Virus record (IMG/VR): IMGVR_UViG_3300046820_000088
Span: 1-64,000 of that record
Strand: one strand, 5' to 3'
DNA: 64,000 nt
DNA from: a virus
Each line of letters opens with the position of its first letter. Within the stretch, counting starts at the first letter, position 1. The notes below the pieces were generated by a model. It did not search any database. It had not been told where the DNA came from and saw only the letters and a list, made by a program, of their open reading frames with translations. The position numbers were made by a program, and so were the translations under genes. Below are positions 1 to 64,000 of the stretch, piece by piece.

Positions 1-321
1 CTGTTGTGCTGCTTGATCAGCAGGCGCTGCACTTTGCGCTGCTGGAGCCGTACCTTGTGTAGGAGCAGAAGCTGTTCCTGTCTTTGCTGCCGGTGCGGTC
101 GCTGCTGCCGGCTCCTCTTCGTCGCCTGCTGTTGCAACAGTTTTCTTACCTGCTGCAAACCCTTTCTTGAGTGCTGTGCCCATGCCTGCAATACCACCTG
201 CAACTGCTCCTGCACCTTTAGCAACTGCGCCAACACCTTTTCCAACGGCCGACCCTATTTTATTAAGTATAGGACCTTCTTGTATCTGCTCCGATTCTAC
301 AAGTATTTCGTTTAATCTCAT
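1..321 (-). CDS. Ala/Gly-rich putative head-internal/virion protein (N-terminal part, runs off the window)
   Basis: Not in the ORF track. The ATG at 321-319 overlaps the upstream stop (TAATG). Translation MRLNEILVESEQIQEGPILNKIGSAVGKGVGAVAKGAGAVAGG... stays open to position 1. Confidence 0.8.
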   Translation of the reverse strand, partial: MRLNEILVESEQIQEGPILNKIGSAVGKGVGAVAKGAGAVAGGIAGMGTALKKGFAAGKKTVATAGDEEEPAAATAPAAKTGTASAPTQGTAPAAQSAAPADQAAQQ

Positions 322-1973
322 TATGCTACTCCAATCTGTTTATTTAAGTATTTTAATAGCCTAATTTTTCTATCTGTAGGCAATGCAGATATCATTTTCT
401 TAATGGACTCAATATCAACAGGTGCAGCTTTATCCATGGTTGGTTCCTGCAGACCTGGTGCAGCAGGTATTTTTAAATCACCATAAACAGTATCAACTAT
501 TCCTTGATCTACACCCTGTTGTGTTAAAAATGCTTTGAGTTCTTCACTATCAGTCGGTGCGCCTGCTTTCTGCCAAGCAGAGTTTAATTTGTCAGCAGTA
601 ACTTTAGTTGTTAGGTTTTTACCTTTGGTTTGTAACCAGCTGGCAGCTTTTCCAGCAGCGCCTTTAATTGCATCTAATGGGCCTTCCGTTAGTTGCCCTT
701 CAGCTAATGCTGTGTCGTTTAGTCTGCAAACACGATTAAAGACTAGGTATACTTGTCCTTCACTTAGAGGTCTAGTAGTCCTTGCAATACTTTCACCTTG
801 CATACTTTTTAGTAATGCAGCAGCTTTTTCTTTGCTGATCATTGGTCTAGGATGCTCACCGCTGATAACTTTCTGAAGATAGTCTGCACTGTAACCAGAT
901 GCTGCGTTACCTGCGGCATTTGCAGCAGCACCTACAGCTTGTCCGCCATTTTGTGCTTGCCAGTCCAGAGCTTTAGCAGCATCTTCTGGATTTATTTTAA
1001 ATCTAACTCCGCTCTTTCCGCCAGCGTCAACTACACGTTGTAGATATTCTGGGTCCATGCCTGCACCGTAGGGCTGAGATGTAGCAACATCAGCTGCTTT
1101 AGATGCAACGGATGCTACAGCATTGTCGTCTGGTATTCCTGGCATGCCTGCTCGTTGAGCCAACATAGGATTCATCTTCATAGACTGTCCCAGACTAGCT
1201 TTGTCTAACTTCTCAAAATCAGTTTTAAAACTAGAAGGCGCTGCGTCGGGTGCATTGTTAGGACCTCTCATGCCCAAACGAAGTGATCCATCTGGATCGT
1301 TTGGGTCAATGCCCTGTGCTCTCATCTGCTTAACATAATCAGAATCACCGGAGGCAGTTGGAGTAGCTTCGGGTTTGCCTTTGATCATGTCGCCAATCTT
1401 ACTAGCGCCATAGGCCATAGCGCCGGTCTTTGCGCCTGAATAGGCAGCGGAGCTAAATTTTTCACCCTGTAATAGTTTGTCTGTCATTTTTAACAGACCT
1501 AAAACTGCTGCACCACCTAGCCCTGCACCGCTGATACCAGCAGCAGCAATCAATGCTGAATAGATTATACCTTGTGCAATAGGATGTTCTTTGGCAAACT
1601 TACGATATTTTTGAATTACTTGGTTAACTGCATTGTCAGGGCCGCCTAGACCCTTTTCAATCTTAGCAACAGCACTGTCGTATGCGCTGTCTACATTTTT
1701 TACAGGACCAGAGTCCTGTACTTTTGTCTTTAGATCTTCCCAGGCTTTATTTACAGCTTCGGCAGCATCTTTGCCCTTGCCTATCAATGTACGATTACCG
1801 CCTGCTGCGGTAGCACCCTGCTCTACATTCTGAAATATCTGTTGTATTTGATCAGCTGTTAGTGCCGCTTCCTTTAATTTAAAGCCAGCACTTTCCCATA
1901 GCATCATGGTATTGCTTTCTATACGATTTAGATCTTCATAGAGATAGTTGTTTTGAATATTTGTTAGACGCAT
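321..1973 (-). CDS. Ala/Gly-rich putative virion internal (ejection-type) protein, 550 aa
   Basis: Long ORF with a TAAATA box upstream (1999-2004), L-x-E motifs (LYE, LSEG, LTEG) and one hydrophobic segment (IAQGIIYSALIAAAGISGAGLGGAAVLGLL). Function is inferred. Confidence 0.55.
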   Translation of the reverse strand: MRLTNIQNNYLYEDLNRIESNTMMLWESAGFKLKEAALTADQIQQIFQNVEQGATAAGGNRTLIGKGKDAAEAVNKAWEDLKTKVQDSGPVKNVDSAYDSAVAKIEKGLGGPDNAVNQVIQKYRKFAKEHPIAQGIIYSALIAAAGISGAGLGGAAVLGLLKMTDKLLQGEKFSSAAYSGAKTGAMAYGASKIGDMIKGKPEATPTASGDSDYVKQMRAQGIDPNDPDGSLRLGMRGPNNAPDAAPSSFKTDFEKLDKASLGQSMKMNPMLAQRAGMPGIPDDNAVASVASKAADVATSQPYGAGMDPEYLQRVVDAGGKSGVRFKINPEDAAKALDWQAQNGGQAVGAAANAAGNAASGYSADYLQKVISGEHPRPMISKEKAAALLKSMQGESIARTTRPLSEGQVYLVFNRVCRLNDTALAEGQLTEGPLDAIKGAAGKAASWLQTKGKNLTTKVTADKLNSAWQKAGAPTDSEELKAFLTQQGVDQGIVDTVYGDLKIPAAPGLQEPTMDKAAPVDIESIKKMISALPTDRKIRLLKYLNKQIGVA

Positions 1974-2008
1974 TCTAGGACTCAGCAGTATATTAGTTTA
2001 TTTATTTG

Positions 2009-2030
2009 AAAAAAGAGCTAAAGCTCTTTT
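2009..2030 (-). terminator. Intrinsic terminator-like hairpin
   Basis: Perfect inverted repeat AAAAGAGC-TAAA-GCTCTTTT (2011-2030). On the minus strand the GAGC/GCTC stem is followed by T6. Confidence 0.55.
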
Positions 2031-2475
2031 GCGTTATCGCTTGCGCTCAACGCATTTTTCTTTTTTTAACACTGACTTATATAGTTAACTGCGAAGCAGT
2101 TTTTAATATTATCTAGATTGTTCAGTCACACTTTGCCCTTGCGGGCAAAAAATGAACATTATCTGAGTTGAACATGATCACTTAACGTTACAGCATTACC
2201 AAGGCGGTCGTCCGGTACCTTTAGCTGCGTCTTTATACGACGGCGGGTCTATACACATACGTTAACATATGTATAGCCGTGGGTTTTTCTCCCTCTTTTA
2301 GCCTTTTAAAATATTTTCAAACAGCAAAACCAGTTGTATGAAGGCATATCTGATCGTGGTCCTGTTAAGGATACTTGCTGAGTACTCTTTGCGGCGAGAG
2401 ATTTCTGTCCGGGCGTAGTTAAACCCCTTGTCCTAGGCGTCCGATATTTGCTAACGCTTGCTTTACTACCGCTGA
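2031..2475 (-). ncRNA. Candidate large structured non-coding RNA (family not recognised)
   Basis: The only long gene-free stretch in the window. It has many stems, e.g. 2087-2101, 2119-2158 (GCAA tetraloop on the minus strand) and 2249-2276 (G-U pairs on the minus strand). Confidence 0.5.
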
Positions 2476-2919
2476 TTACTTGCCTGTGGGTTTTGATTTT
2501 TTGAGGATGTGTGAGCCGTGAACTCGAACCTGTATATGACCGTTGTACCAATCATTAGATTCTAGAACTTTATGTTTGAATTGTTCTCTTGCCTCGATGT
2601 AGCTGCATTCAGATTTAGTTGTGCAGTAAAATAGAATTTCTCTGGTGAAGTTTTCTTTGCCTAGTGCCTGTATGTCTGCTGTTAGCGCATCGCTAGAACC
2701 GTAATAGTCCTTCCAATCGCTTTCAATTTTGCCTCTGATTTTCTTCTTTTTCTTTTTGCCGTTTTTAAGTGTAACTGTTTTGTATGTGGTTTTTGCGAAC
2801 TTTGCTAGTTTTTTGCCTATATACTTACGTCCAGAGATGACATTGGTAATAATGTAGACGAATCCGATGTATTCGTCAGAAATCTCAGTAACTTCTTTCT
2901 TTTTATAGTACCATGTCAT
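2476..2919 (-). CDS. GIY-YIG (Seg-like) endonuclease, catalytic domain only
   Basis: GFVYIITN..SGRKYIGKK, DYYGSS, FTREIL, catalytic E (YIEARE) and YN motifs. No C-terminal DNA-binding module. Confidence 0.8.
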   Translation of the reverse strand: MTWYYKKKEVTEISDEYIGFVYIITNVISGRKYIGKKLAKFAKTTYKTVTLKNGKKKKKKIRGKIESDWKDYYGSSDALTADIQALGKENFTREILFYCTTKSECSYIEAREQFKHKVLESNDWYNGHIQVRVHGSHILKKSKPTGK

Positions 2920-3149
2920 CCCTTATGTATCTTAGGGGGTCTGCCTACCATGCCTTTTCTGGACTGTTTGCGTTTGTGCCTTTTATCTTGTATTTCTACT
3001 CGCCTAATACTTGCCTCGTTTCTTATTTCTGATAACCAATATCGTGCCTTTATGCCTGCTTCGTCAAAGCCTTTATATTCAAAACGATCCTGCCACTTGA
3101 AGTATTCTTGGAACGCTTTGATTAATCGGTCGTGTGCATCAGTGCTCAT
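2916..3149 (-). CDS. Small basic protein, possibly Hc1/histone-H1-like DNA-binding
   Basis: KG..EAGIKAR..L.E motif recalls the GNKAAGTRARK motif of bacterial Hc1-like proteins; basic C-terminal tail; ATGA overlaps with neighbours. Confidence 0.4.
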   Translation of the reverse strand: MSTDAHDRLIKAFQEYFKWQDRFEYKGFDEAGIKARYWLSEIRNEASIRRVEIQDKRHKRKQSRKGMVGRPPKIHKG

Positions 3150-4924
3150 TGTACAATTTCTACGTCATTACTGTAACTTGTAAATCCGTTTTCTTTGATA
3201 ACCTTTAAAACATGGTTAACTCTACTGGTAAGATCGTCGCGATGGGAGATTAAGAACACATTTTTATTACGTTCTCTAGTCATTTTCTTAAGAACTGCAA
3301 TGCTGCTTTCTACACCGCTAGCATCCATCCCAGAGTCTACTAACTCATCGATAAACAGTAGATTTATACTGTGATATAGGTTTTCCCAAACATCACGGAA
3401 CGCCCAACTTAGACTTAAAATGAGTCTATTTCGCTCACCTCTGCTGAGATTATCGAAGTCTAAGTCCTGTCCTAACTGTGTAATAATGACCGATAAATCG
3501 TTCTGAAATTCTACAATATGCGGTAATCCGATCTTGTCAAGATAATAGGTCAACCGTTGATTTAAGAACGCTAGGTTCTGATCAATGATCCTTTTACGTA
3601 TAAAAGAGTCTTTATTAGTTAATAACTTATATAGGAATTCTTGGTGATCTTTAAGAGTTGTAAGTTCGTTAATAACAGTCCAATCGATATTTTGAACAGC
3701 AGTCTTTTGTAAATCGGATATTTGATCTTCATACGGGTTAATATCGGCATGTTTAGTCAACAGTTCTTTTTCTAAACTGCTAACAGTATTTTTATGATCT
3801 AGGGCTTCTTCTAGATTGTTGTAATGAATACTGGGACAGCTACCTAGTTCTCCTAGCTCTGTAAGCGTTTGTAGGTGCTCAAAACGCTGCGTGTCGTTCG
3901 CAAGCAACTGCAATGCTGTCTCTTGAAGATTTTTTTGTTTTTGCTGTTTAATTTCGTCTTGTTTAGAATCATGGATATCCTGCCCACAAGCATAGCACTT
4001 GTGATCTTCTAGCGATTCAATATCACGACGTAGTTGTTCTAAGGTTTTATTCAGCTTTTGATCATCTAACTCAATAGAACGAATCCATTTATTGGTTTCG
4101 TCGATCAGTTTTCTTTTGGCATTATATACTTCTAAATCTCGATGTGCTTGTATTTCAGCATCGATATCAATATGACTTAGATAATCTATACTTTTAAGTA
4201 GATCTTCTATCGACTTTTCTTTAGAATCGTCCCAGATTTTCTTTTTTCTTTCAAGTGAATCGATACTTTCTTGAATCTTTTGATTACTGATCTTAACAGT
4301 TTCGATTCGAGTGTTTTCAGTATTGATTGCATCTTTAGTTATTTTGATTTGATCTTTAAGAGCATCTGCTTTCTCAGATAACTGTGTTATTCCTAATAAC
4401 TGCTCAATAATGCTCCGCTGATCAGCTGCCTTCATTGACAAGAACGGCTCGGTATATGTGTTGAGGGCCACCAGATGTTTGAACATTTCATGACTCATAC
4501 TGAACAACTCTTCGATAGATTTTTGAGTTTCTCTACTATCACCTTGACTTTCGTCTTTGTCCTCAGCTTCAACTTCGTGCCCGTTTACACTAAACTTTAA
4601 AAGATTAGGCTTACGCCCTCTTTCAATATGATATTCAACACCGTCTTTTTCGCAGGTAATGGTTACTAACATGCCTTTACCGTTGATCTTGTTGATTAGA
4701 TTATCTTTTTTGATATTGGTAAGTGCTTGCCCATAGATAGCATAACTAAGACCGTTAATGATAGTAGTTTTTCCAGTACCATTACGAGCACCACTGTCGT
4801 CCCCGCCTAGATCTAAGTTTTCACCTAACACTAGTGTTAGTTGACCTTTGTCAAAGTCTATAGCCTGGGTTTGATTACCCACACTCATAAAGTTTCTTAC
4901 TGTTAGATTTTTTATCTTAATCAT
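3146..4924 (-). CDS. 46: Recombination endonuclease ATPase subunit (T4 gp46/Rad50/SbcC-like)
   Basis: Walker A NGTGKTT, zinc hook CYAC in a coiled coil, signature LSRGE, Walker B LLFIDE, H-loop ISH. Confidence 0.93.
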   Translation of the reverse strand: MIKIKNLTVRNFMSVGNQTQAIDFDKGQLTLVLGENLDLGGDDSGARNGTGKTTIINGLSYAIYGQALTNIKKDNLINKINGKGMLVTITCEKDGVEYHIERGRKPNLLKFSVNGHEVEAEDKDESQGDSRETQKSIEELFSMSHEMFKHLVALNTYTEPFLSMKAADQRSIIEQLLGITQLSEKADALKDQIKITKDAINTENTRIETVKISNQKIQESIDSLERKKKIWDDSKEKSIEDLLKSIDYLSHIDIDAEIQAHRDLEVYNAKRKLIDETNKWIRSIELDDQKLNKTLEQLRRDIESLEDHKCYACGQDIHDSKQDEIKQQKQKNLQETALQLLANDTQRFEHLQTLTELGELGSCPSIHYNNLEEALDHKNTVSSLEKELLTKHADINPYEDQISDLQKTAVQNIDWTVINELTTLKDHQEFLYKLLTNKDSFIRKRIIDQNLAFLNQRLTYYLDKIGLPHIVEFQNDLSVIITQLGQDLDFDNLSRGERNRLILSLSWAFRDVWENLYHSINLLFIDELVDSGMDASGVESSIAVLKKMTRERNKNVFLISHRDDLTSRVNHVLKVIKENGFTSYSNDVEIVQ

Positions 4925-4976
4925 AGTTTTTTCGGATCAACTTTTATTTTATATTCTTTGCTGGCAAACGTAAACT

Positions 4977-5987
4977 TCATAGGTCCTTGTAGATATCTAA
5001 CAATAGACCCTTGTTATAGCTGTCGCTTTCGATAGCATCGATCTGATTCATTACAATAGTGTCAACACTTTCGAAGGTAATATCTACGGGTGTAGTTGCA
5101 CTATCTACTTCTACTTTTTCTGGGATCAACATAAGCTCGCGTAACTTATACTGCGGCATAAATGTTTCTTTGATAAAGTTAGCTTCTTCAAAACTGATAG
5201 GCAAGTCAATAGTTACACGACAGTGCATCTTTTCACGCAACAGTTTTTCAGGAGTATCGATGATTTGACTTAGCTTATAGGTTCTAAAAGTAGGTTGATC
5301 GGGCCATGCTTTAAACTCGGGCTTGCCTCCCCACTCTAGAATCATCATTCCTCGTTCGTCGTCGCCGGAGTCTGCGTAGTTGTGCGGGAAAGCATTTCCA
5401 ATGTACCAAATGTTTTGTGCATTTTGACGTTTATGGAAATGGCCGGTAAAAACGTATTCCTGATTTACAAAGTGACTGCTCTGTACTTGCCCATGATCAG
5501 GCATCTGTACCATAGCGTTCATGTAGAAGCTAGGCAACTCTAAGTGACCGAACAGATACCTACTTTGAATACTTGGAATCTTTTTCCACTCGTCTGCAAT
5601 CAACCAAGGCATGATAGTTACATCGTCTTGCGTTAATGTTTCGTTAACAACGTGAATGTTAGGAAACAGTCTTGCAAACTCTAGACTGTGAATCTCTCTT
5701 TTATCTTTGTAGAACTCATCATGATTGCCCATGATGAGATACACTTTTTCAAAAGAGTTGTTTAACTTTTCTAAATTACTGACGGTATAGTTCATAGTGC
5801 TAACGTCAGTGGTATTGCGATTGTGATGCCAATCGCCTAGGAAGATTGCAGTTTCACAACCTTCCTTTTGTGCAGTATCACAGAACCAGTTTACGAAATC
5901 TTCGCAGTCCTGGTTGTGTGTACGACTACCTGATTTAAGACCAAAGTGTATATCAGTAAAACACGCTACTTTCTTGAATAGTGACAT
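4977..5987 (-). CDS. 47: Recombination endonuclease nuclease subunit (T4 gp47/Mre11/SbcD-like)
   Basis: Metallophosphoesterase motifs DIHFG, GDWHH, GNHD, GHFH; adjacent to gp46. Confidence 0.93.
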   Translation of the reverse strand: MSLFKKVACFTDIHFGLKSGSRTHNQDCEDFVNWFCDTAQKEGCETAIFLGDWHHNRNTTDVSTMNYTVSNLEKLNNSFEKVYLIMGNHDEFYKDKREIHSLEFARLFPNIHVVNETLTQDDVTIMPWLIADEWKKIPSIQSRYLFGHLELPSFYMNAMVQMPDHGQVQSSHFVNQEYVFTGHFHKRQNAQNIWYIGNAFPHNYADSGDDERGMMILEWGGKPEFKAWPDQPTFRTYKLSQIIDTPEKLLREKMHCRVTIDLPISFEEANFIKETFMPQYKLRELMLIPEKVEVDSATTPVDITFESVDTIVMNQIDAIESDSYNKGLLLDIYKDL

Positions 5988-6028
5988 AGAATCTCCTTTA
6001 ATAGTTTACTAGAATGTAACTACTAAAA

Positions 6029-6883
6029 TCAATCCCAATCACCACCTCCTTCGCTCATTCCGCCACCTCCTCCACTATAGGTATTTCCCGTAGAGTTTTG
6101 GCGAGTCCAAGAAGGATTCATTCCATTCATTTCTAAAATATCGTCTCTAATGTTTTGATTACGCTTCTCAATGTTGATAATTCTAACGAATGAATTAGTG
6201 ACAGCAGCAGTATAGTAAGCGAAAGGATTATCAGATTTGCTTTCATCGAATTGAAGTCCTATTTGAGTTAACTGAAGAATAGCCTGCCCACGCATTTCGT
6301 CGTTATAAGTATAGCCACGAACGTTGCCTCTAGTTGCATATCGTTCGCATAGCTTAATGAACATGCGAGCCAGATTGTTTGTCATGGTGCCGTGTTCTTT
6401 ATTAAACGAACCAGTCTGTAGATCTCCCTTCCAATGGCTTTTACCTACTAGAACTAGGTTGTCGTTCTCGTCAAACTTCCAGTGTTGGAATGGAGGAAAG
6501 TTTACTTTTTCGTGGCTGTCTGCTGTGTTCTTAAGAGTCTTTTTACGACCGGGTGCTAACGGCACATGCTCAAAAGTCATTACTCTAAATACCAAATCAG
6601 TTTTTTGGATTTTTTTATAATCGATTTCGTAGTCTTTAGCTGCGGCCTTTTTAACTGTTAACTGCGCTGTTTGATATGCAAGTTTTGATAGTTTGGCAGC
6701 TTTATTTCGTTTGGCTTCTGCAATAGTTCGTATGTTTAGCTTTTCTAAGCTAGGCACAATCAAGTCATAATCTGAATATTCCGGACTTGTAAACGAGCAG
6801 TATGTATTTTTGCTAAGATGTATTTCTCTGAGTAGGTCCTTGTTTGTAAGGTATTTTACCTTAGGTGGTTGTGTTATTGTCAT
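6029..6883 (-). CDS. 55: Late-transcription sigma factor (T4 gp55-like)
   Basis: YLTNKDLL N-terminus; GYTYNDEM...FDESKSDNPFAYYT...NSFVRII..EK matches the gp55 core; gp55-47-46 synteny as in T4. Confidence 0.85.
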   Translation of the reverse strand: MTITQPPKVKYLTNKDLLREIHLSKNTYCSFTSPEYSDYDLIVPSLEKLNIRTIAEAKRNKAAKLSKLAYQTAQLTVKKAAAKDYEIDYKKIQKTDLVFRVMTFEHVPLAPGRKKTLKNTADSHEKVNFPPFQHWKFDENDNLVLVGKSHWKGDLQTGSFNKEHGTMTNNLARMFIKLCERYATRGNVRGYTYNDEMRGQAILQLTQIGLQFDESKSDNPFAYYTAAVTNSFVRIINIEKRNQNIRDDILEMNGMNPSWTRQNSTGNTYSGGGGGMSEGGGDWD

Positions 6884-6931
6884 AGATTAGATTTTCCCCA
6901 ATGCTTTAATAATAGCACATTTTGTCAAGAA

Positions 6932-6937
6932 TAAATA
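6932..6937 (+). promoter_or_regulatory. Late promoter box TAAATA for the baseplate/tail operon
   Basis: ATAAATA lies about 25 nt before the ATG at 6962, followed by GGAG. The same hexamer recurs before other structural genes. Confidence 0.65.
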
Positions 6938-6961
6938 GACTAAACGGAGATATATTTAGTT

Positions 6962-8068
6962 ATGACATTACCAATCAATCCATTAGCAAAACTGATTTCT
7001 AATGTGTCGGAAACAGTTTCTCAAGCCTCTAATGAAGCAAATGGTGCATTCCAGTCTGGATTGAATAGTTTATCAAAGCTAAATCTAGATGCTTCTGTTA
7101 ATAGATTATCAGGTGGCATCGGCAGCGGCCTAAATGGTATTACAGCAGGGCTTGGAGATTTATCAAATAAAGCAGGCACTGCATTAAAAGGTATAGGCAC
7201 TTCGGTACAGAGTAGTTTACCTGGTGGTGTAGGCAACGCTATATCTGGTTTGCAAGGATCTGTTGGATCGATCGCAAACGTAACAGCGGATATTTCCGGA
7301 AGCCTAAACAAACTTGCAGGTGGAAATCTAGCAGGTGGCCTAATGCAAGCCGCAGGCGCTATTTCAAAAGCAGCAGGTACTATTAACAACTTGTTGAGTC
7401 TAAAAAGAGGCGCTAACTTGCCTGCTGGAGCAGAGCTTTTTCAACAATCTGGTAGAGTGATCAAACTACAACCTGGCACCAAGAATGATTGGAGAATACG
7501 ATTAAATGCAGAATGGAGCGTCTTTAACAGTCCTTTATTTTCTCTATTGGAAAATACAGGAGGCATGGTATTTCCTTATCTTCCTAGTATTACAGTTAGT
7601 ACTAAAGCAAACTATACTTCTGTAGAAACCATACATAATAACTATCCGTTCATGGCATACAAAAACAGTGCTGTTGACGATATTACTATTACAGGGGAGT
7701 TCAGTCAGGAAACAGAGACTGATGCCGCTTATTGGATTGCTGCAACTACATTCTTAAAGACAGCAACAAAAATGTTTTATGGCCAAGGATCCAATGCAGG
7801 TAATCCTCCAATCATTTGCAATCTTTCCGGTTATGGCGGCAGTGTGTTTAATCATGTTCCGGTTGTGGTAAAAAGTTTTTCTGTAGATTTAAAAGAAGAT
7901 GTAAACTACATCAACTGCAATACGTTTGGTACCAATACCTGGGTCCCTGTACTGAGCACAATCACTGTTGTATTAACTCCAGTATATAACCGTGAAAGAA
8001 TTAGAAAGTTTAGTCTAGAAGATTATTCTAGAGGAAAAATAACAGGTAACAGTGTAGGATTCTTATAA
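6962..8068 (+). CDS. Baseplate/tail-tube initiator-type protein (gp48/gp54-like) with Gly/Ala-rich N-terminus
   Basis: First gene of the tail operon. The C-terminal half has FPYLPSI...GNPPII.LSGYG..VF.HVPVVVKSF, typical of tube-fold baseplate proteins. Confidence 0.55.
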   Translation: MTLPINPLAKLISNVSETVSQASNEANGAFQSGLNSLSKLNLDASVNRLSGGIGSGLNGITAGLGDLSNKAGTALKGIGTSVQSSLPGGVGNAISGLQGSVGSIANVTADISGSLNKLAGGNLAGGLMQAAGAISKAAGTINNLLSLKRGANLPAGAELFQQSGRVIKLQPGTKNDWRIRLNAEWSVFNSPLFSLLENTGGMVFPYLPSITVSTKANYTSVETIHNNYPFMAYKNSAVDDITITGEFSQETETDAAYWIAATTFLKTATKMFYGQGSNAGNPPIICNLSGYGGSVFNHVPVVVKSFSVDLKEDVNYINCNTFGTNTWVPVLSTITVVLTPVYNRERIRKFSLEDYSRGKITGNSVGFL

Positions 8069-8367
8069 TGGCTGAATATTCAAGATCTTCTCCTTGGGCT
8101 AATACCAATCAAAATAACTTTTATCTAGAGTTATTAACTATTAGACCAGTTCCTGCAGAAGCAGATGATTACAAGTATGTGATAGAAAATCAATATAAAC
8201 ATAGACCGGATTTGCTGGCCTACGATCTATATGAAAATGCAAAACTGTGGTGGATTTTTGTTCAAAGAAATATGAACGTTCTTAAAGATCCTATATATGA
8301 TTTTGTTCCGGGTACTGTAATATATTGTCCTAAAAAAACTAATATAGAAAAATATTTAGGAGTTTAA
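8068..8367 (+). CDS. Baseplate wedge protein, gp53/LysM-like
   Basis: HRPDLLAYDLY..AKLWWIF..RN...DPIYDF.PG.VIY.P motif. Confidence 0.75.
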   Translation: MAEYSRSSPWANTNQNNFYLELLTIRPVPAEADDYKYVIENQYKHRPDLLAYDLYENAKLWWIFVQRNMNVLKDPIYDFVPGTVIYCPKKTNIEKYLGV

Positions 8368-8370
8368 TCA

Positions 8371-10575
8371 GTGTTAAACATTGCTAGCGGTATAGCTAAA
8401 GTAGTAACTGGATTTCAACAGGCAAGTGCTGTACTAAATCTTGCAGGAGGTCTAACAGGTAAACAAGTTGGGCAGATAATCTCCGACATTACAAAATCTA
8501 GTGATTCTCAAGGTAGACATGTTTTTGGAATACCTAATCCTCTTGAACAGTTTGCTAGTTATACCCCTTTGTGGACATTAGCCTGTTTAACCCCTCGACA
8601 GTTTAATGATCCGAGAAGTTATAGAAACAGTCCGGCAGATTTAAAACATGTTGTATTTTCGTCAGCAGGAAGATACGACAGTGCTAGAGTAAAAACAGCA
8701 TACGGTGCTCCTGAATATTTTATCAATAACTTTAACATGGCCTGTGCTATTGCTCCAACAGCAGCAACAGGTAACTCTAATGCTATCGGATTTTCGTTCG
8801 ATATTTACGAACCCCATTCTATGGGATTATTCTTGCAAAGCCTACAACTGGCTGCACTAAATGCAGGATATAAGAATTATCTCAATAATGCTCCCTATGT
8901 TTTAAAACTTGATATTGCCGGTTTTACAGACGACGGTAAAATGCTAAAGACTATGAAGTCAAAATATTTTACTGTCCGTTTAACTAAAGTTACCTTTAAT
9001 GTAAATGAAGGCGGAACAACATATAAAGTAGAAGCACAGCCGTTTAATCATCAAGGCTTTAGCACTATTAACAACCAGTTGTTCAAAGATGTTGCATTGT
9101 CTGGAGACAATGTAAAAACACTTCTAGTTTCTGGAGAACGCAGTCTTTGCCAAGCACTAAATGATAACGAAAAACTACTAGTTGAAGATAAAAAGAAAAA
9201 GTATCCAAACATTTACGAAGTACAGTTTCCTGAAACACAGGATCAGTTGTTGAATACTACAACTTCTGCGCCCACAAACTCTGCAACTGTAAAAACAACT
9301 CCTGTAGAAGTTCGATCAGTTGGTACTCGTCCTGCTGCATCGGCAGATTACGGAAATAATCCTATTGGGCAATCAGACATGGGATTTGATCAAAAGTCTG
9401 GCGGTAACTATGTCTTTAGAAAAGAAGGCGATGTTTACGACAGTAAGACAGGAAAAGTAAAAAGAGATCAAATGACTATTGATCCTAAGTCTAGAACTTT
9501 TCAGTTTACCCAAGGACAATCGATTACCGCAGTTATATCTCAAATAATAATTAGCTGTAGATATATTGTTGAAAATATTAGAAATGTTAAACTTGACGAA
9601 AAGGGATTAATCGATTGGTTTAAGATTGATGTTCAGATGCAACTGTTAGAGTTTGATGACATCATTGGTGATTATCAAAAGAAAATTATTTTTAGAGTTG
9701 TTCCTTATAAGACCCATATTAGTATATTTGGTAGCCCAACGGCTGCACCTCCTGGATACGGTGAGCTAGAGAAAATAGTAGCTAAGAAATATGAATATAT
9801 CTATACTGGTCAAAATAACGACATTCTAAGTTTTAATATTCAAATCAATAACTTGTTCTATGTTGGAGTCAATCCTAGTGCGGAAAAAGATAATGCAACG
9901 GTTTCTAACAAAGATCAAAACGCACCTGCTGAAGAAAACTCAACAAAGACTGAAGTTAACAGTGCTCCTGCAGGCGATGCAGCATTAACATCGAATACTG
10001 GTGGTATTAGGGTTGGCCCGGATGCTGATCAAGCCGGTAAGAATGACGGCGGAAGCGGAGATGTTACCGAAGCTAAAAAAGTTGCAGAGGCATTCAATAG
10101 CGCCTTCCTAAAAAGCAATAGCGATCTAGTTTCGATAGATTTAGAAATACTAGGCGATCCTTATTGGTTAGTTGATAGCGGAATAGCAAACTATCTATCA
10201 CCTCCTACTGCTACAGGTAGTATGGTTTTAAAAGATGGTTCTATGAACTATGAAGGCGGACACGTTTACATCTATCTAACCTTTAGAACACCTGCAGATA
10301 TAAATGAATACACAGGAATGTATGTGTTTCCTGGTGGTGCAAAAGAAAGTTCTTTTAGCGGATTGTATCGTGTTACAAGATGTGAGAACGAGTTTAGAGA
10401 TGGAATCTTTAAGCAAAAACTAAAATGTAATAGACTTCCGATGCAGTCTTCAGACATGGATAATAAACCACAACCTATCGACAAGGCTAAAGCAGCAGCA
10501 GTATCTGTTACACAAGAAGAGAAACCGCAGACTGCGCCGATCGATCTATCGGACTTCCCTCCAGGTATCCCTTAA
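8371..10575 (+). CDS. Baseplate hub protein (gp27-like)
   Basis: Lies between gp53 and gp5; C-terminal LEILGDPYW and FSGLYRV...F..G.FKQ.L motifs; GTG start. Confidence 0.6.
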   Translation: MLNIASGIAKVVTGFQQASAVLNLAGGLTGKQVGQIISDITKSSDSQGRHVFGIPNPLEQFASYTPLWTLACLTPRQFNDPRSYRNSPADLKHVVFSSAGRYDSARVKTAYGAPEYFINNFNMACAIAPTAATGNSNAIGFSFDIYEPHSMGLFLQSLQLAALNAGYKNYLNNAPYVLKLDIAGFTDDGKMLKTMKSKYFTVRLTKVTFNVNEGGTTYKVEAQPFNHQGFSTINNQLFKDVALSGDNVKTLLVSGERSLCQALNDNEKLLVEDKKKKYPNIYEVQFPETQDQLLNTTTSAPTNSATVKTTPVEVRSVGTRPAASADYGNNPIGQSDMGFDQKSGGNYVFRKEGDVYDSKTGKVKRDQMTIDPKSRTFQFTQGQSITAVISQIIISCRYIVENIRNVKLDEKGLIDWFKIDVQMQLLEFDDIIGDYQKKIIFRVVPYKTHISIFGSPTAAPPGYGELEKIVAKKYEYIYTGQNNDILSFNIQINNLFYVGVNPSAEKDNATVSNKDQNAPAEENSTKTEVNSAPAGDAALTSNTGGIRVGPDADQAGKNDGGSGDVTEAKKVAEAFNSAFLKSNSDLVSIDLEILGDPYWLVDSGIANYLSPPTATGSMVLKDGSMNYEGGHVYIYLTFRTPADINEYTGMYVFPGGAKESSFSGLYRVTRCENEFRDGIFKQKLKCNRLPMQSSDMDNKPQPIDKAKAAAVSVTQEEKPQTAPIDLSDFPPGIP

Positions 10576-10589
10576 ACTAAAGATAATAT

Positions 10590-12152
10590 ATGAGTATTGA
10601 AAAACGATTACCAGCTAATGCACCTAATAAAAAACTGCCTTCCGGTCCTCTGCTGGCCAAAGTAGTCGGTCATTTAGATCCAAGTTTTATGGGAGGTTTA
10701 GAAGTTACCCTACTACGTGACGAGGGTAATAATCTAGGAAACTCTAATCAAACTTACACTGTAAGATATGCAAGTCCTTTTTATGGATCTACAGCATTTG
10801 AGCACATGGGTCAAAATAAAGCAGATTTTAATGACACACAAAAAAGCTACGGAATGTGGTTCACCCCACCTGACGTTGGTGTCACAGTTATGGTTGTGTT
10901 TATTGATGGTCGTCCACAGGACGGATATTGGATAGGCTGTATACCCAGCAGATTTACTAACAACATGATTCCTGCTATTGCATCTTCAGAGAATGTGGAA
11001 CTAACTCCTGAAGATAAAAAGAAGTTTGGTACTAGTACACGTCTCCCAGTTGGCGAAGCAAATAGACGAGCTAACGATTTAAAAGTCGGAATGGACATTG
11101 AAAAAGTTAAGAAGCCAGTGCATCCTATTGCAGATGTTTTTTTAGCACAAGGATTATTAGATGACGATATTCGAGGAACCACAAACTCTTCCTCTAGAAG
11201 AGATATTCCTAACATGGTCTTTGGAATATCTACACCTGGTCCTTTAGACAGAAGAGATGGTGCAAAGAAAGGTTATATTGGAAAGAAACAAAGTATTAGT
11301 CCTCCAGTCCCAGTTAGTAGACTTGGCGGAACTACAATGGTCTTTGATGACGGTGACGATCAGTATAGACGAGTATTACCTCCTGATAGAGGTCCTGTAG
11401 AATATGTTGATACATTAGATCCTAAAGAAACAAAGAAAGGACAGCCCGACATCCCCTACGGTGAATGTTTTAGAATCCGTACAAGAACAGGCCATCAAAT
11501 ATTAATGCATAACAGTGAAGATTTAATCTACATTGGCAATGCAAAAGGCACCACCTGGATAGAACTTACAAGTAATGGAAAGATTGATATTTTTGCAGAA
11601 GATTCTATATCTATTCATACTCAGAACGATTTGAACATCAGGGCTGATAGAGATATTAACATGGAAGCAGGCCGTAATATTAACTTTAGAACAGAGTCTG
11701 GAAAGTGGCACGCAGATATTGCAACAGACATGGAGTTCTTTGTCAACAATGATGCTAAGATTACTGTGGGTGCAAACTTGGACCTGCTTGTTGGTGGAAG
11801 TACTAAGATATCTTCTGTTGCAAACTTTGATCTAAACACTAACGGTAACAATACAGTTAGTGCAGGCGGCGATACAAACATAGGCAGCGGTGGAGATTAT
11901 ACACTATCAGCTGGCGGTGAAATTAATATGAACGGGCCAGCAGCAGCAAAAGCAGCAACGGCTGAAACTGTTAAGCCTTTAGAGTTAAGAGATAATCCGA
12001 CAACAAATACAGCCTCTGGATGGGGGAAGAAATATCAGTCAGGCACATTAACAAGCATTATGAAAAGAATACCTATGCACGAACCTTGGCCGTTGCATGA
12101 AAATCAAGCACCTTCTTTCTTTACGCCGGATAACACAGACAGAGATGTCTAA
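10590..12152 (+). CDS. 5: Baseplate central spike (gp5/VgrG-like), no lysozyme domain
   Basis: OB-fold (DP..MG.L.V; SYGMWFTPPDVG..V.V.F..G....GYWIGC), RTRTGHQI, beta-helix repeats, C-terminal PMHEPWPLH. Confidence 0.8.
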   Translation: MSIEKRLPANAPNKKLPSGPLLAKVVGHLDPSFMGGLEVTLLRDEGNNLGNSNQTYTVRYASPFYGSTAFEHMGQNKADFNDTQKSYGMWFTPPDVGVTVMVVFIDGRPQDGYWIGCIPSRFTNNMIPAIASSENVELTPEDKKKFGTSTRLPVGEANRRANDLKVGMDIEKVKKPVHPIADVFLAQGLLDDDIRGTTNSSSRRDIPNMVFGISTPGPLDRRDGAKKGYIGKKQSISPPVPVSRLGGTTMVFDDGDDQYRRVLPPDRGPVEYVDTLDPKETKKGQPDIPYGECFRIRTRTGHQILMHNSEDLIYIGNAKGTTWIELTSNGKIDIFAEDSISIHTQNDLNIRADRDINMEAGRNINFRTESGKWHADIATDMEFFVNNDAKITVGANLDLLVGGSTKISSVANFDLNTNGNNTVSAGGDTNIGSGGDYTLSAGGEINMNGPAAAKAATAETVKPLELRDNPTTNTASGWGKKYQSGTLTSIMKRIPMHEPWPLHENQAPSFFTPDNTDRDV

Positions 12153-12161
12153 GGAGCAAAT

Positions 12162-12599
12162 ATGGCAAGACTATACAACCAAAAATCAGTAGCAGTTAGC
12201 AAAGCATCGCTAGGAGATAAGAATAGCGGTGCGTTTACCTATAAAGGATTTAGCAGTAAGGAAACTACTAAAAACTTTAAACTCTATGACATCGACCTAG
12301 TTAAACAAGATTTGATTAATCATTTTTATATTAGAAAAGGCGAAAAGCTAGAAAATCCAGACTTTGGCACGGTCATCTGGGATATATTGTTTGAACCGTT
12401 TACTGAAGAAATTAAAACAATCATTGCAAAAGATGTAGAAGCTATTATCAACTATGATCCTAGAATACAGGTTAATGAAATAACGGTTGATAGTACAGAA
12501 CAAGGTATTAGAATAGAAGCGTCAATCACTTATATGCCGTTTAATATTAACGAACTAATGTCTTTTGATTTTGATAAACAAAACTCGGTCATAAACTGA
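12162..12599 (+). CDS. 25: Baseplate wedge/sheath initiator gp25
   Basis: D.DLVKQDL.NHF..RKGEKL.NPDFGT.IWD.LFEP...YDPRI motif. Confidence 0.88.
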   Translation: MARLYNQKSVAVSKASLGDKNSGAFTYKGFSSKETTKNFKLYDIDLVKQDLINHFYIRKGEKLENPDFGTVIWDILFEPFTEEIKTIIAKDVEAIINYDPRIQVNEITVDSTEQGIRIEASITYMPFNINELMSFDFDKQNSVIN

Positions 12600-12617
12600 C
12601 CAGTTAACTTATTTGGG

Positions 12618-12623
12618 TAAATA
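12618..12623 (+). promoter_or_regulatory. Late promoter box TAAATA
   Basis: Sits in the intergenic gap before gp6, followed by AGGA. Confidence 0.55.
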
Positions 12624-12640
12624 CGGTATAGGATTAAAAA

Positions 12641-15600
12641 ATGACAACAACGTCTAGACAAAACAACTTAATTCTCAACGAAGATTGGACAAGAATCTAT
12701 CAGACATTTAGAAATGCTGATTTCAAAAGCTACGATTTTGAAAATCTACGTCGAGTTATTATCGAATATCTTCGCGAAAACTATCCCGAAGATTTTAATG
12801 ACTACATTGAAAGCAGTGAATACCTTGCTTTAATAGATGCTGTTGCATTTTTAGGCCAAAGTTTAGCCTTCCGTATCGATCTAGCTAGTCGAGAAAACTT
12901 TATTGAACTTGCAGAACGTAAAGAAAGTGTACTTAGATTAGCACGTATGTTGGCGTATAATTCAAAGCGTAACGTGCCTGCAAGCGGTCTTTTGAAGTTT
13001 GACACCGTAAGTACTTCGGAGAACATTTTAGATAGCAACGGGCGTGATTTAGCCCAGCAGGTTATTGTTTGGAATGACCCGACAAACGCTAACTGGGCAG
13101 AACAGTTTATCACAGTATTGAACTCAGCTATGGCTGACAATACTGAGTTTGGTAGAAGTCAAGGCTCAGATACTATTCAAGGTATATTAACAGATCAATA
13201 TAGATTTAGAACCGCTAGTGCAGATGTTCCTGTTTATACCTATAGTAAAACAGTTGCTGGAAGAAGTATGGTTTTTGAAGTAGTCAGCACTTCATTTAAA
13301 GGTGCAGAAGAAATATACGAAGAACCTCCAGTTCCGGGAAATCAGCTAGGATTTATCTATAGACAAGACGGTAAAGGCGCTGGTAGTAATAATACTGGTT
13401 TCTTTTTAATGTTCAAACAAGGAAGTCTTGAACTAGCAGATTTTGCTATAAGTGTTCCTACAACAAATGAAATAGTTTCTGTTGGTAGTGAAAATATTAA
13501 TAATACCGATGTATGGTTGTATTCTCTAAATGCTGACGGTAGTCAAGGCAGTATGTGGACACAGGTATCTAGCCTAACTGGAAATAATATTGTTTACAAC
13601 AGTATCGAAAACAGCATCAGAAACATTTACAGTGTAACAACTAAAACTAACGATACAATCGATTTATTGTTTGCAGACGGAGTTTATGGAAATCTTCCTC
13701 AGGGTTCTTTTAGAACCTACTATAGAGTAAGTAGCGGACTTTCTTATACTATTGCTCCAGCCGATATGAGAAGTATCACAATCTCTATCCCATATGTTAA
13801 CAAGCAAGGATCTGCTCATACACTAACAGTTAGCATGAGTTTAAAAACATCTGTTGCTAACTCTGCACCTTCAGAAGATATTGACAGTATTAGATCTAGA
13901 GCTCCGGCAAACTACTATACACAAAACAGAATGATTACCGGAGAAGACTATAATCTTGCTCCTTTAACCAGCAGTCAAAACATTCTTAAGGTTAAGTCAA
14001 TTAACAGAGTGTCGAGCGGTATTTCTCGCAACTTTGATATTATTGATGCTACTGGAAAATACAGTTCTGTAACTGTGTTTGGCGATGATGGTATGATCTA
14101 TAAAAATGAAACAGAAAGATCGTTGGCATCTAAGTTTACCAGCCGAGTTGACATTATTAACTTTATTCGTCAAAGTATTGAACCGTTGTTTACTGACACC
14201 GGAGTCTATAACTTTTACATAACAAAATATAATAAGATTAACTTTACAGATATCAACACATTGTGGACTCAGGTTACATCTGATGTAAACTCTACAACTG
14301 GGTATTTTACCAACGCAGTTGACAACTCATTATTAAAAGTAGGAACATATACTACTAACACCTTAAAGTATATTACATTTGGATCAATGGTCAAGTTTGT
14401 CCCCCCATCCGGTCAAGCATTTAAGAAAGGTAAGTTAGTTGCTGCTAGTGCTGCTGATCCAGAGCAGACAGATAAGATCTGGACCAAGATAGTAAAAGTT
14501 GTTGGAGACGGAACCAACGCCGGTAGAGGTGTGTTGTCAACTGGACTAGGTCCCATCACATTCAGCGACACTGTTCCTACAGGCGCTATTGCTTCTCGTA
14601 TCGTTCCTAAGTTTGTAAACGATCTTCCTACAGCACTAGAGTCAGAGATAGTTAACCTGGCCTATTCTAATCTTAACTTTGGATTGAGATTTGATATTGG
14701 TACAGCAGAGTGGAAGATTGTTACTTCTTCAAACTTAAACTTGATTGATAACTTTAATCTAGGTAAAACTGGTGATATTTCAAATACAAACTTAGACTCG
14801 TCTTGGATTCTTGCATTTGTAAAAGAAGCAGATCAATATGTAATCCGTGTAAGATCTATGGATTATGTCTTTGGTAGTTTAGAATCCAACAGATTTTATT
14901 TTGATAAAAGTCAAAAGATTTTTGATAGTAAGACTGGAAAAACTATAAAAGACCAGGTAAAAGTCTTGGGTATTAACACTGGCGTTGATTTCTTAACTCC
15001 TCTAAAACAAGATCTAACTTTTGAAATCAGCGACACTATTAAGTTCGAAGATGGTTACGAAAGTGCAAATGAGATTAAGATTGCATTTGCAGACTCTGAT
15101 GATGATGCTGTTATTGACAATCCTGAGAGTTTTGAACAGATTGTTGGAGAAGACCTTGCATTAAACTATCTTTTCTTCGTTGAAAAAATCAACAACTATG
15201 GCGATCAAATATTCGAGTATGTTGACAATACTGATGGACATATTGATATTGTTCAGAAAGAAAGTTTAGTCAATGTTAACAACTATGCTAACGGTGACTT
15301 GATTTATTTTTATGATACTGATGAAGACAGAGTAAAACGTGTGGACAAGTCTACAAATACTCTAGTGCTTGAAAGTTCTTATAGAGCAAACATTGGTCGT
15401 GCCGGACTCAAGTTCCAATATATTCATAATGCAAACGTTGACAGAAGAATCGATCCTAGCGTTAGCAATATTATCGATGTCTATCTCCTAACGAAGAGCT
15501 ATGACACAGATTATAGAAACTATATTCTGGGCGCAACTGCTACAGCTCCTGAAGCTCCGTCGAGCGACACATTAAGAATTAACTTCGGATCTACATTGAA

Positions 15601-16048
15601 CGCTATTAAGTCCATTAGCGACGAAGTTATATATCATCCGGTGACATACAAAGTATTGTTTGGTCCTGGTGCCGACGAGCATTTGAGAGCACAGTTTAAG
15701 ATTGTTAAAAACTCTAACAAGTCGATTAATGACAACGATCTAAAAGTTAGAATCATTTTAGCAATCAATGAGTTCTTTGATGTTAACAACTGGGACTTCG
15801 GTGATAGGTTCTATTTAGGTGAGTTAATAACTTACATAACTAATTCAGTAGCCCCAGATATTAGCAATATTGTGATTGTCCCAAGACAGCCGACACAGGT
15901 GTTTGGTAGTCTATTTGAAATACAGAGCCGTGCTGATGAAATCTTTATTAGTGGTGCAACAGTAGATGATATTGAAATAGTATCAGCTATCACAGCAACA
16001 GAGATTCGTGCAAGCATGGATGCGATAGTTTCTAGTACAAGTGTTTAA
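12641..16048 (+). CDS. 6: Baseplate wedge subunit gp6-like
   Basis: DFENLR, FNDYIESSE, ENF.ELAERKESV.RLA.ML.Y, FADGVYG, E.IDSIR.RAP..Y.TQNRMITGEDY; follows gp25. Confidence 0.85.
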   Translation: MTTTSRQNNLILNEDWTRIYQTFRNADFKSYDFENLRRVIIEYLRENYPEDFNDYIESSEYLALIDAVAFLGQSLAFRIDLASRENFIELAERKESVLRLARMLAYNSKRNVPASGLLKFDTVSTSENILDSNGRDLAQQVIVWNDPTNANWAEQFITVLNSAMADNTEFGRSQGSDTIQGILTDQYRFRTASADVPVYTYSKTVAGRSMVFEVVSTSFKGAEEIYEEPPVPGNQLGFIYRQDGKGAGSNNTGFFLMFKQGSLELADFAISVPTTNEIVSVGSENINNTDVWLYSLNADGSQGSMWTQVSSLTGNNIVYNSIENSIRNIYSVTTKTNDTIDLLFADGVYGNLPQGSFRTYYRVSSGLSYTIAPADMRSITISIPYVNKQGSAHTLTVSMSLKTSVANSAPSEDIDSIRSRAPANYYTQNRMITGEDYNLAPLTSSQNILKVKSINRVSSGISRNFDIIDATGKYSSVTVFGDDGMIYKNETERSLASKFTSRVDIINFIRQSIEPLFTDTGVYNFYITKYNKINFTDINTLWTQVTSDVNSTTGYFTNAVDNSLLKVGTYTTNTLKYITFGSMVKFVPPSGQAFKKGKLVAASAADPEQTDKIWTKIVKVVGDGTNAGRGVLSTGLGPITFSDTVPTGAIASRIVPKFVNDLPTALESEIVNLAYSNLNFGLRFDIGTAEWKIVTSSNLNLIDNFNLGKTGDISNTNLDSSWILAFVKEADQYVIRVRSMDYVFGSLESNRFYFDKSQKIFDSKTGKTIKDQVKVLGINTGVDFLTPLKQDLTFEISDTIKFEDGYESANEIKIAFADSDDDAVIDNPESFEQIVGEDLALNYLFFVEKINNYGDQIFEYVDNTDGHIDIVQKESLVNVNNYANGDLIYFYDTDEDRVKRVDKSTNTLVLESSYRANIGRAGLKFQYIHNANVDRRIDPSVSNIIDVYLLTKSYDTDYRNYILGATATAPEAPSSDTLRINFGSTLNAIKSISDEVIYHPVTYKVLFGPGADEHLRAQFKIVKNSNKSINDNDLKVRIILAINEFFDVNNWDFGDRFYLGELITYITNSVAPDISNIVIVPRQPTQVFGSLFEIQSRADEIFISGATVDDIEIVSAITATEIRASMDAIVSSTSV

Positions 16049-16050
16049 AT

Positions 16051-19000
16051 ATGTCAGATAAAAAATTCCCTAACAGCGATCTTCCAATCAGAAAAACTTC
16101 TGAACTATTACCAAAGGTATTTCAAACGCCTGCCAACGAAAAGTTCATGGCAGGTGTTCTTGATCCTTTAGTACAGCCGGGCGTATTGGAAAAAACAGTC
16201 GGGTACATAGGACGTCGATACGGAAAAACCTACAAAGGTAGCGATGTCTATCTTGACAGCGATAACACCCTAAGAAGTAGATACCAACTAGAACCTGGAG
16301 TCGTTGTCACAGAAAACAATAAGATTTCGAAGTTTTATGATTATATTGATTTTAAAAATCAACTGAGATTCTTTGGCAACACCGAAGAACGCGATGATCT
16401 TGTAACTGCACAAGAACACTATGCATGGAACCCACCTATTGATTGGGACAAGTTTGTTAACTTTAGAGAATACTACTGGGTTCCAGAAGGACCGCCGGCA
16501 ATCACTATTACTGGGCAGGCACAAAACATTGTTAGTGGGTATACTGTTCGTTTAGGTAACAACTCTACTTATGTCTTTACGCCAGATGGATATACAGTTA
16601 ATCCTACCTTAACTTTATACAGAGGACAGACATACAAGTTTAACGTTAATGCTCCTACCGATGGGCTAGTCTTTAGATCTGTCTACGATTCTGGAAGTCC
16701 TTTCCAGTCTCCTATTGAGTATAAAAAAGGCGTAACAAACAATGGAACTGAGAATGGAGTTATAACATTTACAGTTCCATTCGACGCACCGGACATGATT
16801 TACTATCAAAGTAAAGTTGATGTTAATCGTCTAGGTAGATTTATGATTTCCGATGTTGAATCAAATACAAAGATTAACATTGAAAAGGAAATATTAGGAA
16901 AGCCTACATACACTAGCAGCAATGATATTGTTCTGAGTAACGGTATGAACGTTAGATTCACAGGAATGGTTACTCCTGAAAAATATGCATCAGATACATG
17001 GATTGTTGAGGGTGTTGGATCTGCTATTCATCTAGTAAGGCTGCAAGACCTAGTAGTTTCACCGGCATTGAATGCCAACGTACCGGAAGTTCTATTTGAT
17101 AACGCAGGCTTTGATGCCGATCCTTTCGATGATGCAACAGCTTACCCATTGTCTAAGGACTATGTTCTAATCAATAGAGCAAGCCCTGATAATAATCCTT
17201 GGAGTCGATACAATCGTTGGTTCCACCGCAGTGTTCTTGAACAAGCACATGCATTTAACAATTCTAGTTTTGAATCCACAGAAGAAACTAGAGCCAAGAG
17301 ACCAATTATAGAGTTTAACATTGGTATACAACTTTATAATCACGGTTCCATTGCTAAAGCCACTGTTGATTATGTTGACACGTTTACAACTGATGTATTT
17401 TCTAAGATCGAAGGTAGTCTTGGCTATAATGTCGATGGCGAGCAACTTTTTGAAGGTGCCCGCCTACTAGTAATAAACGATTCTGATTCTTTAGTAAACA
17501 ACAAGATCTATAAAGTAACTTTTATTACTCATAATAATACAAAACAAATCAGCTTGAGAGAAACAGAAGATTCTGTTTCAAGTATCGGCGAGGGTGTATT
17601 AGTTCGAAGAGGAAATGTTAACAAAAGTTTAATGTACCATTTCAGCGGTACTGCCTGGGTTAAAAGTCAAGAAAAAACTGCAATAAATCAAGCTCCTATG
17701 ATTGATGCGTTTGATAAAAACGGTGTAAGTTTTTCGGATACTGATACATATCCTGTAAGTTCTTTCAAAGGAACAGAACTTGTAAGTTACAAGAAGGGAG
17801 TCAGCGTTGTTGATAGCGAACTAGGATTTAGTCTAAGTTATTTGAATATTGACAACGTAGGAGATATTGAGTTCGAGTTTGATTGGGATAAAGATACCTT
17901 CACTTATCAAAATCAGCAGTTTGTATTATCTAAGAAAGTAAACTCTGGATTCTTTAAGTTTAACCCTGCAGGAGAATACGATAACGGTTGGAAGAAGTCA
18001 GCAGAAAAATACATTCAGGCTATTATTGACAGCCAGATCATTTCTGCTCCTACTTCTACTGTGCAGTTTAATACCGTTGATTGGAATACTGATAAAGCTC
18101 TCGAAATATATTTTTATATTAATGGAAAAAAATATACAGGGGAGTTTTCAAGAGCAGGGTCTAATTTTACATTAGGCCAAACATTAGCTGCAAACGATGT
18201 AGTTGTAATAAAAGTATTCGGTGACATTATTCCGAATCAAGGATATTACGAAATCCCTGTTGGCTTAGAAAAGAATCCTTTGAACTCTAACCTACTTGAG
18301 TTTACATTAGGAACTGCATCTGACCATGTGTCAACAGCAATTGAGTTTAATAATGAGTTTATTGGAAGCTATCCTGGAAACAGTAATCTTCGTGATTTGT
18401 CACCGTATATTACTCACGGAAAGAGATTTTTAAAACATGCCGGCATTCCATCGGTTGCAATATCTTTGTTATGCGACAAAGATGTTAACTTAATCAAGTC
18501 TTTACAGTTTTCTAAAAAGTCATATACTGAGTTTAAAAATAACTTTGTAAAGTTGTCAACAACTTTATATTATAATCAAACCCCTGCTGATTTTGTAGAT
18601 GACATCTTGTCAGAAATGGCGAGAACAAAAACATCTATCACACCATTCTCGGATACCGACATGGTTGGTAGCGGAGCACATACAAAAATTGAATATACTG
18701 TTGAAGATACAGGCATTAAGACTTTTGCATTGTCTTCTAAGTTTAGTCTTGATACATTAAGTAGAAAGGCAGTCTATGTCTACCTCAATGATGTTCAACT
18801 ATTAGTTAATACACAATATGAGTTTAACTCGTCTTTTGGTTTTGTACAACTAAAAGTAGACCTGCAAGAAGGCGACAGAATTGAGATTAGAGAATATGCA
18901 TCTACTGCATATAACTTTATTCCAGCAACACCTACAAAACTAGGACTGTATAAAAAATACACTCCTATGATATTTGTTGACAACACCTATGTAACACCTC

Positions 19001-22000
19001 GTACTATGATACAAGGTCACGATGGTAGTCTAACAACTGCCTACGGAGACTTTAGAGATAACGTTATATTGGAGCTAGAATATAGAATCTATAACAACAT
19101 CAAACAAGAATACAACGAAGAAGTATTTGATATTGATAAAGTTTTAGGCGGCTATTATGGATCCGGATTCTACAATAAAGAACAACTGGACCTTATTGTT
19201 AATAGAGAGTTTTTAAAATGGATTGCAGATACAAATATCGATTATATTAATAATCAATACTTTGATAGCGAAAACCCATTTACCTATACCTATTCTAGAA
19301 TGTACGATCTAGCCGGATCTACTAACCTACCAGGATACTGGAGAGGAGTTTACAAGTGGTTCTATGACACTGATCGTCCTCACCGTTGTCCGTGGGAAAT
19401 GTTAGGATTTTCAGAAAAACCAGCATGGTGGGAAAGCGAATATGGCGTTGCACCATATACCAGCAACAACATGCTATTATGGGAAGATCTTAGAGACGGA
19501 GTTATTCGTCAAGGATCTCGAGCAGGTGTCCACCAACGTTATAAGAGAGAAACACTTTTATCTCACATTCCGGTAGATGCCGATGGTAACCTATTAAATC
19601 CTTTAGATGCAGGACTGGCGCAAGGTTTCTCTTTAGTAAACAGCAAGGGAGATTTTAAACTTGGTGATATTGCTCCTGTAGAACATGCGTGGAGATCTAG
19701 TTCTGAATGGCCATTTGCAATAATCATAGCAATGTCTTTGATGAAACCGTTTGAGTTTATCACCGATAGTTTGGATAGATCAAAAACAACAACAAACATA
19801 TTAGCACAAACAGTCAGTACGTCTACTGATTTGTTTTTAACATTATCTGATATTTCTGTACCAACAGTAACTGGATTACAAACTACAGGTCTAATAAACT
19901 ATATTGCCGATTATTTAAAGAACAAAAATCTTAACGATTCTGCAATCACAAATATCCTACAGAATATTGACGTTAAGTTGACTTCTAGATTGTCTGGATT
20001 TGTTGATCAGCAACAACAGAAATATATCTTAGACAGCAAAAATCCAAGAGCAACTTCCAGCAGCGTATTTGTCCCTCCGGAAAACTATGACATTATATTC
20101 AATGTAAGTTCTCCTATTTCTTTTATTTCATACAGTGGTGTGATATTTGAAAAGACTGAAAATGGCTGGAAGATAAATGGTTACGATAATGCTGAGCCTT
20201 TCTTTACATATTTTGAGCCAGTTCCTAGTCAGGTTGATCCGTTAATGAGAGTTGGCGGAGTTAGTGAGAGTTTTTACGAATGGACTGCTGAAAAGTTTTA
20301 TGGCAATGGAGTTATTGTTCGGTACAATAACGAATACTATAGAAGTTTAAAGAGCCATACTAGTGAAACAACATTTACTAATACTAGTTGGAAAAAACTT
20401 CCATCATTACCATTGACCGGTGGTGTAGAAGCATTTAAGAGAAGAACGTTTAATACTTTAAGAACAAAGCAACTCACCTACGGAACTATTCTAACTACGA
20501 TTCAAGAGGTAGTAGATTTCTTATTAGGTTATGAAGTTTATCTAAAATCTGTAGGATTATTATTTGACGGATATGATTCTGAAACACAGACTGCTAAAGA
20601 TTGGACAACAGCTTGTAAAGAGTTTATGTTCTGGACCAAGCACAACTGGGAAGCCGGATCATTATTGACTCTAAGTCCCTCGGCAAATAAAATTGAAATA
20701 TCCTTATCAGTTGGTGTTGCAGATAATGTATTAGATAGTTTTTACGATTATCAAATATTAAAAAGCGACGGAACTCCGTTGGCTCCTGCCTACATAAATG
20801 TAACCAGAGATTTTCAAAAGTTTTATTTAGAAACAACTAATACCCTTGAAGGTATCTACTACCTAAAAGTTTATTTCGTTCTAAAAGAGCACGTTGCTAT
20901 TTTTGATGATAGGACAGTGTTCAATGACGTTATCTATGACAAAACAACTGGATATCGTCAAGAACGAATCAAGACTCGTGGATTCCGTACGGTTGACTGG
21001 GACGGTGATTACACTAGCCCCGGATTCTTGTTTGATAATGTAAGAATAAACTCTTGGCAACCGTTTGTTGATTACAACCTGGGAGATATTGTAAGTTATA
21101 AATCTTATAACTGGGTTAGCAACTTTAATCAAACGGGAACAGAAGAGTTTGATAATGAAAAGTGGAGCAAACTAGATAGTACACCTACAAAATCTCTAGT
21201 GCCAAACTTTGATTATAGAATTAATCAGTTTGAAGATTATTTTGATTTAGATGCATATGGGCTAGGCTCTAGTCAACGCGATCTAGCAAGACATGCTATT
21301 GGTTATCAAACCAGAGACTATCTACAAGAACTAGCTGAAGACGAAGTAAGCCAGTTTAAGTTATATCAAGGCTTTATCAGAGAAAAAGGTACTTCTAATT
21401 CTGTAGTCAAAGTATTTGACAAGTTAAGCAGAACAACAGACGACAGTATTGTCCTTAACGAGGAGTGGGCATTTAGAGTAGGTCGTCTTGGCGGAACGGA
21501 CCAGTTGAGAGAAATTGAGTTTAGAATAGTTAAGGACAAACTAGAAATAAATCCACAGCCTATGCTGGTATTGCCTACGGTATATTCTGGATCTATTGTT
21601 GATCAATACCTCAGAATCAATCCTACAGACTTTACAGTAGCCGACACTCCTTTTACTGCTGAAATAAATCCAGTTGCACTGTATGACGGTCAAAATAGAT
21701 CAGCCGGCTATGTAAAGACAGACCAGATTAACTTTACAGTTAGAACACGAGACGATATTTTAGATCTCAATATCTACAGCTTTGTAGAAAATGACAGCGT
21801 CTGGGTAACATTTGATGGACCGTCTTGGTCTGTTATAAGATATAACGAATCTCCGGTCTTGTCAGTTGAGTCGTTTGAAAAATCTGGAACAACAGTTACT
21901 ATCAACACCAATAGAAGCCATACACTTGCTGTTGGTGATATTATCGGTCTAAAGGATGTTATAAATCTAACAGGATTCTTTAAACTAACCGACATTGGTT

Positions 22001-25000
22001 TTAGAACTTTAACTGTTGAAGTAGCCGAAGGTGTTGAAAATCCAGAGTTTGACTCCAGTACAACAGTAAACATTCATATGTTTACAAACGCTAGATTTGG
22101 GTCATATCAAGATGTTGATCCTAGACAAGTCGCATTGTTGAAGTATGGATCAAAACTATGGATTGATTCTAACGAAGACAATCTATGGGAAGTTGTTGAG
22201 AAAACTCAACAGTTTTCTGTCAAGGATCTAGCAGACTACGGAACAAGTACTCCTGAACAGACAGGTTATGCTATCAAATATATTGACAGTTTGAAGCAGA
22301 TTATCTCTAGTATGCCTAGACAAGGATTTGTGATGTCCTATGTTGAAACCTCGGCAGGACTAGGATTAAGACAAATCATTGCACCGTCAAGTGATTACAC
22401 TTCTAAAATAGCATATTCTTTTGGTAAGTCATTGGATGTTACTCCTGATGCTAAGTTTATGGTAGTTGGTTCTCCGGATGCAGGATATATTACATCGACG
22501 TTTAGAGGAGACTTTGATTTCTCTGGACAATACTTTATTGGAGAAACAGTTCTCTTCGAAGGAAGACTTTGGACAGCAGTAAACGATGTTGTTGGTGATG
22601 GCAGCAGTATTAATGTTTATAATCAAGATTGGAAACTAGAAACTCTTCTAGTTGGAAATCCTATAGGCCGCGGAGTTGGCTACGGTAATCAAGGCATGGT
22701 TACTATATTCAAGTGGCAAGACCAACAGTGGACTGAAGACTTAACAATCATTAGTCCGCGACCTTCCGACGGCGAACATTTTGGACACAAGGTTACACTG
22801 GCACAATCTGGTTCTACATATTATATGGCAGTTTCTGCTCCTGGATCCCAAGATAGCAGAGGTCGTGTATACTTGTACATTTACGAAAACAGTCAATGGA
22901 GGCATTTAGAATCTACTGCATATCAAGGCCTATATACCAACGGAGAGTTTTATCCGGCCGATACAATAGTTTGGTCAAATGGTTCATTATGGGAAGCTAC
23001 TTCGGATGTTACCGGAACTTCCGGAGGCCTAATAGTTGATTCTTTAAGCTGGACAAAACTAGATCCTATTGCAACATCCTGCTCTTTGCCTAAAAACGTA
23101 ACAGTTGACGACGACGGTTCTACACTTGAGTCCGGAATGTTGTCAGGCACTGACCTAAGCGAACTAACCAAACAAGGCGATCAGTTTGGTTCAGTTATGT
23201 CTATGAATAGAGATGGTAGTATCCTAGTTGTTGGTGTACCGTTGAGTGACGACCAATACTTTGCAAACTATCGCGGAGACTGGAAGTTATGGGAAACATA
23301 CACTGAGGGTGATGTTATAAGATACTATGATCCAGCAGAAGGATATTGGACTTATCATAAACTTGTTGATCCAAGAGAAGATGTTGAAGATTCTTCTATT
23401 GTATACACAAATACTGGAACAGAACCAGTTGGCAGTCCTTGGGAAAATGTCGGCGACAGTACAGTAAAAACTACTGGTAAGGTCTACGTCTATCAAAGAG
23501 ATGCTAACAAGCGATATTCACTCAAGCAGACAATCTCTGCAGGTTCCCTAGTCGACATCAATGATCTAGGAACAACCGAAACCATCAGCTCAGGCGATGA
23601 ATTTGGTTATAGTTTAGATATTGATTCTACCGGAACAACTATTGTAGTAAGCAGTCCAGAAGCAGATATTAATGGACAAAATCAAGGATCTGTTTATATT
23701 TTTAAAACAACTGATTTTACAAACTTGTCTTACAGACTAAAGCAGAAAATCGAAAGTTTTGAAAACTTTACAAATGAGTTTTTTGGATCAAGTGTGAGCA
23801 TTAGTGCAGGTACCGAGAGAGTAATAGTCGGTGCTAAAAATGCTCCTTACAAACTGGTAACTAGATTTGATACAGGTTTAGGCACATACTTTGATCAAGG
23901 TAAAACAGTTTTCTCAGAAAGTCAAGGGTATCCTGGGCAAGTCTATGTTTTTGAAAGAAAAGATCAACAGTACATGTTGGTAGAAAAACTACAAGCAGAG
24001 TTAATCAACAATGAATCTTTTGGATTTAGTGTTGACTGTACATCCTCAGTTGTAGTTGTTGGATCTCCGACTTACAAACAAGAAGATGTATTAGTTGGCA
24101 GAATAAGACTATTCAAGAAGAGTACTACAGAAAACTCCCTCAAGACACTATCGAATCAAACTGATCTAGTTGATATATCAAAGTTAAAAACTATTTCTTT
24201 ATATGATCCTCAAAAGAATGTTAAGATCTCTGACATTGATATTGTTGATCATTTCAAGATGAAAGTTTTAGGTATTGCAGAACAAGAGATCAAGTTTAAG
24301 ACAATGTATGATCCTGCAATTTATAATGTAGGAACAGAAGACCAGGTAGTTGATAACAGTCAAACATGGTTTGAAAAACATGTCGGTGAACTATGGTGGG
24401 ACCTAAACACTGTAAAATGGATCAACTACGAACAAGGGGATATTTCTTATCGTGCAGGTAACTGGAACAGTCTAGCATTTGGTGCTAGTGTTGATATTTA
24501 CGAATGGGTAGAAACTCCTTTATTGCCTTCCGAATGGTCGCTTATTGCTGATTCAGTAGAAGGCCTAGTTAACGGCATTTCTGGACAGCCTTTATACACC
24601 GACGATACTGTTTATTGTGTTAAAGAGATATACAATACTTCAACAGGCCTAACTACCGGAACATTGTATTACTATTGGGTTAAGAATAAAAAGATTTTAC
24701 CCACTGATGTTACTGGAAGAAAACTTGCTGCAACAGAAGTTGCAGCATTGATTGAATCCCCTGCATCTTCTGGTACTCCTTTTATTGCCTTTATTGATAA
24801 AGACAAGTTCTTGGCCTACAACTTTGATTCATTAATATCTGCTGATACAGCATTAATGAATATTCAGTATCTAAAAAATACCAAGCCATTAAATCTAATA
24901 CACAACGAGTATCAGTTATTAACTGAAGCACAAGCAGATAGCTTGCCGAGCGCATCTTTAGAAACTAAGTGGATTGACAGCTTAGTAGGCTTCGATCTAA

Positions 25001-28000
25001 CAGGCAATACTGTACCTGATACAAAACTGCCTGCAAAACAAAAATATGGTTTAGGATTTAGACCTAGACAAAGTATGTTTGTTGATAGACTGAAAGTTTT
25101 AAAGGTAGTGGTAGAAAATGTTAACTCTATTCTAATGACACAGCCATTTGCTGATACAGTTGATTACAAGAATTTAAATCTTGTAGATACTGCACCAGTT
25201 GCCGAGTTGAGAGAATACGATCTTGCTGTAGATTCTTACATTGATTTAACACAAGTCGGTACTATCAGAATCAAACAGGCTGTCTTAACACCGAACATTG
25301 TTGATGGAAAGATTGACACTATTGATATTACGGATCCCGGATTTGGATATAGAGTCGTTCCTACTATTAAGATTGAAGGGACTGGATACGGAGCAACAGC
25401 AGTTGCTACACTAGATACCCAAGGAAGAATCTCTTCAGTTACTGTTTTACAGAAGGGTAAAAAATATAGTTCTGCTATTGCTAAGATTAGACCATTCTCT
25501 GTGTTAATAAACTCAGACGAAACATCTAATAACTATTGGACAATCTATGCATGGGATCAGCAACGCAAGATTTTTTATCGTAGTAAATCGCAAGGCTATG
25601 ATACCACTAGATATTGGGAATATGCAGATTGGTGGGCAACTGGATATTCTTCATCTACTAGAGTAAACAAAGAAATCACAGAGTTTTATTTAGAATCTAC
25701 ATTAACACTTCATGTTGGAGACCTAATAAGAGTAAAAGAATTTACCAATGGCGGTTGGGCAGTTTTAGAGCGCACAGAAGAAGGTGCAGGAACATTGCTT
25801 GGCAAGTACATCTTGATTGGAAGAGAAAATGGTACAATTCAGTTGAAAAACACACTATATAATTCTTCTACATCGTCGATTGGTTTCGACAACGTAAGTT
25901 CGTATGATGCTGCTTTCTATGATCTTCAACCAACTGTAGAACTTAGAAACATTCTAAGAGCAATCAAAGAAGATATTTTTGTTAACAATCTACGAGTTGA
26001 ATGGAATAAACTATTCTTTACCTGTATTCGTTATGCGTTCTCTGAACAGCTTTATATTGATTGGGCATTTAAGACAAGTTTCTTAAATGCAGTACATAAT
26101 GTTGGCGACCTAGAGCAGCGAACAAACTATAAGAATGATAACCTCGATGCATTTAGACAATACTTAGCAGAGGTCAAACCTTATAGAACCAGCATACGTG
26201 AATACACTAGTAGATACACCGAAATACAAACTACCAACTCTTCAGTTACTGACTTTGACTCGCCACCGGTATACTCAACAGAGTACGGAACAATACTTCC
26301 AGTAAACGAGTCATATGATAGATTCAACGAATATCCGTGGAAGTGGTTTGCAGACAATCAAGGATATTCTATAACCTCAATCGAGGTAGCAGAAGTTGGT
26401 GCTGGTTATACTAGTGCTCCGACAGTTATTATTGAAGGCAACGGTATTGGAGCTCAAGCTAAAGCCTATATCTCTAGCGGTAAGATTTCTGGAATAGTAA
26501 TCTTAAACGAAGGGTCTGGATATACACAGACTCCTGTAGTGACCCTAGTGGGTGGAAACGGCGCAGGTAATGCTGTTGCTAAAGCTGTTGCTATTTTAGG
26601 CAAAGGTAAGATTAGAAACTTTAATATTTCTGTTAAGTTTGACAGAATTTCTAAAGAAGGTATCTATCAAAACTTATCTCAAACACAGACCTTTACAGCA
26701 ACCGGCCAAAGTTCAGTTATTAACTTGAACTATGCTCCTACACAAGATAAGAGTAAGATTATAATCTTGAAAAATAGTCAACCTGTATTAAACTCTGAAT
26801 ACACAATCAGTTTATACAAGTCGTCAGTTGACACTTATAGTCTATTGAAAGGAAAAATAACATTCAAAACTCCGCCCGAGAAAGGAGATGTTATTGAAGT
26901 TACCTACGAAAAGAATGACTCTTTGCTAGACAGCATTAACCGAATTGAAAAATATTATGCTCCAAAGCCTGGAATGAAAGGCAAGGAGATGAATCAGTTA
27001 ATGACTGGTATCGACTTCGGTGGTGTTCAGATTCAAGGTACAACATTTGATGTAACAGGCGGATGGGATGCTCTTCCATGGTTTACTGATGGTTGGGACG
27101 GAGTTGAATCTAATGCAGATCATTATGTGGTTACTGATGGTTCAACTACTACTGTTACCTTACCTTCTGCTCCTGCGGTTGATCAGATGATTACAGTCTA
27201 CATTAAAAGAGCCGGAGAACAACGAGCTACAAGAATAGATGATCCTTATTATGGAATGTATGACGGGTCTACTATTCAACCCAATGGCAAAGTCGAGGCT
27301 CCGTTAACTGCTGTTATGCCAACATTTATCGGAAATGGTGTAACTAGAGAAGTTGAAATAGGACAGTATGTTAGAACATACTCCGGTGACACGTTAATAT
27401 TCAGACCTATTGAAAGTGATGGTTCTGTGACTATCAACGATGTAAACTTACTTGATACTCGTTTAAGCGGCGGCTCTTTATCTGCGATAGATAATGCCTA
27501 TGTATCTGCAACTGGATTACTAGCAGAAGATATTAATGTTGACGGTGGAAAGTTTAGCAGTCCTGACTACGTTCCTGCAACAGAAGAAAATATTCCTGGC
27601 CAGGTTCTAGATAGTGTTAGCATTAAGGTCTTTACTTCGTCAGTGTCTGGTGCAACACCGTTACAAACAAAGATCTATACCGCTAACGGAACTACTACTA
27701 GCTTTGCAATAGGACTAAAAGTTTTAGAAGCACAGTCTGTAATAGTATATGTTGATAAGATTAAACAAACTGATTACTCTTTAGACTTTATTAATAATGT
27801 TGTTGATTTTACAACTGCACCAGCAGAGAGACAACTTGTAGAAATTATTTCTATTGGTATCGGCGGCGTTGAGATTTTAGATTATCAGGAATATGTTGCT
27901 GACGGTGAAACTAGTTTGTTCTTAACCAAGGCCAAATACAATCAAACTCAATCAGTAGTTGTTACTGTAGACGGAGTGATGATTGATCTCGGGTTTATTG

Positions 28001-29598
28001 AAAGTACCGGTATAGTTGATCAAATCGGTATGACCTTGATACAGTTTGGTATCAAGCCTTCTAGAAGACAAGTGGTTAAGATTATCTGCTTGGGTGTTGC
28101 TCTTGATACTGATTCAGGCGGCCAATCAATCATCCGTATTAATCAGCAACAACTAACTTTCGAAGGAAGCACCCGCAGTTTTGACTTAGATAAGTTTGTA
28201 ACTTTGTCTAGAGGTTCAACACAACCTAGCATGGTAGTTGAAGTTAACGGCCGAGCACTTGTAGGTGTTGATACTTCTTATAGAGTATATGACGGTACTA
28301 ATAATAGAATTGTTGTGGGCGTTGATCCAGAAGAAGCAGTTGGTACTATTACTTCCGGTAACATCAAAGTATTTTTAAATGGTCGCTTGTTGAGATTTGT
28401 TATCGAATATACTTACGACGGTAATCAAAATACTATTGAAGTACCGTCAACTTCTCTAGAAATAGGAGATATTATTAAAGTTGAATCTGATGTTAGAGCA
28501 GAGTATTATGTTGACGGCAGCAATCTAGTTATTAGTGATCTAGTAACATTAGTCGATGAAGATATTATCGACGTTACTTGGTTCAGCGAATACCCAACTA
28601 TGGATCTAATATCCGACGAGTTTACAGGCGGTAAGGTTCAATATCAGCTTGCTAGAACACCGTTGAGTGTTAGCTATGTATGGGTATACAAGAACGGAGA
28701 ACGCTTAACTCAAGATCAAGAATACTATATTTCTCTACAAAGAAGAGCAGTTTATCTAACTATTCCTACAACTACAGATGACAAGATTAAAATAGTTCAG
28801 TTCTCTAGCGATGTATTTGCATTACCTAGTGCATACGAGATCTATAAGGATATGTTAAACGTTTATCACTATAAGCGATATTCTAAGAATTCCGTAGTGC
28901 TGACAAAGGATCTCTATTACTATGATCAACAGATTGAAGTAAGTGACGGATCTATATTAGCAACACCTGTTAAAAATAGAAATATTCCGGGCGTAGTTAC
29001 AATAAACGGAGAAAGAATTGAGTATCTAGAGAAGTCGGGCAACATCCTTAGCCAACTAAGAAGAGGTAGTTTGGGCACAGCCATTGGCGATGTTTATACA
29101 GTCGGTGTAGCTGTAGTTGATGTAGGATACAAAGATACTATTCCGTATTCTGAATCTCAAGATAAACTTGATTTTATCAGCGACGGTAGCAGTTTATTAG
29201 TAGGTCCTCTAGAATTTACTCCGCAGCAGGGCAGCAGATCTACATGGTATAGATCAAGTATCCCTGTAGAATATGGTGCCTGCGACACGCTAGAAGTGTT
29301 TGTAGCAGGTCGTAGACTAAGAAAGAACCCTATGGACGTCTACGACGAAGAACTAGGTGCTGGCAGCCCTAGTGCAGACGTCCAGGTTGAAGCTGAGTTT
29401 TCAGTAGATGGACTAAATCCATACATAAGACTAACTTCAGCGCCAGCAGCAGGAACAAGAATAACAGTTATTAGAAAAACTGGACAAGTTTGGTACGAAA
29501 AAGGCGCAGCTACTATTACTACTGGGAAAACTTTACTAGAAAACAATACTTCTATTGCTAGATTTATTGTTGCTAAGACTACTGATTTGCCCGAATAA
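16051..29598 (+). CDS. Giant 4515-aa multidomain baseplate/virion protein (gp7 position)
   Basis: Uninterrupted 13.5-kb ORF after gp6. Contains FG-GAP-like repeats, Trp/Tyr CBM5/12-like repeats, G.GY...P.V.I.G repeats and many small beta-domains. Confidence 0.75.
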   Translation: MSDKKFPNSDLPIRKTSELLPKVFQTPANEKFMAGVLDPLVQPGVLEKTVGYIGRRYGKTYKGSDVYLDSDNTLRSRYQLEPGVVVTENNKISKFYDYIDFKNQLRFFGNTEERDDLVTAQEHYAWNPPIDWDKFVNFREYYWVPEGPPAITITGQAQNIVSGYTVRLGNNSTYVFTPDGYTVNPTLTLYRGQTYKFNVNAPTDGLVFRSVYDSGSPFQSPIEYKKGVTNNGTENGVITFTVPFDAPDMIYYQSKVDVNRLGRFMISDVESNTKINIEKEILGKPTYTSSNDIVLSNGMNVRFTGMVTPEKYASDTWIVEGVGSAIHLVRLQDLVVSPALNANVPEVLFDNAGFDADPFDDATAYPLSKDYVLINRASPDNNPWSRYNRWFHRSVLEQAHAFNNSSFESTEETRAKRPIIEFNIGIQLYNHGSIAKATVDYVDTFTTDVFSKIEGSLGYNVDGEQLFEGARLLVINDSDSLVNNKIYKVTFITHNNTKQISLRETEDSVSSIGEGVLVRRGNVNKSLMYHFSGTAWVKSQEKTAINQAPMIDAFDKNGVSFSDTDTYPVSSFKGTELVSYKKGVSVVDSELGFSLSYLNIDNVGDIEFEFDWDKDTFTYQNQQFVLSKKVNSGFFKFNPAGEYDNGWKKSAEKYIQAIIDSQIISAPTSTVQFNTVDWNTDKALEIYFYINGKKYTGEFSRAGSNFTLGQTLAANDVVVIKVFGDIIPNQGYYEIPVGLEKNPLNSNLLEFTLGTASDHVSTAIEFNNEFIGSYPGNSNLRDLSPYITHGKRFLKHAGIPSVAISLLCDKDVNLIKSLQFSKKSYTEFKNNFVKLSTTLYYNQTPADFVDDILSEMARTKTSITPFSDTDMVGSGAHTKIEYTVEDTGIKTFALSSKFSLDTLSRKAVYVYLNDVQLLVNTQYEFNSSFGFVQLKVDLQEGDRIEIREYASTAYNFIPATPTKLGLYKKYTPMIFVDNTYVTPRTMIQGHDGSLTTAYGDFRDNVILELEYRIYNNIKQEYNEEVFDIDKVLGGYYGSGFYNKEQLDLIVNREFLKWIADTNIDYINNQYFDSENPFTYTYSRMYDLAGSTNLPGYWRGVYKWFYDTDRPHRCPWEMLGFSEKPAWWESEYGVAPYTSNNMLLWEDLRDGVIRQGSRAGVHQRYKRETLLSHIPVDADGNLLNPLDAGLAQGFSLVNSKGDFKLGDIAPVEHAWRSSSEWPFAIIIAMSLMKPFEFITDSLDRSKTTTNILAQTVSTSTDLFLTLSDISVPTVTGLQTTGLINYIADYLKNKNLNDSAITNILQNIDVKLTSRLSGFVDQQQQKYILDSKNPRATSSSVFVPPENYDIIFNVSSPISFISYSGVIFEKTENGWKINGYDNAEPFFTYFEPVPSQVDPLMRVGGVSESFYEWTAEKFYGNGVIVRYNNEYYRSLKSHTSETTFTNTSWKKLPSLPLTGGVEAFKRRTFNTLRTKQLTYGTILTTIQEVVDFLLGYEVYLKSVGLLFDGYDSETQTAKDWTTACKEFMFWTKHNWEAGSLLTLSPSANKIEISLSVGVADNVLDSFYDYQILKSDGTPLAPAYINVTRDFQKFYLETTNTLEGIYYLKVYFVLKEHVAIFDDRTVFNDVIYDKTTGYRQERIKTRGFRTVDWDGDYTSPGFLFDNVRINSWQPFVDYNLGDIVSYKSYNWVSNFNQTGTEEFDNEKWSKLDSTPTKSLVPNFDYRINQFEDYFDLDAYGLGSSQRDLARHAIGYQTRDYLQELAEDEVSQFKLYQGFIREKGTSNSVVKVFDKLSRTTDDSIVLNEEWAFRVGRLGGTDQLREIEFRIVKDKLEINPQPMLVLPTVYSGSIVDQYLRINPTDFTVADTPFTAEINPVALYDGQNRSAGYVKTDQINFTVRTRDDILDLNIYSFVENDSVWVTFDGPSWSVIRYNESPVLSVESFEKSGTTVTINTNRSHTLAVGDIIGLKDVINLTGFFKLTDIGFRTLTVEVAEGVENPEFDSSTTVNIHMFTNARFGSYQDVDPRQVALLKYGSKLWIDSNEDNLWEVVEKTQQFSVKDLADYGTSTPEQTGYAIKYIDSLKQIISSMPRQGFVMSYVETSAGLGLRQIIAPSSDYTSKIAYSFGKSLDVTPDAKFMVVGSPDAGYITSTFRGDFDFSGQYFIGETVLFEGRLWTAVNDVVGDGSSINVYNQDWKLETLLVGNPIGRGVGYGNQGMVTIFKWQDQQWTEDLTIISPRPSDGEHFGHKVTLAQSGSTYYMAVSAPGSQDSRGRVYLYIYENSQWRHLESTAYQGLYTNGEFYPADTIVWSNGSLWEATSDVTGTSGGLIVDSLSWTKLDPIATSCSLPKNVTVDDDGSTLESGMLSGTDLSELTKQGDQFGSVMSMNRDGSILVVGVPLSDDQYFANYRGDWKLWETYTEGDVIRYYDPAEGYWTYHKLVDPREDVEDSSIVYTNTGTEPVGSPWENVGDSTVKTTGKVYVYQRDANKRYSLKQTISAGSLVDINDLGTTETISSGDEFGYSLDIDSTGTTIVVSSPEADINGQNQGSVYIFKTTDFTNLSYRLKQKIESFENFTNEFFGSSVSISAGTERVIVGAKNAPYKLVTRFDTGLGTYFDQGKTVFSESQGYPGQVYVFERKDQQYMLVEKLQAELINNESFGFSVDCTSSVVVVGSPTYKQEDVLVGRIRLFKKSTTENSLKTLSNQTDLVDISKLKTISLYDPQKNVKISDIDIVDHFKMKVLGIAEQEIKFKTMYDPAIYNVGTEDQVVDNSQTWFEKHVGELWWDLNTVKWINYEQGDISYRAGNWNSLAFGASVDIYEWVETPLLPSEWSLIADSVEGLVNGISGQPLYTDDTVYCVKEIYNTSTGLTTGTLYYYWVKNKKILPTDVTGRKLAATEVAALIESPASSGTPFIAFIDKDKFLAYNFDSLISADTALMNIQYLKNTKPLNLIHNEYQLLTEAQADSLPSASLETKWIDSLVGFDLTGNTVPDTKLPAKQKYGLGFRPRQSMFVDRLKVLKVVVENVNSILMTQPFADTVDYKNLNLVDTAPVAELREYDLAVDSYIDLTQVGTIRIKQAVLTPNIVDGKIDTIDITDPGFGYRVVPTIKIEGTGYGATAVATLDTQGRISSVTVLQKGKKYSSAIAKIRPFSVLINSDETSNNYWTIYAWDQQRKIFYRSKSQGYDTTRYWEYADWWATGYSSSTRVNKEITEFYLESTLTLHVGDLIRVKEFTNGGWAVLERTEEGAGTLLGKYILIGRENGTIQLKNTLYNSSTSSIGFDNVSSYDAAFYDLQPTVELRNILRAIKEDIFVNNLRVEWNKLFFTCIRYAFSEQLYIDWAFKTSFLNAVHNVGDLEQRTNYKNDNLDAFRQYLAEVKPYRTSIREYTSRYTEIQTTNSSVTDFDSPPVYSTEYGTILPVNESYDRFNEYPWKWFADNQGYSITSIEVAEVGAGYTSAPTVIIEGNGIGAQAKAYISSGKISGIVILNEGSGYTQTPVVTLVGGNGAGNAVAKAVAILGKGKIRNFNISVKFDRISKEGIYQNLSQTQTFTATGQSSVINLNYAPTQDKSKIIILKNSQPVLNSEYTISLYKSSVDTYSLLKGKITFKTPPEKGDVIEVTYEKNDSLLDSINRIEKYYAPKPGMKGKEMNQLMTGIDFGGVQIQGTTFDVTGGWDALPWFTDGWDGVESNADHYVVTDGSTTTVTLPSAPAVDQMITVYIKRAGEQRATRIDDPYYGMYDGSTIQPNGKVEAPLTAVMPTFIGNGVTREVEIGQYVRTYSGDTLIFRPIESDGSVTINDVNLLDTRLSGGSLSAIDNAYVSATGLLAEDINVDGGKFSSPDYVPATEENIPGQVLDSVSIKVFTSSVSGATPLQTKIYTANGTTTSFAIGLKVLEAQSVIVYVDKIKQTDYSLDFINNVVDFTTAPAERQLVEIISIGIGGVEILDYQEYVADGETSLFLTKAKYNQTQSVVVTVDGVMIDLGFIESTGIVDQIGMTLIQFGIKPSRRQVVKIICLGVALDTDSGGQSIIRINQQQLTFEGSTRSFDLDKFVTLSRGSTQPSMVVEVNGRALVGVDTSYRVYDGTNNRIVVGVDPEEAVGTITSGNIKVFLNGRLLRFVIEYTYDGNQNTIEVPSTSLEIGDIIKVESDVRAEYYVDGSNLVISDLVTLVDEDIIDVTWFSEYPTMDLISDEFTGGKVQYQLARTPLSVSYVWVYKNGERLTQDQEYYISLQRRAVYLTIPTTTDDKIKIVQFSSDVFALPSAYEIYKDMLNVYHYKRYSKNSVVLTKDLYYYDQQIEVSDGSILATPVKNRNIPGVVTINGERIEYLEKSGNILSQLRRGSLGTAIGDVYTVGVAVVDVGYKDTIPYSESQDKLDFISDGSSLLVGPLEFTPQQGSRSTWYRSSIPVEYGACDTLEVFVAGRRLRKNPMDVYDEELGAGSPSADVQVEAEFSVDGLNPYIRLTSAPAAGTRITVIRKTGQVWYEKGAATITTGKTLLENNTSIARFIVAKTTDLPE

Positions 29599-29606
29599 AT
29601 ATACTT

Positions 29607-30272
29607 ATGGAATCAAAAGAGACAAATATGCCAACTAATACAGACAATCCTAAAGAACAATCGGACGCCCCACAAGAAGTGGGCGGATTCCACTTTGAGG
29701 GCCATATTAAAATATGGGAACCAGAAACTGGTGTTGTTCATAGAGATCAAAGAAATGCTATTCACTATGAAAATATGTCAGTAGCAATGGTTAACTCGCT
29801 TTCCAATCAAGGTCAGGGTACTATTTATGAAATGGTTTTCGGAACTGGTGGAACAACAGTAGACCCTACAGGGATTATTACATATCTTACACCTAATACT
29901 GTTGGGGTAAACTCCAGTCTTTATAATCAAACATTTAGTAAAGTGGTTGATCAAAATGCAACTGAAAATACAGACCCTGTAAGAAACAAAATGGAAATCC
30001 GTCATGTGAGCGGTGCTACTTATAGTGATATTATTATAAGTTGTTTATTGGACTACGGTGAACCTATTGGACAAGAAGCGTTTGATAACAGTCAAGATTT
30101 AAGTGGCAACTTTGTTTTTGATGAGTTAGGTTTAAGATCATACAACCCTAACGGAACTGGAAAGTTATTAACACATGTTATTTTTCACCCAGTACAAAAG
30201 TCATTAAACAGACTTTTACAGATCGATTACACAGTTAGAGTACAGAGTCTAACTGGATTTACAGAGGTTTAA
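29607..30272 (+). CDS. Baseplate structural protein
   Basis: Preceded by TAAATA (29596-29601); FDELGL...LLTHVIFHPVQKS.NR..QIDYT C-terminus; lies in the tail operon. Confidence 0.55.
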   Translation: MESKETNMPTNTDNPKEQSDAPQEVGGFHFEGHIKIWEPETGVVHRDQRNAIHYENMSVAMVNSLSNQGQGTIYEMVFGTGGTTVDPTGIITYLTPNTVGVNSSLYNQTFSKVVDQNATENTDPVRNKMEIRHVSGATYSDIIISCLLDYGEPIGQEAFDNSQDLSGNFVFDELGLRSYNPNGTGKLLTHVIFHPVQKSLNRLLQIDYTVRVQSLTGFTEV

Positions 30273-30275
30273 TAA

Positions 30276-32345
30276 ATGCCATATATTGTTAACTTTACAG
30301 ATAAAGAAAATAAAGTACCTATTACGGTATATGATAATACCTCGAGCACAGATACTAGTTTAACATTTCCGGGTCGAAATGTTACTGGTTATGGACAGAT
30401 TATTGCTGAAAACTTTTTAGCATTACTAGAAAACTTTGCCAAAGAGACTGCACCGGTTAACCCTGTTGAAGGCCAACTATGGTATGACACATCTGCTGGT
30501 GTGTTACAGATATGGGATAGTACAAACTGGAAAGCAGCCAGTAACATTCAAAAGAGCGGCGTTGAACCGGGTGTTGACCAATCTAAGATTGGCGAGCTTT
30601 GGGTAGATACTACTAACCAACAGTTATATGTTTTTAGTGGAACACGCTGGATTTTAGTTGGTCCAAACTTTTCAACAGGTTTGCGAAGCGGACCACTAGT
30701 TGAATCAGTTATCGACTCGGACGGTTTAACTAAGGTAATATTATCTTTCTACGTTGAAGACAAACCAGTTATTATTATCAGTAAAGATAGTTTCACACCT
30801 AAGATTACGATTTCTGGATTTGTAACTATCAAGTCCGGTCTAAATATTACTGAAGATGAAACAGGAATCTTAGGAGGATTTGCAGCTAAGTTATACGGAA
30901 CTTCGGTTAATGCAGACTCGTTAAACGTTGGCGGCGTAGAAGTAGCCGCTGGTAAGTTTTTAAGATCTGATATTGTTAATACTACTGAATACGGATTCAA
31001 CGTTAGAAATAACTCCGGTATAACAGTGGGTATTGACGGAACATTCAGTATTTCAACATCTGCAACTGCTGCTAAAGTATATAACTCTGCCGCAGGTAGT
31101 AGTTTAGATCTACAGTTGAATAGAGACGGTATTCCTAACACTGTTGTTCGACTAATCGACGACAAGGTTGGCATTAACAATCTGACTCCTCAAGAAGCAT
31201 TAGATGTAGATGGAAATATTACAACTAATGGTGCTGTTATTATTACTGACACATCTGAAAGCACTAACTTTAACAACGGAACTTTTAGAACAGCAGGTGG
31301 TATTGCTGTATCTAAAAATGTATTGATTGGCGCAGGATTAAATGTTACCGGTACTACTCAGGTAAATCATATTCAACCTGCTACTACAGATACATATGAT
31401 TCTGGTACAGCAACTAAGCGTTGGAATACAGTTAGAGCAAAAACTCTTATTGCAGATTCTATACAAGGTGTACTAGAAGGAAACATTGTAGGAAATGCAA
31501 CTACTGCTACTAACCTACGTTTTCCAACTACCTTTAGTATGGTAGGCGACGTTACTGCTCCTAATATTACATTCGACGGACAAGTAGGCGGAACTACTAA
31601 AACTTTTAATACTGCTCTAACAGCTACTATTATTAGCAGTAAGAGCGAACCATTTCCTAACGTGTCAACAGAAGATGACACAATATTGGTATTCAGACCC
31701 GGTACAGGCCTGATTAAAGAAAAACGTAATGTATTCATCGCAGACTTAGGAGTACCTATTGGTGCTATTCTTCCGTACGCTGGACAAAACGTACCAGACG
31801 GATACTTGTTCTGTGATGGCAGCGAAGTTGAAAGAACAAAATACCCAGATCTATATGACATTATCGGTACAACATACGGTGCAGCGATCTTAGGTGTAAA
31901 CACATTTAAGTTACCAGACCTTAGAGGTAGATTTCCTTTAGGTCGTGATAACATGGATAACGGACAAACTGTACCTAACTCTACAGGCGGATATGTTGAT
32001 GCCGGCGGCGGAAATGCTGACAGAGTTCCTGGTACTGATCCAGACAACGTTGGCGGATCTGGTGGTCAGAGTTCTAACAACTTGATCGTATCGAACTTAC
32101 CAGATCATGAGCATAGTATGAGAGGTTCAACAGGACAGCAATATTATGCTACCAGAATCGACACCGGAGCTCCACTAGATACTGGATCATTCTCGGACAA
32201 AGGACCAACAACTGTTGGACAAAGTCAGTATGTTCCTAGTTCAGGCGGTATTAAAACTGCTGGTAGTTTGGGACAACCGTTCTCTGTTATGAATCCGTTC
32301 TTGACACTGAACTACATTATTCGTTCCGGTCCAGCAGCATTCTAA
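30276..32345 (+). CDS. Tail fibre/baseplate protein with tail-collar domain
   Basis: Shared N-terminal ENF..LLENFA...GQLWYD module; collar motif PIGAILPYAG..VPDGYLFCDG...YPDLY..IG..YG...F.LPDLRGRF; ends NPFLTLNYII. Confidence 0.8.
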   Translation: MPYIVNFTDKENKVPITVYDNTSSTDTSLTFPGRNVTGYGQIIAENFLALLENFAKETAPVNPVEGQLWYDTSAGVLQIWDSTNWKAASNIQKSGVEPGVDQSKIGELWVDTTNQQLYVFSGTRWILVGPNFSTGLRSGPLVESVIDSDGLTKVILSFYVEDKPVIIISKDSFTPKITISGFVTIKSGLNITEDETGILGGFAAKLYGTSVNADSLNVGGVEVAAGKFLRSDIVNTTEYGFNVRNNSGITVGIDGTFSISTSATAAKVYNSAAGSSLDLQLNRDGIPNTVVRLIDDKVGINNLTPQEALDVDGNITTNGAVIITDTSESTNFNNGTFRTAGGIAVSKNVLIGAGLNVTGTTQVNHIQPATTDTYDSGTATKRWNTVRAKTLIADSIQGVLEGNIVGNATTATNLRFPTTFSMVGDVTAPNITFDGQVGGTTKTFNTALTATIISSKSEPFPNVSTEDDTILVFRPGTGLIKEKRNVFIADLGVPIGAILPYAGQNVPDGYLFCDGSEVERTKYPDLYDIIGTTYGAAILGVNTFKLPDLRGRFPLGRDNMDNGQTVPNSTGGYVDAGGGNADRVPGTDPDNVGGSGGQSSNNLIVSNLPDHEHSMRGSTGQQYYATRIDTGAPLDTGSFSDKGPTTVGQSQYVPSSGGIKTAGSLGQPFSVMNPFLTLNYIIRSGPAAF

Positions 32346-32354
32346 GGTTAAGAC

Positions 32355-34130
32355 ATGGCATATCAAATTAATAAAACAGATGGTACAATACTAGCAACTG
32401 TGGCCGATGGCCAAGTTGACCAACTTAGTACGGACCTTACACTGATTGGAAAAAACTACAGTGGCTTTGGTGAAGTTTTAAATGAGAACTTTATCAAACT
32501 ACTTGAAAACTTTGCTGAAACTATTGAACCAGAAAATCCTATTAAAGGTCAGATTTGGTTTGATAGCTCAGAACTAAAGTTAAAAGTTTACAACGGCTCT
32601 GCCTTTGTTCCGGTTAGTTCGGCAACAATATCAAACACACAACCGTTAACATTAGGTGTTGGCGACCTTTGGTTTAATGATATTGATAAACAATTATTCT
32701 TCTATGACGGAACTAATACCATATTATTGGGCCCTTCCTACTCAGCAGGACAGGGTCTCAGTGGTTTAAGAGTTGCTAACATTTTAGACACCCTAAACCA
32801 GAATCGTGTTGTTACATATCTATACAACAACGGGGTGTTGCTAGGAATCTTTAGTAAGGACAGTTTTACTCCAAAGATCGCTATTGAAGGGTTTGACGGG
32901 GATATCATTCCAGGTTTTAATGCAGGTACATTAAGCGGAATGAAGTTTGATGTTACTGTAACTAACTCTGAACAACTAGGTGGAGAACCAGCAAGTTCTT
33001 ACGTAAGAAACGACACATCGAACATTATTAACGGACAGTTAATTTTAACTTCAAACTTAGGTTTGATTGTTGGAGATGCAAGTCAGCTACAGATGTTTGT
33101 TAGTTCTGGCAACGTTGTTATGGCTAACATTGCATCGAACAAAAAGATGACATTCAACGTTAGACGAGGTGTTGTATCCGAAGAAGCTATCGACGTTGAC
33201 TCTGAAAATAGAACAATTACATTCTACAATGGATTACTAGACAGCGAAGTTATCACAGGCGGAAACTTTACAGTAAGAGGCAATCTTGTAGTTGAAGGTG
33301 ATACAACAACTGTTCAAACCTCTGTTCTAACTATCGAAGACAAAAATATTGTTCTTGCTAGTCTAGGAGACAGTTCTGCAAATAACGACGAGTACGCCGA
33401 CGGCGGCGGTATTGTTCTTAAAGGTGCAAGTGATCACGAGTTTACTTGGGATAGAGCACAAACTGCTTGGTATTCTACAGAACATATTAACCTAGCATCT
33501 GGAAAGGCACTAAAGATCAATGGTATAACAGTTATCGATGGAACATCTTTAGGCCCATCGATTACCAGTATCCCTGGGGTTACTAGTTTCGGTGCTCAAA
33601 CAGAACTAACTGTTGATGATTTTTATATCAACGACAATATTATACAAATAACTGCATCAAATACTGACTTGGTGCTTGACATAAACGGTACTGGCACATT
33701 AAATCTTAGCAATAAAAAGATTTCTAATCTTGCAGATCCTGTCGTAGAACAAGATGCTGCAACTAAAGAATATGTTGACAATACTATAGAAACTAGAAAC
33801 TTAGTTTTTAGTATAGATATTTCGGACGGTATTTCAAATACTGGTATCGGTACATATCTTACACAGCTAGCACCGCCAGGGGAATATCGAGACGGTACTC
33901 TAGCAAGAATTTTGTGTACTATTATTTCTAATAGTGCAGCAAGTTTGGATATCAATGCATTGGTTGATCCAAACAAAGTACCGACAGAAGTATTAACTCC
34001 TAGCGGTACTGCGTTTGTGACAGGCAGTTTTGCTTTTGACACTGCAAGTATTCCAGCCCAATCAGTATCTGTAACACGTATTGTTAAGATTTATCAACTG
34101 GTTAGCGGCGCATGGACATTCATATCATAA
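32355..34130 (+). CDS. Tail fibre protein (paralogue 2)
   Basis: Same N-terminal module (GKNYSGFGE.LNENF..LLENFA..GQIWFD); ISNLADP...DAATK.YVD fibre motif. Confidence 0.75.
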   Translation: MAYQINKTDGTILATVADGQVDQLSTDLTLIGKNYSGFGEVLNENFIKLLENFAETIEPENPIKGQIWFDSSELKLKVYNGSAFVPVSSATISNTQPLTLGVGDLWFNDIDKQLFFYDGTNTILLGPSYSAGQGLSGLRVANILDTLNQNRVVTYLYNNGVLLGIFSKDSFTPKIAIEGFDGDIIPGFNAGTLSGMKFDVTVTNSEQLGGEPASSYVRNDTSNIINGQLILTSNLGLIVGDASQLQMFVSSGNVVMANIASNKKMTFNVRRGVVSEEAIDVDSENRTITFYNGLLDSEVITGGNFTVRGNLVVEGDTTTVQTSVLTIEDKNIVLASLGDSSANNDEYADGGGIVLKGASDHEFTWDRAQTAWYSTEHINLASGKALKINGITVIDGTSLGPSITSIPGVTSFGAQTELTVDDFYINDNIIQITASNTDLVLDINGTGTLNLSNKKISNLADPVVEQDAATKEYVDNTIETRNLVFSIDISDGISNTGIGTYLTQLAPPGEYRDGTLARILCTIISNSAASLDINALVDPNKVPTEVLTPSGTAFVTGSFAFDTASIPAQSVSVTRIVKIYQLVSGAWTFIS

Positions 34131-34156
34131 TGTTAAATATGTTTAGGAGCGAATAA

Positions 34157-35968
34157 ATGCCTTATATTATCAATAGAGCTAGTGGAGAGCAGTTTTTAAC
34201 TTTAGAAGACGGAACACTAGACACGTCTACCAGTATAGGGCTGGTTGGTAGAAACTACACCGGATATGGAGAAGTTCAGAACGAAAACTTTTTATTTTTG
34301 TTAGAAAACTTTGCTAATGAAAACCCACCTGCTAGACCAGTATCGGGCCAACTGTGGTTTGATTCGGTCATTGGTGTCATTAATGTCTATGATGGTGACA
34401 GTTGGAATCCTGTGGGTTCAGCAGGTGTGTCGGAAACTTCTCCAGTGGCAACTACTGGTGCGCTGTGGTTAAAAGAATCAACAAACCAACTTTATGTTTT
34501 TAATGGAAACGAATGGACTTTAATAGGACCAGAAGCTGTAGAAGGCTTCGGGGTAACTAAAGTAGTTGCTCTTTCTATTCGTGCTACTGACAATAATAGT
34601 TATCCTATACTAGCAGTTACGGTTAATGACAGTGTGATTGCTATACATGCATCGAGCAACTTTACTATTGATGCATTAGATGCTATCCCTGGCTTCTCAG
34701 ATATTGTTGTCGGTACAACATTATCAACAGCATCAGACGCAACAATAAAAGGTCACCTAACTGGCAATGCAGACACTGCTACTCGATTAGAAACACCTCG
34801 TTCTATTAACGGTGTTCCATTTGATGGACAGACCGACATTACTATTACATCTTCTACAACAGGAACACTGCTCAAAGGTAACTACATCACTGGTTCAAAC
34901 TACGATGGCTCGACAACTATCACCTGGGCCGTTGATGCAACTTCATCAAATATAATTGGAAAAGTTGTTGCAAGAGATAGTGCAGGTGATTTTAGTGCAG
35001 GAACAATTACTGCTGATCTAGTTGGAAATGTTACAGGCAATGTAACATCAGAAGGTGGGGTCAGTAGCTTCGATATTATTGAAGCAAATGAGATTAGGGG
35101 AGCAACACTATCTGGTAACTCTTACTCTGCTTCTAGATTGCAAACAGCAAGAAAGATTAATGATATATTATTTGACGGATCTGCTGATGTAACGGTGCCG
35201 GCGGATGCTAATACACTAACAGGTTCAGTTCTAAATCCGTCAGTGCTTGAATCTAGTTTAACCAGTGTTGGCTCATTAACTTCCCTGAAAGTATTAGATG
35301 CTGGTATTGTTATTGGTAATAATGACGATATTATCTTTAGAGTAGAGGGCGGAACAGTACCAACATTGGCTGTACAGAACGGACTAGGGCTTGCGATTAC
35401 CATTAATGATCCCCAGCAAGCTGGCGGCACAGCAAGTTTTGAGTTTGTGTCGAGTGAAGTTTCTCTAGAAGCAGGCGGCTCAGAAGACCCTTCGTTTGTA
35501 GGCGATTTAAACTCAAAATGTAATATCGGATTACCTACAAGAACATTTGGAAACGTATATTCTGATAACTTTATCGGTATTGCATCCTCGGCAAAGTATG
35601 CCGATCTTGCAGAGCGTTATTCTGCAGATGCTGCATACGAACCAGGAACAGTATTAGAGTTTGGCGGTGAGTTTGAAGTTACTCTAGCATCAGTTGAAAC
35701 TGCTAAAGTTGCTGGTGTAGTTTCAACAAATCCTGCGTATCTAATGAATTCAGAACTCAAATCGACAAATACAGCAGATATTGCATTACAAGGCAGGGTT
35801 CCTTGTAAAGTTTTAGGTAAAGTTAGCAAGGGAGATATGCTTGTTAGTGCTGGAAATGGCTATGCAAAAGTATCTAACGCACCATCTATAGGCACTGTTA
35901 TCGGTAAATCCTTAGAAAACTTTAACGGTGAAGTTGGGGTAATCGAAGTGGTAGTTGGTAGGATTTAA
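34157..35968 (+). CDS. Tail fibre protein (paralogue 3) with C-terminal autocleaving chaperone-like domain
   Basis: Same N-terminal module; ATRL.T.R.INGV.FDG..DI repeats; C-terminal YADLAERY...GVVSTNPAY.MN...GRVPCKV; TAAATA upstream (34134-34139). Confidence 0.75.
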   Translation: MPYIINRASGEQFLTLEDGTLDTSTSIGLVGRNYTGYGEVQNENFLFLLENFANENPPARPVSGQLWFDSVIGVINVYDGDSWNPVGSAGVSETSPVATTGALWLKESTNQLYVFNGNEWTLIGPEAVEGFGVTKVVALSIRATDNNSYPILAVTVNDSVIAIHASSNFTIDALDAIPGFSDIVVGTTLSTASDATIKGHLTGNADTATRLETPRSINGVPFDGQTDITITSSTTGTLLKGNYITGSNYDGSTTITWAVDATSSNIIGKVVARDSAGDFSAGTITADLVGNVTGNVTSEGGVSSFDIIEANEIRGATLSGNSYSASRLQTARKINDILFDGSADVTVPADANTLTGSVLNPSVLESSLTSVGSLTSLKVLDAGIVIGNNDDIIFRVEGGTVPTLAVQNGLGLAITINDPQQAGGTASFEFVSSEVSLEAGGSEDPSFVGDLNSKCNIGLPTRTFGNVYSDNFIGIASSAKYADLAERYSADAAYEPGTVLEFGGEFEVTLASVETAKVAGVVSTNPAYLMNSELKSTNTADIALQGRVPCKVLGKVSKGDMLVSAGNGYAKVSNAPSIGTVIGKSLENFNGEVGVIEVVVGRI

Positions 35969-36003
35969 AAATAAGATAAATAACAGTATAACGGAGTGGA
36001 TGA

Positions 36004-37773
36004 ATGGCATATCAAGTAGACAGATTTAATGGAACGTTTTTAGTCTCAGTGGACGACGGTACCATTGATACAACCACCGATTTAAGATTTGTAGGTAAAA
36101 ACTATGCCGGCTACGGCGAAGTACAAAATGAAAACTTTTTGCACTTAATGGAAAACTTTGCCAATACAAGTCCACCTCCAAAAGTACTTTCCGGGCAAGT
36201 TTGGTATGATAGCGGCAATAAAAAGCTAAAGTTTTACGACGGAAACAGATTTAAAAATGCAGGCGGTGCCGAAGTAAGTGGCACAGCTCCTTCCGGGCTA
36301 GCAGAAGGCGAGTTCTGGTGGGACAGTTCTGCACAACAACTATATGCATGGACAGGAACTGACTATGTTTTAGTTGGTCCCGAGTCAGCTCCAGATCTAG
36401 GAGCTTCATCAATTGTATCATTGGTTGTAAAAGATACACTAGGAGTTAACCATAGCATCGGCAAACTTCAATCCGGTGGCGACTGTATTGCTATCATAAG
36501 CAAGGATACATTTACTCTGAATAGTGTTGTTAATCCTATTACTGGATTCAGTGTTATTAAGAAAGGTATGAACCTTATTAATACCGGAGGAACTACTGGA
36601 GTTACTACATCTGATCATTATTTCTGGGGAACTGCATCAAACTCATTGAAGTTAGGCGGGTTCAGTGCAGAGGATTTTGTCAGAGCTGGTAGTGCAACAT
36701 TTAACACAGCAGTTGGTTTTGGTGATTCTGGGTTTACTATCGGCGACCAGAATGACATTCGTTTCAGAATTGAGAACGGAGATGAGCCTGTATTAGAAAA
36801 TCAACTAGGTAATTCTATCAAAGTTAGAATCAGAATCAGCGATGTTGATCAGCGAGATGTATCTATATTTACTACTACTGGTGTTGTTCCGGGTACTACA
36901 GATTTTTATTCATTAGGATCATCTTCCAGCAAATGGGCTAACGTATTTTCTACTACATTTACTGGAGCACTATTAGGCAATGTAACTGGTAATGTATCTG
37001 GTAATGTGACAGGAAACATCTTAGCATCTGATGCAAGTGTAATGGTTAACTCTGCTACCAAGACATTTTTTGGTACATTGGGTTCACCGTCCACATTGGC
37101 TACTGTTTATGGTAACCTTTTAGGCGATGTTACTGGTACAGCAAGTAATGCAATCACGCTGAACGGAAGTTTATCATCTGTTTCAGCTACAGCTTCTACT
37201 CTAGCACTAAGAGATACTGGCGGTAATCTTACATCAACTAGATTTATTGGTACAGCAGATCTAGCAAATAGAATTAAAATAGATGACTCGGCAGTAGACA
37301 CTGATCCGTCTTATAGAACTGCAAAAACAATAGCTATTGCTAATACAATCGCTGCAAGAACCAGTTCTGGAAACTTAGTAGCAAACGTATTTGAAGGTAC
37401 TGCTACTAGCGCACGTTATGCTGATTTGGCAGAAAAGTATCTAGCAGACGCAGAATACGAACCAGGAACGGTGGTTTGTATTGGAGGCGAAAAAGAAGTT
37501 ACTGCAAGCACCTGGGGCAAACGTGCCATTGGTGTAGTAAGTACCAATCCGGCGTTTATGATGAACAAGGATTTAGAAGGCGGAACATATATTGCATTAA
37601 AAGGCCGTGTACCAGTTAAGGTTATCGGACGTATCAAGAGAGGCGAAGATTTGATTGCAGCAAATAACGGTTGTGCCGTAATGGCAGTGCCACATGCTAG
37701 CGGAGTCTTTGCAGTTGCATTAGAAACTAGCGATGATGAAGGCGTAAAAGTCATAGAAGCATTGGTACTATAA
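36004..37773 (+). CDS. Tail fibre protein (paralogue 4) with C-terminal autocleaving chaperone-like domain
   Basis: Same N-terminal module; GNVTG repeats; C-terminal YADLAEKY...GVVSTNPAF.MN...GRVPVKV; TAAATA upstream (35977-35982). Confidence 0.75.
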   Translation: MAYQVDRFNGTFLVSVDDGTIDTTTDLRFVGKNYAGYGEVQNENFLHLMENFANTSPPPKVLSGQVWYDSGNKKLKFYDGNRFKNAGGAEVSGTAPSGLAEGEFWWDSSAQQLYAWTGTDYVLVGPESAPDLGASSIVSLVVKDTLGVNHSIGKLQSGGDCIAIISKDTFTLNSVVNPITGFSVIKKGMNLINTGGTTGVTTSDHYFWGTASNSLKLGGFSAEDFVRAGSATFNTAVGFGDSGFTIGDQNDIRFRIENGDEPVLENQLGNSIKVRIRISDVDQRDVSIFTTTGVVPGTTDFYSLGSSSSKWANVFSTTFTGALLGNVTGNVSGNVTGNILASDASVMVNSATKTFFGTLGSPSTLATVYGNLLGDVTGTASNAITLNGSLSSVSATASTLALRDTGGNLTSTRFIGTADLANRIKIDDSAVDTDPSYRTAKTIAIANTIAARTSSGNLVANVFEGTATSARYADLAEKYLADAEYEPGTVVCIGGEKEVTASTWGKRAIGVVSTNPAFMMNKDLEGGTYIALKGRVPVKVIGRIKRGEDLIAANNGCAVMAVPHASGVFAVALETSDDEGVKVIEALVL

Positions 37774-37782
37774 GGATAAGAA

Positions 37783-38697
37783 ATGGCAGTCGGCGATTTT
37801 ATTACAGCAACAGACTATAATACCATCCGATCAAAGGTAGCATCGGTATTAGGTAACGGGTCTATTAGCTACGGATATGGACAAACTGTACAAAGTTCAA
37901 CAGTTGCAGTTGGAAACACTGTAACTAAAACACAGTGGGATGCTTTGCGTTGGGATTTATACAATGCATTATTTCATCAAACAGGCACAGTTCCGAGTAT
38001 TACACAGGTAGCGGTCGGCGACGTTATTCAGTTTGGCGCCGGATTTCCAAATAACCAATATAACACACTAGCTGATACAGCCGTTACTAACAGATTTAAT
38101 CTTGGTACAGGACAGTATGTTACAGAAGTAAAAGGATCAGTTAGCAAGACTGATTCTTGGTATTCAAATGTATCTTCTACAGTTACAGTTACATTTCCTA
38201 CACAATATCACGCAAATCATTTTTTTAATAGCGGTGGAAAAGTTAGATTTACTAGCACAAGAACTGGGGGCAGTGCTGTAGCGCAGAATAGTTCTTGGAG
38301 TAACATTTTAGCATCAGCTGGAACGCAGGCTTTTTCTGCAACAACTACACTAAATCTTTATAATCTAACCAGCAGCGATCAAACATTCTACACACTATCT
38401 GGTAGCAGCCCGTATTCATCAAACACATATCGTATACAGGCAAGATGTAATGTTGCTAACAACTCCGGCGGTACTGCAAATGTTATTACATTTACAGTCA
38501 GTTGGATTGACAACTATGTTGACTCCGGCCCAGCAACATCGGAAAATCCTGCTCCGGGCGATCTAGTTGATGGTACATTAACATTAGATGTTGACCAAAT
38601 ACGTGCAACTGGTACACTGCAACCAGCTCCTGCTACCGGTCCATTTACTATTTCTGGACCATCTGGTTACACAATCTCTGCAATCTCCGGAACTTAA
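37783..38697 (+). CDS. Virion structural protein (Ser/Thr-rich, tail-associated)
   Basis: Last gene of the fibre cluster; GYGQ and FFNSGG.VRF motifs; AAGGA RBS. Confidence 0.55.
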   Translation: MAVGDFITATDYNTIRSKVASVLGNGSISYGYGQTVQSSTVAVGNTVTKTQWDALRWDLYNALFHQTGTVPSITQVAVGDVIQFGAGFPNNQYNTLADTAVTNRFNLGTGQYVTEVKGSVSKTDSWYSNVSSTVTVTFPTQYHANHFFNSGGKVRFTSTRTGGSAVAQNSSWSNILASAGTQAFSATTTLNLYNLTSSDQTFYTLSGSSPYSSNTYRIQARCNVANNSGGTANVITFTVSWIDNYVDSGPATSENPAPGDLVDGTLTLDVDQIRATGTLQPAPATGPFTISGPSGYTISAISGT

Positions 38698-38704
38698 AAT
38701 TTAA

Positions 38705-38748
38705 CTCCTATTAAGTACCACATAAATAATGTGCGTATTTAATAGGAG
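38705..38748 (+). promoter_or_regulatory. RBS-sequestering hairpin with a late promoter (TAAATA 38723-38728) at its apex
   Basis: CTCCTATTAAGTAC-CACAT-AAATA-ATGTG-C-GTATTTAATAGGAG forms a ~19-bp stem (one G-U, one bulge) that pairs the AGGAG of the next gene. Confidence 0.75.
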
Positions 38749-38753
38749 ATCTC

Positions 38754-39104
38754 ATGGACGAACGTCTACAAAAAGCCTTAGAATTTTCTAACTACAGGCA
38801 AACACTCTCAATCCAACGTAAGCAACTTAAAGAAAAGATTGACGCTAGATTAACCTACGGATTTAACGGCGGTATCTTTAAGATTGATAGATCTCTGTTA
38901 ACATTTGTACAGATGTTATTAGATCAAGGCAGAGCAACAGATGTTCCGTTGTTAGATTCTAATGAGAATCCAATATTGATTAATAATCTTGAAGCATTTA
39001 GGGATGAAATATTGGATAGATATTTTACATCAACGTATGAATATTACGAAGAATATCAAAAACTAAAACAGAGCAGGTCTGTTGAAAAGTTACTAGATTT
39101 ATGA
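38754..39104 (+). CDS. Hypothetical protein, first gene of the glycosyltransferase operon
   Basis: Strong AGGAG RBS; ATGA overlap with the next gene. Confidence 0.7.
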   Translation: MDERLQKALEFSNYRQTLSIQRKQLKEKIDARLTYGFNGGIFKIDRSLLTFVQMLLDQGRATDVPLLDSNENPILINNLEAFRDEILDRYFTSTYEYYEEYQKLKQSRSVEKLLDL

Positions 39105-39964
39105 ACAAAGGTGTATTAATATTTGCTCATAACAATCCTAACATTGATTATGGTCTAATGGCGATTATTGCCGGAGGGCTTGCTAAGAAAAACTTAGGAG
39201 TTCCTGTGTCTGTTATTACGGACAAGTGGACAATCTCTTGGCTAAAAGAAACAGGTATGTACGACAAAGCTGTTGAGGTGTTTGATAAAATAATAGAAGT
39301 TGAAAAGCCTGTTACAAAGAATACTCGAAAGTTACACGACGGTTTTGACAGCAAGATTGTTCCATTTGAAAACTCTAACAGATATTCAGTATATGATTTA
39401 AGCCCTTATGATAAAACACTTATGATTGACAGTGATTATCTAATCTTCACTGATACACTAAATGAGTATTGGGATGTTGATGCAAGTGTTATGATGAGCG
39501 AATCGATGAATGATATTATAGGAGATCGCGTAGGTATCCTTGACAAGCGTGTATCCGAAACAGGTATTCATATGTTTTGGGCCACAACTGTGATGTTTAC
39601 AAAGAATGAAGAGAGTCGGTTCTTCTTTAAGCTAGTTGACTTTATTAAAGACAACTATAGATACTATGCAGATTTGTTTAGATTTAATCCTAAACAATAT
39701 AGAAACGATATTGCGTTTAGTATTGCAAAACATTTAATGAATGGTTTTGAAACTGAGTTTGTCTATACCTTACCGCCTGTGCTAACAGTTTCTGATAAAG
39801 ATATGCTTCACTTAGTTAAAGATAACGGCGACTTGATATTTTTATTAGATCAGCCACTCGATTGCGGCAGCTTTTGGTCGTCGGTTACACGTTCGGCAGA
39901 TATACATGTAATCAATAAACAAAGTATCATTAGACATTCTAAACCTCTATTGGAGTTGATATGA
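39101..39964 (+). CDS. GT-A fold glycosyltransferase (nucleotide-diphospho-sugar transferase)
   Basis: KGVLIFA N-terminus; YDLSPYDKTLMIDSDY (DxD); RND.AFSIA; HVINK. Confidence 0.7.
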   Translation: MNKGVLIFAHNNPNIDYGLMAIIAGGLAKKNLGVPVSVITDKWTISWLKETGMYDKAVEVFDKIIEVEKPVTKNTRKLHDGFDSKIVPFENSNRYSVYDLSPYDKTLMIDSDYLIFTDTLNEYWDVDASVMMSESMNDIIGDRVGILDKRVSETGIHMFWATTVMFTKNEESRFFFKLVDFIKDNYRYYADLFRFNPKQYRNDIAFSIAKHLMNGFETEFVYTLPPVLTVSDKDMLHLVKDNGDLIFLLDQPLDCGSFWSSVTRSADIHVINKQSIIRHSKPLLELI

Positions 39965-40803
39965 ACTTTGGGTACCTAATAGTTGTATCGTCAAACTCTG
40001 AAGTGGACTATCTCAAGTTAGCCTATGCTGCCGCATTGAGTATCAAGAATACACAAAAAGAAGGTTACGATAAGGTAGCGCTGGTCATCGATGACAACTC
40101 CAAACTATCTGATATAAAGAGTCCTTGGGTATTTGATCACGTTATTGAATGGAGTCAGGAAACATTTTGGGATGGCCGTAGTTGGATGGATCAGCTAAGT
40201 CCTTTCGAATACACAGTCTGTATTGACGCAGATATGTTGTTCTTAAGAGATTACAGCCATTGGATAGATTATTTTATTGAAAACTCTGAGTTGTATGTTG
40301 CTAATAAAGCATACACCTTCCGAGGCGAAGTTATCACAAATGACTTTTATAGAAAAGCATTTACTAAAAATGATTTGCCTAATCTTTATTCAATGTTTAC
40401 GTTCTTTAAAAAGGATGCAGCAATTGTTAACGAGTTCTTTTCTTTAGGGAGATATATTGTTAAAAATCAAACAGAGTTTTCTAACTTGTTTTTAACAGCA
40501 CACAAGCCAAAGATTATTGGAACAGATGAAGCATTTGCATTGTCTGCAAAGTTGTTAGATATTACAGATGAGATTGCATATACTTTAGATTTTCCTAAAC
40601 TAGTACATATGAAACCTATGGTACAAAACTGGCCATGGCCTGCTGATCGAGTTACTGACCATGCAGGGTTTTACCTGTCAACAAATGGAAAGTTGAAGAT
40701 AGGAAACTATCAACAACACGACATTATTCATTATGTTGAAAAAGATATTATAACTGATGAGCTAGTTAGTATGTTAGAGGAGTTAGCATGGCACAAGAAA
40801 TAA
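39961..40803 (+). CDS. GT-A fold glycosyltransferase, paralogue of 39101..39964
   Basis: LSPFEYTVCIDADMLF (DxD); TDEAFAL; HMKP; IHY. Confidence 0.7.
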   Translation: MNFGYLIVVSSNSEVDYLKLAYAAALSIKNTQKEGYDKVALVIDDNSKLSDIKSPWVFDHVIEWSQETFWDGRSWMDQLSPFEYTVCIDADMLFLRDYSHWIDYFIENSELYVANKAYTFRGEVITNDFYRKAFTKNDLPNLYSMFTFFKKDAAIVNEFFSLGRYIVKNQTEFSNLFLTAHKPKIIGTDEAFALSAKLLDITDEIAYTLDFPKLVHMKPMVQNWPWPADRVTDHAGFYLSTNGKLKIGNYQQHDIIHYVEKDIITDELVSMLEELAWHKK

Positions 40804-41372
40804 AAGACTTCGATGAGTGGCTAGCAACATTTCAGGCTCCAACAGTTGAGTACTTTTTTTCTTACGACGAGGAAGGAAAGGTAACGGCATTATATTCTAC
40901 ATTTAATGTAGGAGATTTGACTAATATAGTAAAAGTTGATACTGAAGTTGCAGACGCAATCAACTCTGGATTAGAAACACTATTTTCCTATCGTGTAGAT
41001 ATTCGAACAAAGCAGTTGATAAAGATCAATAGATTTTTAACTCACGGACTTGTTAAGATTGACGATGTATTACATAGAGTAGTTGATAAAAAATGGTCAA
41101 CAATAGATGATCCTGACCTTAACATCGTATATGATTCTGTAAGCAGTCAACTATCATTTGAGATCAACAAAAAATATAACTCTACCTACTGGGCAGGGGA
41201 AACTGAAATGATATTTTTAATCACTGCCTATAACGATCCGAATCAGTTAAACGATATGATAAGTGTGAACGTTGCTGATTTATCAAAGAAAACATTTAAA
41301 ATAACACCGCCTAAAAAGTTTAGCATTTATACTCGCAGAATCTTTGAGAACTACGTATTTGAAACATTATGA
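40788..41372 (+). CDS. Hypothetical protein in the GT operon
   Basis: Overlaps both neighbours; GAGGAG RBS. Confidence 0.65.
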   Translation: MAQEIKDFDEWLATFQAPTVEYFFSYDEEGKVTALYSTFNVGDLTNIVKVDTEVADAINSGLETLFSYRVDIRTKQLIKINRFLTHGLVKIDDVLHRVVDKKWSTIDDPDLNIVYDSVSSQLSFEINKKYNSTYWAGETEMIFLITAYNDPNQLNDMISVNVADLSKKTFKITPPKKFSIYTRRIFENYVFETL

Positions 41373-42247
41373 AAACAGTTGAACTAGATATTGTATTTTT
41401 AAGTTACGATGAGCCCAACGCTGATCTACACTACGCTGACCTATGTAATAAAGTACCATGGGCAAAACGTGTACACGGAGTCAAAGGAAGTGATCACGCA
41501 CATAAAGCTGCCGCAGAGCTCAGTGAAACTGAATGGTTGATCACAGTTGATGCTGACAACATTGTTGATTCTAGATTCTTTAATCTTGATATAGACACAT
41601 CAAATCCGAAAGTTGAAGTTTTTAGTTGGCTTGCAAGAAACAAGATTAACGGTCTTCTGTACGGAAATGGTGGATTAAAAATCTGGAAAAAAGACTTTAT
41701 CCTTAACATGAAAAGTCATGAAGCTAGTGACAGCGAACGTGCTCAAGTTGACTTCTGTTGGGAAGATGGTTATGTACAGTTTAAAGATTGTTATAGCGAA
41801 ACAGTTATAACAGGCAGTCCTTTCCAAGCATGGCGTGCAGGATTCCGTGAAGGCGTTAAGATGACCTTGCTCGACGGAATTAAAGTTCCTCCTCAAGAAA
41901 TCAAAGAACGTATCTGGTGGCATAATCTTCATAGACTAAAAATGTGGTCAACTGTTGGCGCTCATGAAGAAAACGGAAAGTATGCGATCCTTGGAGCACG
42001 CATGGGAACATGGATGACCAACTGTACAGATTGGAACTATGTAGATGTGCGTGACTTTGAAGTGTTAAAAAACATTTATGAACAAAATGTCAATCATACT
42101 TTCTTAGAACAGGACGCACAAGATCTAGGAGTCAAAATTAAACAACAACTGGGTTTAGATTGGCCTTGGCTAGATGAAAAACAAAGTCAATATACATTAG
42201 ACTTATACGAAGAAACAATCAAACTCACAAACACATACCTAAGATGA
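41369..42247 (+). CDS. Glycosyltransferase-like protein (GT-A, DAD)
   Basis: DIVFLSYDEPNAD, KRVHGVKG, TVDADN, YGNGG.K.W, AWRAGFREGVK. Confidence 0.65.
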   Translation: MKTVELDIVFLSYDEPNADLHYADLCNKVPWAKRVHGVKGSDHAHKAAAELSETEWLITVDADNIVDSRFFNLDIDTSNPKVEVFSWLARNKINGLLYGNGGLKIWKKDFILNMKSHEASDSERAQVDFCWEDGYVQFKDCYSETVITGSPFQAWRAGFREGVKMTLLDGIKVPPQEIKERIWWHNLHRLKMWSTVGAHEENGKYAILGARMGTWMTNCTDWNYVDVRDFEVLKNIYEQNVNHTFLEQDAQDLGVKIKQQLGLDWPWLDEKQSQYTLDLYEETIKLTNTYLR

Positions 42248-43896
42248 TTTATGATATCTTTTATGCTTCGAGGTCGTCTATAGACTCTGATGACTGGAAT
42301 CAGTTTCATTCTAGATTTCCGTCTTCTCAAAAAATAGAAAATGTAAAAACATTTGCCGATATAAAGAAGAAAGCATTTACTAAGTTCTTTTGGGTAGTTT
42401 GGAACGATTTAACAATATCACCCGAGTTTGATTTTAGTTACAGGGTTCCTAAGTGGGACGAAGAGTACATACATATTTGGAAAAATGCAGAATATTTTGA
42501 CGGGGTGTGTTTATTTTCTAAAGGAAATACTTTTTCTCAAAGAGAGTTTGACACACGATTCTTTGTTAATAACAAAAAAGAAATAGATGAAGTTGCTAGC
42601 TACCCAAAAGCATTTGAAATAGTAACCATCGATACCTATGAAGAATATCTAGAAACTATTGAGTCTGCAAAGACAAACATGTTCTGGATAGTTTGGAACG
42701 ATCTAATGCCGTTAGACAGTTTTAAGTTTGATTTTCAGGTACCTTTTTATAATCAACATATTCCTCACATTTTTAAAAATGGAGAGTTTTTTGACGGTAT
42801 TGTATTATTGTCTAAAACTAAACCAGTTTCTAAAAAAGAGTTTGTACATAGATTTTTTATCAATAAAAAAGAAATCAATATACTGGCAAGCGTTCCAAAA
42901 CAATATGAACAGTTTTCTTTAGAATATTATGAAGACTATCTAGAAGCCAAAGAAAAGTCAAAGACTGAACTTTTCTATTTGGTACCTGAAGAAGTTGAAG
43001 TTAAAGATAACTTTAAGTTTGATTTATATTTCAGCCATCATAATAGTTACGAGCGTAAGATAAATCACGTATTTAAAAATCAAGATATCGATGAAGACAA
43101 GTACAATGGTATAATGCTGTTGTCAAAATCTAGTGAACTTAGTAAGAGAGAGATTGATTTTAGATATCTGATCGAGAAGAAAGAATACGATGTTGTAGCA
43201 AGTACACTAAAGTATTACGACATTATTTTTATCAGTTACAATGAGCCAAATGCTGACGAAAGCTATAAAACACTTTTAAAACGCTTTCCTGGGGCAAAAC
43301 GTGTACACGGAGTCAAAGGTATACATCAAGCGCATATAGAAGCTGCAAAGCTGTCTAAGACGCCAATGTTTTGGGTAGTAGATGCCGATGCAACTATTGT
43401 TGACGATTTTAACTTTGATTTGCGTTTGCACAAGTATGACAGAGACATTGTTCATATTTGGCACAGCCGTAATCCTGTCAACGATTTGGAATACGGATAT
43501 GGCGGAGTTAAACTACTTCCAAAATATCTAGCGTTATCTATGAGCACTGATACTGTAGACATGACAACATCTATCAGCAAAAAGATTAGAATAATGCCTA
43601 CAGTTAGTAACTATACATCGTTTAATACTGATCCTTTCAGTACCTGGAAATCAGCATTTAGAGAATGTGTAAAACTTGCTAGCCGAGCTATTGATAGAGA
43701 TTATCAAGCAGAGACTGAATCTAGATTAAGAACTTGGTGTACAGTTGGATCCGATAAACCATTTGGCAGCTATGCTATTGCCGGAGCAATAGCAGGAGCC
43801 AAATACGGATATAACAATATTACTGATCCCGAAGCCTTGTCTAAGATTAACAACTTTGAATGGTTGTTAGAACAATATCAGTTGTCAATAAACTGA
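42244..43896 (+). CDS. Glycosyltransferase-like protein with three degenerate N-terminal repeats
   Basis: The C-terminal domain is paralogous to 41369..42247 (DIIFISYNEPNAD, KRVHGVKG, VVDAD, YGYGGVK, WKSAFRECVK). Confidence 0.65.
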   Translation: MIYDIFYASRSSIDSDDWNQFHSRFPSSQKIENVKTFADIKKKAFTKFFWVVWNDLTISPEFDFSYRVPKWDEEYIHIWKNAEYFDGVCLFSKGNTFSQREFDTRFFVNNKKEIDEVASYPKAFEIVTIDTYEEYLETIESAKTNMFWIVWNDLMPLDSFKFDFQVPFYNQHIPHIFKNGEFFDGIVLLSKTKPVSKKEFVHRFFINKKEINILASVPKQYEQFSLEYYEDYLEAKEKSKTELFYLVPEEVEVKDNFKFDLYFSHHNSYERKINHVFKNQDIDEDKYNGIMLLSKSSELSKREIDFRYLIEKKEYDVVASTLKYYDIIFISYNEPNADESYKTLLKRFPGAKRVHGVKGIHQAHIEAAKLSKTPMFWVVDADATIVDDFNFDLRLHKYDRDIVHIWHSRNPVNDLEYGYGGVKLLPKYLALSMSTDTVDMTTSISKKIRIMPTVSNYTSFNTDPFSTWKSAFRECVKLASRAIDRDYQAETESRLRTWCTVGSDKPFGSYAIAGAIAGAKYGYNNITDPEALSKINNFEWLLEQYQLSIN

Positions 43897-45125
43897 TCCC
43901 AGTTATCCTTATTAGGTCTTGGGTTATCTTTGTGAGACCAGATTTTGTCTATCTGACTATTTTCGCCACAGGTGTTTGCACAGAACATAAGTTTATTAGC
44001 ACCTGTTTGATTCCAAGAATCGGCAAACACTCTGTTTAAGTGTCCTGCTTCTAATATTTCTTCTAAAGAATAGTTATTAAGATTAAAATATTGATTGCCG
44101 TAATCCTGTAGTTTTTTCTTTAGTTGTACGATTTCCGGAGTTGAATGTGTAGTTTCGATGTTAGTTCCGACATAGCAACACGGACTTACTCTTCCGGCTG
44201 AACTAACATATATTTCTCTACCGCCTCCCCAGGTTTCGGACTTGCATGAAATGTTTTTACAATCTGTATCTGTATAATCGATTTCGCGCTCTTTGAAAGA
44301 TTTACCGTCAAACTTGTCAACAAGCTCGTTGTGCGGATCTAATACAGCATATTTGTAAAACTTGATTACTGATGGTTCAATATGGTCGAACCTTGGGATT
44401 GGATCTTTTGCAATATCGAAGTTTCTGTTATCAAGCTCAGTAGGTGGTTCTAACCAATACTTGAACTCTCCTTCTTTTCCTAGTGCTGCTACTTTGACTA
44501 GTTTTCCTTCGTTGTTAAATCCCAATGCTTTTTTAGGAGCAAAGGTTGCAAATCCAAGTTCTATGGATAAGTTCTTGGCTTCTTGGATCTGATGTTCGTT
44601 GTGACGAAATATTAAAAAGTCCCACTCAGCCTTTCCTCCTGCATTAATAAATGCTTTGGAGTTTTTCATTAAAGTGTTCCAGTTTACATTTCTTCTGTAA
44701 AGATGGTTGGTATCTTCTAGACCATCGATAGAAAATATAACTTTAAATCTTCGATTAAAACTGTTGGCTGAAAGATGTCCTAATCTAGTCCAATCCTTTT
44801 CTCCCCTCATCCCACCGTTAGTATTAACAGTGATGTTAACCGTAGGATTGATTGTAAGAATGTGTTCAATGATATTGATAGCATCCTTTGCCATCATAGG
44901 ATCACCGACAGTACCGCAGAATATCCAATGATTAGTTTTCTTAACAATATCGTCAGAGAACCACTCTTTAAACTGTTCGAGAGTTATTTGATTTAACTCT
45001 ATATCTGGTCGGAGTATTTCTGTGCCTTCGTAGTATCTAGGACATAGGGGACATGCAGCATTACAATAACTTGAAAGCTCGCAGTGTATTTGAAATAACT
45101 TTTCTTTAATCCAAAAATCTGTCAT
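43878..45125 (-). CDS. Radical SAM enzyme with C-terminal SPASM/twitch-like Fe-S domain
   Basis: CNAACPLC; GTVGDP; TNGG; FSIDG; C...IYVSSAGRVSPCC...C..TC. Confidence 0.88.
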   Translation of the reverse strand: MTDFWIKEKLFQIHCELSSYCNAACPLCPRYYEGTEILRPDIELNQITLEQFKEWFSDDIVKKTNHWIFCGTVGDPMMAKDAINIIEHILTINPTVNITVNTNGGMRGEKDWTRLGHLSANSFNRRFKVIFSIDGLEDTNHLYRRNVNWNTLMKNSKAFINAGGKAEWDFLIFRHNEHQIQEAKNLSIELGFATFAPKKALGFNNEGKLVKVAALGKEGEFKYWLEPPTELDNRNFDIAKDPIPRFDHIEPSVIKFYKYAVLDPHNELVDKFDGKSFKEREIDYTDTDCKNISCKSETWGGGREIYVSSAGRVSPCCYVGTNIETTHSTPEIVQLKKKLQDYGNQYFNLNNYSLEEILEAGHLNRVFADSWNQTGANKLMFCANTCGENSQIDKIWSHKDNPRPNKDNWDQFIDN

Positions 45126-46336
45126 TTGTATTTTTTAATAAGTTCGCCGAACTCTTTGAATGTTTCGTAATAGTTTTCTTTTCGATAAGCATCATGTATA
45201 TCGATCTGTTCTTTGAACTTATTCCAACGCCAGTCTGTAAATGTCCCGTCTTGAACAAACTTTATAATACCGGGAATCTGATGCCATTCTCTTTCAAACT
45301 TTTTATCGATGCTTTCTAGTTTTTTACATATTGCTTCTTTTATCTCATCTGGAAAGATATTAGAACAATAGTAGTCTGGATAGTGTACAAGATTTAGATA
45401 TATATGCCAGTTTTCTTTTTCAAAGAATTCTAAAAACTCAGGCACATAGTAGACGTTCAATGCACTGATGGTATGACATATTCCGAATAAAATATTGTCT
45501 CGACCTTTAGCCCATTCTCTAGCTTTTTGCATATTTGCATATACTTCGTTCCACTTTGCAGGATGTCTCATAAATTCAAACTGTAGACCAATACCATCGA
45601 TGCTGAAGCCAATATCGACAAACTTGAAATGATCAAACAACTTAATATGTTCTTCATTCCATTGAGTTCCGTTGGTATTGTAGTGTAGAGTTTGATTCTT
45701 GCTCCAGCCGTTAGCTACAGACTTTTCAATAAACTCCCACTGCTGTTTTATAAGCCAAGGTTCTCCTCCGTAGAAATCTATTTGAATAACATCTTTACCG
45801 ATGTCCTCTATTTCTGACCACAGCTTGCTTTCTTTTTCCCAGCTATCGTTATATATTTTAGCATTGATGAGATATTCTTTCTTTGGTAGCTTAACACCTT
45901 CGATCATTGTGTCGTAATATTCGTTAAGCCATAGGCTGCTGCTATATGGGTGACAAGTTCTGCATTTAATATTGCAGGTGTTGCCCATGTTTAGTTCTAG
46001 TGTTTTAATACCGTCTGTTTCTGCAAAGTCAAACTTTGCATTGTCTCGGATTCGTTTACTATCACGCCCGGCATCTTCTTCGTTCCAGCACTTAATACAC
46101 GCAGGATGTCTTTCACCTTTTTTAAACGCCTCCCTAACATCTTCCATATAGGGATCTTTCCATAACTCTGTTAGTGTATGATCAACGACTCTATTTTTAG
46201 ATGATCCGTCAATCATACAACAGTGTTTTATAGACCCCGTTGAATTTATGCTAAGATTATGAAATGCATTGACACAATAAAACTTTTTATTTTCCATAGT
46301 TCTCGTACTCTGTTTTACATATAGCCATAAACTCAC
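45122..46336 (-). CDS. Radical SAM enzyme with N-terminal twitch-like Cys domain (start probably at MENKKFYC)
   Basis: C...G.IKHCC...C.KCW.EE at the N-terminus; CNIKCRTC; FYGGEP; YNTNGT; FSIDG. Confidence 0.88.
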   Translation of the reverse strand: MSLWLYVKQSTRTMENKKFYCVNAFHNLSINSTGSIKHCCMIDGSSKNRVVDHTLTELWKDPYMEDVREAFKKGERHPACIKCWNEEDAGRDSKRIRDNAKFDFAETDGIKTLELNMGNTCNIKCRTCHPYSSSLWLNEYYDTMIEGVKLPKKEYLINAKIYNDSWEKESKLWSEIEDIGKDVIQIDFYGGEPWLIKQQWEFIEKSVANGWSKNQTLHYNTNGTQWNEEHIKLFDHFKFVDIGFSIDGIGLQFEFMRHPAKWNEVYANMQKAREWAKGRDNILFGICHTISALNVYYVPEFLEFFEKENWHIYLNLVHYPDYYCSNIFPDEIKEAICKKLESIDKKFEREWHQIPGIIKFVQDGTFTDWRWNKFKEQIDIHDAYRKENYYETFKEFGELIKKYK

Positions 46337-47681
46337 TATACTCTGGAAATAGGGTGTGAAAGTCTGTTCCTAATCTTTTGTCGTTTTCTGTAAAGAAACT
46401 ATAGAAGTCTCTGCGTCCTTGTTTAATCTTTTCGTCGCTGACTGGATTTTCTCTCATGTAATCTACTACACGCTTGAACACTTCGTACTCTAGTTCGTTA
46501 AATCCTACAGCTAGTCCATTAGACATCATGTTGTCTTTGATAAACTGTAGATTATCTGACATGTACTGATTGAAGCTTTCTGGTAAGATATTGATCATCC
46601 AGTGTGGAGGTTCTTTTAAGTACGGAGTATCGAACTGCACACGTTGATGCCACGGAGTTCCTGGATAGTCTCTTCTAAGTTCTAAGATCTTTTCCAACAG
46701 TGTTCTAAAGTTTGCAACTGTTAGTACATTAAAGGTAATCATAAAACTGATATCTTGTTGAGGAAGATTATCTAGATAGTATCTAAGATTCTTTTCCCAA
46801 AGAACAATGTCTAACCCAGTGCGAATATATTCGGCTTGTGGCCCCCAGGTGTCGATACTGGTATACAACTTAAACCCTTTGATGGCTTTTTTCTCTAATA
46901 ACACCTTAACATGATCAACTAGTTTTTGTACAAGTCTGTGTGTTACTCCTAGATTACTGTTAAGATGAATTTCTAAGTGCGGACTAGGATCGTTTTCCAA
47001 CATCTCTAACATCTTAAATGTATTCGGATTCATCAACGGCTCTCCGCCTGTGATACGGAACACACGTAGATCTTTCTTAAGACTAGGCCACCATTCCCAG
47101 AATGCATCTACATAGGGATTGGGGTCATCTTTATTAAAAAATTCGCTGTAATTTAAAAAATCGATACCATACTGATTGTATGTTAGATCGTAGTTGCCGT
47201 GTCTCTTTACTTCTTCCATCCAACTACTAGATGCCTGAGGGCAGCAATATCCACATCTAAAGTTACAACCGTTTCCGAAACTAACTTCGAGATGTCTAGG
47301 ATTCCAATCGGCTTCCCAACCACCGGCAACAATATCGTCGATTGTAGAGTCGATATAGTTAGAACTGTGCTTCATGCGATCACTAATATGCTCGCCCGGC
47401 AAGTCTTCAATATTCCAGCAATAATAACATTCTTGAGGTCTGCCACCCTCCATCATTTCTTTACGTTGTTGTTTTTTCCAAGGTGTATTATGTAATGCAC
47501 TAGGATTGTCTTTCAGCAACGTTTTGTCAATTTTGTGTGGCCGTGGATGATAGCAGCTATGATTATCTCCCATGTGAAGATATAGCGTTTCCATATTCCA
47601 TTTTGCTAGACAAAATCCTTTGCCTACTTTGTTTAACTGGTCTCGTGTATCCTGTATAATCTCGATGTATTTTCTTGTCAT
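46287..47681 (-). CDS. Radical SAM enzyme with N-terminal Cys/His domain
   Basis: FCLAKW..HSCYHP..CYYCW.IED; CNFRCGYC; ITGGEP; SID. Confidence 0.88.
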   Translation of the reverse strand: MTRKYIEIIQDTRDQLNKVGKGFCLAKWNMETLYLHMGDNHSCYHPRPHKIDKTLLKDNPSALHNTPWKKQQRKEMMEGGRPQECYYCWNIEDLPGEHISDRMKHSSNYIDSTIDDIVAGGWEADWNPRHLEVSFGNGCNFRCGYCCPQASSSWMEEVKRHGNYDLTYNQYGIDFLNYSEFFNKDDPNPYVDAFWEWWPSLKKDLRVFRITGGEPLMNPNTFKMLEMLENDPSPHLEIHLNSNLGVTHRLVQKLVDHVKVLLEKKAIKGFKLYTSIDTWGPQAEYIRTGLDIVLWEKNLRYYLDNLPQQDISFMITFNVLTVANFRTLLEKILELRRDYPGTPWHQRVQFDTPYLKEPPHWMINILPESFNQYMSDNLQFIKDNMMSNGLAVGFNELEYEVFKRVVDYMRENPVSDEKIKQGRRDFYSFFTENDKRLGTDFHTLFPEYSEFMAICKTEYENYGK

Positions 47682-49300
47682 TATTTTCCTAGATAGATAT
47701 TTGGAAATGCTTTTTTAAAATCTGTTCCTCTTCGTTGATCGTGTTGTACAAAAAACTCAGATAGATTTTGAATATTAGTTTCTCTTATTTCAGCGGTGTA
47801 TTTATTTTCTTCTATTAGCGCGATGTTTCTTTTCAACTTCTCAACCTCGTAGGGTTTAAATCCAGTTAAAGATTTTTGATATATGTTTTCGTTGCAGTGT
47901 GTTTCCATCCATGTAAGTACTCCTTTCAAATGCTCTATATCTTTATCAGTAGCATTAAAAATATTAAGCCATTGGGGATTTCTTAATACTGGAATATCAA
48001 ACCATACTCGTTGAAATGGTCTTATTTTATATTTCATTTGAGCTAATACTGACCATTCTTTTCTCAACTGAAGAATCATTTCTAAGTATTCTTTTATATT
48101 AGGTATACTTAAAAGATTGAATGTATTGATAAAACTCACGCTGGTATTTCTGGTCTTACTTAAGAATGTTCTAGTATTTGTCAACATTCTATCAAAGTCA
48201 AGACCATTGCGTATATATTCGGCCTGCTCGCCTACGCTATCAACACTTACATAAAGTGTAAAATGTTTACAGGCTTTATCATTGTATTTGTAAAGATAAG
48301 TGAAGCTACCATCTTCAAGAGCGTGACCTATTACTGGAAATGTTTGAGGAATATCGAATCGTTCAATACTAGGAAGATCGCTGTTGTGATATTCTTTAGA
48401 GTCTTTACCGATGATAAAATGCTTCCACGAAGTCCAATCGCTTCCGTCTTTAGGATCAGGAACATAGCATTCTGCAGAATGTTCTACAGTATCTAATGCT
48501 TTAACTTTATCTACAAACTTATCAAACAGTTCCTGCTTCGGAGGGCACATGTTACTAGTAATGCTTAATTCTAGATTTTTATTAGGATTATCTTTTACGT
48601 AGTCTAGAACCTTAAAGGTATTTGCATCTAGCAAAGGTTCGCCGCCAGTCATGCGAAATACTTTGAGATTGGCGTATATGTCCGGCCACCATTTCCAGAA
48701 AGCTTCAACATAGGGATTATCTTTGTTTGCAAGACCGATTGGCATCAATCCAACATTTTTTAGAACAGCAATATTATTGTGTTCTTCTTTTCCTATGTTA
48801 TAGGGACCGTATATTTCGATTTCGTTTTGCCATTCACTACTTAGGTGAGGACTACAGTAACTACATTTAAAGTTACATGTTTGATTGAAGTTTACTTCAA
48901 CGTAAGTTGGCTTGACGTTAAAGTCAAACGGCTGACTGACAATCTCGTCGATTTTATCAACAGCCCAATGTTCGCTACTTCTGTAATATCTATCGCTAAC
49001 GTGCCCGGCATCTTCAATCTTCCAGCAGTAATCACACCCTGTAGGTCGTTGACCTTCGAGCATCATTTTTCGTTCTTCGAACTTTTGATAGGTATTATGT
49101 AATGCACCAGGATCTAACTTTAGCTGATCTAAGTTAATCTGATGTGTGGGAGGGTGATAGCAACTATGTGTGCGACCATTAGTTAGATGCAAACTAACTT
49201 GAAGCCATTTGGCCGCACAGAAGCTCGGGCTTATACTGTCTATATGAGATTTTGATGAATCAAAACCTTTAACGTAAAAGTTGACTTTTTTTGTTTCCAC
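47681..49300 (-). CDS. Radical SAM enzyme, paralogue of 46287..47681 with an insertion
   Basis: FCAAKW..HSCYHP..CDYCW.IED; CNFKCSYC; MTGGEP; SVD. Confidence 0.88.
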   Translation of the reverse strand: METKKVNFYVKGFDSSKSHIDSISPSFCAAKWLQVSLHLTNGRTHSCYHPPTHQINLDQLKLDPGALHNTYQKFEERKMMLEGQRPTGCDYCWKIEDAGHVSDRYYRSSEHWAVDKIDEIVSQPFDFNVKPTYVEVNFNQTCNFKCSYCSPHLSSEWQNEIEIYGPYNIGKEEHNNIAVLKNVGLMPIGLANKDNPYVEAFWKWWPDIYANLKVFRMTGGEPLLDANTFKVLDYVKDNPNKNLELSITSNMCPPKQELFDKFVDKVKALDTVEHSAECYVPDPKDGSDWTSWKHFIIGKDSKEYHNSDLPSIERFDIPQTFPVIGHALEDGSFTYLYKYNDKACKHFTLYVSVDSVGEQAEYIRNGLDFDRMLTNTRTFLSKTRNTSVSFINTFNLLSIPNIKEYLEMILQLRKEWSVLAQMKYKIRPFQRVWFDIPVLRNPQWLNIFNATDKDIEHLKGVLTWMETHCNENIYQKSLTGFKPYEVEKLKRNIALIEENKYTAEIRETNIQNLSEFFVQHDQRRGTDFKKAFPNIYLGK

Positions 49301-49301
49301 A

Positions 49302-49610
49302 TTATTCTAGTAAACTTTTACTTTTAGCAGTGACATCTTTTCTTAACCGTTCGACGTCCACTTTAAAATCTACTTTCTTGATTTCGTTTCTGTACTCGTA
49401 GAATGTTTCTAAAAGTTTATCTGCAACGACCTGTGCTTTTGTTTCTTGGATCTTATTCTTTATATCTATTTCCCAAACTCTACCGTTGGTAAACTCTAGA
49501 CGAATATAATCTAGGTAAGCAACCGGTAGAGTATTAATATAAAGGTCTTCAAAAATCTCAGGCCATTCTCTAACTAGGTCTAAAGGCGGTCTGAAGAAGT
49601 TTTTAGACAT
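49302..49610 (-). CDS. Hypothetical protein
   Basis: Packed ORF in the minus-strand gene run. Confidence 0.65.
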   Translation of the reverse strand: MSKNFFRPPLDLVREWPEIFEDLYINTLPVAYLDYIRLEFTNGRVWEIDIKNKIQETKAQVVADKLLETFYEYRNEIKKVDFKVDVERLRKDVTAKSKSLLE

Positions 49611-50262
49611 CAGCAGGTTCGTCGACCTTCTTAGTTACTTTCTTTACAGGTGGATCTAACGAATCTGCTTCTTTACGTAATCTAGCAGCTTCCTTATACA
49701 TAGCATCTGCTTGACTACGATATGATTTAGCAATGTCTTTGTCGCTTAACACTTCATTAGCCGCCGCCTTCAATGGCTCAACTCTTGTAGGAATGTTTGG
49801 CTCTCCGACATCTCTTCCTAGATCTTTAACTTCTACGATTTCTTCTACAGAAGAATTCTTCTTAGGAGCACCTGCCACAAATGTATATAGATCATCTATA
49901 GCACAGTTTTTTTGTTCTGCAATCAATACGTTTAGCTGATGAAGGTCGATAGCTGTTCCCGGAGTGGGGGTCATTTCGATAGAATCAGTAGGAACTTTTT
50001 GTAGAGCGCTGTCTGCATTTAATGCCTGTAGCATCGGACGTCCGTCTGGAAATGTTCGTGTGAACATAATCTCGCCAAACTCAAATGCTTCTTGTGCTTG
50101 ATCAGTTTCAACAACTTTCATGATAGAATCATGATACTCATTTGAGAGTGGAGCAACTGGCAGTATCAATGCATAGTTTGATTCGCCGGGTAGTGTTCTA
50201 AACACTACTAATACTTTCGCCCCAGTTTTTTTAACCCTTCCAATGTGCTTTAACGATTTCAT
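49603..50262 (-). CDS. Hypothetical protein (C-terminal coiled coil)
   Basis: Packed ORF; ATGA overlap; RSQADAMYKEAARLRKEAD helix. Confidence 0.7.
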   Translation of the reverse strand: MKSLKHIGRVKKTGAKVLVVFRTLPGESNYALILPVAPLSNEYHDSIMKVVETDQAQEAFEFGEIMFTRTFPDGRPMLQALNADSALQKVPTDSIEMTPTPGTAIDLHQLNVLIAEQKNCAIDDLYTFVAGAPKKNSSVEEIVEVKDLGRDVGEPNIPTRVEPLKAAANEVLSDKDIAKSYRSQADAMYKEAARLRKEADSLDPPVKKVTKKVDEPADV

Positions 50263-50471
50263 TGTTGTTCCCTTTTAGCAACGGACTCTAAAAATGTATT
50301 GAGTTTGTTATAAACTTTACCTACAGCTTCCATCTCAGCTGCTTTGAAAGCACCTCGTTGGCTTGCAATATCGATTACACTTTTTAATGCTACTAGATCA
50401 GAAATATTAAGATCTGGTGCAGCTTGTTGTGGAGCAGCTGGTGCAGCTTGCTCTTTTACTTCTTCGGTCAT
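50259..50471 (-). CDS. Hypothetical protein
   Basis: GGAG RBS; contains IDIASQRGAFKAAEM. Confidence 0.65.
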   Translation of the reverse strand: MTEEVKEQAAPAAPQQAAPDLNISDLVALKSVIDIASQRGAFKAAEMEAVGKVYNKLNTFLESVAKREQQ

Positions 50472-50744
50472 TTAGTTTCTCCTTAAGTGAGGACAAGCTA
50501 ACATAAAGTAGGTAAGTTCTTTCTGGTCCTCAAATCCAACAACTGTTGAAGATTTAAACTTTCCTTGTGAATCAACACCAGGATTTTTAAGAACAAAAAA
50601 CCTGCCTTTTAGTTTGCTTTGAATCCAGTTGATCATTTTCTCATTATAGTAATCGCTTTCGTGTAGCGTAGCTTTGTTAAAATGAACACATGCTACTTTT
50701 ACACGACGTTGACCTAAAACATCTAATGGGTTTATATCAAACAT
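50472..50744 (-). CDS. Hypothetical protein
   Basis: Preceded by a perfect TATAAATA (50753-50760, minus strand). Confidence 0.65.
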   Translation of the reverse strand: MFDINPLDVLGQRRVKVACVHFNKATLHESDYYNEKMINWIQSKLKGRFFVLKNPGVDSQGKFKSSTVVGFEDQKELTYFMLACPHLRRN

Positions 50745-50752
50745 AGTGTGAA

Positions 50753-50760
50753 TATTTATA
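50753..50760 (-). promoter_or_regulatory. T4-consensus late promoter TATAAATA
   Basis: Exact T4 late consensus 8 nt upstream of the ATG at 50744. Confidence 0.65.
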
Positions 50761-50768
50761 GAGTGGGG

Positions 50769-51170
50769 TTAATCTTGAGACGATTCTTGGTTTAATCGCT
50801 TGGATAATGCTTTGTTGTAGCCCATTTTCCGTATATCTCCTGAAAACAGATATAACTCAAATGCTGCACGTTCTTTCATTACAGTGATAGATTTCTTTGT
50901 GATGTAAAAAGGGGATTCGATATGTTGATCTAACCATACCAAGACTTGTGGAGTTATTCCAAAATCTGGAGGAAAGTCAACTTTGTATGTTTTTATTTTA
51001 GCATACTTTTCAATAAACTCCAAACATTGATCAGTCATTCGGAGTCCGCCGCTGTGCTTGTCTCTGATGTTCCACCACCAAACGGCTTTGTATTTCTTTC
51101 TTAACTCTTCATTAGCTTCAATACCAGCAGCTTTCAAAAAAACTGAAGTATAAGCATCTTTAAGTTCCAT
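50769..51170 (-). CDS. Hypothetical protein
   Basis: Packed ORF abutting the upstream stop codon. Confidence 0.65.
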   Translation of the reverse strand: MELKDAYTSVFLKAAGIEANEELRKKYKAVWWWNIRDKHSGGLRMTDQCLEFIEKYAKIKTYKVDFPPDFGITPQVLVWLDQHIESPFYITKKSITVMKERAAFELYLFSGDIRKMGYNKALSKRLNQESSQD

Positions 51171-51455
51171 TTACTTAATTTCTTCACCTTGTGTCAACTT
51201 ATATACTGCAAAATCATTAGTCTTAAACAGTTTGTTTAGTTTTTTGGCTAGATTATGAGCATGGCCTGGATTCGAAAAGCTGACCTTTTTATATTTTGGT
51301 CCAGGATAACTAGCAACTAAACTACCACTTTTTAAATTAAATGGTTGCCCTTTATAAAAAACAGCCCAGATGGCTTCGCTTTCAAGGATCTGTTCGATCT
51401 TGAAGTTTTCCTTGTTAGCATATTCGAGAATCACTCGAGGTTTTGGTCGACTCAT
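51171..51455 (-). CDS. Hypothetical basic protein under hairpin/late-promoter control
   Basis: MSRPKP...GPKYKKVSFSNPGHA.NLAKKLN; its start codon lies inside an 11-bp stem. Confidence 0.7.
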   Translation of the reverse strand: MSRPKPRVILEYANKENFKIEQILESEAIWAVFYKGQPFNLKSGSLVASYPGPKYKKVSFSNPGHAHNLAKKLNKLFKTNDFAVYKLTQGEEIK

Positions 51456-51490
51456 ATATACGTGTTCCTAATTAACCACGTATATATTTA
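51454..51490 (-). promoter_or_regulatory. Start-codon-sequestering hairpin overlapped by a late promoter TAAATA (51485-51490)
   Basis: Perfect 11-bp inverted repeat ATATATACGTG (51454-51464) / CACGTATATAT (51477-51487); the loop holds AGGA on the minus strand. Confidence 0.75.
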
Positions 51491-51495
51491 TCTTT

Positions 51496-51744
51496 TTAGA
51501 ACGCCCCGCCGTCGAACTTAACTTCTACACTAGATGTAGATGCTTTTATTTCGGACAACATTTGATGTATCTCTTGGACTGTCTTACCAAGTTTAGATGT
51601 CATAATAGCTAATTCATTAGTAAGATCTCTTGCCTCTTGAATAGATATTCGAATATCTTTCTGTTGGGACTTTTCGGCAGCATTTACTCGTTGAATGAGT
51701 TTTTCAACACTGGGTAGATTGTTTGGCAGATTACTTTGAGACAT
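51496..51744 (-). CDS. Hypothetical protein (coiled coil)
   Basis: Packed ORF ending in FDGGAF. Confidence 0.65.
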   Translation of the reverse strand: MSQSNLPNNLPSVEKLIQRVNAAEKSQQKDIRISIQEARDLTNELAIMTSKLGKTVQEIHQMLSEIKASTSSVEVKFDGGAF

Positions 51745-52201
51745 TTGACAGTACCTGCTTCATTTCTATTTCAGTTTTAAACGGACCTTTGTAGTCATAT
51801 CGTTGCAATGTAATCAGTTTAGGACAGTGCGACTTAACCCACCCTTTTTCGAACTTAATAACATAGTAACCAGCACAATAAAGACTTTTACTATCTCCGC
51901 TTTTAGTAAATAACGGTAGTTTTCTTTTAACATCAAACATTGCGTTGTGCGGAGTAGCAGATGTAGAATATCCGTGTACTTCATTGGGTTCGGCGTTGTC
52001 TGCTTCTTTAACAATCTTAACTGTAAAAAAGTCTTTACCGAATTGATCTGTTAGACTTTCTTTATTGTCGTAGATCTTAATCCCTGACTCATTGCTGAGA
52101 ACAAAACGATCATCTTCGTTCTTTCTAAGTGTTGCAAACTTTGAACCGTTTTGTTCTACAATCCAAAACTTATCTTGAATAATCGGTTTTGCTTGAATCA
52201 T
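51731..52201 (-). CDS. Hypothetical protein (start revised to MIQAKP)
   Basis: GAGG RBS before the ATG at 52201; contains SKSLYCAGYY...CPKLITL.RY...GPFKT. Confidence 0.65.
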   Translation of the reverse strand: MIQAKPIIQDKFWIVEQNGSKFATLRKNEDDRFVLSNESGIKIYDNKESLTDQFGKDFFTVKIVKEADNAEPNEVHGYSTSATPHNAMFDVKRKLPLFTKSGDSKSLYCAGYYVIKFEKGWVKSHCPKLITLQRYDYKGPFKTEIEMKQVLSNVSK

Positions 52202-52223
52202 TTCTGTTTCCTCGCATGTATCA

Positions 52224-53228
52224 TTATGCTGTAATACTTTCATTGTTGTATCTTGCATTTAGTGGTTCCGCATAGCTTTGAGCTTGTTCGGAGATTTTTT
52301 TCAGATCATATAAACCACAGAACTTCATCAGTCTAAGACCAACTTGATTAATATTCTTGTTAAGAGAAGTTGCTTCGGCAATAGTTTCAGCAATACGCAT
52401 TTTAATATCATCGGGTTGATGGTTTAAATCAATAAGTCTTCGATTTCGTTCGTAGTCATCGATTACTCTGTGTTCGACACCTTCGTGGTCAGTCCATCTC
52501 TGTAACATGAGATTGTTCCAGGCATATCCTTTGCTTTTACGATCTTCGAACGCTTCAGTAAGACCCACTTTTTTGCTTGTGCCTTTAGTACGTACACCCG
52601 GATACGCCGAGAAGACATTATCACTGGTATCACCGCGCATACATTTTTCGAACAAGAGCCACTCTGGATTTGGAGCTGCTTTTTCTTCTTGAGTTTTTTT
52701 GTCGATGATCGGTTTGCCTTTATCATCAAAGTAGCCTTCGTGTGTAATAGTAGTTTCTTGAACACCGTTGTATTGTTTTACATTGGGCGCGATTAACTGC
52801 ACAAAGTCTGTGTCTGTAGAGATAATAACGTGATTATCGTTCGGATGACTTTGTATCCATCCTGCAATTAAATCATCAGCTTCTAAAGAAGCGTGTTGCA
52901 TTACAGTGCAGTTAGTTTTTTCTTTGACAAAATCTTTGAATGTGTCAAATGCTTCCCAAAAAACTTTTTCTTCTTCAGCTTCTCGTTCTGTGTGTGCAGC
53001 GCGAGCATCTGATCGATTGCGTTTGTAAGGAGCATAGTAGTCTTTACGCCAGCTACGACCTTCTAAGCAAAAGATAACATGACTACCATTAAACTGATTC
53101 CATGCTTTTCGAATACTGTTTAATGTAATATGAAAGGCCATGCCGAGTTTAATATCGGCGTCGCCGTTGATAACGTGTCTAGCACGAAAAAATGTATTAG
53201 CTGTGTCTACTAAAATGTATGTTTTCAT
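52224..53228 (-). CDS. rnh: T4-type RNase H / 5'-3' exonuclease (FEN family)
   Basis: ILVD..N.FFR, SWRK.YY.PYK.NR, EADD.IA, ISTDTDF.QL, GDTSDNV. Confidence 0.9.
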   Translation of the reverse strand: MKTYILVDTANTFFRARHVINGDADIKLGMAFHITLNSIRKAWNQFNGSHVIFCLEGRSWRKDYYAPYKRNRSDARAAHTEREAEEEKVFWEAFDTFKDFVKEKTNCTVMQHASLEADDLIAGWIQSHPNDNHVIISTDTDFVQLIAPNVKQYNGVQETTITHEGYFDDKGKPIIDKKTQEEKAAPNPEWLLFEKCMRGDTSDNVFSAYPGVRTKGTSKKVGLTEAFEDRKSKGYAWNNLMLQRWTDHEGVEHRVIDDYERNRRLIDLNHQPDDIKMRIAETIAEATSLNKNINQVGLRLMKFCGLYDLKKISEQAQSYAEPLNARYNNESITA

Positions 53229-53686
53229 TGTTGTTCTTTTTTAAGGCGTTCTTTTAGACTACCAGAATCTATAGGACCGCCATAATCTCCGTCAACAACT
53301 ACGTTTGCACATAGTTCTCGAAACCATCGATCAACGATTTCTTCATCGGGATCTCCGTCGGAGCCGTAACCCTCTTGTTTTAATTTTAACACAAAATACT
53401 CATTCCAGTCAAGCTCTAAGAACCCGTTGCGAATATTATCTTCGTTAACATGAGTATTAAGTACTCCTACCCAGGATTCTTTTTTACGAGTTGCACGTTC
53501 TTTTGGACTGAGTTTTGATAGTTCTTCAGCTTCTTTTGCTTTTTCAGCTTCTTGCCTAGCACGTTCTGCTTCACGCTGATGAGCTGCTGTTTCTTCTACA
53601 GCCTGCATTAGTTTCGATTCTGCATCTGCAATAGTCTTTTCTAACTTATCTACACCAGTAATCTTTTTAAAGAATTTTCCTAACAT
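53225..53686 (-). CDS. Hypothetical protein (start revised to MLGKFF)
   Basis: TAATG overlap with the queE stop; contains GF.ELDWNEYF..L...GY...EEIVDRWF. Confidence 0.65.
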   Translation of the reverse strand: MLGKFFKKITGVDKLEKTIADAESKLMQAVEETAAHQREAERARQEAEKAKEAEELSKLSPKERATRKKESWVGVLNTHVNEDNIRNGFLELDWNEYFVLKLKQEGYGSDGDPDEEIVDRWFRELCANVVVDGDYGGPIDSGSLKERLKKEQQ

Positions 53687-54525
53687 TATGTTCCCCACTC
53701 GTTTTTAAACAACGGCACTTGTAATCGATCACTGTATCGTAAGCCATTCTTCATTGCTAAATCTGCCACTGTTCGATTGTTTAGTGTGTAAACACTTTCG
53801 ACGCCACCTACTGGCATTAGATAAACGTGTCCTTTAAATCCAGCCGCACGATACGCACCAATAGCACACTCTGCATCAGCAAAGTCTTGTTCTGTAGCAA
53901 TAACAAACTTTAGATAAGCTGTGCCAACTTGTTCGTATTCGCATACAACGTCTGGCAGGATGGCTTCTTCCCACTTCTCGCCACTGCATGGAAGTTTAGC
54001 ACTTACACTGAATGTGATTTCTCTATCAGTTCTGCCAGCCCACATATTCAAATAAGATTTAAATTCTTCTGTTAGCTTTTGAGTACCGTTTGTTTCAAAC
54101 GTAATTTCTTTAAGCCCACGCATTTTATTGTGTTCTAGCAAATCTGGATAAGCACGTTGCCAACCCAGCAACGGCTCACCACCTGTAATTACAAGATGTT
54201 CGTCCCGCCATTCTTTGTACGGTAGCGTATCCACAATAGCATCGGCAATTGAATCAGAAGAAAGAACGGGAGATAGATGCTTAAAGCGAGGATCCCAGCT
54301 AGCGTAACTATCACAACCTGTACTAACCAAAGGTAACGATTTGTACTCGGAGTAAAGAGACGGGTTAATATTTTCTGCTTCATTGCTAAGTTCTCCTCTA
54401 GTCATACCAAACCCTGCACATTTGAAGTTACACCCAAATGTACGTAAGAAAACAGAAGGAACTCCCATGTAACGTCCTTCGCCTTGTATGCTGTAGAACA
54501 GCTCTGCTATTTTAATTTTACTCAT
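53686..54525 (-). CDS. queE: 7-carboxy-7-deazaguanine synthase (radical SAM)
   Basis: ELFYSIQGEG...GVPSVFLRTFGCNFKC...GCDS, ITGGEP, ETNGT, S.KL, LKFV, YLMP, RLQ. Confidence 0.9.
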   Translation of the reverse strand: MSKIKIAELFYSIQGEGRYMGVPSVFLRTFGCNFKCAGFGMTRGELSNEAENINPSLYSEYKSLPLVSTGCDSYASWDPRFKHLSPVLSSDSIADAIVDTLPYKEWRDEHLVITGGEPLLGWQRAYPDLLEHNKMRGLKEITFETNGTQKLTEEFKSYLNMWAGRTDREITFSVSAKLPCSGEKWEEAILPDVVCEYEQVGTAYLKFVIATEQDFADAECAIGAYRAAGFKGHVYLMPVGGVESVYTLNNRTVADLAMKNGLRYSDRLQVPLFKNEWGT

Positions 54526-54790
54526 AAATGTTTGACCACTTCTTTAGTTTTTCGATCTTAGCAGCCTTAGCAGATTCTAAGTGACTATTAGCAACAATGC
54601 CTTTTTCAAGAAGGATGTCGATCATTGCTAACACATCGCCGATTTCTTCTTCTAGGTGTTCACGATTTGTTTTAGGTTTTCCTGGTTTGAGATTATCAAT
54701 ACCGAACCTGCTGATTTTGCTTACAGCTTGAATAACCTCTGCACATTCTTCTTGCAGAATATCCATAACTTCTTTTGTTTGTGTATTCAT
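54518..54790 (-). CDS. MazG-like nucleotide pyrophosphohydrolase
   Basis: LQEECAEVIQA.SK..RFG...LEEEIGDVL (EExxE...EExGD). Confidence 0.8.
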   Translation of the reverse strand: MNTQTKEVMDILQEECAEVIQAVSKISRFGIDNLKPGKPKTNREHLEEEIGDVLAMIDILLEKGIVANSHLESAKAAKIEKLKKWSNIYE

Positions 54791-54978
54791 GTTGTTATTT
54801 TACTACCTTTCATATATTCTTGTCTACGTTTGCGACATTCTTCTTTTACTGCTGGAGGCACATCTGGATGCCATTCGGCTACTCTACAATCATATATTTT
54901 TTCTTCAGTGTCTGGTAAAATCCAAGCCAGACCAAAAATAAATGCAATACCGGCAATAAATCCTATGATATATTTCAT
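54787..54978 (-). CDS. Small membrane-anchored protein (start revised to MKYIIG)
   Basis: ATGA overlap with the upstream stop; N-terminal TM helix; YDC..AE.HPD.P..VKEECR. Confidence 0.6.
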   Translation of the reverse strand: MKYIIGFIAGIAFIFGLAWILPDTEEKIYDCRVAEWHPDVPPAVKEECRKRRQEYMKGSKITT

Positions 54979-55445
54979 GTTGCCTTTGATTTGTTGTATC
55001 TTTCTTGTAGATACTGTTCGTGTTGAACCCATTTATTATTAACTAAAAATCCCCATTCTCTTTTCTTGGGGCCTGGCATGAACAGAGTCCATGCTGTCAC
55101 GTTAGGATCAAGCTCAATACGATGATAGCTGTTAGCCCCACATACACGAAAATGGCCGGGTCCTCGCCATACACATATTTCAGCAATCTTGTCGCCTTTG
55201 TTGTTAAACTGAGGAAGCCATTCATAATATCCGCCCTTTAGAATAAGTGTTGCATACGGCCACGGATGGTCATGCACATCATCCGGGTCACCTTTTAAAA
55301 ACTTATGTAGGAATACATTGAACGGAAAGTTCTCTCGATCTTTTAAGAACAGATAATAACGTTCTAAGTACGGCTCGTCACTTTGACGGTCCATGACAAT
55401 ACGCTTACGACCCATGCGTTCTAAAAGATTGAGAAACCATTTCAT
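54975..55445 (-). CDS. Cupin-fold metalloprotein
   Basis: LHKF..GD...HDHPW......GGY.E...HRI.L...WTLF..G...EWGF. Confidence 0.7.
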   Translation of the reverse strand: MKWFLNLLERMGRKRIVMDRQSDEPYLERYYLFLKDRENFPFNVFLHKFLKGDPDDVHDHPWPYATLILKGGYYEWLPQFNNKGDKIAEICVWRGPGHFRVCGANSYHRIELDPNVTAWTLFMPGPKKREWGFLVNNKWVQHEQYLQERYNKSKAT

Positions 55446-55657
55446 TTACATGTCTCCAGGTATTCATTAAGTCTGTGTGCAGCTTCGTCGAAATCAACAG
55501 CCCAAACTTTAGCTGCAATTTCTTCACCGTTGATCTGCATATCAAAAGGAACAACACCGTTGAATCTAAATCCCTCGGGTACCGTTGTAGTAACTACAAA
55601 CTCGTTTAGATTCTTAGCTCTAAAGATAAGATTATTAGCCATGTCTACTGAGTTCAT
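55442..55657 (-). CDS. Hypothetical protein
   Basis: Packed ORF with a GGAG RBS. Confidence 0.6.
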   Translation of the reverse strand: MNSVDMANNLIFRAKNLNEFVVTTTVPEGFRFNGVVPFDMQINGEEIAAKVWAVDFDEAAHRLNEYLETCK

Positions 55658-55659
55658 AC

Positions 55660-55863
55660 TTACTCCCTAAAGTACTTTTCCATCATTTCTAGTTTGTCAT
55701 GATATTCAGCAATCAGATCAACTTCTTTCTCGATAGCATCCATTAGATCTGAATGATCGTGAATAGCTGTAGGATTGTTTAACATAATGTCAACATTCAT
55801 TTTATGTTTACGAATGTGTGCTTCGAAGTGCTGTTTAAGAACACTGATCATTTCATTTCTCAT
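55660..55863 (-). CDS. Hypothetical protein
   Basis: AAGGA RBS; H.MNV.IML.NP.AI.DH.D...AIE.E motif. Confidence 0.6.
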   Translation of the reverse strand: MRNEMISVLKQHFEAHIRKHKMNVDIMLNNPTAIHDHSDLMDAIEKEVDLIAEYHDKLEMMEKYFRE

Positions 55864-55872
55864 AATATCCTT

Positions 55873-56697
55873 TTATCGTGGTGCAAACTCTTGTTGCAGT
55901 TTAATGTTATCAAAGAACTCTTTCTTAGTGTTACCGTCGTCTTTAAACGCACCTTTAAGCACAGTAGTCTGTGTAAGACTGGAGTGTGCCATAATGCCGC
56001 GATTCTCACAGCAACCATGCACTGCTTGAATGTAAACGCCTAAATCTTCTGCTCCAGTAGCCTTAGCAATTTCTCGAGCGATATCATTAGCCAGTTCTTC
56101 TTGAAGTGTACCACGGCGAGCGCACCACTGAGCAATACGAGTGTACTTGCTAAGACCAATGAGCTTTTGAGCGGCAATAATCCCAATATAAGCAACGCCA
56201 CTAACAGGCTGGTGGTGATGTGAACACATACTACGAAGCTCACTACGTACCACCAGCATACCTTCGTATCGATCTTCGCTATCATTTGGAAAAGCCGTTG
56301 CATCCGGGGGTGCTTCATATCTACCTGCCATTATTTCGTTGAAGTACATTTTCGCAAGACGTCTTGCAGTACCTTTAGAGTTGGGATCGTTGTCGCGATC
56401 AATCAGCAGACGATCAAGCACTAGTTCAAATGCTTCTGTTGCTTCGTCGATTAGTTTTTCTTTATCGCCTTCGCTTAGGTATTCACTAATGTTATCGCCC
56501 GCCCAGAAACGTTTATTATCACGTTTCATTTTAAAACGAAGTGTGTCTCCGAGATATGCTTCTTCGTAGCCTTTATCAGACATTGCATCTGAAGCCTTAA
56601 CATATACTTCTTTCTTTAAGGGAACGTATGTATCTTCTTTAAAATCTGGTTTAAGATTGGATTCTATTACTGGGTCTAGTTTAAATGTATTTGTCAA
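55873..56697 (-). CDS. folE: GTP cyclohydrolase I (TTG start, N-terminal extension)
   Basis: DPNS.GT.RRLAKMY, SMCSHH, GLSKY.R...ARR..LQE, HGC...RG. Confidence 0.93.
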   Translation of the reverse strand: MTNTFKLDPVIESNLKPDFKEDTYVPLKKEVYVKASDAMSDKGYEEAYLGDTLRFKMKRDNKRFWAGDNISEYLSEGDKEKLIDEATEAFELVLDRLLIDRDNDPNSKGTARRLAKMYFNEIMAGRYEAPPDATAFPNDSEDRYEGMLVVRSELRSMCSHHHQPVSGVAYIGIIAAQKLIGLSKYTRIAQWCARRGTLQEELANDIAREIAKATGAEDLGVYIQAVHGCCENRGIMAHSSLTQTTVLKGAFKDDGNTKKEFFDNIKLQQEFAPR

Positions 56698-56738
56698 TTA
56701 TTATTCTCCGAGTTAGTGTCGTGGATGACATCATATAG

Positions 56739-57839
56739 TTATTTTAACAGTTCTAAGAGTTTATTACAACTGAAGAACTGTTCAGTTAGATCACTTACCT
56801 GTTTATTTAGGCTTGGTAAAAACTTTTCGTAACTATTCATGTATTGAATGATTTTATTGCAGACATCTGGTCTATGCACAGTATATGCTTCATAACTTTC
56901 AGTCCACTCACTAGGATACTTAAAAGTATCAAATGCCATTTCACTGTAGCTTAGTCGATCCGGAACCATAGGAATAGCATCAACTACTGAGCCTTCATAC
57001 CAACTGATGCCCAGTGTTTCTTGCAAGTTTGCACTAAAGACTAGTTTTGCTTCGCCTAATAAGTTATGGTATTCATTCTTTGTTAGTTGTTGATCTTGGC
57101 ACACAACAAATTCATATTGTGGCAAGTGTTCTTTTAAATCTCTAAAGATTTCAACTTGCTTCTCTGGAGCGATGCGATGTGGGAATAATATAAGGTCACG
57201 CTTAGGCATATTCTTATACATCATTAATGTATCGGACATGTACTCCATCGGCCAACCTGTACGTACAATTTTACTAGCTGATACCCACTCCTTAACGTCA
57301 GCCCTTTCTAGTACAGGTGTACTAGATTGGATACCATTGTTAAGCAGATTAATGAAAAACATTTCGATGTGAAAGTTTGTAGCAAAGTGGTTGTGATCAA
57401 ATGCATGGAAGAAACTCTTCTCAGCGTGTCTAACCCAAGGCTTATTTCCAACAAGACGCCCTAAAAAGTCCTGAGGATCATAACTGCCAGCATGCCATAA
57501 GCCGTGTGTAACTACTGGAATATTCAGTAGTTCACTCATATACTTTAGATTAATGATACCTGGGTGCCAAGCATCAGTAAAGATAAAATGATCGCCAGTC
57601 TTGACGGATCCTGAACAAAAAAGTCTTCCAAGCTGCTCAACTTGGTTTGCCTTATAGATATTAGTGCCCCCAAAATTGAGAAATGCACCAGGAGTAGTGG
57701 CGCTAGGGATGTCGCTAGGGCCCGATATAACATGAACTTCATGTCCTGCCTTTTGTAAGAGATTAGGTACATGGGACTTCCATTGTCCCGTGTACCTTGT
57801 TTCTACGCTTTCTAGATCAACGAGAAAAATTTTGCTCAT
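56739..57839 (-). CDS. GT-B fold glycosyltransferase (GT4-like) inside the deazaguanine locus
   Basis: HAGSYDP.D, FPHRIAPEKQ, SANLQETLGIS.YEG (ExxG...E), VPDRLSYSEM. Confidence 0.75.
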   Translation of the reverse strand: MSKIFLVDLESVETRYTGQWKSHVPNLLQKAGHEVHVISGPSDIPSATTPGAFLNFGGTNIYKANQVEQLGRLFCSGSVKTGDHFIFTDAWHPGIINLKYMSELLNIPVVTHGLWHAGSYDPQDFLGRLVGNKPWVRHAEKSFFHAFDHNHFATNFHIEMFFINLLNNGIQSSTPVLERADVKEWVSASKIVRTGWPMEYMSDTLMMYKNMPKRDLILFPHRIAPEKQVEIFRDLKEHLPQYEFVVCQDQQLTKNEYHNLLGEAKLVFSANLQETLGISWYEGSVVDAIPMVPDRLSYSEMAFDTFKYPSEWTESYEAYTVHRPDVCNKIIQYMNSYEKFLPSLNKQVSDLTEQFFSCNKLLELLK

Positions 57840-58053
57840 TGTAGCGTGGCTTGAAGTTTCTGTGGCCGTTATTATTAAATCTACGACCGCCTCTCTTGTT
57901 GGCTAGATAGGCTTGATAGTTTGCAGAATCCTTACGATAAAGATCTGCGGGATTAAACTCGCACAATTCAAAACGACAGTAGTCGTGATATGCATCTAGG
58001 TCGTCAAAGACCTTAGTAGCTTCGGAACGGTGATCGTTGTAATGTTTAGCCAT
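57817..58053 (-). CDS. Hypothetical protein with a basic Arg/Gly/Asn-rich tail
   Basis: AAGGA RBS; overlaps the GT start. Confidence 0.6.
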   Translation of the reverse strand: MAKHYNDHRSEATKVFDDLDAYHDYCRFELCEFNPADLYRKDSANYQAYLANKRGGRRFNNNGHRNFKPRYNEQNFSR

Positions 58054-58068
58054 TATAGCTTTCCTTAA

Positions 58069-58458
58069 TTAATATTTGATGAAAGAACCATTTTCTCCGT
58101 CTTCGGAGACCTCAATCCAAACCTCACGGCCTGGATACTTGCTGGAAATGCTGTCATATAAATCTTGTGACATCATCTCGCAACTCTTGTAGTCTAGTTG
58201 TAGTGTGCCTTCTTTATAAAGGTTTTCCAACCAGCGCTTAAACTGAATAAACTCAATATCACGATCGTCATGTGTAACACCAATCCACACAGTAAAGTGG
58301 AAGATATGACGATGCGGATGACCTAAAAAACTTACATCATATTCATCACCTGTAGCAAGTGCCGGGTCTGTCAATGCCGCTGGGTATTTGTGCATACCCT
58401 CTTTGCGAAATGTAACCCAGATCATTTTGTTAGGGCGAACGTCTTGTTTAATATTCAT
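58069..58458 (-). CDS. QueD-like T-fold protein, DpdL-type (putative CDG decarboxylase)
   Basis: EG.H, LGHPHRHIF (LxxxHRHxF instead of the QueD CxxxHGH), SCEM; start revised to MNIKQ because of an ATGA overlap. Confidence 0.7.
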   Translation of the reverse strand: MNIKQDVRPNKMIWVTFRKEGMHKYPAALTDPALATGDEYDVSFLGHPHRHIFHFTVWIGVTHDDRDIEFIQFKRWLENLYKEGTLQLDYKSCEMMSQDLYDSISSKYPGREVWIEVSEDGENGSFIKY

Positions 58459-58682
58459 ACTGATAGTAATCCTTTGCACAGTTCTCCAATCTCTTCTTTG
58501 GTAAGATGAAAGTTGTATGTGCTAGTGAAGTCTACTTCACCGTCTTTATTTAGGCATTCCTGAACAAAGTCTACATTATGAAGACCCTCGGGACTAGTTA
58601 CTTCCCAAGAACGTACTTTCATTCTAAATGCTTTATCTTCTTTAACGACAAACTCGTTAACGGTTAAACTTTCGTGAATCAT
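58455..58682 (-). CDS. Hypothetical protein
   Basis: ATGA overlaps on both sides. Confidence 0.6.
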   Translation of the reverse strand: MIHESLTVNEFVVKEDKAFRMKVRSWEVTSPEGLHNVDFVQECLNKDGEVDFTSTYNFHLTKEEIGELCKGLLSV

Positions 58683-59044
58683 CTTAGACTCTCCATTGTA
58701 ATAATTTTACCAAGCTCTTCTCCAAGATCTTGATTCTCGGTAACAATATGCAGTTTGTTAATGTTACGATCATTGCGTTCATCATACAACCGAGTTTCAA
58801 CGACAAAACCACCATTTGCTTTGTATAGATTAAATCTCATACCATTGCTGTTGATAGTCTCAGTCTCCTGAGCAACTGGATTGAGATATTGATCGTCGTT
58901 ACTAGAACTAGTGAGCCAGTTAGCTAGTCGCTGTTTCCATGTTAGTTTCATTTCTTTTTTTAATCCTATTCGTCGTACGGGGGTAACTCGTCCTCTGCTA
59001 AGAGTTGAAGCAGACTTTGCTTGTGCGTAACCAGTTGAACTCAT
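58679..59044 (-). CDS. Hypothetical protein
   Basis: ATGA overlaps; contains F.LYKANGGFVVE..YD. Confidence 0.6.
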   Translation of the reverse strand: MSSTGYAQAKSASTLSRGRVTPVRRIGLKKEMKLTWKQRLANWLTSSSNDDQYLNPVAQETETINSNGMRFNLYKANGGFVVETRLYDERNDRNINKLHIVTENQDLGEELGKIITMESLR

Positions 59045-59553
59045 TTTATAATCTCATCATTTTTGTAAGCGTCCCAAGAAGTAAACTTTGAACGATTAGT
59101 TAGGTCATGAAGACTATGTGACCATACACCTGGATTTGTTGCTTTAAAATCTTTATCGTCAATCTTAACCATAGTGTTATAGTTCCATAGTTTGACGTAT
59201 GGAATAGGAACTCTAATCTGCGGAATAAAGTTGTCGTAGGAGTTTAAACTACCGTCATTAAATTGTTCAACAGCACTTAGCGGAATATCTAGACTGCAAA
59301 GATAATCTTTTTGTAGAAAGAACTCGATCATTTCTTCCCAGTCATGCCACTCTTGCCATGTAGTAGGGTTAAAGCTGTGATTGGCACCAAAAAAGATGTG
59401 CTCACAACCATTTAGTTTTGAAGCAATATTATCGTATGTTTGTACCCCAGTTACAAACAGAGTCTTTTTTCCGTATGCAGGAGTATGCTCAACTTCGATA
59501 CCTGTAAAGAACGTAACATTGCCGTGCTCGCCTGTATTATAATCACGAATCAT
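59041..59553 (-). CDS. Hypothetical enzyme-like protein in the deazaguanine locus
   Basis: Motif-rich sequence: FTG.EVEHTPAYG.KTLFV, HIFFGANHSF, KIDD.DF..TNPGVW.H. Confidence 0.65.
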   Translation of the reverse strand: MIRDYNTGEHGNVTFFTGIEVEHTPAYGKKTLFVTGVQTYDNIASKLNGCEHIFFGANHSFNPTTWQEWHDWEEMIEFFLQKDYLCSLDIPLSAVEQFNDGSLNSYDNFIPQIRVPIPYVKLWNYNTMVKIDDKDFKATNPGVWSHSLHDLTNRSKFTSWDAYKNDEIIK

Positions 59554-59986
59554 GATTTTCCTTATTTGCTGACATAGCTTCTTTTTCTATAATGTGAAAG
59601 TCGCACAATGTTTGTACCCAACCCCCACTTGTGCGTTTTCCAACATTGCCACATTCTTCGCAACTGTGTGACGCCCATGCTTCGGCCATACGTACCATTC
59701 CGTAAATGGTATCATCGCCGCCTTCGTAGTAAAACCGCAAACCGCCAAACTTTTCTTTAATCTGATCTACAGTTACCTGTCGAATAGGTTTATGTTGATC
59801 GGGGTATTGACTTGCAAGTAAGTTTCGGTGTTTAAGATGAGCCTGTATATTATCGCACAGACTAGCAATAATCGGCCACCAGCCTGCACCAACAGCGACT
59901 CCGCCGTATTCTTTGGAAAACATTTCGGGATACTTACGATGCAATGTATCTACAAATACATCGTAGTTTTGTTCAACGGTTACCAT
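59543..59986 (-). CDS. Hypothetical phage protein with C-terminal Zn-finger-like Cys/His motif
   Basis: G.GW..I, QIKEKFGGLRFY, CEECG...W..TLC..H. Confidence 0.7.
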   Translation of the reverse strand: MVTVEQNYDVFVDTLHRKYPEMFSKEYGGVAVGAGWWPIIASLCDNIQAHLKHRNLLASQYPDQHKPIRQVTVDQIKEKFGGLRFYYEGGDDTIYGMVRMAEAWASHSCEECGNVGKRTSGGWVQTLCDFHIIEKEAMSANKENHDS

Positions 59987-60168
59987 GAGCTTACGTCGGT
60001 GATATCAACAGTTACTTCGTTTCCAGACATTTGGAATGATACCGTTGTTGTTGGTCCAATACCGCTAGAATTGTTCAAAAGTATTTCAAACGATTCCACT
60101 TCTTTGAATCGAGTTGTTAGCTCGGCTAGTGTTTTGATCTGTGTAGGTGTAAGTGAAAATGACTTCAT
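59980..60168 (-). CDS. Hypothetical protein
   Basis: Packed ORF; SSGIG..., DITDVSSW. Confidence 0.6.
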   Translation of the reverse strand: MKSFSLTPTQIKTLAELTTRFKEVESFEILLNNSSGIGPTTTVSFQMSGNEVTVDITDVSSW

Positions 60169-60350
60169 TTATTTTGCAATAGTTGTTGCTTATTCTTAAG
60201 TATAGAGATCTCATCTCGCAAATGCAACCTTTGCTTCTTCAAATCTGCAAGTTCGTTGTCGTTAAAATGTCCATTACTTTCTAACTCATCAACTTTTTTA
60301 TCTAGAACTCTGTGAGATTCTTCTAAATGCTTTATTCGATTTTCGTACAT
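60165..60350 (-). CDS. DUF465/YdcH-like coiled-coil protein
   Basis: L.E.H..LD..V......LKK.RL.L.DEI motif; GGAGG RBS. Confidence 0.65.
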   Translation of the reverse strand: MYENRIKHLEESHRVLDKKVDELESNGHFNDNELADLKKQRLHLRDEISILKNKQQLLQNK

Positions 60351-61892
60351 TTATTCCTCCACAATATTAGATTCGAGATTGCGAAGTTGATCATCGTCTG
60401 GATTACTGAAATCAATTTCTTTTTGTTTTTTGCCGTCTTCGAACTCGACCAAAGATTTATTTCCATAGGTAACAGGACCGCCTTGCAAACGAGTACCGTC
60501 TAAACTGGTTAAGAACTGAGATGCAGTGTCAATCATTGCAAACGCTTCTTCTTTATTTTTTGTGTTAAACAGTTCTTCAATAAAGTTTCTAAAGTACAAA
60601 ATCTTATTAGGCACCCAGTCGCTGTAATCTTTTTCTTTCTTTCCTTCAACACCCCAAGATCTCCAGTTTGGATTATATTTTGCACACTCAGTATCCATTA
60701 ACTGTTGAGCACGTTGTACAGCCTTGATATGACATTCTACATTATGACCCATCATTAAAGCATAGGCAAAACTATCCCAAGAAGTTTTACCTTCTTTACC
60801 GATCTTGTTTAACATGCCAGGAGCATAGTAACAGATATCGCCCATAGTTAATCTACTACCAAACTCACTTTCGAAAGGAAACGGAATATCTGATCCTGCA
60901 AGTGCTTTTGTATCCGGTGCCTTGTCCATGATAACTGACCAACGCTTGTTAGTGTGTTGTGCATTTGTATAAACAAGACCGTGTGCTGTTGCAATAAACG
61001 GACTTGCACAGTCAAAACTAATAGTAAGTTCGGGATTAATATGCTTCTTGATCTGTCTTTGTATTAAGGTTAAGAAACAACTCCAATCTAACTGAGCAGT
61101 ACCTAGAAAGTGAATCCAGTTCTTGCCAGTTAACATTCCTTCATCACGCATTACCATGAGACGCTTTAGTGTAATATTCATCTTACACATGTTTGCACCA
61201 CCAAAGGCCCAACCTTCAGCTTCACGCCCTGCGTATTTGCCCTTAGGATCGCTAAACTCTTTTACACCTTCGTACCACTTTTCAGCGGTATCCCAGTCAC
61301 TGCCCTGCAAGACGTTTAGCCACTTAGTTTGGCCTAATCGATTCATCAAAAAGTAGTCGTTGTTGTAACGAGTCTTCTCAAGACAGTCTTCAAATGTCTT
61401 TAACCCTGTCTTTGGACTATGAATATGATCACACGCCCATGTCGGAACGTCAAGCATCATAGACCAGTCAGCAGTTACTTCTAACCATTCGAGAATCTTT
61501 TGACGAGTCTTAGTTGCTTCGGGACCTTCAAAGTTTAACCAGTCAAACTTAAGAACACCCTTACCAATCTGGTATCCGCCTGAGTCGCCTAGAATCATTG
61601 TGTTTCCGCGATCTCTTTGTTGGATCATTGATTCTTGTGTTTGTGCTTTAACAACATCGAGTTGTGCATGACCTGCAGAGTATAGACCATACTTATAGGT
61701 AAAATATCCTTGTTCAGGATTTAAGAAGTTCATTCCCTCAATACCGCGATCAAAGCCTTTAGGAATACGCTCATCTGGGATAAACTTTTCTAATCTTTGT
61801 TTTGCTACATATGTGGAATAAAAAGAACTGATAGCAGGCAAATATACTGCATAGTCTTTTTGTAATGGTGTTAAGTTAACTTGTCGTGTCAT
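60351..61892 (-). CDS. dpdA: TGT-family guanine transglycosylase (DpdA-like, DNA 7-deazaguanine insertion)
   Basis: ILGDSGGYQ, MMLDVP, NVLQG, GWAFGG, IHFLG, SFDCASP; lacks the tRNA-TGT CxCxxC zinc site; clustered with folE and queE. Confidence 0.8.
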   Translation of the reverse strand: MTRQVNLTPLQKDYAVYLPAISSFYSTYVAKQRLEKFIPDERIPKGFDRGIEGMNFLNPEQGYFTYKYGLYSAGHAQLDVVKAQTQESMIQQRDRGNTMILGDSGGYQIGKGVLKFDWLNFEGPEATKTRQKILEWLEVTADWSMMLDVPTWACDHIHSPKTGLKTFEDCLEKTRYNNDYFLMNRLGQTKWLNVLQGSDWDTAEKWYEGVKEFSDPKGKYAGREAEGWAFGGANMCKMNITLKRLMVMRDEGMLTGKNWIHFLGTAQLDWSCFLTLIQRQIKKHINPELTISFDCASPFIATAHGLVYTNAQHTNKRWSVIMDKAPDTKALAGSDIPFPFESEFGSRLTMGDICYYAPGMLNKIGKEGKTSWDSFAYALMMGHNVECHIKAVQRAQQLMDTECAKYNPNWRSWGVEGKKEKDYSDWVPNKILYFRNFIEELFNTKNKEEAFAMIDTASQFLTSLDGTRLQGGPVTYGNKSLVEFEDGKKQKEIDFSNPDDDQLRNLESNIVEE

Positions 61893-62247
61893 AGTTTCTC
61901 GCTAGTTTGGCTGTTATGTCCAGCTGACGTTTTGCATTTTCTAAATTTTCTAATGCTATTCTAACTGCTTCGTTTTCCAACGCTAAAGATTGCCAGACTA
62001 GTTCTTCGTCACGTCTTTGACGTGCCCAATCAAGAAGGCTTTCGGCTTCTCCTGTTAGTCCTACGGATGCAGACCCCATATTAAGTGTAATCCAACTACT
62101 TCCGTCGTAGACTTCTATATTTTGATTAGAAGTATTGTATCGCATATTACCGGTACCTATAGCACCTGAGTAGTTGTTTACATAGGTGCTGGCAGTACCG
62201 CCAGCTACCTGTGTGTATCTTCCACTGGGAAAAATAGTCTTAATCAT
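61876..62247 (-). CDS. Hypothetical protein
   Basis: GNMRYNT..Q.IEVYDG.SW motif followed by a coiled coil. Confidence 0.6.
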   Translation of the reverse strand: MIKTIFPSGRYTQVAGGTASTYVNNYSGAIGTGNMRYNTSNQNIEVYDGSSWITLNMGSASVGLTGEAESLLDWARQRRDEELVWQSLALENEAVRIALENLENAKRQLDITAKLARNYDTTS

Positions 62248-62249
62248 AT

Positions 62250-62987
62250 TTAGGTTGTTACAGCAAGAATAATATATTTGTAAGTTGCCAAACCGCTATC
62301 AAGAGTAATCTGAATAGCACCTTCGTTACTTAGACTCATCTTAGCATTGTTTGCATCAGCAATATTTAGAATGCTCAAGATTGGCAGTACCGGCCAAGTC
62401 CAGCCTCGATCTAACTTTCCTGTAACACCGCTAGCAAATACAAACTCACCTGCATGTGAACCTGCATTACCGAAGATAAACTTTAGATTTCCACCATCTG
62501 TCTTAGCTAAGAAGGTTGGAGATTCGTTATTAGCACCAGCCTGGAACTTAAATCGTTGGATAGATTCAACAGTTGGCTCAATCTCAACATCCCACTTAAC
62601 TCCACGAAACTTTACAGTCTTCATTTTTTCAACAATGATTTCTTGACTCATGAAACCGTAATCGTTTTTAACATCGCCGTCTTTGTTCTCAAAGCGAATG
62701 CCTACTGGTACAGTTTTATCGTTTCGTGGTTCAAACTTAACTTCGATCTTTGCTCCTTCTTTGTAGACAGCACCGTCTAACAAATACTTGAGCTTGTTAA
62801 GTTGTGGCATACCAAAGATGCCGATCATGTCCGGATATGGATTTGCAGTTTCTGCCTCCATAATAACACTGCGATCGTCTGCAATGCTATTGATGATTGT
62901 TTTTTCTTCTGTGCCTGTTACTTTAACTGTAGTAATGAAGCCTAGATTCTGTGTATGACTTACAATGTCTTGTAAAATATCTTTCAT
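62250..62987 (-). CDS. DNA polymerase sliding clamp (gp45-like); start revised to MKDILQ
   Basis: AGGAG RBS before the ATG at 62987; 245 aa, beta-rich, ends DSGLATYKYII; directly downstream of the DNA polymerase. Confidence 0.6.
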   Translation of the reverse strand: MKDILQDIVSHTQNLGFITTVKVTGTEEKTIINSIADDRSVIMEAETANPYPDMIGIFGMPQLNKLKYLLDGAVYKEGAKIEVKFEPRNDKTVPVGIRFENKDGDVKNDYGFMSQEIIVEKMKTVKFRGVKWDVEIEPTVESIQRFKFQAGANNESPTFLAKTDGGNLKFIFGNAGSHAGEFVFASGVTGKLDRGWTWPVLPILSILNIADANNAKMSLSNEGAIQITLDSGLATYKYIILAVTT

Positions 62988-63009
62988 TAAAGATTCTCCT
63001 GTTATTAAG

Positions 63010-63038
63010 ATTATATTTAGATCGTTGGTAAAATGCAA
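63010..63038 (-). promoter_or_regulatory. Sigma70-type promoter TTGCAT-N17-TATAAT with an overlapping TAAATA
   Basis: -35 at 63033-63038, -10 at 63010-63015, 17-nt spacer, located in the polymerase-clamp intergenic gap. Confidence 0.7.
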
Positions 63039-63045
63039 CAGCAAT

Positions 63046-63999
63046 TTACTCAAAGTCGAATAGTTTGTTAAATGTGTTATCACTTCTAGTAGAAGCAATA
63101 TCCCATTCCAGCACACCGATTAAGTTTTCTAACTTTTCGTCGATAACTGTAGTTTCCATTAGGCCATCGTCGAATGGTAAGTCCTTAAACCATTGCGGTA
63201 ATCGCAACTCGTCTACTGGATAGGCCACTGACGTATAGGCCATCGGGTTATCTTTGAGTTTACAGACAATAACTTTTGCACCGTCTGTAATGTTCATTGA
63301 ATACTTGTCGTCCATCATACGCTTTAAAGTGTTCCAGTTAAGGCTTGCACGAACATGCCCTGGCATATTTGCCTTACCTGCTTTCTTCTCTTTATCGCGA
63401 TACTGAGAAATATTGTTAGCACGTTTAGGACTACCTTTCTCCCAGCCCGGGCGAGTCTTAAACTCTGTTCGGAAGTTAGTGATGTATTCTAAGACAACTT
63501 CTTTCTCAACACCGTTTAGGACCTGTGTTAATACTTCGCTTAAAAAGTCTTGGATAACAACCGGGGTATCTGAGCGCTTGAGGTCCAACCCCATCGCTTT
63601 AATCTTTCCTGGCTTTCCGTCAATGTCTGATCTCTTTCCTTCTTTGTCGTAGTAAAGAACTGCATATCTCTTCTTAGTAATAAACAAACCTTTTGATGCG
63701 ACAATTTCTCGTCCTGCTTTGATAACTTCTCCTCTGCTTTTTGGGCAGTGGAAAGTGTCCTGCATGAATTTTGGAAATGTTCCATTAACTTCTTCTCCTA
63801 TGGTATCGTAAAGTTCAATAACTGCTTCTTTGCTCCACGGAATAAGACCTTTATCAATGTCTTTCTTCAGGGTACTGTATGCACTAAAATAACAAGAGTC
63901 AGTGTCACCATAAATGATAGACTTACCTCTGTAATCATAGTCGCCTGTAATGATTTCATTTACTTTACCTGCCATGTGTTTAACAATCTGGCGACCGGT
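63046..63999 (-). CDS. 43: Family B DNA polymerase (gp43-like), C-terminal part, runs off the window
   Basis: The frame is open upstream of the annotated Met (TGRQIVKHM); YGDTDS, KKRY, K.MGL..KRSDTP. Confidence 0.93.
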   Translation of the reverse strand, partial: TGRQIVKHMAGKVNEIITGDYDYRGKSIIYGDTDSCYFSAYSTLKKDIDKGLIPWSKEAVIELYDTIGEEVNGTFPKFMQDTFHCPKSRGEVIKAGREIVASKGLFITKKRYAVLYYDKEGKRSDIDGKPGKIKAMGLDLKRSDTPVVIQDFLSEVLTQVLNGVEKEVVLEYITNFRTEFKTRPGWEKGSPKRANNISQYRDKEKKAGKANMPGHVRASLNWNTLKRMMDDKYSMNITDGAKVIVCKLKDNPMAYTSVAYPVDELRLPQWFKDLPFDDGLMETTVIDEKLENLIGVLEWDIASTRSDNTFNKLFDFE

Positions 64000-64000
64000 A

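What the first reader, a model, noticed from the sequence alone, without database searches (positions are those of the whole stretch)
1974..2475. A ~500-nt multi-helix non-coding element directly behind a stand-alone GIY-YIG nuclease
Seen: this is the only large gap in a genome whose genes otherwise abut or overlap. On the minus strand it reads as a chain of stems: CUCU..AGAG, CCU-UAAC-AGG, GGG-AGAAAAA-CCC, CUAUACAUAUG..UAUGUGUAUAG (2249-2276, with G-U pairs), CGUC..GACG, AGG..CGG-ACGA-CCG-CCU, and UGUUCA..UUUGCCC-GCAA-GGGCAAA..UGAACA (2119-2158). A repeated AGAUAAU flanks the last helix, and three further hairpins end in a U-tract terminator near 2009. The G-U pairs and the GNRA loop favour an RNA on the same strand as the nuclease. 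The nuclease lacks a DNA-binding domain but has a Lys-rich insert (KNGKKKKKKIRGK). Inference: a large ornate ncRNA, possibly an RNA partner or guide for the nuclease. A replication origin is the alternative.
Basis: partly seen in the sequence, partly recalled or inferred. Interest (0 to 1): 0.8.

Follow-up and report, generated by a model that had tools for sequence, protein, structure and literature searches.

The report
Full-length twin-box Polynucleobacter-1 phage RNA
The gene-free gap behind a small nuclease gene of this uncultured giant T4-like freshwater phage encodes a real, knotted non-coding RNA of about 450 bases. Its first third is an orphan RNA motif catalogued in 2010, and the uncatalogued rest carries one 7-letter word twice for an unknown reader. 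The nuclease looks like a mobile neighbour, not the RNA's partner.

Summary
Window 1974-2475 is the only long ORF-free gap in a 98% coding window, and its minus strand encodes a structured RNA (about 2462-2010).

The novelty claim holds only in part. Bases 2462-2319 are a full-length match to Rfam RF01718, Polynucleobacter-1 (79.3 bits, cut-off 37). The remaining ~310 nt are not in Rfam but are conserved in over 160 distinct phage loci. They have strong covariation, two pseudoknots and two tandem modules. Each module shows an 11-nt box: ACUC+AGAUAAU at 2168-2158 and AUCU+AGAUAAU at 2118-2108. The 7-nt word takes 20 forms, changes at least 51 times on a tree, and is almost always identical in both boxes. 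No complementary partner lies in the RNA or nearby.

The guide-RNA idea is not supported:
- In marine relatives the GIY-YIG gene is inverted relative to the RNA.
- In some loci a PD-(D/E)XK nuclease replaces it.
- In others an inserted ORF separates it from the RNA.
- It occurs without an adjacent RNA, for example in cyanophage P-SSM2 and phage Melnitz.
- Its synonymous sites are far less diverged than those of the neighbouring SbcCD genes, as expected of a mobile Seg-like homing endonuclease gene.

The RNA's function is unknown. My best guess is that it presents one word twice to an outside nucleic acid. Earlier agents of this scan found the same RNA on other genomes.

The parts
2010..2462 (-). 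Full-length structured non-coding RNA (about 450 nt): Polynucleobacter-1 domain plus an uncatalogued 3' region. The ends are inferred, not mapped.
   Evidence: Sequence conserved across the whole gap in 68 of 80 related loci. On alignment A1, 87.7% of cells are paired against 37-41% in slid controls.
2319..2462 (-). 5' domain, a member of Rfam RF01718 (Polynucleobacter-1 RNA)
   Evidence: cmscan 79.3 bits against a gathering score of 37, E 3.5e-15, model positions 1-141 of 141.
2249..2276 (-). Long hairpin whose loop (2264-2260) forms pseudoknot A
   Evidence: Ten of 11 pairs show compensatory changes (helices 8-9).
2183..2187 (-). 3' strand of pseudoknot A, pairing with hairpin loop 2264-2260
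   Evidence: All 5 pairs show double changes and 96.1% of cells are paired (helix 10).
2201..2221 (-). GGUACCGG-ACGA-CCGCC hairpin, nearly invariant. Its loop 2211-2208 pairs with 2240-2237 (pseudoknot B).
   Evidence: Pair 2239-2209 is CG:30 / UA:28; pair 2238-2210 is GC:34 / AU:19 / GU:5.
2190..2228 (-). Long-range helix (2228-2224 with 2194-2190) that closes the GGUACCGG domain
   Evidence: Pair 2227-2191 is CG:23 / GC:20 / AU:6 / UA:6 (helix 12).
2158..2168 (-). Box 1: invariant ACUC followed by the 7-nt word AGAUAAU
   Evidence: Identity covariation with box 2. Twenty word types occur in 167 distinct RNAs.
2108..2118 (-). Box 2: invariant AUCU followed by the same word AGAUAAU
   Evidence: As for box 1. 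Three one-letter exceptions are known: L034, L278, L309.
2132..2149 (-). Module 1 hairpin UUUGCCC-GCAA-GGGCAAA, between the boxes
   Evidence: 79.7% of cells paired and conserved (helix 16).
2088..2100 (-). Module 2 hairpin ACUGC-UUC-GCAGU, after box 2
   Evidence: 90.7% paired; 4 of 5 pairs show double changes (helix 18).
2013..2053 (-). Two 3' hairpins: a GA-internal-loop hairpin (2053-2031) and the terminal hairpin (2028-2013), which here carries a U tract
   Evidence: Compensatory changes in all pairs of helices 19-21. The U tract is absent from most relatives.
1999..2006 (-). AATAAATA, a T4-type late promoter for the downstream gene. It marks the 3' limit of the RNA region.
   Evidence: WATAAATA occurs 5 times in the window (15.8 expected by chance); four of the five sites lie a few to about 25 nt upstream of an ORF start. 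The motif is conserved in A1.
2476..2919 (-). 147-aa GIY-YIG nuclease gene (SegE-like): a neighbour, probably a mobile homing-type gene
   Evidence: PF19835 at 114.5 bits; I-TevI catalytic domain Z 8.8. Fourfold-site identity is 0.69-0.83 against 0.37-0.53 in SbcC/D.
3146..6883 (-). Upstream operon on the RNA's strand: late sigma factor gp55 (6029-6883), SbcD/gp47 (4977-5987), SbcC/gp46 (3146-4924). A 77-aa basic ORF follows at 2916-3149.
   Evidence: PHROG and Pfam hits. The synteny is kept in nearly all related loci.

Best explanation
Shown. The gap encodes a stand-alone, highly structured non-coding RNA of about 450 nt on the minus strand.
- Its 5' third is the Rfam motif Polynucleobacter-1.
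- Its 3' two-thirds, not in Rfam, hold two pseudoknots and two tandem modules.
- Each module is a conserved single strand (GUGAC, 5-8 nt, A, then CUC or UCU), then a 7-nt word, then a tetraloop hairpin.
- The RNA sits at the 3' end of the gp55-SbcD-SbcC operon of a large clade of uncultured aquatic T4-like jumbo phages, just before a late promoter.

Inferred, step 1. The GIY-YIG gene beside it is not its partner. It is a Seg-like, mobile homing-type nuclease gene that occupies a hotspot next to a highly conserved RNA gene, much as T4 segB sits among tRNA genes (the segB comparison is from my own knowledge).

Inferred, step 2. The RNA acts in trans as a folded scaffold that presents the same 7-11 nt single-stranded word twice. 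The word base-pairs with an outside nucleic acid that comes in two copies or has two-fold symmetry: two identical RNAs, or the two strands of an inverted-repeat DNA site. Because both boxes must read the same partner, every change of the word is mirrored in the other box.
For: RNA and structure:
- RF01718 at 79.3 bits.
- The whole gap is conserved in 68 of 80 loci.
- 87.7% of cells are paired against 37-41% in slid controls; 70 pairs show compensatory changes; 0 of 500 shuffles reach the observed values.
- Pseudoknots A and B are 96-98% paired with double changes.
- G.U cells outnumber A.C cells 455 to 110.

Twin words:
- Mutual information between the boxes is close to the full column entropy, and no internal Watson-Crick partner exists.
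- Twenty words occur in 167 distinct RNAs, with at least 51 changes on a tree built without the words. There are three one-letter exceptions.
- The flanks ACUC and AUCU never homogenise.

Independence from the nuclease:
- GIY is inverted in 46 of 48 marine loci while the RNA keeps the SbcC strand.
- A PD-(D/E)XK nuclease (PF24608, 94-105 bits) fills the same slot in 5 loci.
- An ORF is inserted between GIY and the RNA in 7 loci.
- GIY occurs without an adjacent RNA in L072, L082, L088, Melnitz and P-SSM2.

Mobility of GIY:
- Fourfold-site identity is 0.69-0.83 against 0.37-0.53 in SbcC/D.
- Nucleotide identity is 94-99% inside GIY, 65-80% in the flanks, and 42-54% at the GIY/RNA junction.

Separate downstream unit: a late promoter at 1999-2006 and a variable downstream gene.
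Against: - No partner was found. No complement of the word lies in the RNA, within about 4 kb either side, in five large related contigs or in this 102-kb record. Those records are only 25-55% complete, and host genomes could not be searched.
- No transcript ends or strand-specific expression are shown. Metatranscriptome contigs of 90-95% relatives cover the region, but DNA carry-over cannot be excluded.
- Most word changes are A/G transitions, which a partner with U could tolerate without mirroring.
- Both boxes lie within 60 nt, so recombination can move them together and inflate the count of 51.
- GIY sits next to the RNA in about 85% of RNA loci and in both orientations, so some functional tie cannot be ruled out.
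- Low synonymous divergence of GIY could also reflect a nucleotide-level constraint.
Confidence: 0.5

Rival explanations
1. The RNA is the partner or guide of the adjacent GIY-YIG nuclease. The word would program the nuclease, as omega-RNA (the former HEARO motif) programs IscB.
For: GIY lies next to the RNA in 70 of about 79 RNA loci that have room upstream, and stays adjacent even when inverted. The protein lacks a DNA-binding domain and has a conserved Lys-rich beta-hairpin. The word is short, variable and single-stranded.
Against: Proteins 97% identical sit beside different words. A PD-(D/E)XK nuclease or no nuclease occupies the slot in some RNA loci. Homologs in P-SSM2, Melnitz, L072, L082 and L088 lack an adjacent RNA. 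The GIY gene shows a horizontal-exchange signature that its neighbours lack. A 7-nt word present twice is unlike known guides.
Confidence: 0.07
2. It is a self-assembling architectural RNA like ROOL or GOLLD. The twin boxes would be symmetric contacts between copies of the RNA or with a capsid or protein lattice, not a reader of another nucleic acid.
For: It is large and pseudoknotted, phage-borne, has many invariant single-stranded nucleotides, and has no partner detectable in cis.
Against: Contacts between copies made by base pairing would show as complementary covariation with another column, and none exists for the word. There is no Rfam similarity to ROOL or GOLLD.
Confidence: 0.1
3. The boxes are codon-like specifiers that bind two tRNAs of one kind (a T-box-like or decoy function). 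The middle of the word reads AUA/AUG, CAC or CGA and is followed by an invariant A that could face U33 of the tRNA.
For: Position 6 of the word is A in all 167 RNAs (0 changes on the tree). Words in different clades have sense triplets in the middle. T4-like phages manipulate tRNA pools (my own knowledge).
Against: All seven positions are mirrored between the boxes, not only three. Full complementarity to an anticodon loop would often put a pyrimidine at position 37. No tRNA-elbow-binding motif was identified, and there are no tRNA genes in this 102-kb record.
Confidence: 0.08
4. It is a cis-acting element: a 3'-UTR stabiliser or terminator of the SbcCD-GIY operon, a leader of the downstream late gene, or an RNA-primed replication origin.
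For: It sits at the operon's 3' end and starts within 15 nt of the GIY stop codon. It ends here in a hairpin with a U tract. T4 origins use R-loops (my own knowledge). RNase H lies beside it in L135.
Against: The downstream gene varies and has its own late promoter. The U tract is missing in most relatives. Two conserved pseudoknots and about 450 nt of constraint far exceed what a terminator or an R-loop primer needs.
Confidence: 0.1
5. The identity of the two words is a by-product of gene conversion between the two ~27-nt repeated modules, not a functional requirement.
For: The modules are direct repeats about 50 nt apart in a recombination-proficient phage. Three one-letter discordant cases exist.
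Against: The four bases just 5' of the word differ between the boxes (CUC against UCU) in every sequence and never homogenise. Discordance is only about 2% despite at least 51 changes.
Confidence: 0.08

Closest known systems
Polynucleobacter-1 RNA motif (Rfam RF01718; Weinberg et al. 2010, Genome Biol 11:R31, PMC2864571)
   Same: Window 2462-2319 matches the whole 141-position model at 79.3 bits. The habitat (fresh water) and the position next to the GOS11034 / PSSM2_218 gene family match what the authors noted.
   Different: Rfam models only 141 nt and calls it an sRNA of unknown function. Here the conserved RNA runs about 310 nt further, with two pseudoknots and the twin boxes. The 3' part is the more widely kept: L032, L054, L077 and the marine clade lack a detectable 5' motif. 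The authors found none in purified phages; here it lies in phage contigs.
GOLLD (RF01998) and ROOL (RF03087), large ornate RNAs of phages and prophages
   Same: Several hundred nucleotides, many pseudoknots, phage-borne, function unknown.
   Different: No sequence or structure match in Rfam searches. Different genomic setting. No twin identical boxes are described for them.
HEARO / omega-RNA of IscB (a nuclease-associated RNA that proved to be a guide)
   Different: Here the nuclease can be inverted, replaced or absent. The variable part is 7 nt and is present twice, and it does not track the protein.
T4 Seg-type free-standing GIY-YIG homing endonucleases (SegE family PF19835; I-TevI catalytic domain 1LN0)
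   Same: The neighbouring protein matches PF19835 (114.5 bits) and the I-TevI catalytic domain (Z 8.8, rmsd 2.6 A over 82 residues). It sits between conserved genes, in either orientation, with a horizontal-exchange signature.
   Different: It is only 147 aa, lacks the C-terminal DNA-binding domains of Seg proteins and I-TevI, and has a Lys-rich beta-hairpin instead. It is near-universal in the clade rather than sporadic. Cleavage and homing are untested.

Membership tests
Rfam RF01718 Polynucleobacter-1 RNA | Covariance-model score at or above the curated gathering score (37 bits), over the full model | tested here: met
   79.3 bits, E 3.5e-15, model positions 1-141 of 141, window 2462-2319 minus strand.
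Rfam RF01718 Polynucleobacter-1 RNA | The family's helices are kept with compensatory changes in relatives | tested here: met
   Helices 1-6 are 79-98% paired. For example, pair 169-240 reads CG:23 / UA:21 / GC:11.
Rfam RF01718 Polynucleobacter-1 RNA | Genomic context next to GOS11034 / PSSM2_218-like genes (authors' note) | tested here: met
   The upstream gene is 41% identical (E 1e-24) to PSSM2_218. The authors' note is in the PMC2864571 supplement.
   None appears even at E up to 5 on 1800-2700. ARAGORN finds no tRNA or tmRNA.
GIY-YIG nuclease superfamily (neighbouring gene) | GIY-YIG fold and motifs (GIY ... YIG, conserved Arg, Glu, Asn) | tested here: met
   PF19835 at 114.5 bits. I-TevI Z 8.8, UvrC N-terminal domain Z 5.5, T4 EndoII Z 5.3. 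Invariant G19-F-V-Y22, Y33-I-G35, R93, E109 and N126 in 13 homologs.
Free-standing homing endonuclease (Seg-like) | Site-specific cleavage of genomes that lack the gene, and preferential inheritance | not testable with these tools
   Only indirect signs: low synonymous divergence, a mosaic junction, both orientations, and replacement by another nuclease family.
RNA-guided nuclease system | Obligate co-occurrence of RNA and nuclease, with a guide segment that tracks targets | tested here: not met
   The RNA occurs with a PD-(D/E)XK nuclease or none. GIY occurs without an adjacent RNA. GIY is on the opposite strand in 46 of 48 marine loci.

The most novel reading that the evidence does not exclude
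The twin-box RNA is a programmable bivalent guide for DNA. Its two identical words would pair with the two strands of an inverted-repeat site, which read the same 5'-3', or with two copies of one site. This would bring a two-fold-symmetric DNA structure to the neighbouring recombination machinery (SbcCD, plus a GIY-YIG or PD-(D/E)XK structure-specific nuclease). That would be an RNA-directed step in phage recombination, concatemer processing or exclusion of rival genomes, and the fast-changing word would set its specificity.
Probability: 0.03. Interest if true: 0.9.

Novelty: new variant of a known kind. Interest (0 to 1): 0.6.

Why it matters
Polynucleobacter-1 has been an orphan 141-nt motif since 2010. 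The real unit is a ~450-nt, doubly knotted phage RNA, common in uncultured freshwater and marine T4-like jumbo phages. That places it among the few large bacterial or phage RNAs of unknown function, a class that has repeatedly yielded new biochemistry.

Two separated boxes that always carry the same fast-changing word is a kind of covariation (identity, not complementarity) that standard RNA tools do not look for. It gives a direct experimental handle: mutate one box, then both.

The work also clears up a tempting false lead. The nuclease next door behaves like a mobile gene, not like an RNA-guided effector.

Tried and rejected
1. Known large RNAs. Only RF01718 reached its threshold. Weak hits (cow-rumen-2 at 20 bits, CRISPR repeats at 17-19 bits) are chance level. 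No tRNA or tmRNA was found.
2. Internal partner of the word. Mutual information over all column pairs gives no Watson-Crick partner for the variable positions. The apparent pairing of box 1 AGAU with box 2 AUCU fails in the GC-type words.
3. Partner in cis. The exact complement or a third copy of each locus's own word within about 4 kb is no commoner than for other words. The small peak at -1420 is an SbcC coding motif (TAT TAT CTA GAT) seen only with one word.
4. Partner elsewhere in phage genomes. TTATCTRRR in the 102-kb record gives 15 hits against 14 in the control. One exact extra copy of the box 2 11-mer, at 46777, lies in a coding Y-L-D-N stretch. Five large marine contigs show no consistent excess of own-word complements. 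These records are 25-55% complete, so this is inconclusive.
5. Neighbouring proteins as readers. GIY (97% identical), SbcC (96%) and the 77-aa protein (88%) all occur with different words.
6. Translational bypass (take-off and landing codons followed by a stop, as in T4 gene 60). Words of the marine and other clades carry no stop codon, and no conserved ORF runs into the boxes.
7. Cultured relatives. No homolog of the RNA was detectable by nhmmer or box search near SbcC in PA5oct or 121Q, behind the GIY homolog of Melnitz, or in PA5oct ncRNA002.
8. Expression. Metatranscriptome contigs of 90-95% relatives cover GIY plus the RNA's 5' domain (643 nt) and the module region (5.6-kb contig). These are contigs only, so there is no strand or end information and DNA carry-over is possible.
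9. blastn of the gap against 50,697 phage records found no match.
10. Foldseek against the PDB gave no significant hit for the nuclease model. The wider VIA-align search was needed.
Full report
**Setting.** The window is part of a 102-kb IMG/VR virus record, 29% complete by CheckV. It belongs to a T4-like jumbo myophage. It encodes the late sigma factor gp55, SbcD/gp47, SbcC/gp46, a gp5-like baseplate hub and a 4515-aa ORF. Its nearest cultured relatives by DNA are PA5oct-like and Rak2/121Q-like phages. On the minus strand the gene order is gp55 (6883-6029), SbcD (5987-4977), SbcC (4924-3146), a 77-aa basic ORF (3149-2916), the GIY-YIG ORF (2919-2476), the gap (2475-1974) and a 550-aa Ala/Gly-rich ORF (1973-321).

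- A greedy ORF cover is 98.2% coding, and 1974-2475 is the only true gap over 120 nt.
- cmscan against Rfam 15 finds one family above threshold in the whole window: RF01718 Polynucleobacter-1 at 2462-2319 on the minus strand, 79.3 bits against a cut-off of 37, covering model positions 1-141 of 141. The 5' third of the "novel" element is therefore a catalogued motif.
- Weinberg et al. (2010) described that motif from freshwater metagenomes and one Polynucleobacter genome. They noted that most copies lie downstream of GOS11034-family genes "with possible homology to PSSM2_218", and that none was found in purified phages (PMC2864571 supplement).
- PSSM2_218 of cyanophage P-SSM2 (mis-annotated "NAD synthetase") is 41% identical, E 1e-24, to the window's GIY-YIG protein. 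The gene-RNA link was therefore already seen in 2010, although the gene was not recognised as a GIY-YIG nuclease.

**The RNA is much longer than the Rfam model.**
- Homologs of the GIY-YIG protein occur in more than 433 IMG/VR contigs. In 68 of the best 80 loci, blastn aligns almost the whole gap, not just the Rfam part.
- A 59-sequence alignment (A1) shows invariant blocks far downstream of the motif: UAUCCUUAACAGGAC, GGUACCGG...ACCGCC, two boxes, and UGAGCG..AGCGAAA. A conserved (A/U)AUAAAUA lies just before the next ORF.
- WATAAATA occurs only five times in the window (15.8 expected by chance), and four of the five sites sit a few to about 25 nt upstream of an ORF start. The copy at 2006-1999 is therefore a T4-type late promoter that bounds the RNA on its 3' side.
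- The downstream gene differs between loci. The RNA is therefore not that gene's leader.

**Structure.**
- 87.7% of cells are paired, against 37-41% with partners slid by 1-3 columns.
- 70 pairs show changes on both sides.
- The covariation score is 0.404, against 0.06-0.08 in slid controls. No shuffle out of 500 reaches any observed measure.
- Well supported: the Rfam helices; GGG/CCC (2293-2281); the long hairpin 2276-2249; the long-range helix 2228-2224 with 2194-2190 (pair 2227-2191 reads CG:23 / GC:20 / AU:6 / UA:6); the GGUACCGG hairpin; and four 3' hairpins.
- Pseudoknot A pairs the loop of the long hairpin (2264-2260) with 2187-2183. All five pairs show double changes.
- Pseudoknot B pairs 2240-2237 with the ACGA loop 2211-2208. 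Pair 2239-2209 reads CG:30 / UA:28.
- The strand call rests on the Rfam hit and on 455 G.U cells against 110 A.C cells. Folding energy alone barely separates the strands (z -2.4 against -1.95).

**The twin boxes.**
- Mutual-information analysis found column pairs that covary by identity rather than by complementarity: 2164/2114 (AA:34, GG:24), 2163/2113 (GG:46, CC:13), 2160/2110, 2170/2120 and 2169/2119.
- These pairs belong to two tandem modules. Each module has a conserved strand (GUGAC, 5-8 nt, A), then CUC (box 1) or UCU (box 2), then a 7-nt word, then a tetraloop hairpin. In the window the boxes are ACUC-AGAUAAU (2168-2158) and AUCU-AGAUAAU (2118-2108).
- Across freshwater and marine loci I found 20 different words in 167 distinct RNAs, for example AGAUAAU, GGAUGAU, GCAUAAU, ACAUGAA, ACCACAG, GCCACAG and AGCACAU. 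In each RNA the word is the same in both boxes.
- On a maximum-likelihood tree built with the words removed, the word changes at least 51 times: position 1, 29 times; position 5, 16; position 7, 14; position 2, 5; position 6, never.
- A search that did not demand identity turned up three one-letter exceptions: L034, L278 and L309.
- The four bases just 5' of the word differ between the boxes in every sequence. Simple homogenisation by gene conversion is therefore unlikely.
- No column elsewhere in the RNA is complementary to the variable positions.
- No complement or third copy lies within about 4 kb, in this 102-kb record or in five large related contigs.
- The natural reading is an outside reader that must see the same sequence twice. 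This is most simply a nucleic acid present in two copies or with two-fold symmetry. That step is inference, not a result.

**Is the nuclease the partner?** The protein is a genuine GIY-YIG enzyme.
- Pfam PF19835 matches at 114.5 bits.
- The AlphaFold model has pLDDT 85. Its best structural match is the I-TevI catalytic domain (Z 8.8, rmsd 2.6 A over 82 residues), followed by PD-T4-3, UvrC and T4 EndoII.
- The Lys-rich insert is conserved and is modelled as a long beta-hairpin.

Five results argue against an RNA-nuclease machine.
1. I searched for the RNA first, using the pattern GGTACCGGNNNACCGCC followed by nhmmer. Of 91 RNA loci, 70 had GIY upstream (seven of them with a ~1-kb ORF in between), 12 had no room upstream, and 9 had no GIY. 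In five of those nine, the gene between SbcC and the RNA is a PD-(D/E)XK nuclease: PF24608 at 94-105 bits, PHROG "RusA-like resolvase".
2. In the marine clade, 46 of 48 loci have the RNA on the strand opposite to GIY but on the strand of SbcC, where SbcC lies within the locus (36 of the 46). The nuclease gene is therefore inverted in place.
3. Homologs without an adjacent RNA exist: L072, L082 and L088 (62-72% identity), Melnitz (52%) and P-SSM2 (41%).
4. Nucleases 97% identical sit beside different words.
5. The nuclease gene has a different history from its neighbours. Identity at fourfold-degenerate sites is 0.69-0.83 in GIY against 0.37-0.53 in SbcC and SbcD of the same loci. Nucleotide identity is 94-99% inside GIY, 65-80% in the flanks, and drops to 42-54% exactly at the GIY/RNA junction.

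This mosaic, the two orientations and the replacement by another nuclease family fit a mobile, Seg-like homing endonuclease gene parked next to a very conserved RNA gene. T4 segB sits among tRNA genes in the same way (my own knowledge). Cleavage and homing are untested.

**Expression.** Two freshwater metatranscriptome runs hold contigs of 90-95% relatives that cover GIY plus the RNA's 5' domain, and the module region. Contigs give neither strand nor ends, and DNA carry-over cannot be excluded, so this is weak evidence.

**Verdict.** The feature is real and belongs to a known but unexplained Rfam family. Its full architecture (about 450 nt, two pseudoknots, twin identical boxes) is not in Rfam or in the papers I could search. 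I rate it a new variant of a known kind. The guide-RNA reading is not supported, and the function remains unknown.

Earlier agents of this scan reached the same description on other genomes. Three points here do not appear in the notes I saw:
- the nuclease swap and inversion;
- the synonymous-site evidence that the nuclease gene is mobile;
- the identification of PSSM2_218 as this gene.

Noticed in passing
window 16051-29598 (+): A single ORF of 4515 aa, one of the largest phage ORFs, inside the structural gene block. Not examined.
   Followed up: no
window 1999-2006(-), 6930-6937(+), 29594-29601(+), 47799-47806(-), 50753-50760(-): WATAAATA is three-fold depleted (5 sites, 15.8 expected). Four of the five sites sit a few to about 25 nt upstream of an ORF start; 47799 lies about 115 nt upstream of one. 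This phage seems to use T4-type late promoters with its gp55-like sigma factor.
   Followed up: partly
window 2916-3149 (-): A 77-aa very basic protein with no family sits between SbcC and the nuclease. It is far more variable (37-84% identity) than its neighbours. It is not tied to the word: copies 88% identical occur with different words.
   Followed up: partly
window 2242-2228 and 2240-2208 (-): The local hairpin CGUC/GACG and pseudoknot B use the same bases (2240-2239), and both are compatible with the alignment. This may be a conformational switch.
   Followed up: partly
window 2234 and 2134 (-): A further identity-type covariation (UU:23, AA:17, GG:7) links a base in the loop before pseudoknot B with a base in the stem of the module 1 hairpin. 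It could be a base triple or an alternative pairing with 2147.
   Followed up: no
L054 2452-3429; L072 2855-4021; also L136, L141, L142, L151, L189, L190: An ORF of 325-388 aa with no Pfam or PHROG family follows directly after the GIY gene, or a ~1-kb insert separates GIY from the RNA. In L072 no RNA was found. The slot looks like an insertion hotspot.
   Followed up: partly
L135 749-1168 (-): An RNase H gene (PF00075, 151.6 bits) lies between the PD-(D/E)XK nuclease and the RNA in one locus.
   Followed up: no
L103 2377-2456 (+): A tRNA gene (58.7 bits) lies about 40 nt downstream of a 49%-identical GIY homolog in a MAG contig. This recalls T4 segB in the tRNA cluster.
   Followed up: no
L082-L110 (genome contigs): GIY and RNA loci turn up in MAGs labelled Saccharibacteria, Haliscomenobacter, Polynucleobacter, Bifidobacterium, Pacearchaeota and others. 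These are almost certainly phage contigs mis-binned into bacterial and archaeal bins.
   Followed up: no
L314 (PA5oct MK797984.1 21951-22401, published ncRNA002): This highly expressed, unexplained 451-nt RNA of a cultured relative shows no homology to the twin-box RNA. It does carry UAUGCUU three times at a spacing of about 45 nt.
   Followed up: partly
window 321-1973 (-): The 550-aa Ala/Gly-rich protein behind the late promoter has no family. It is replaced or missing in close relatives.
   Followed up: no
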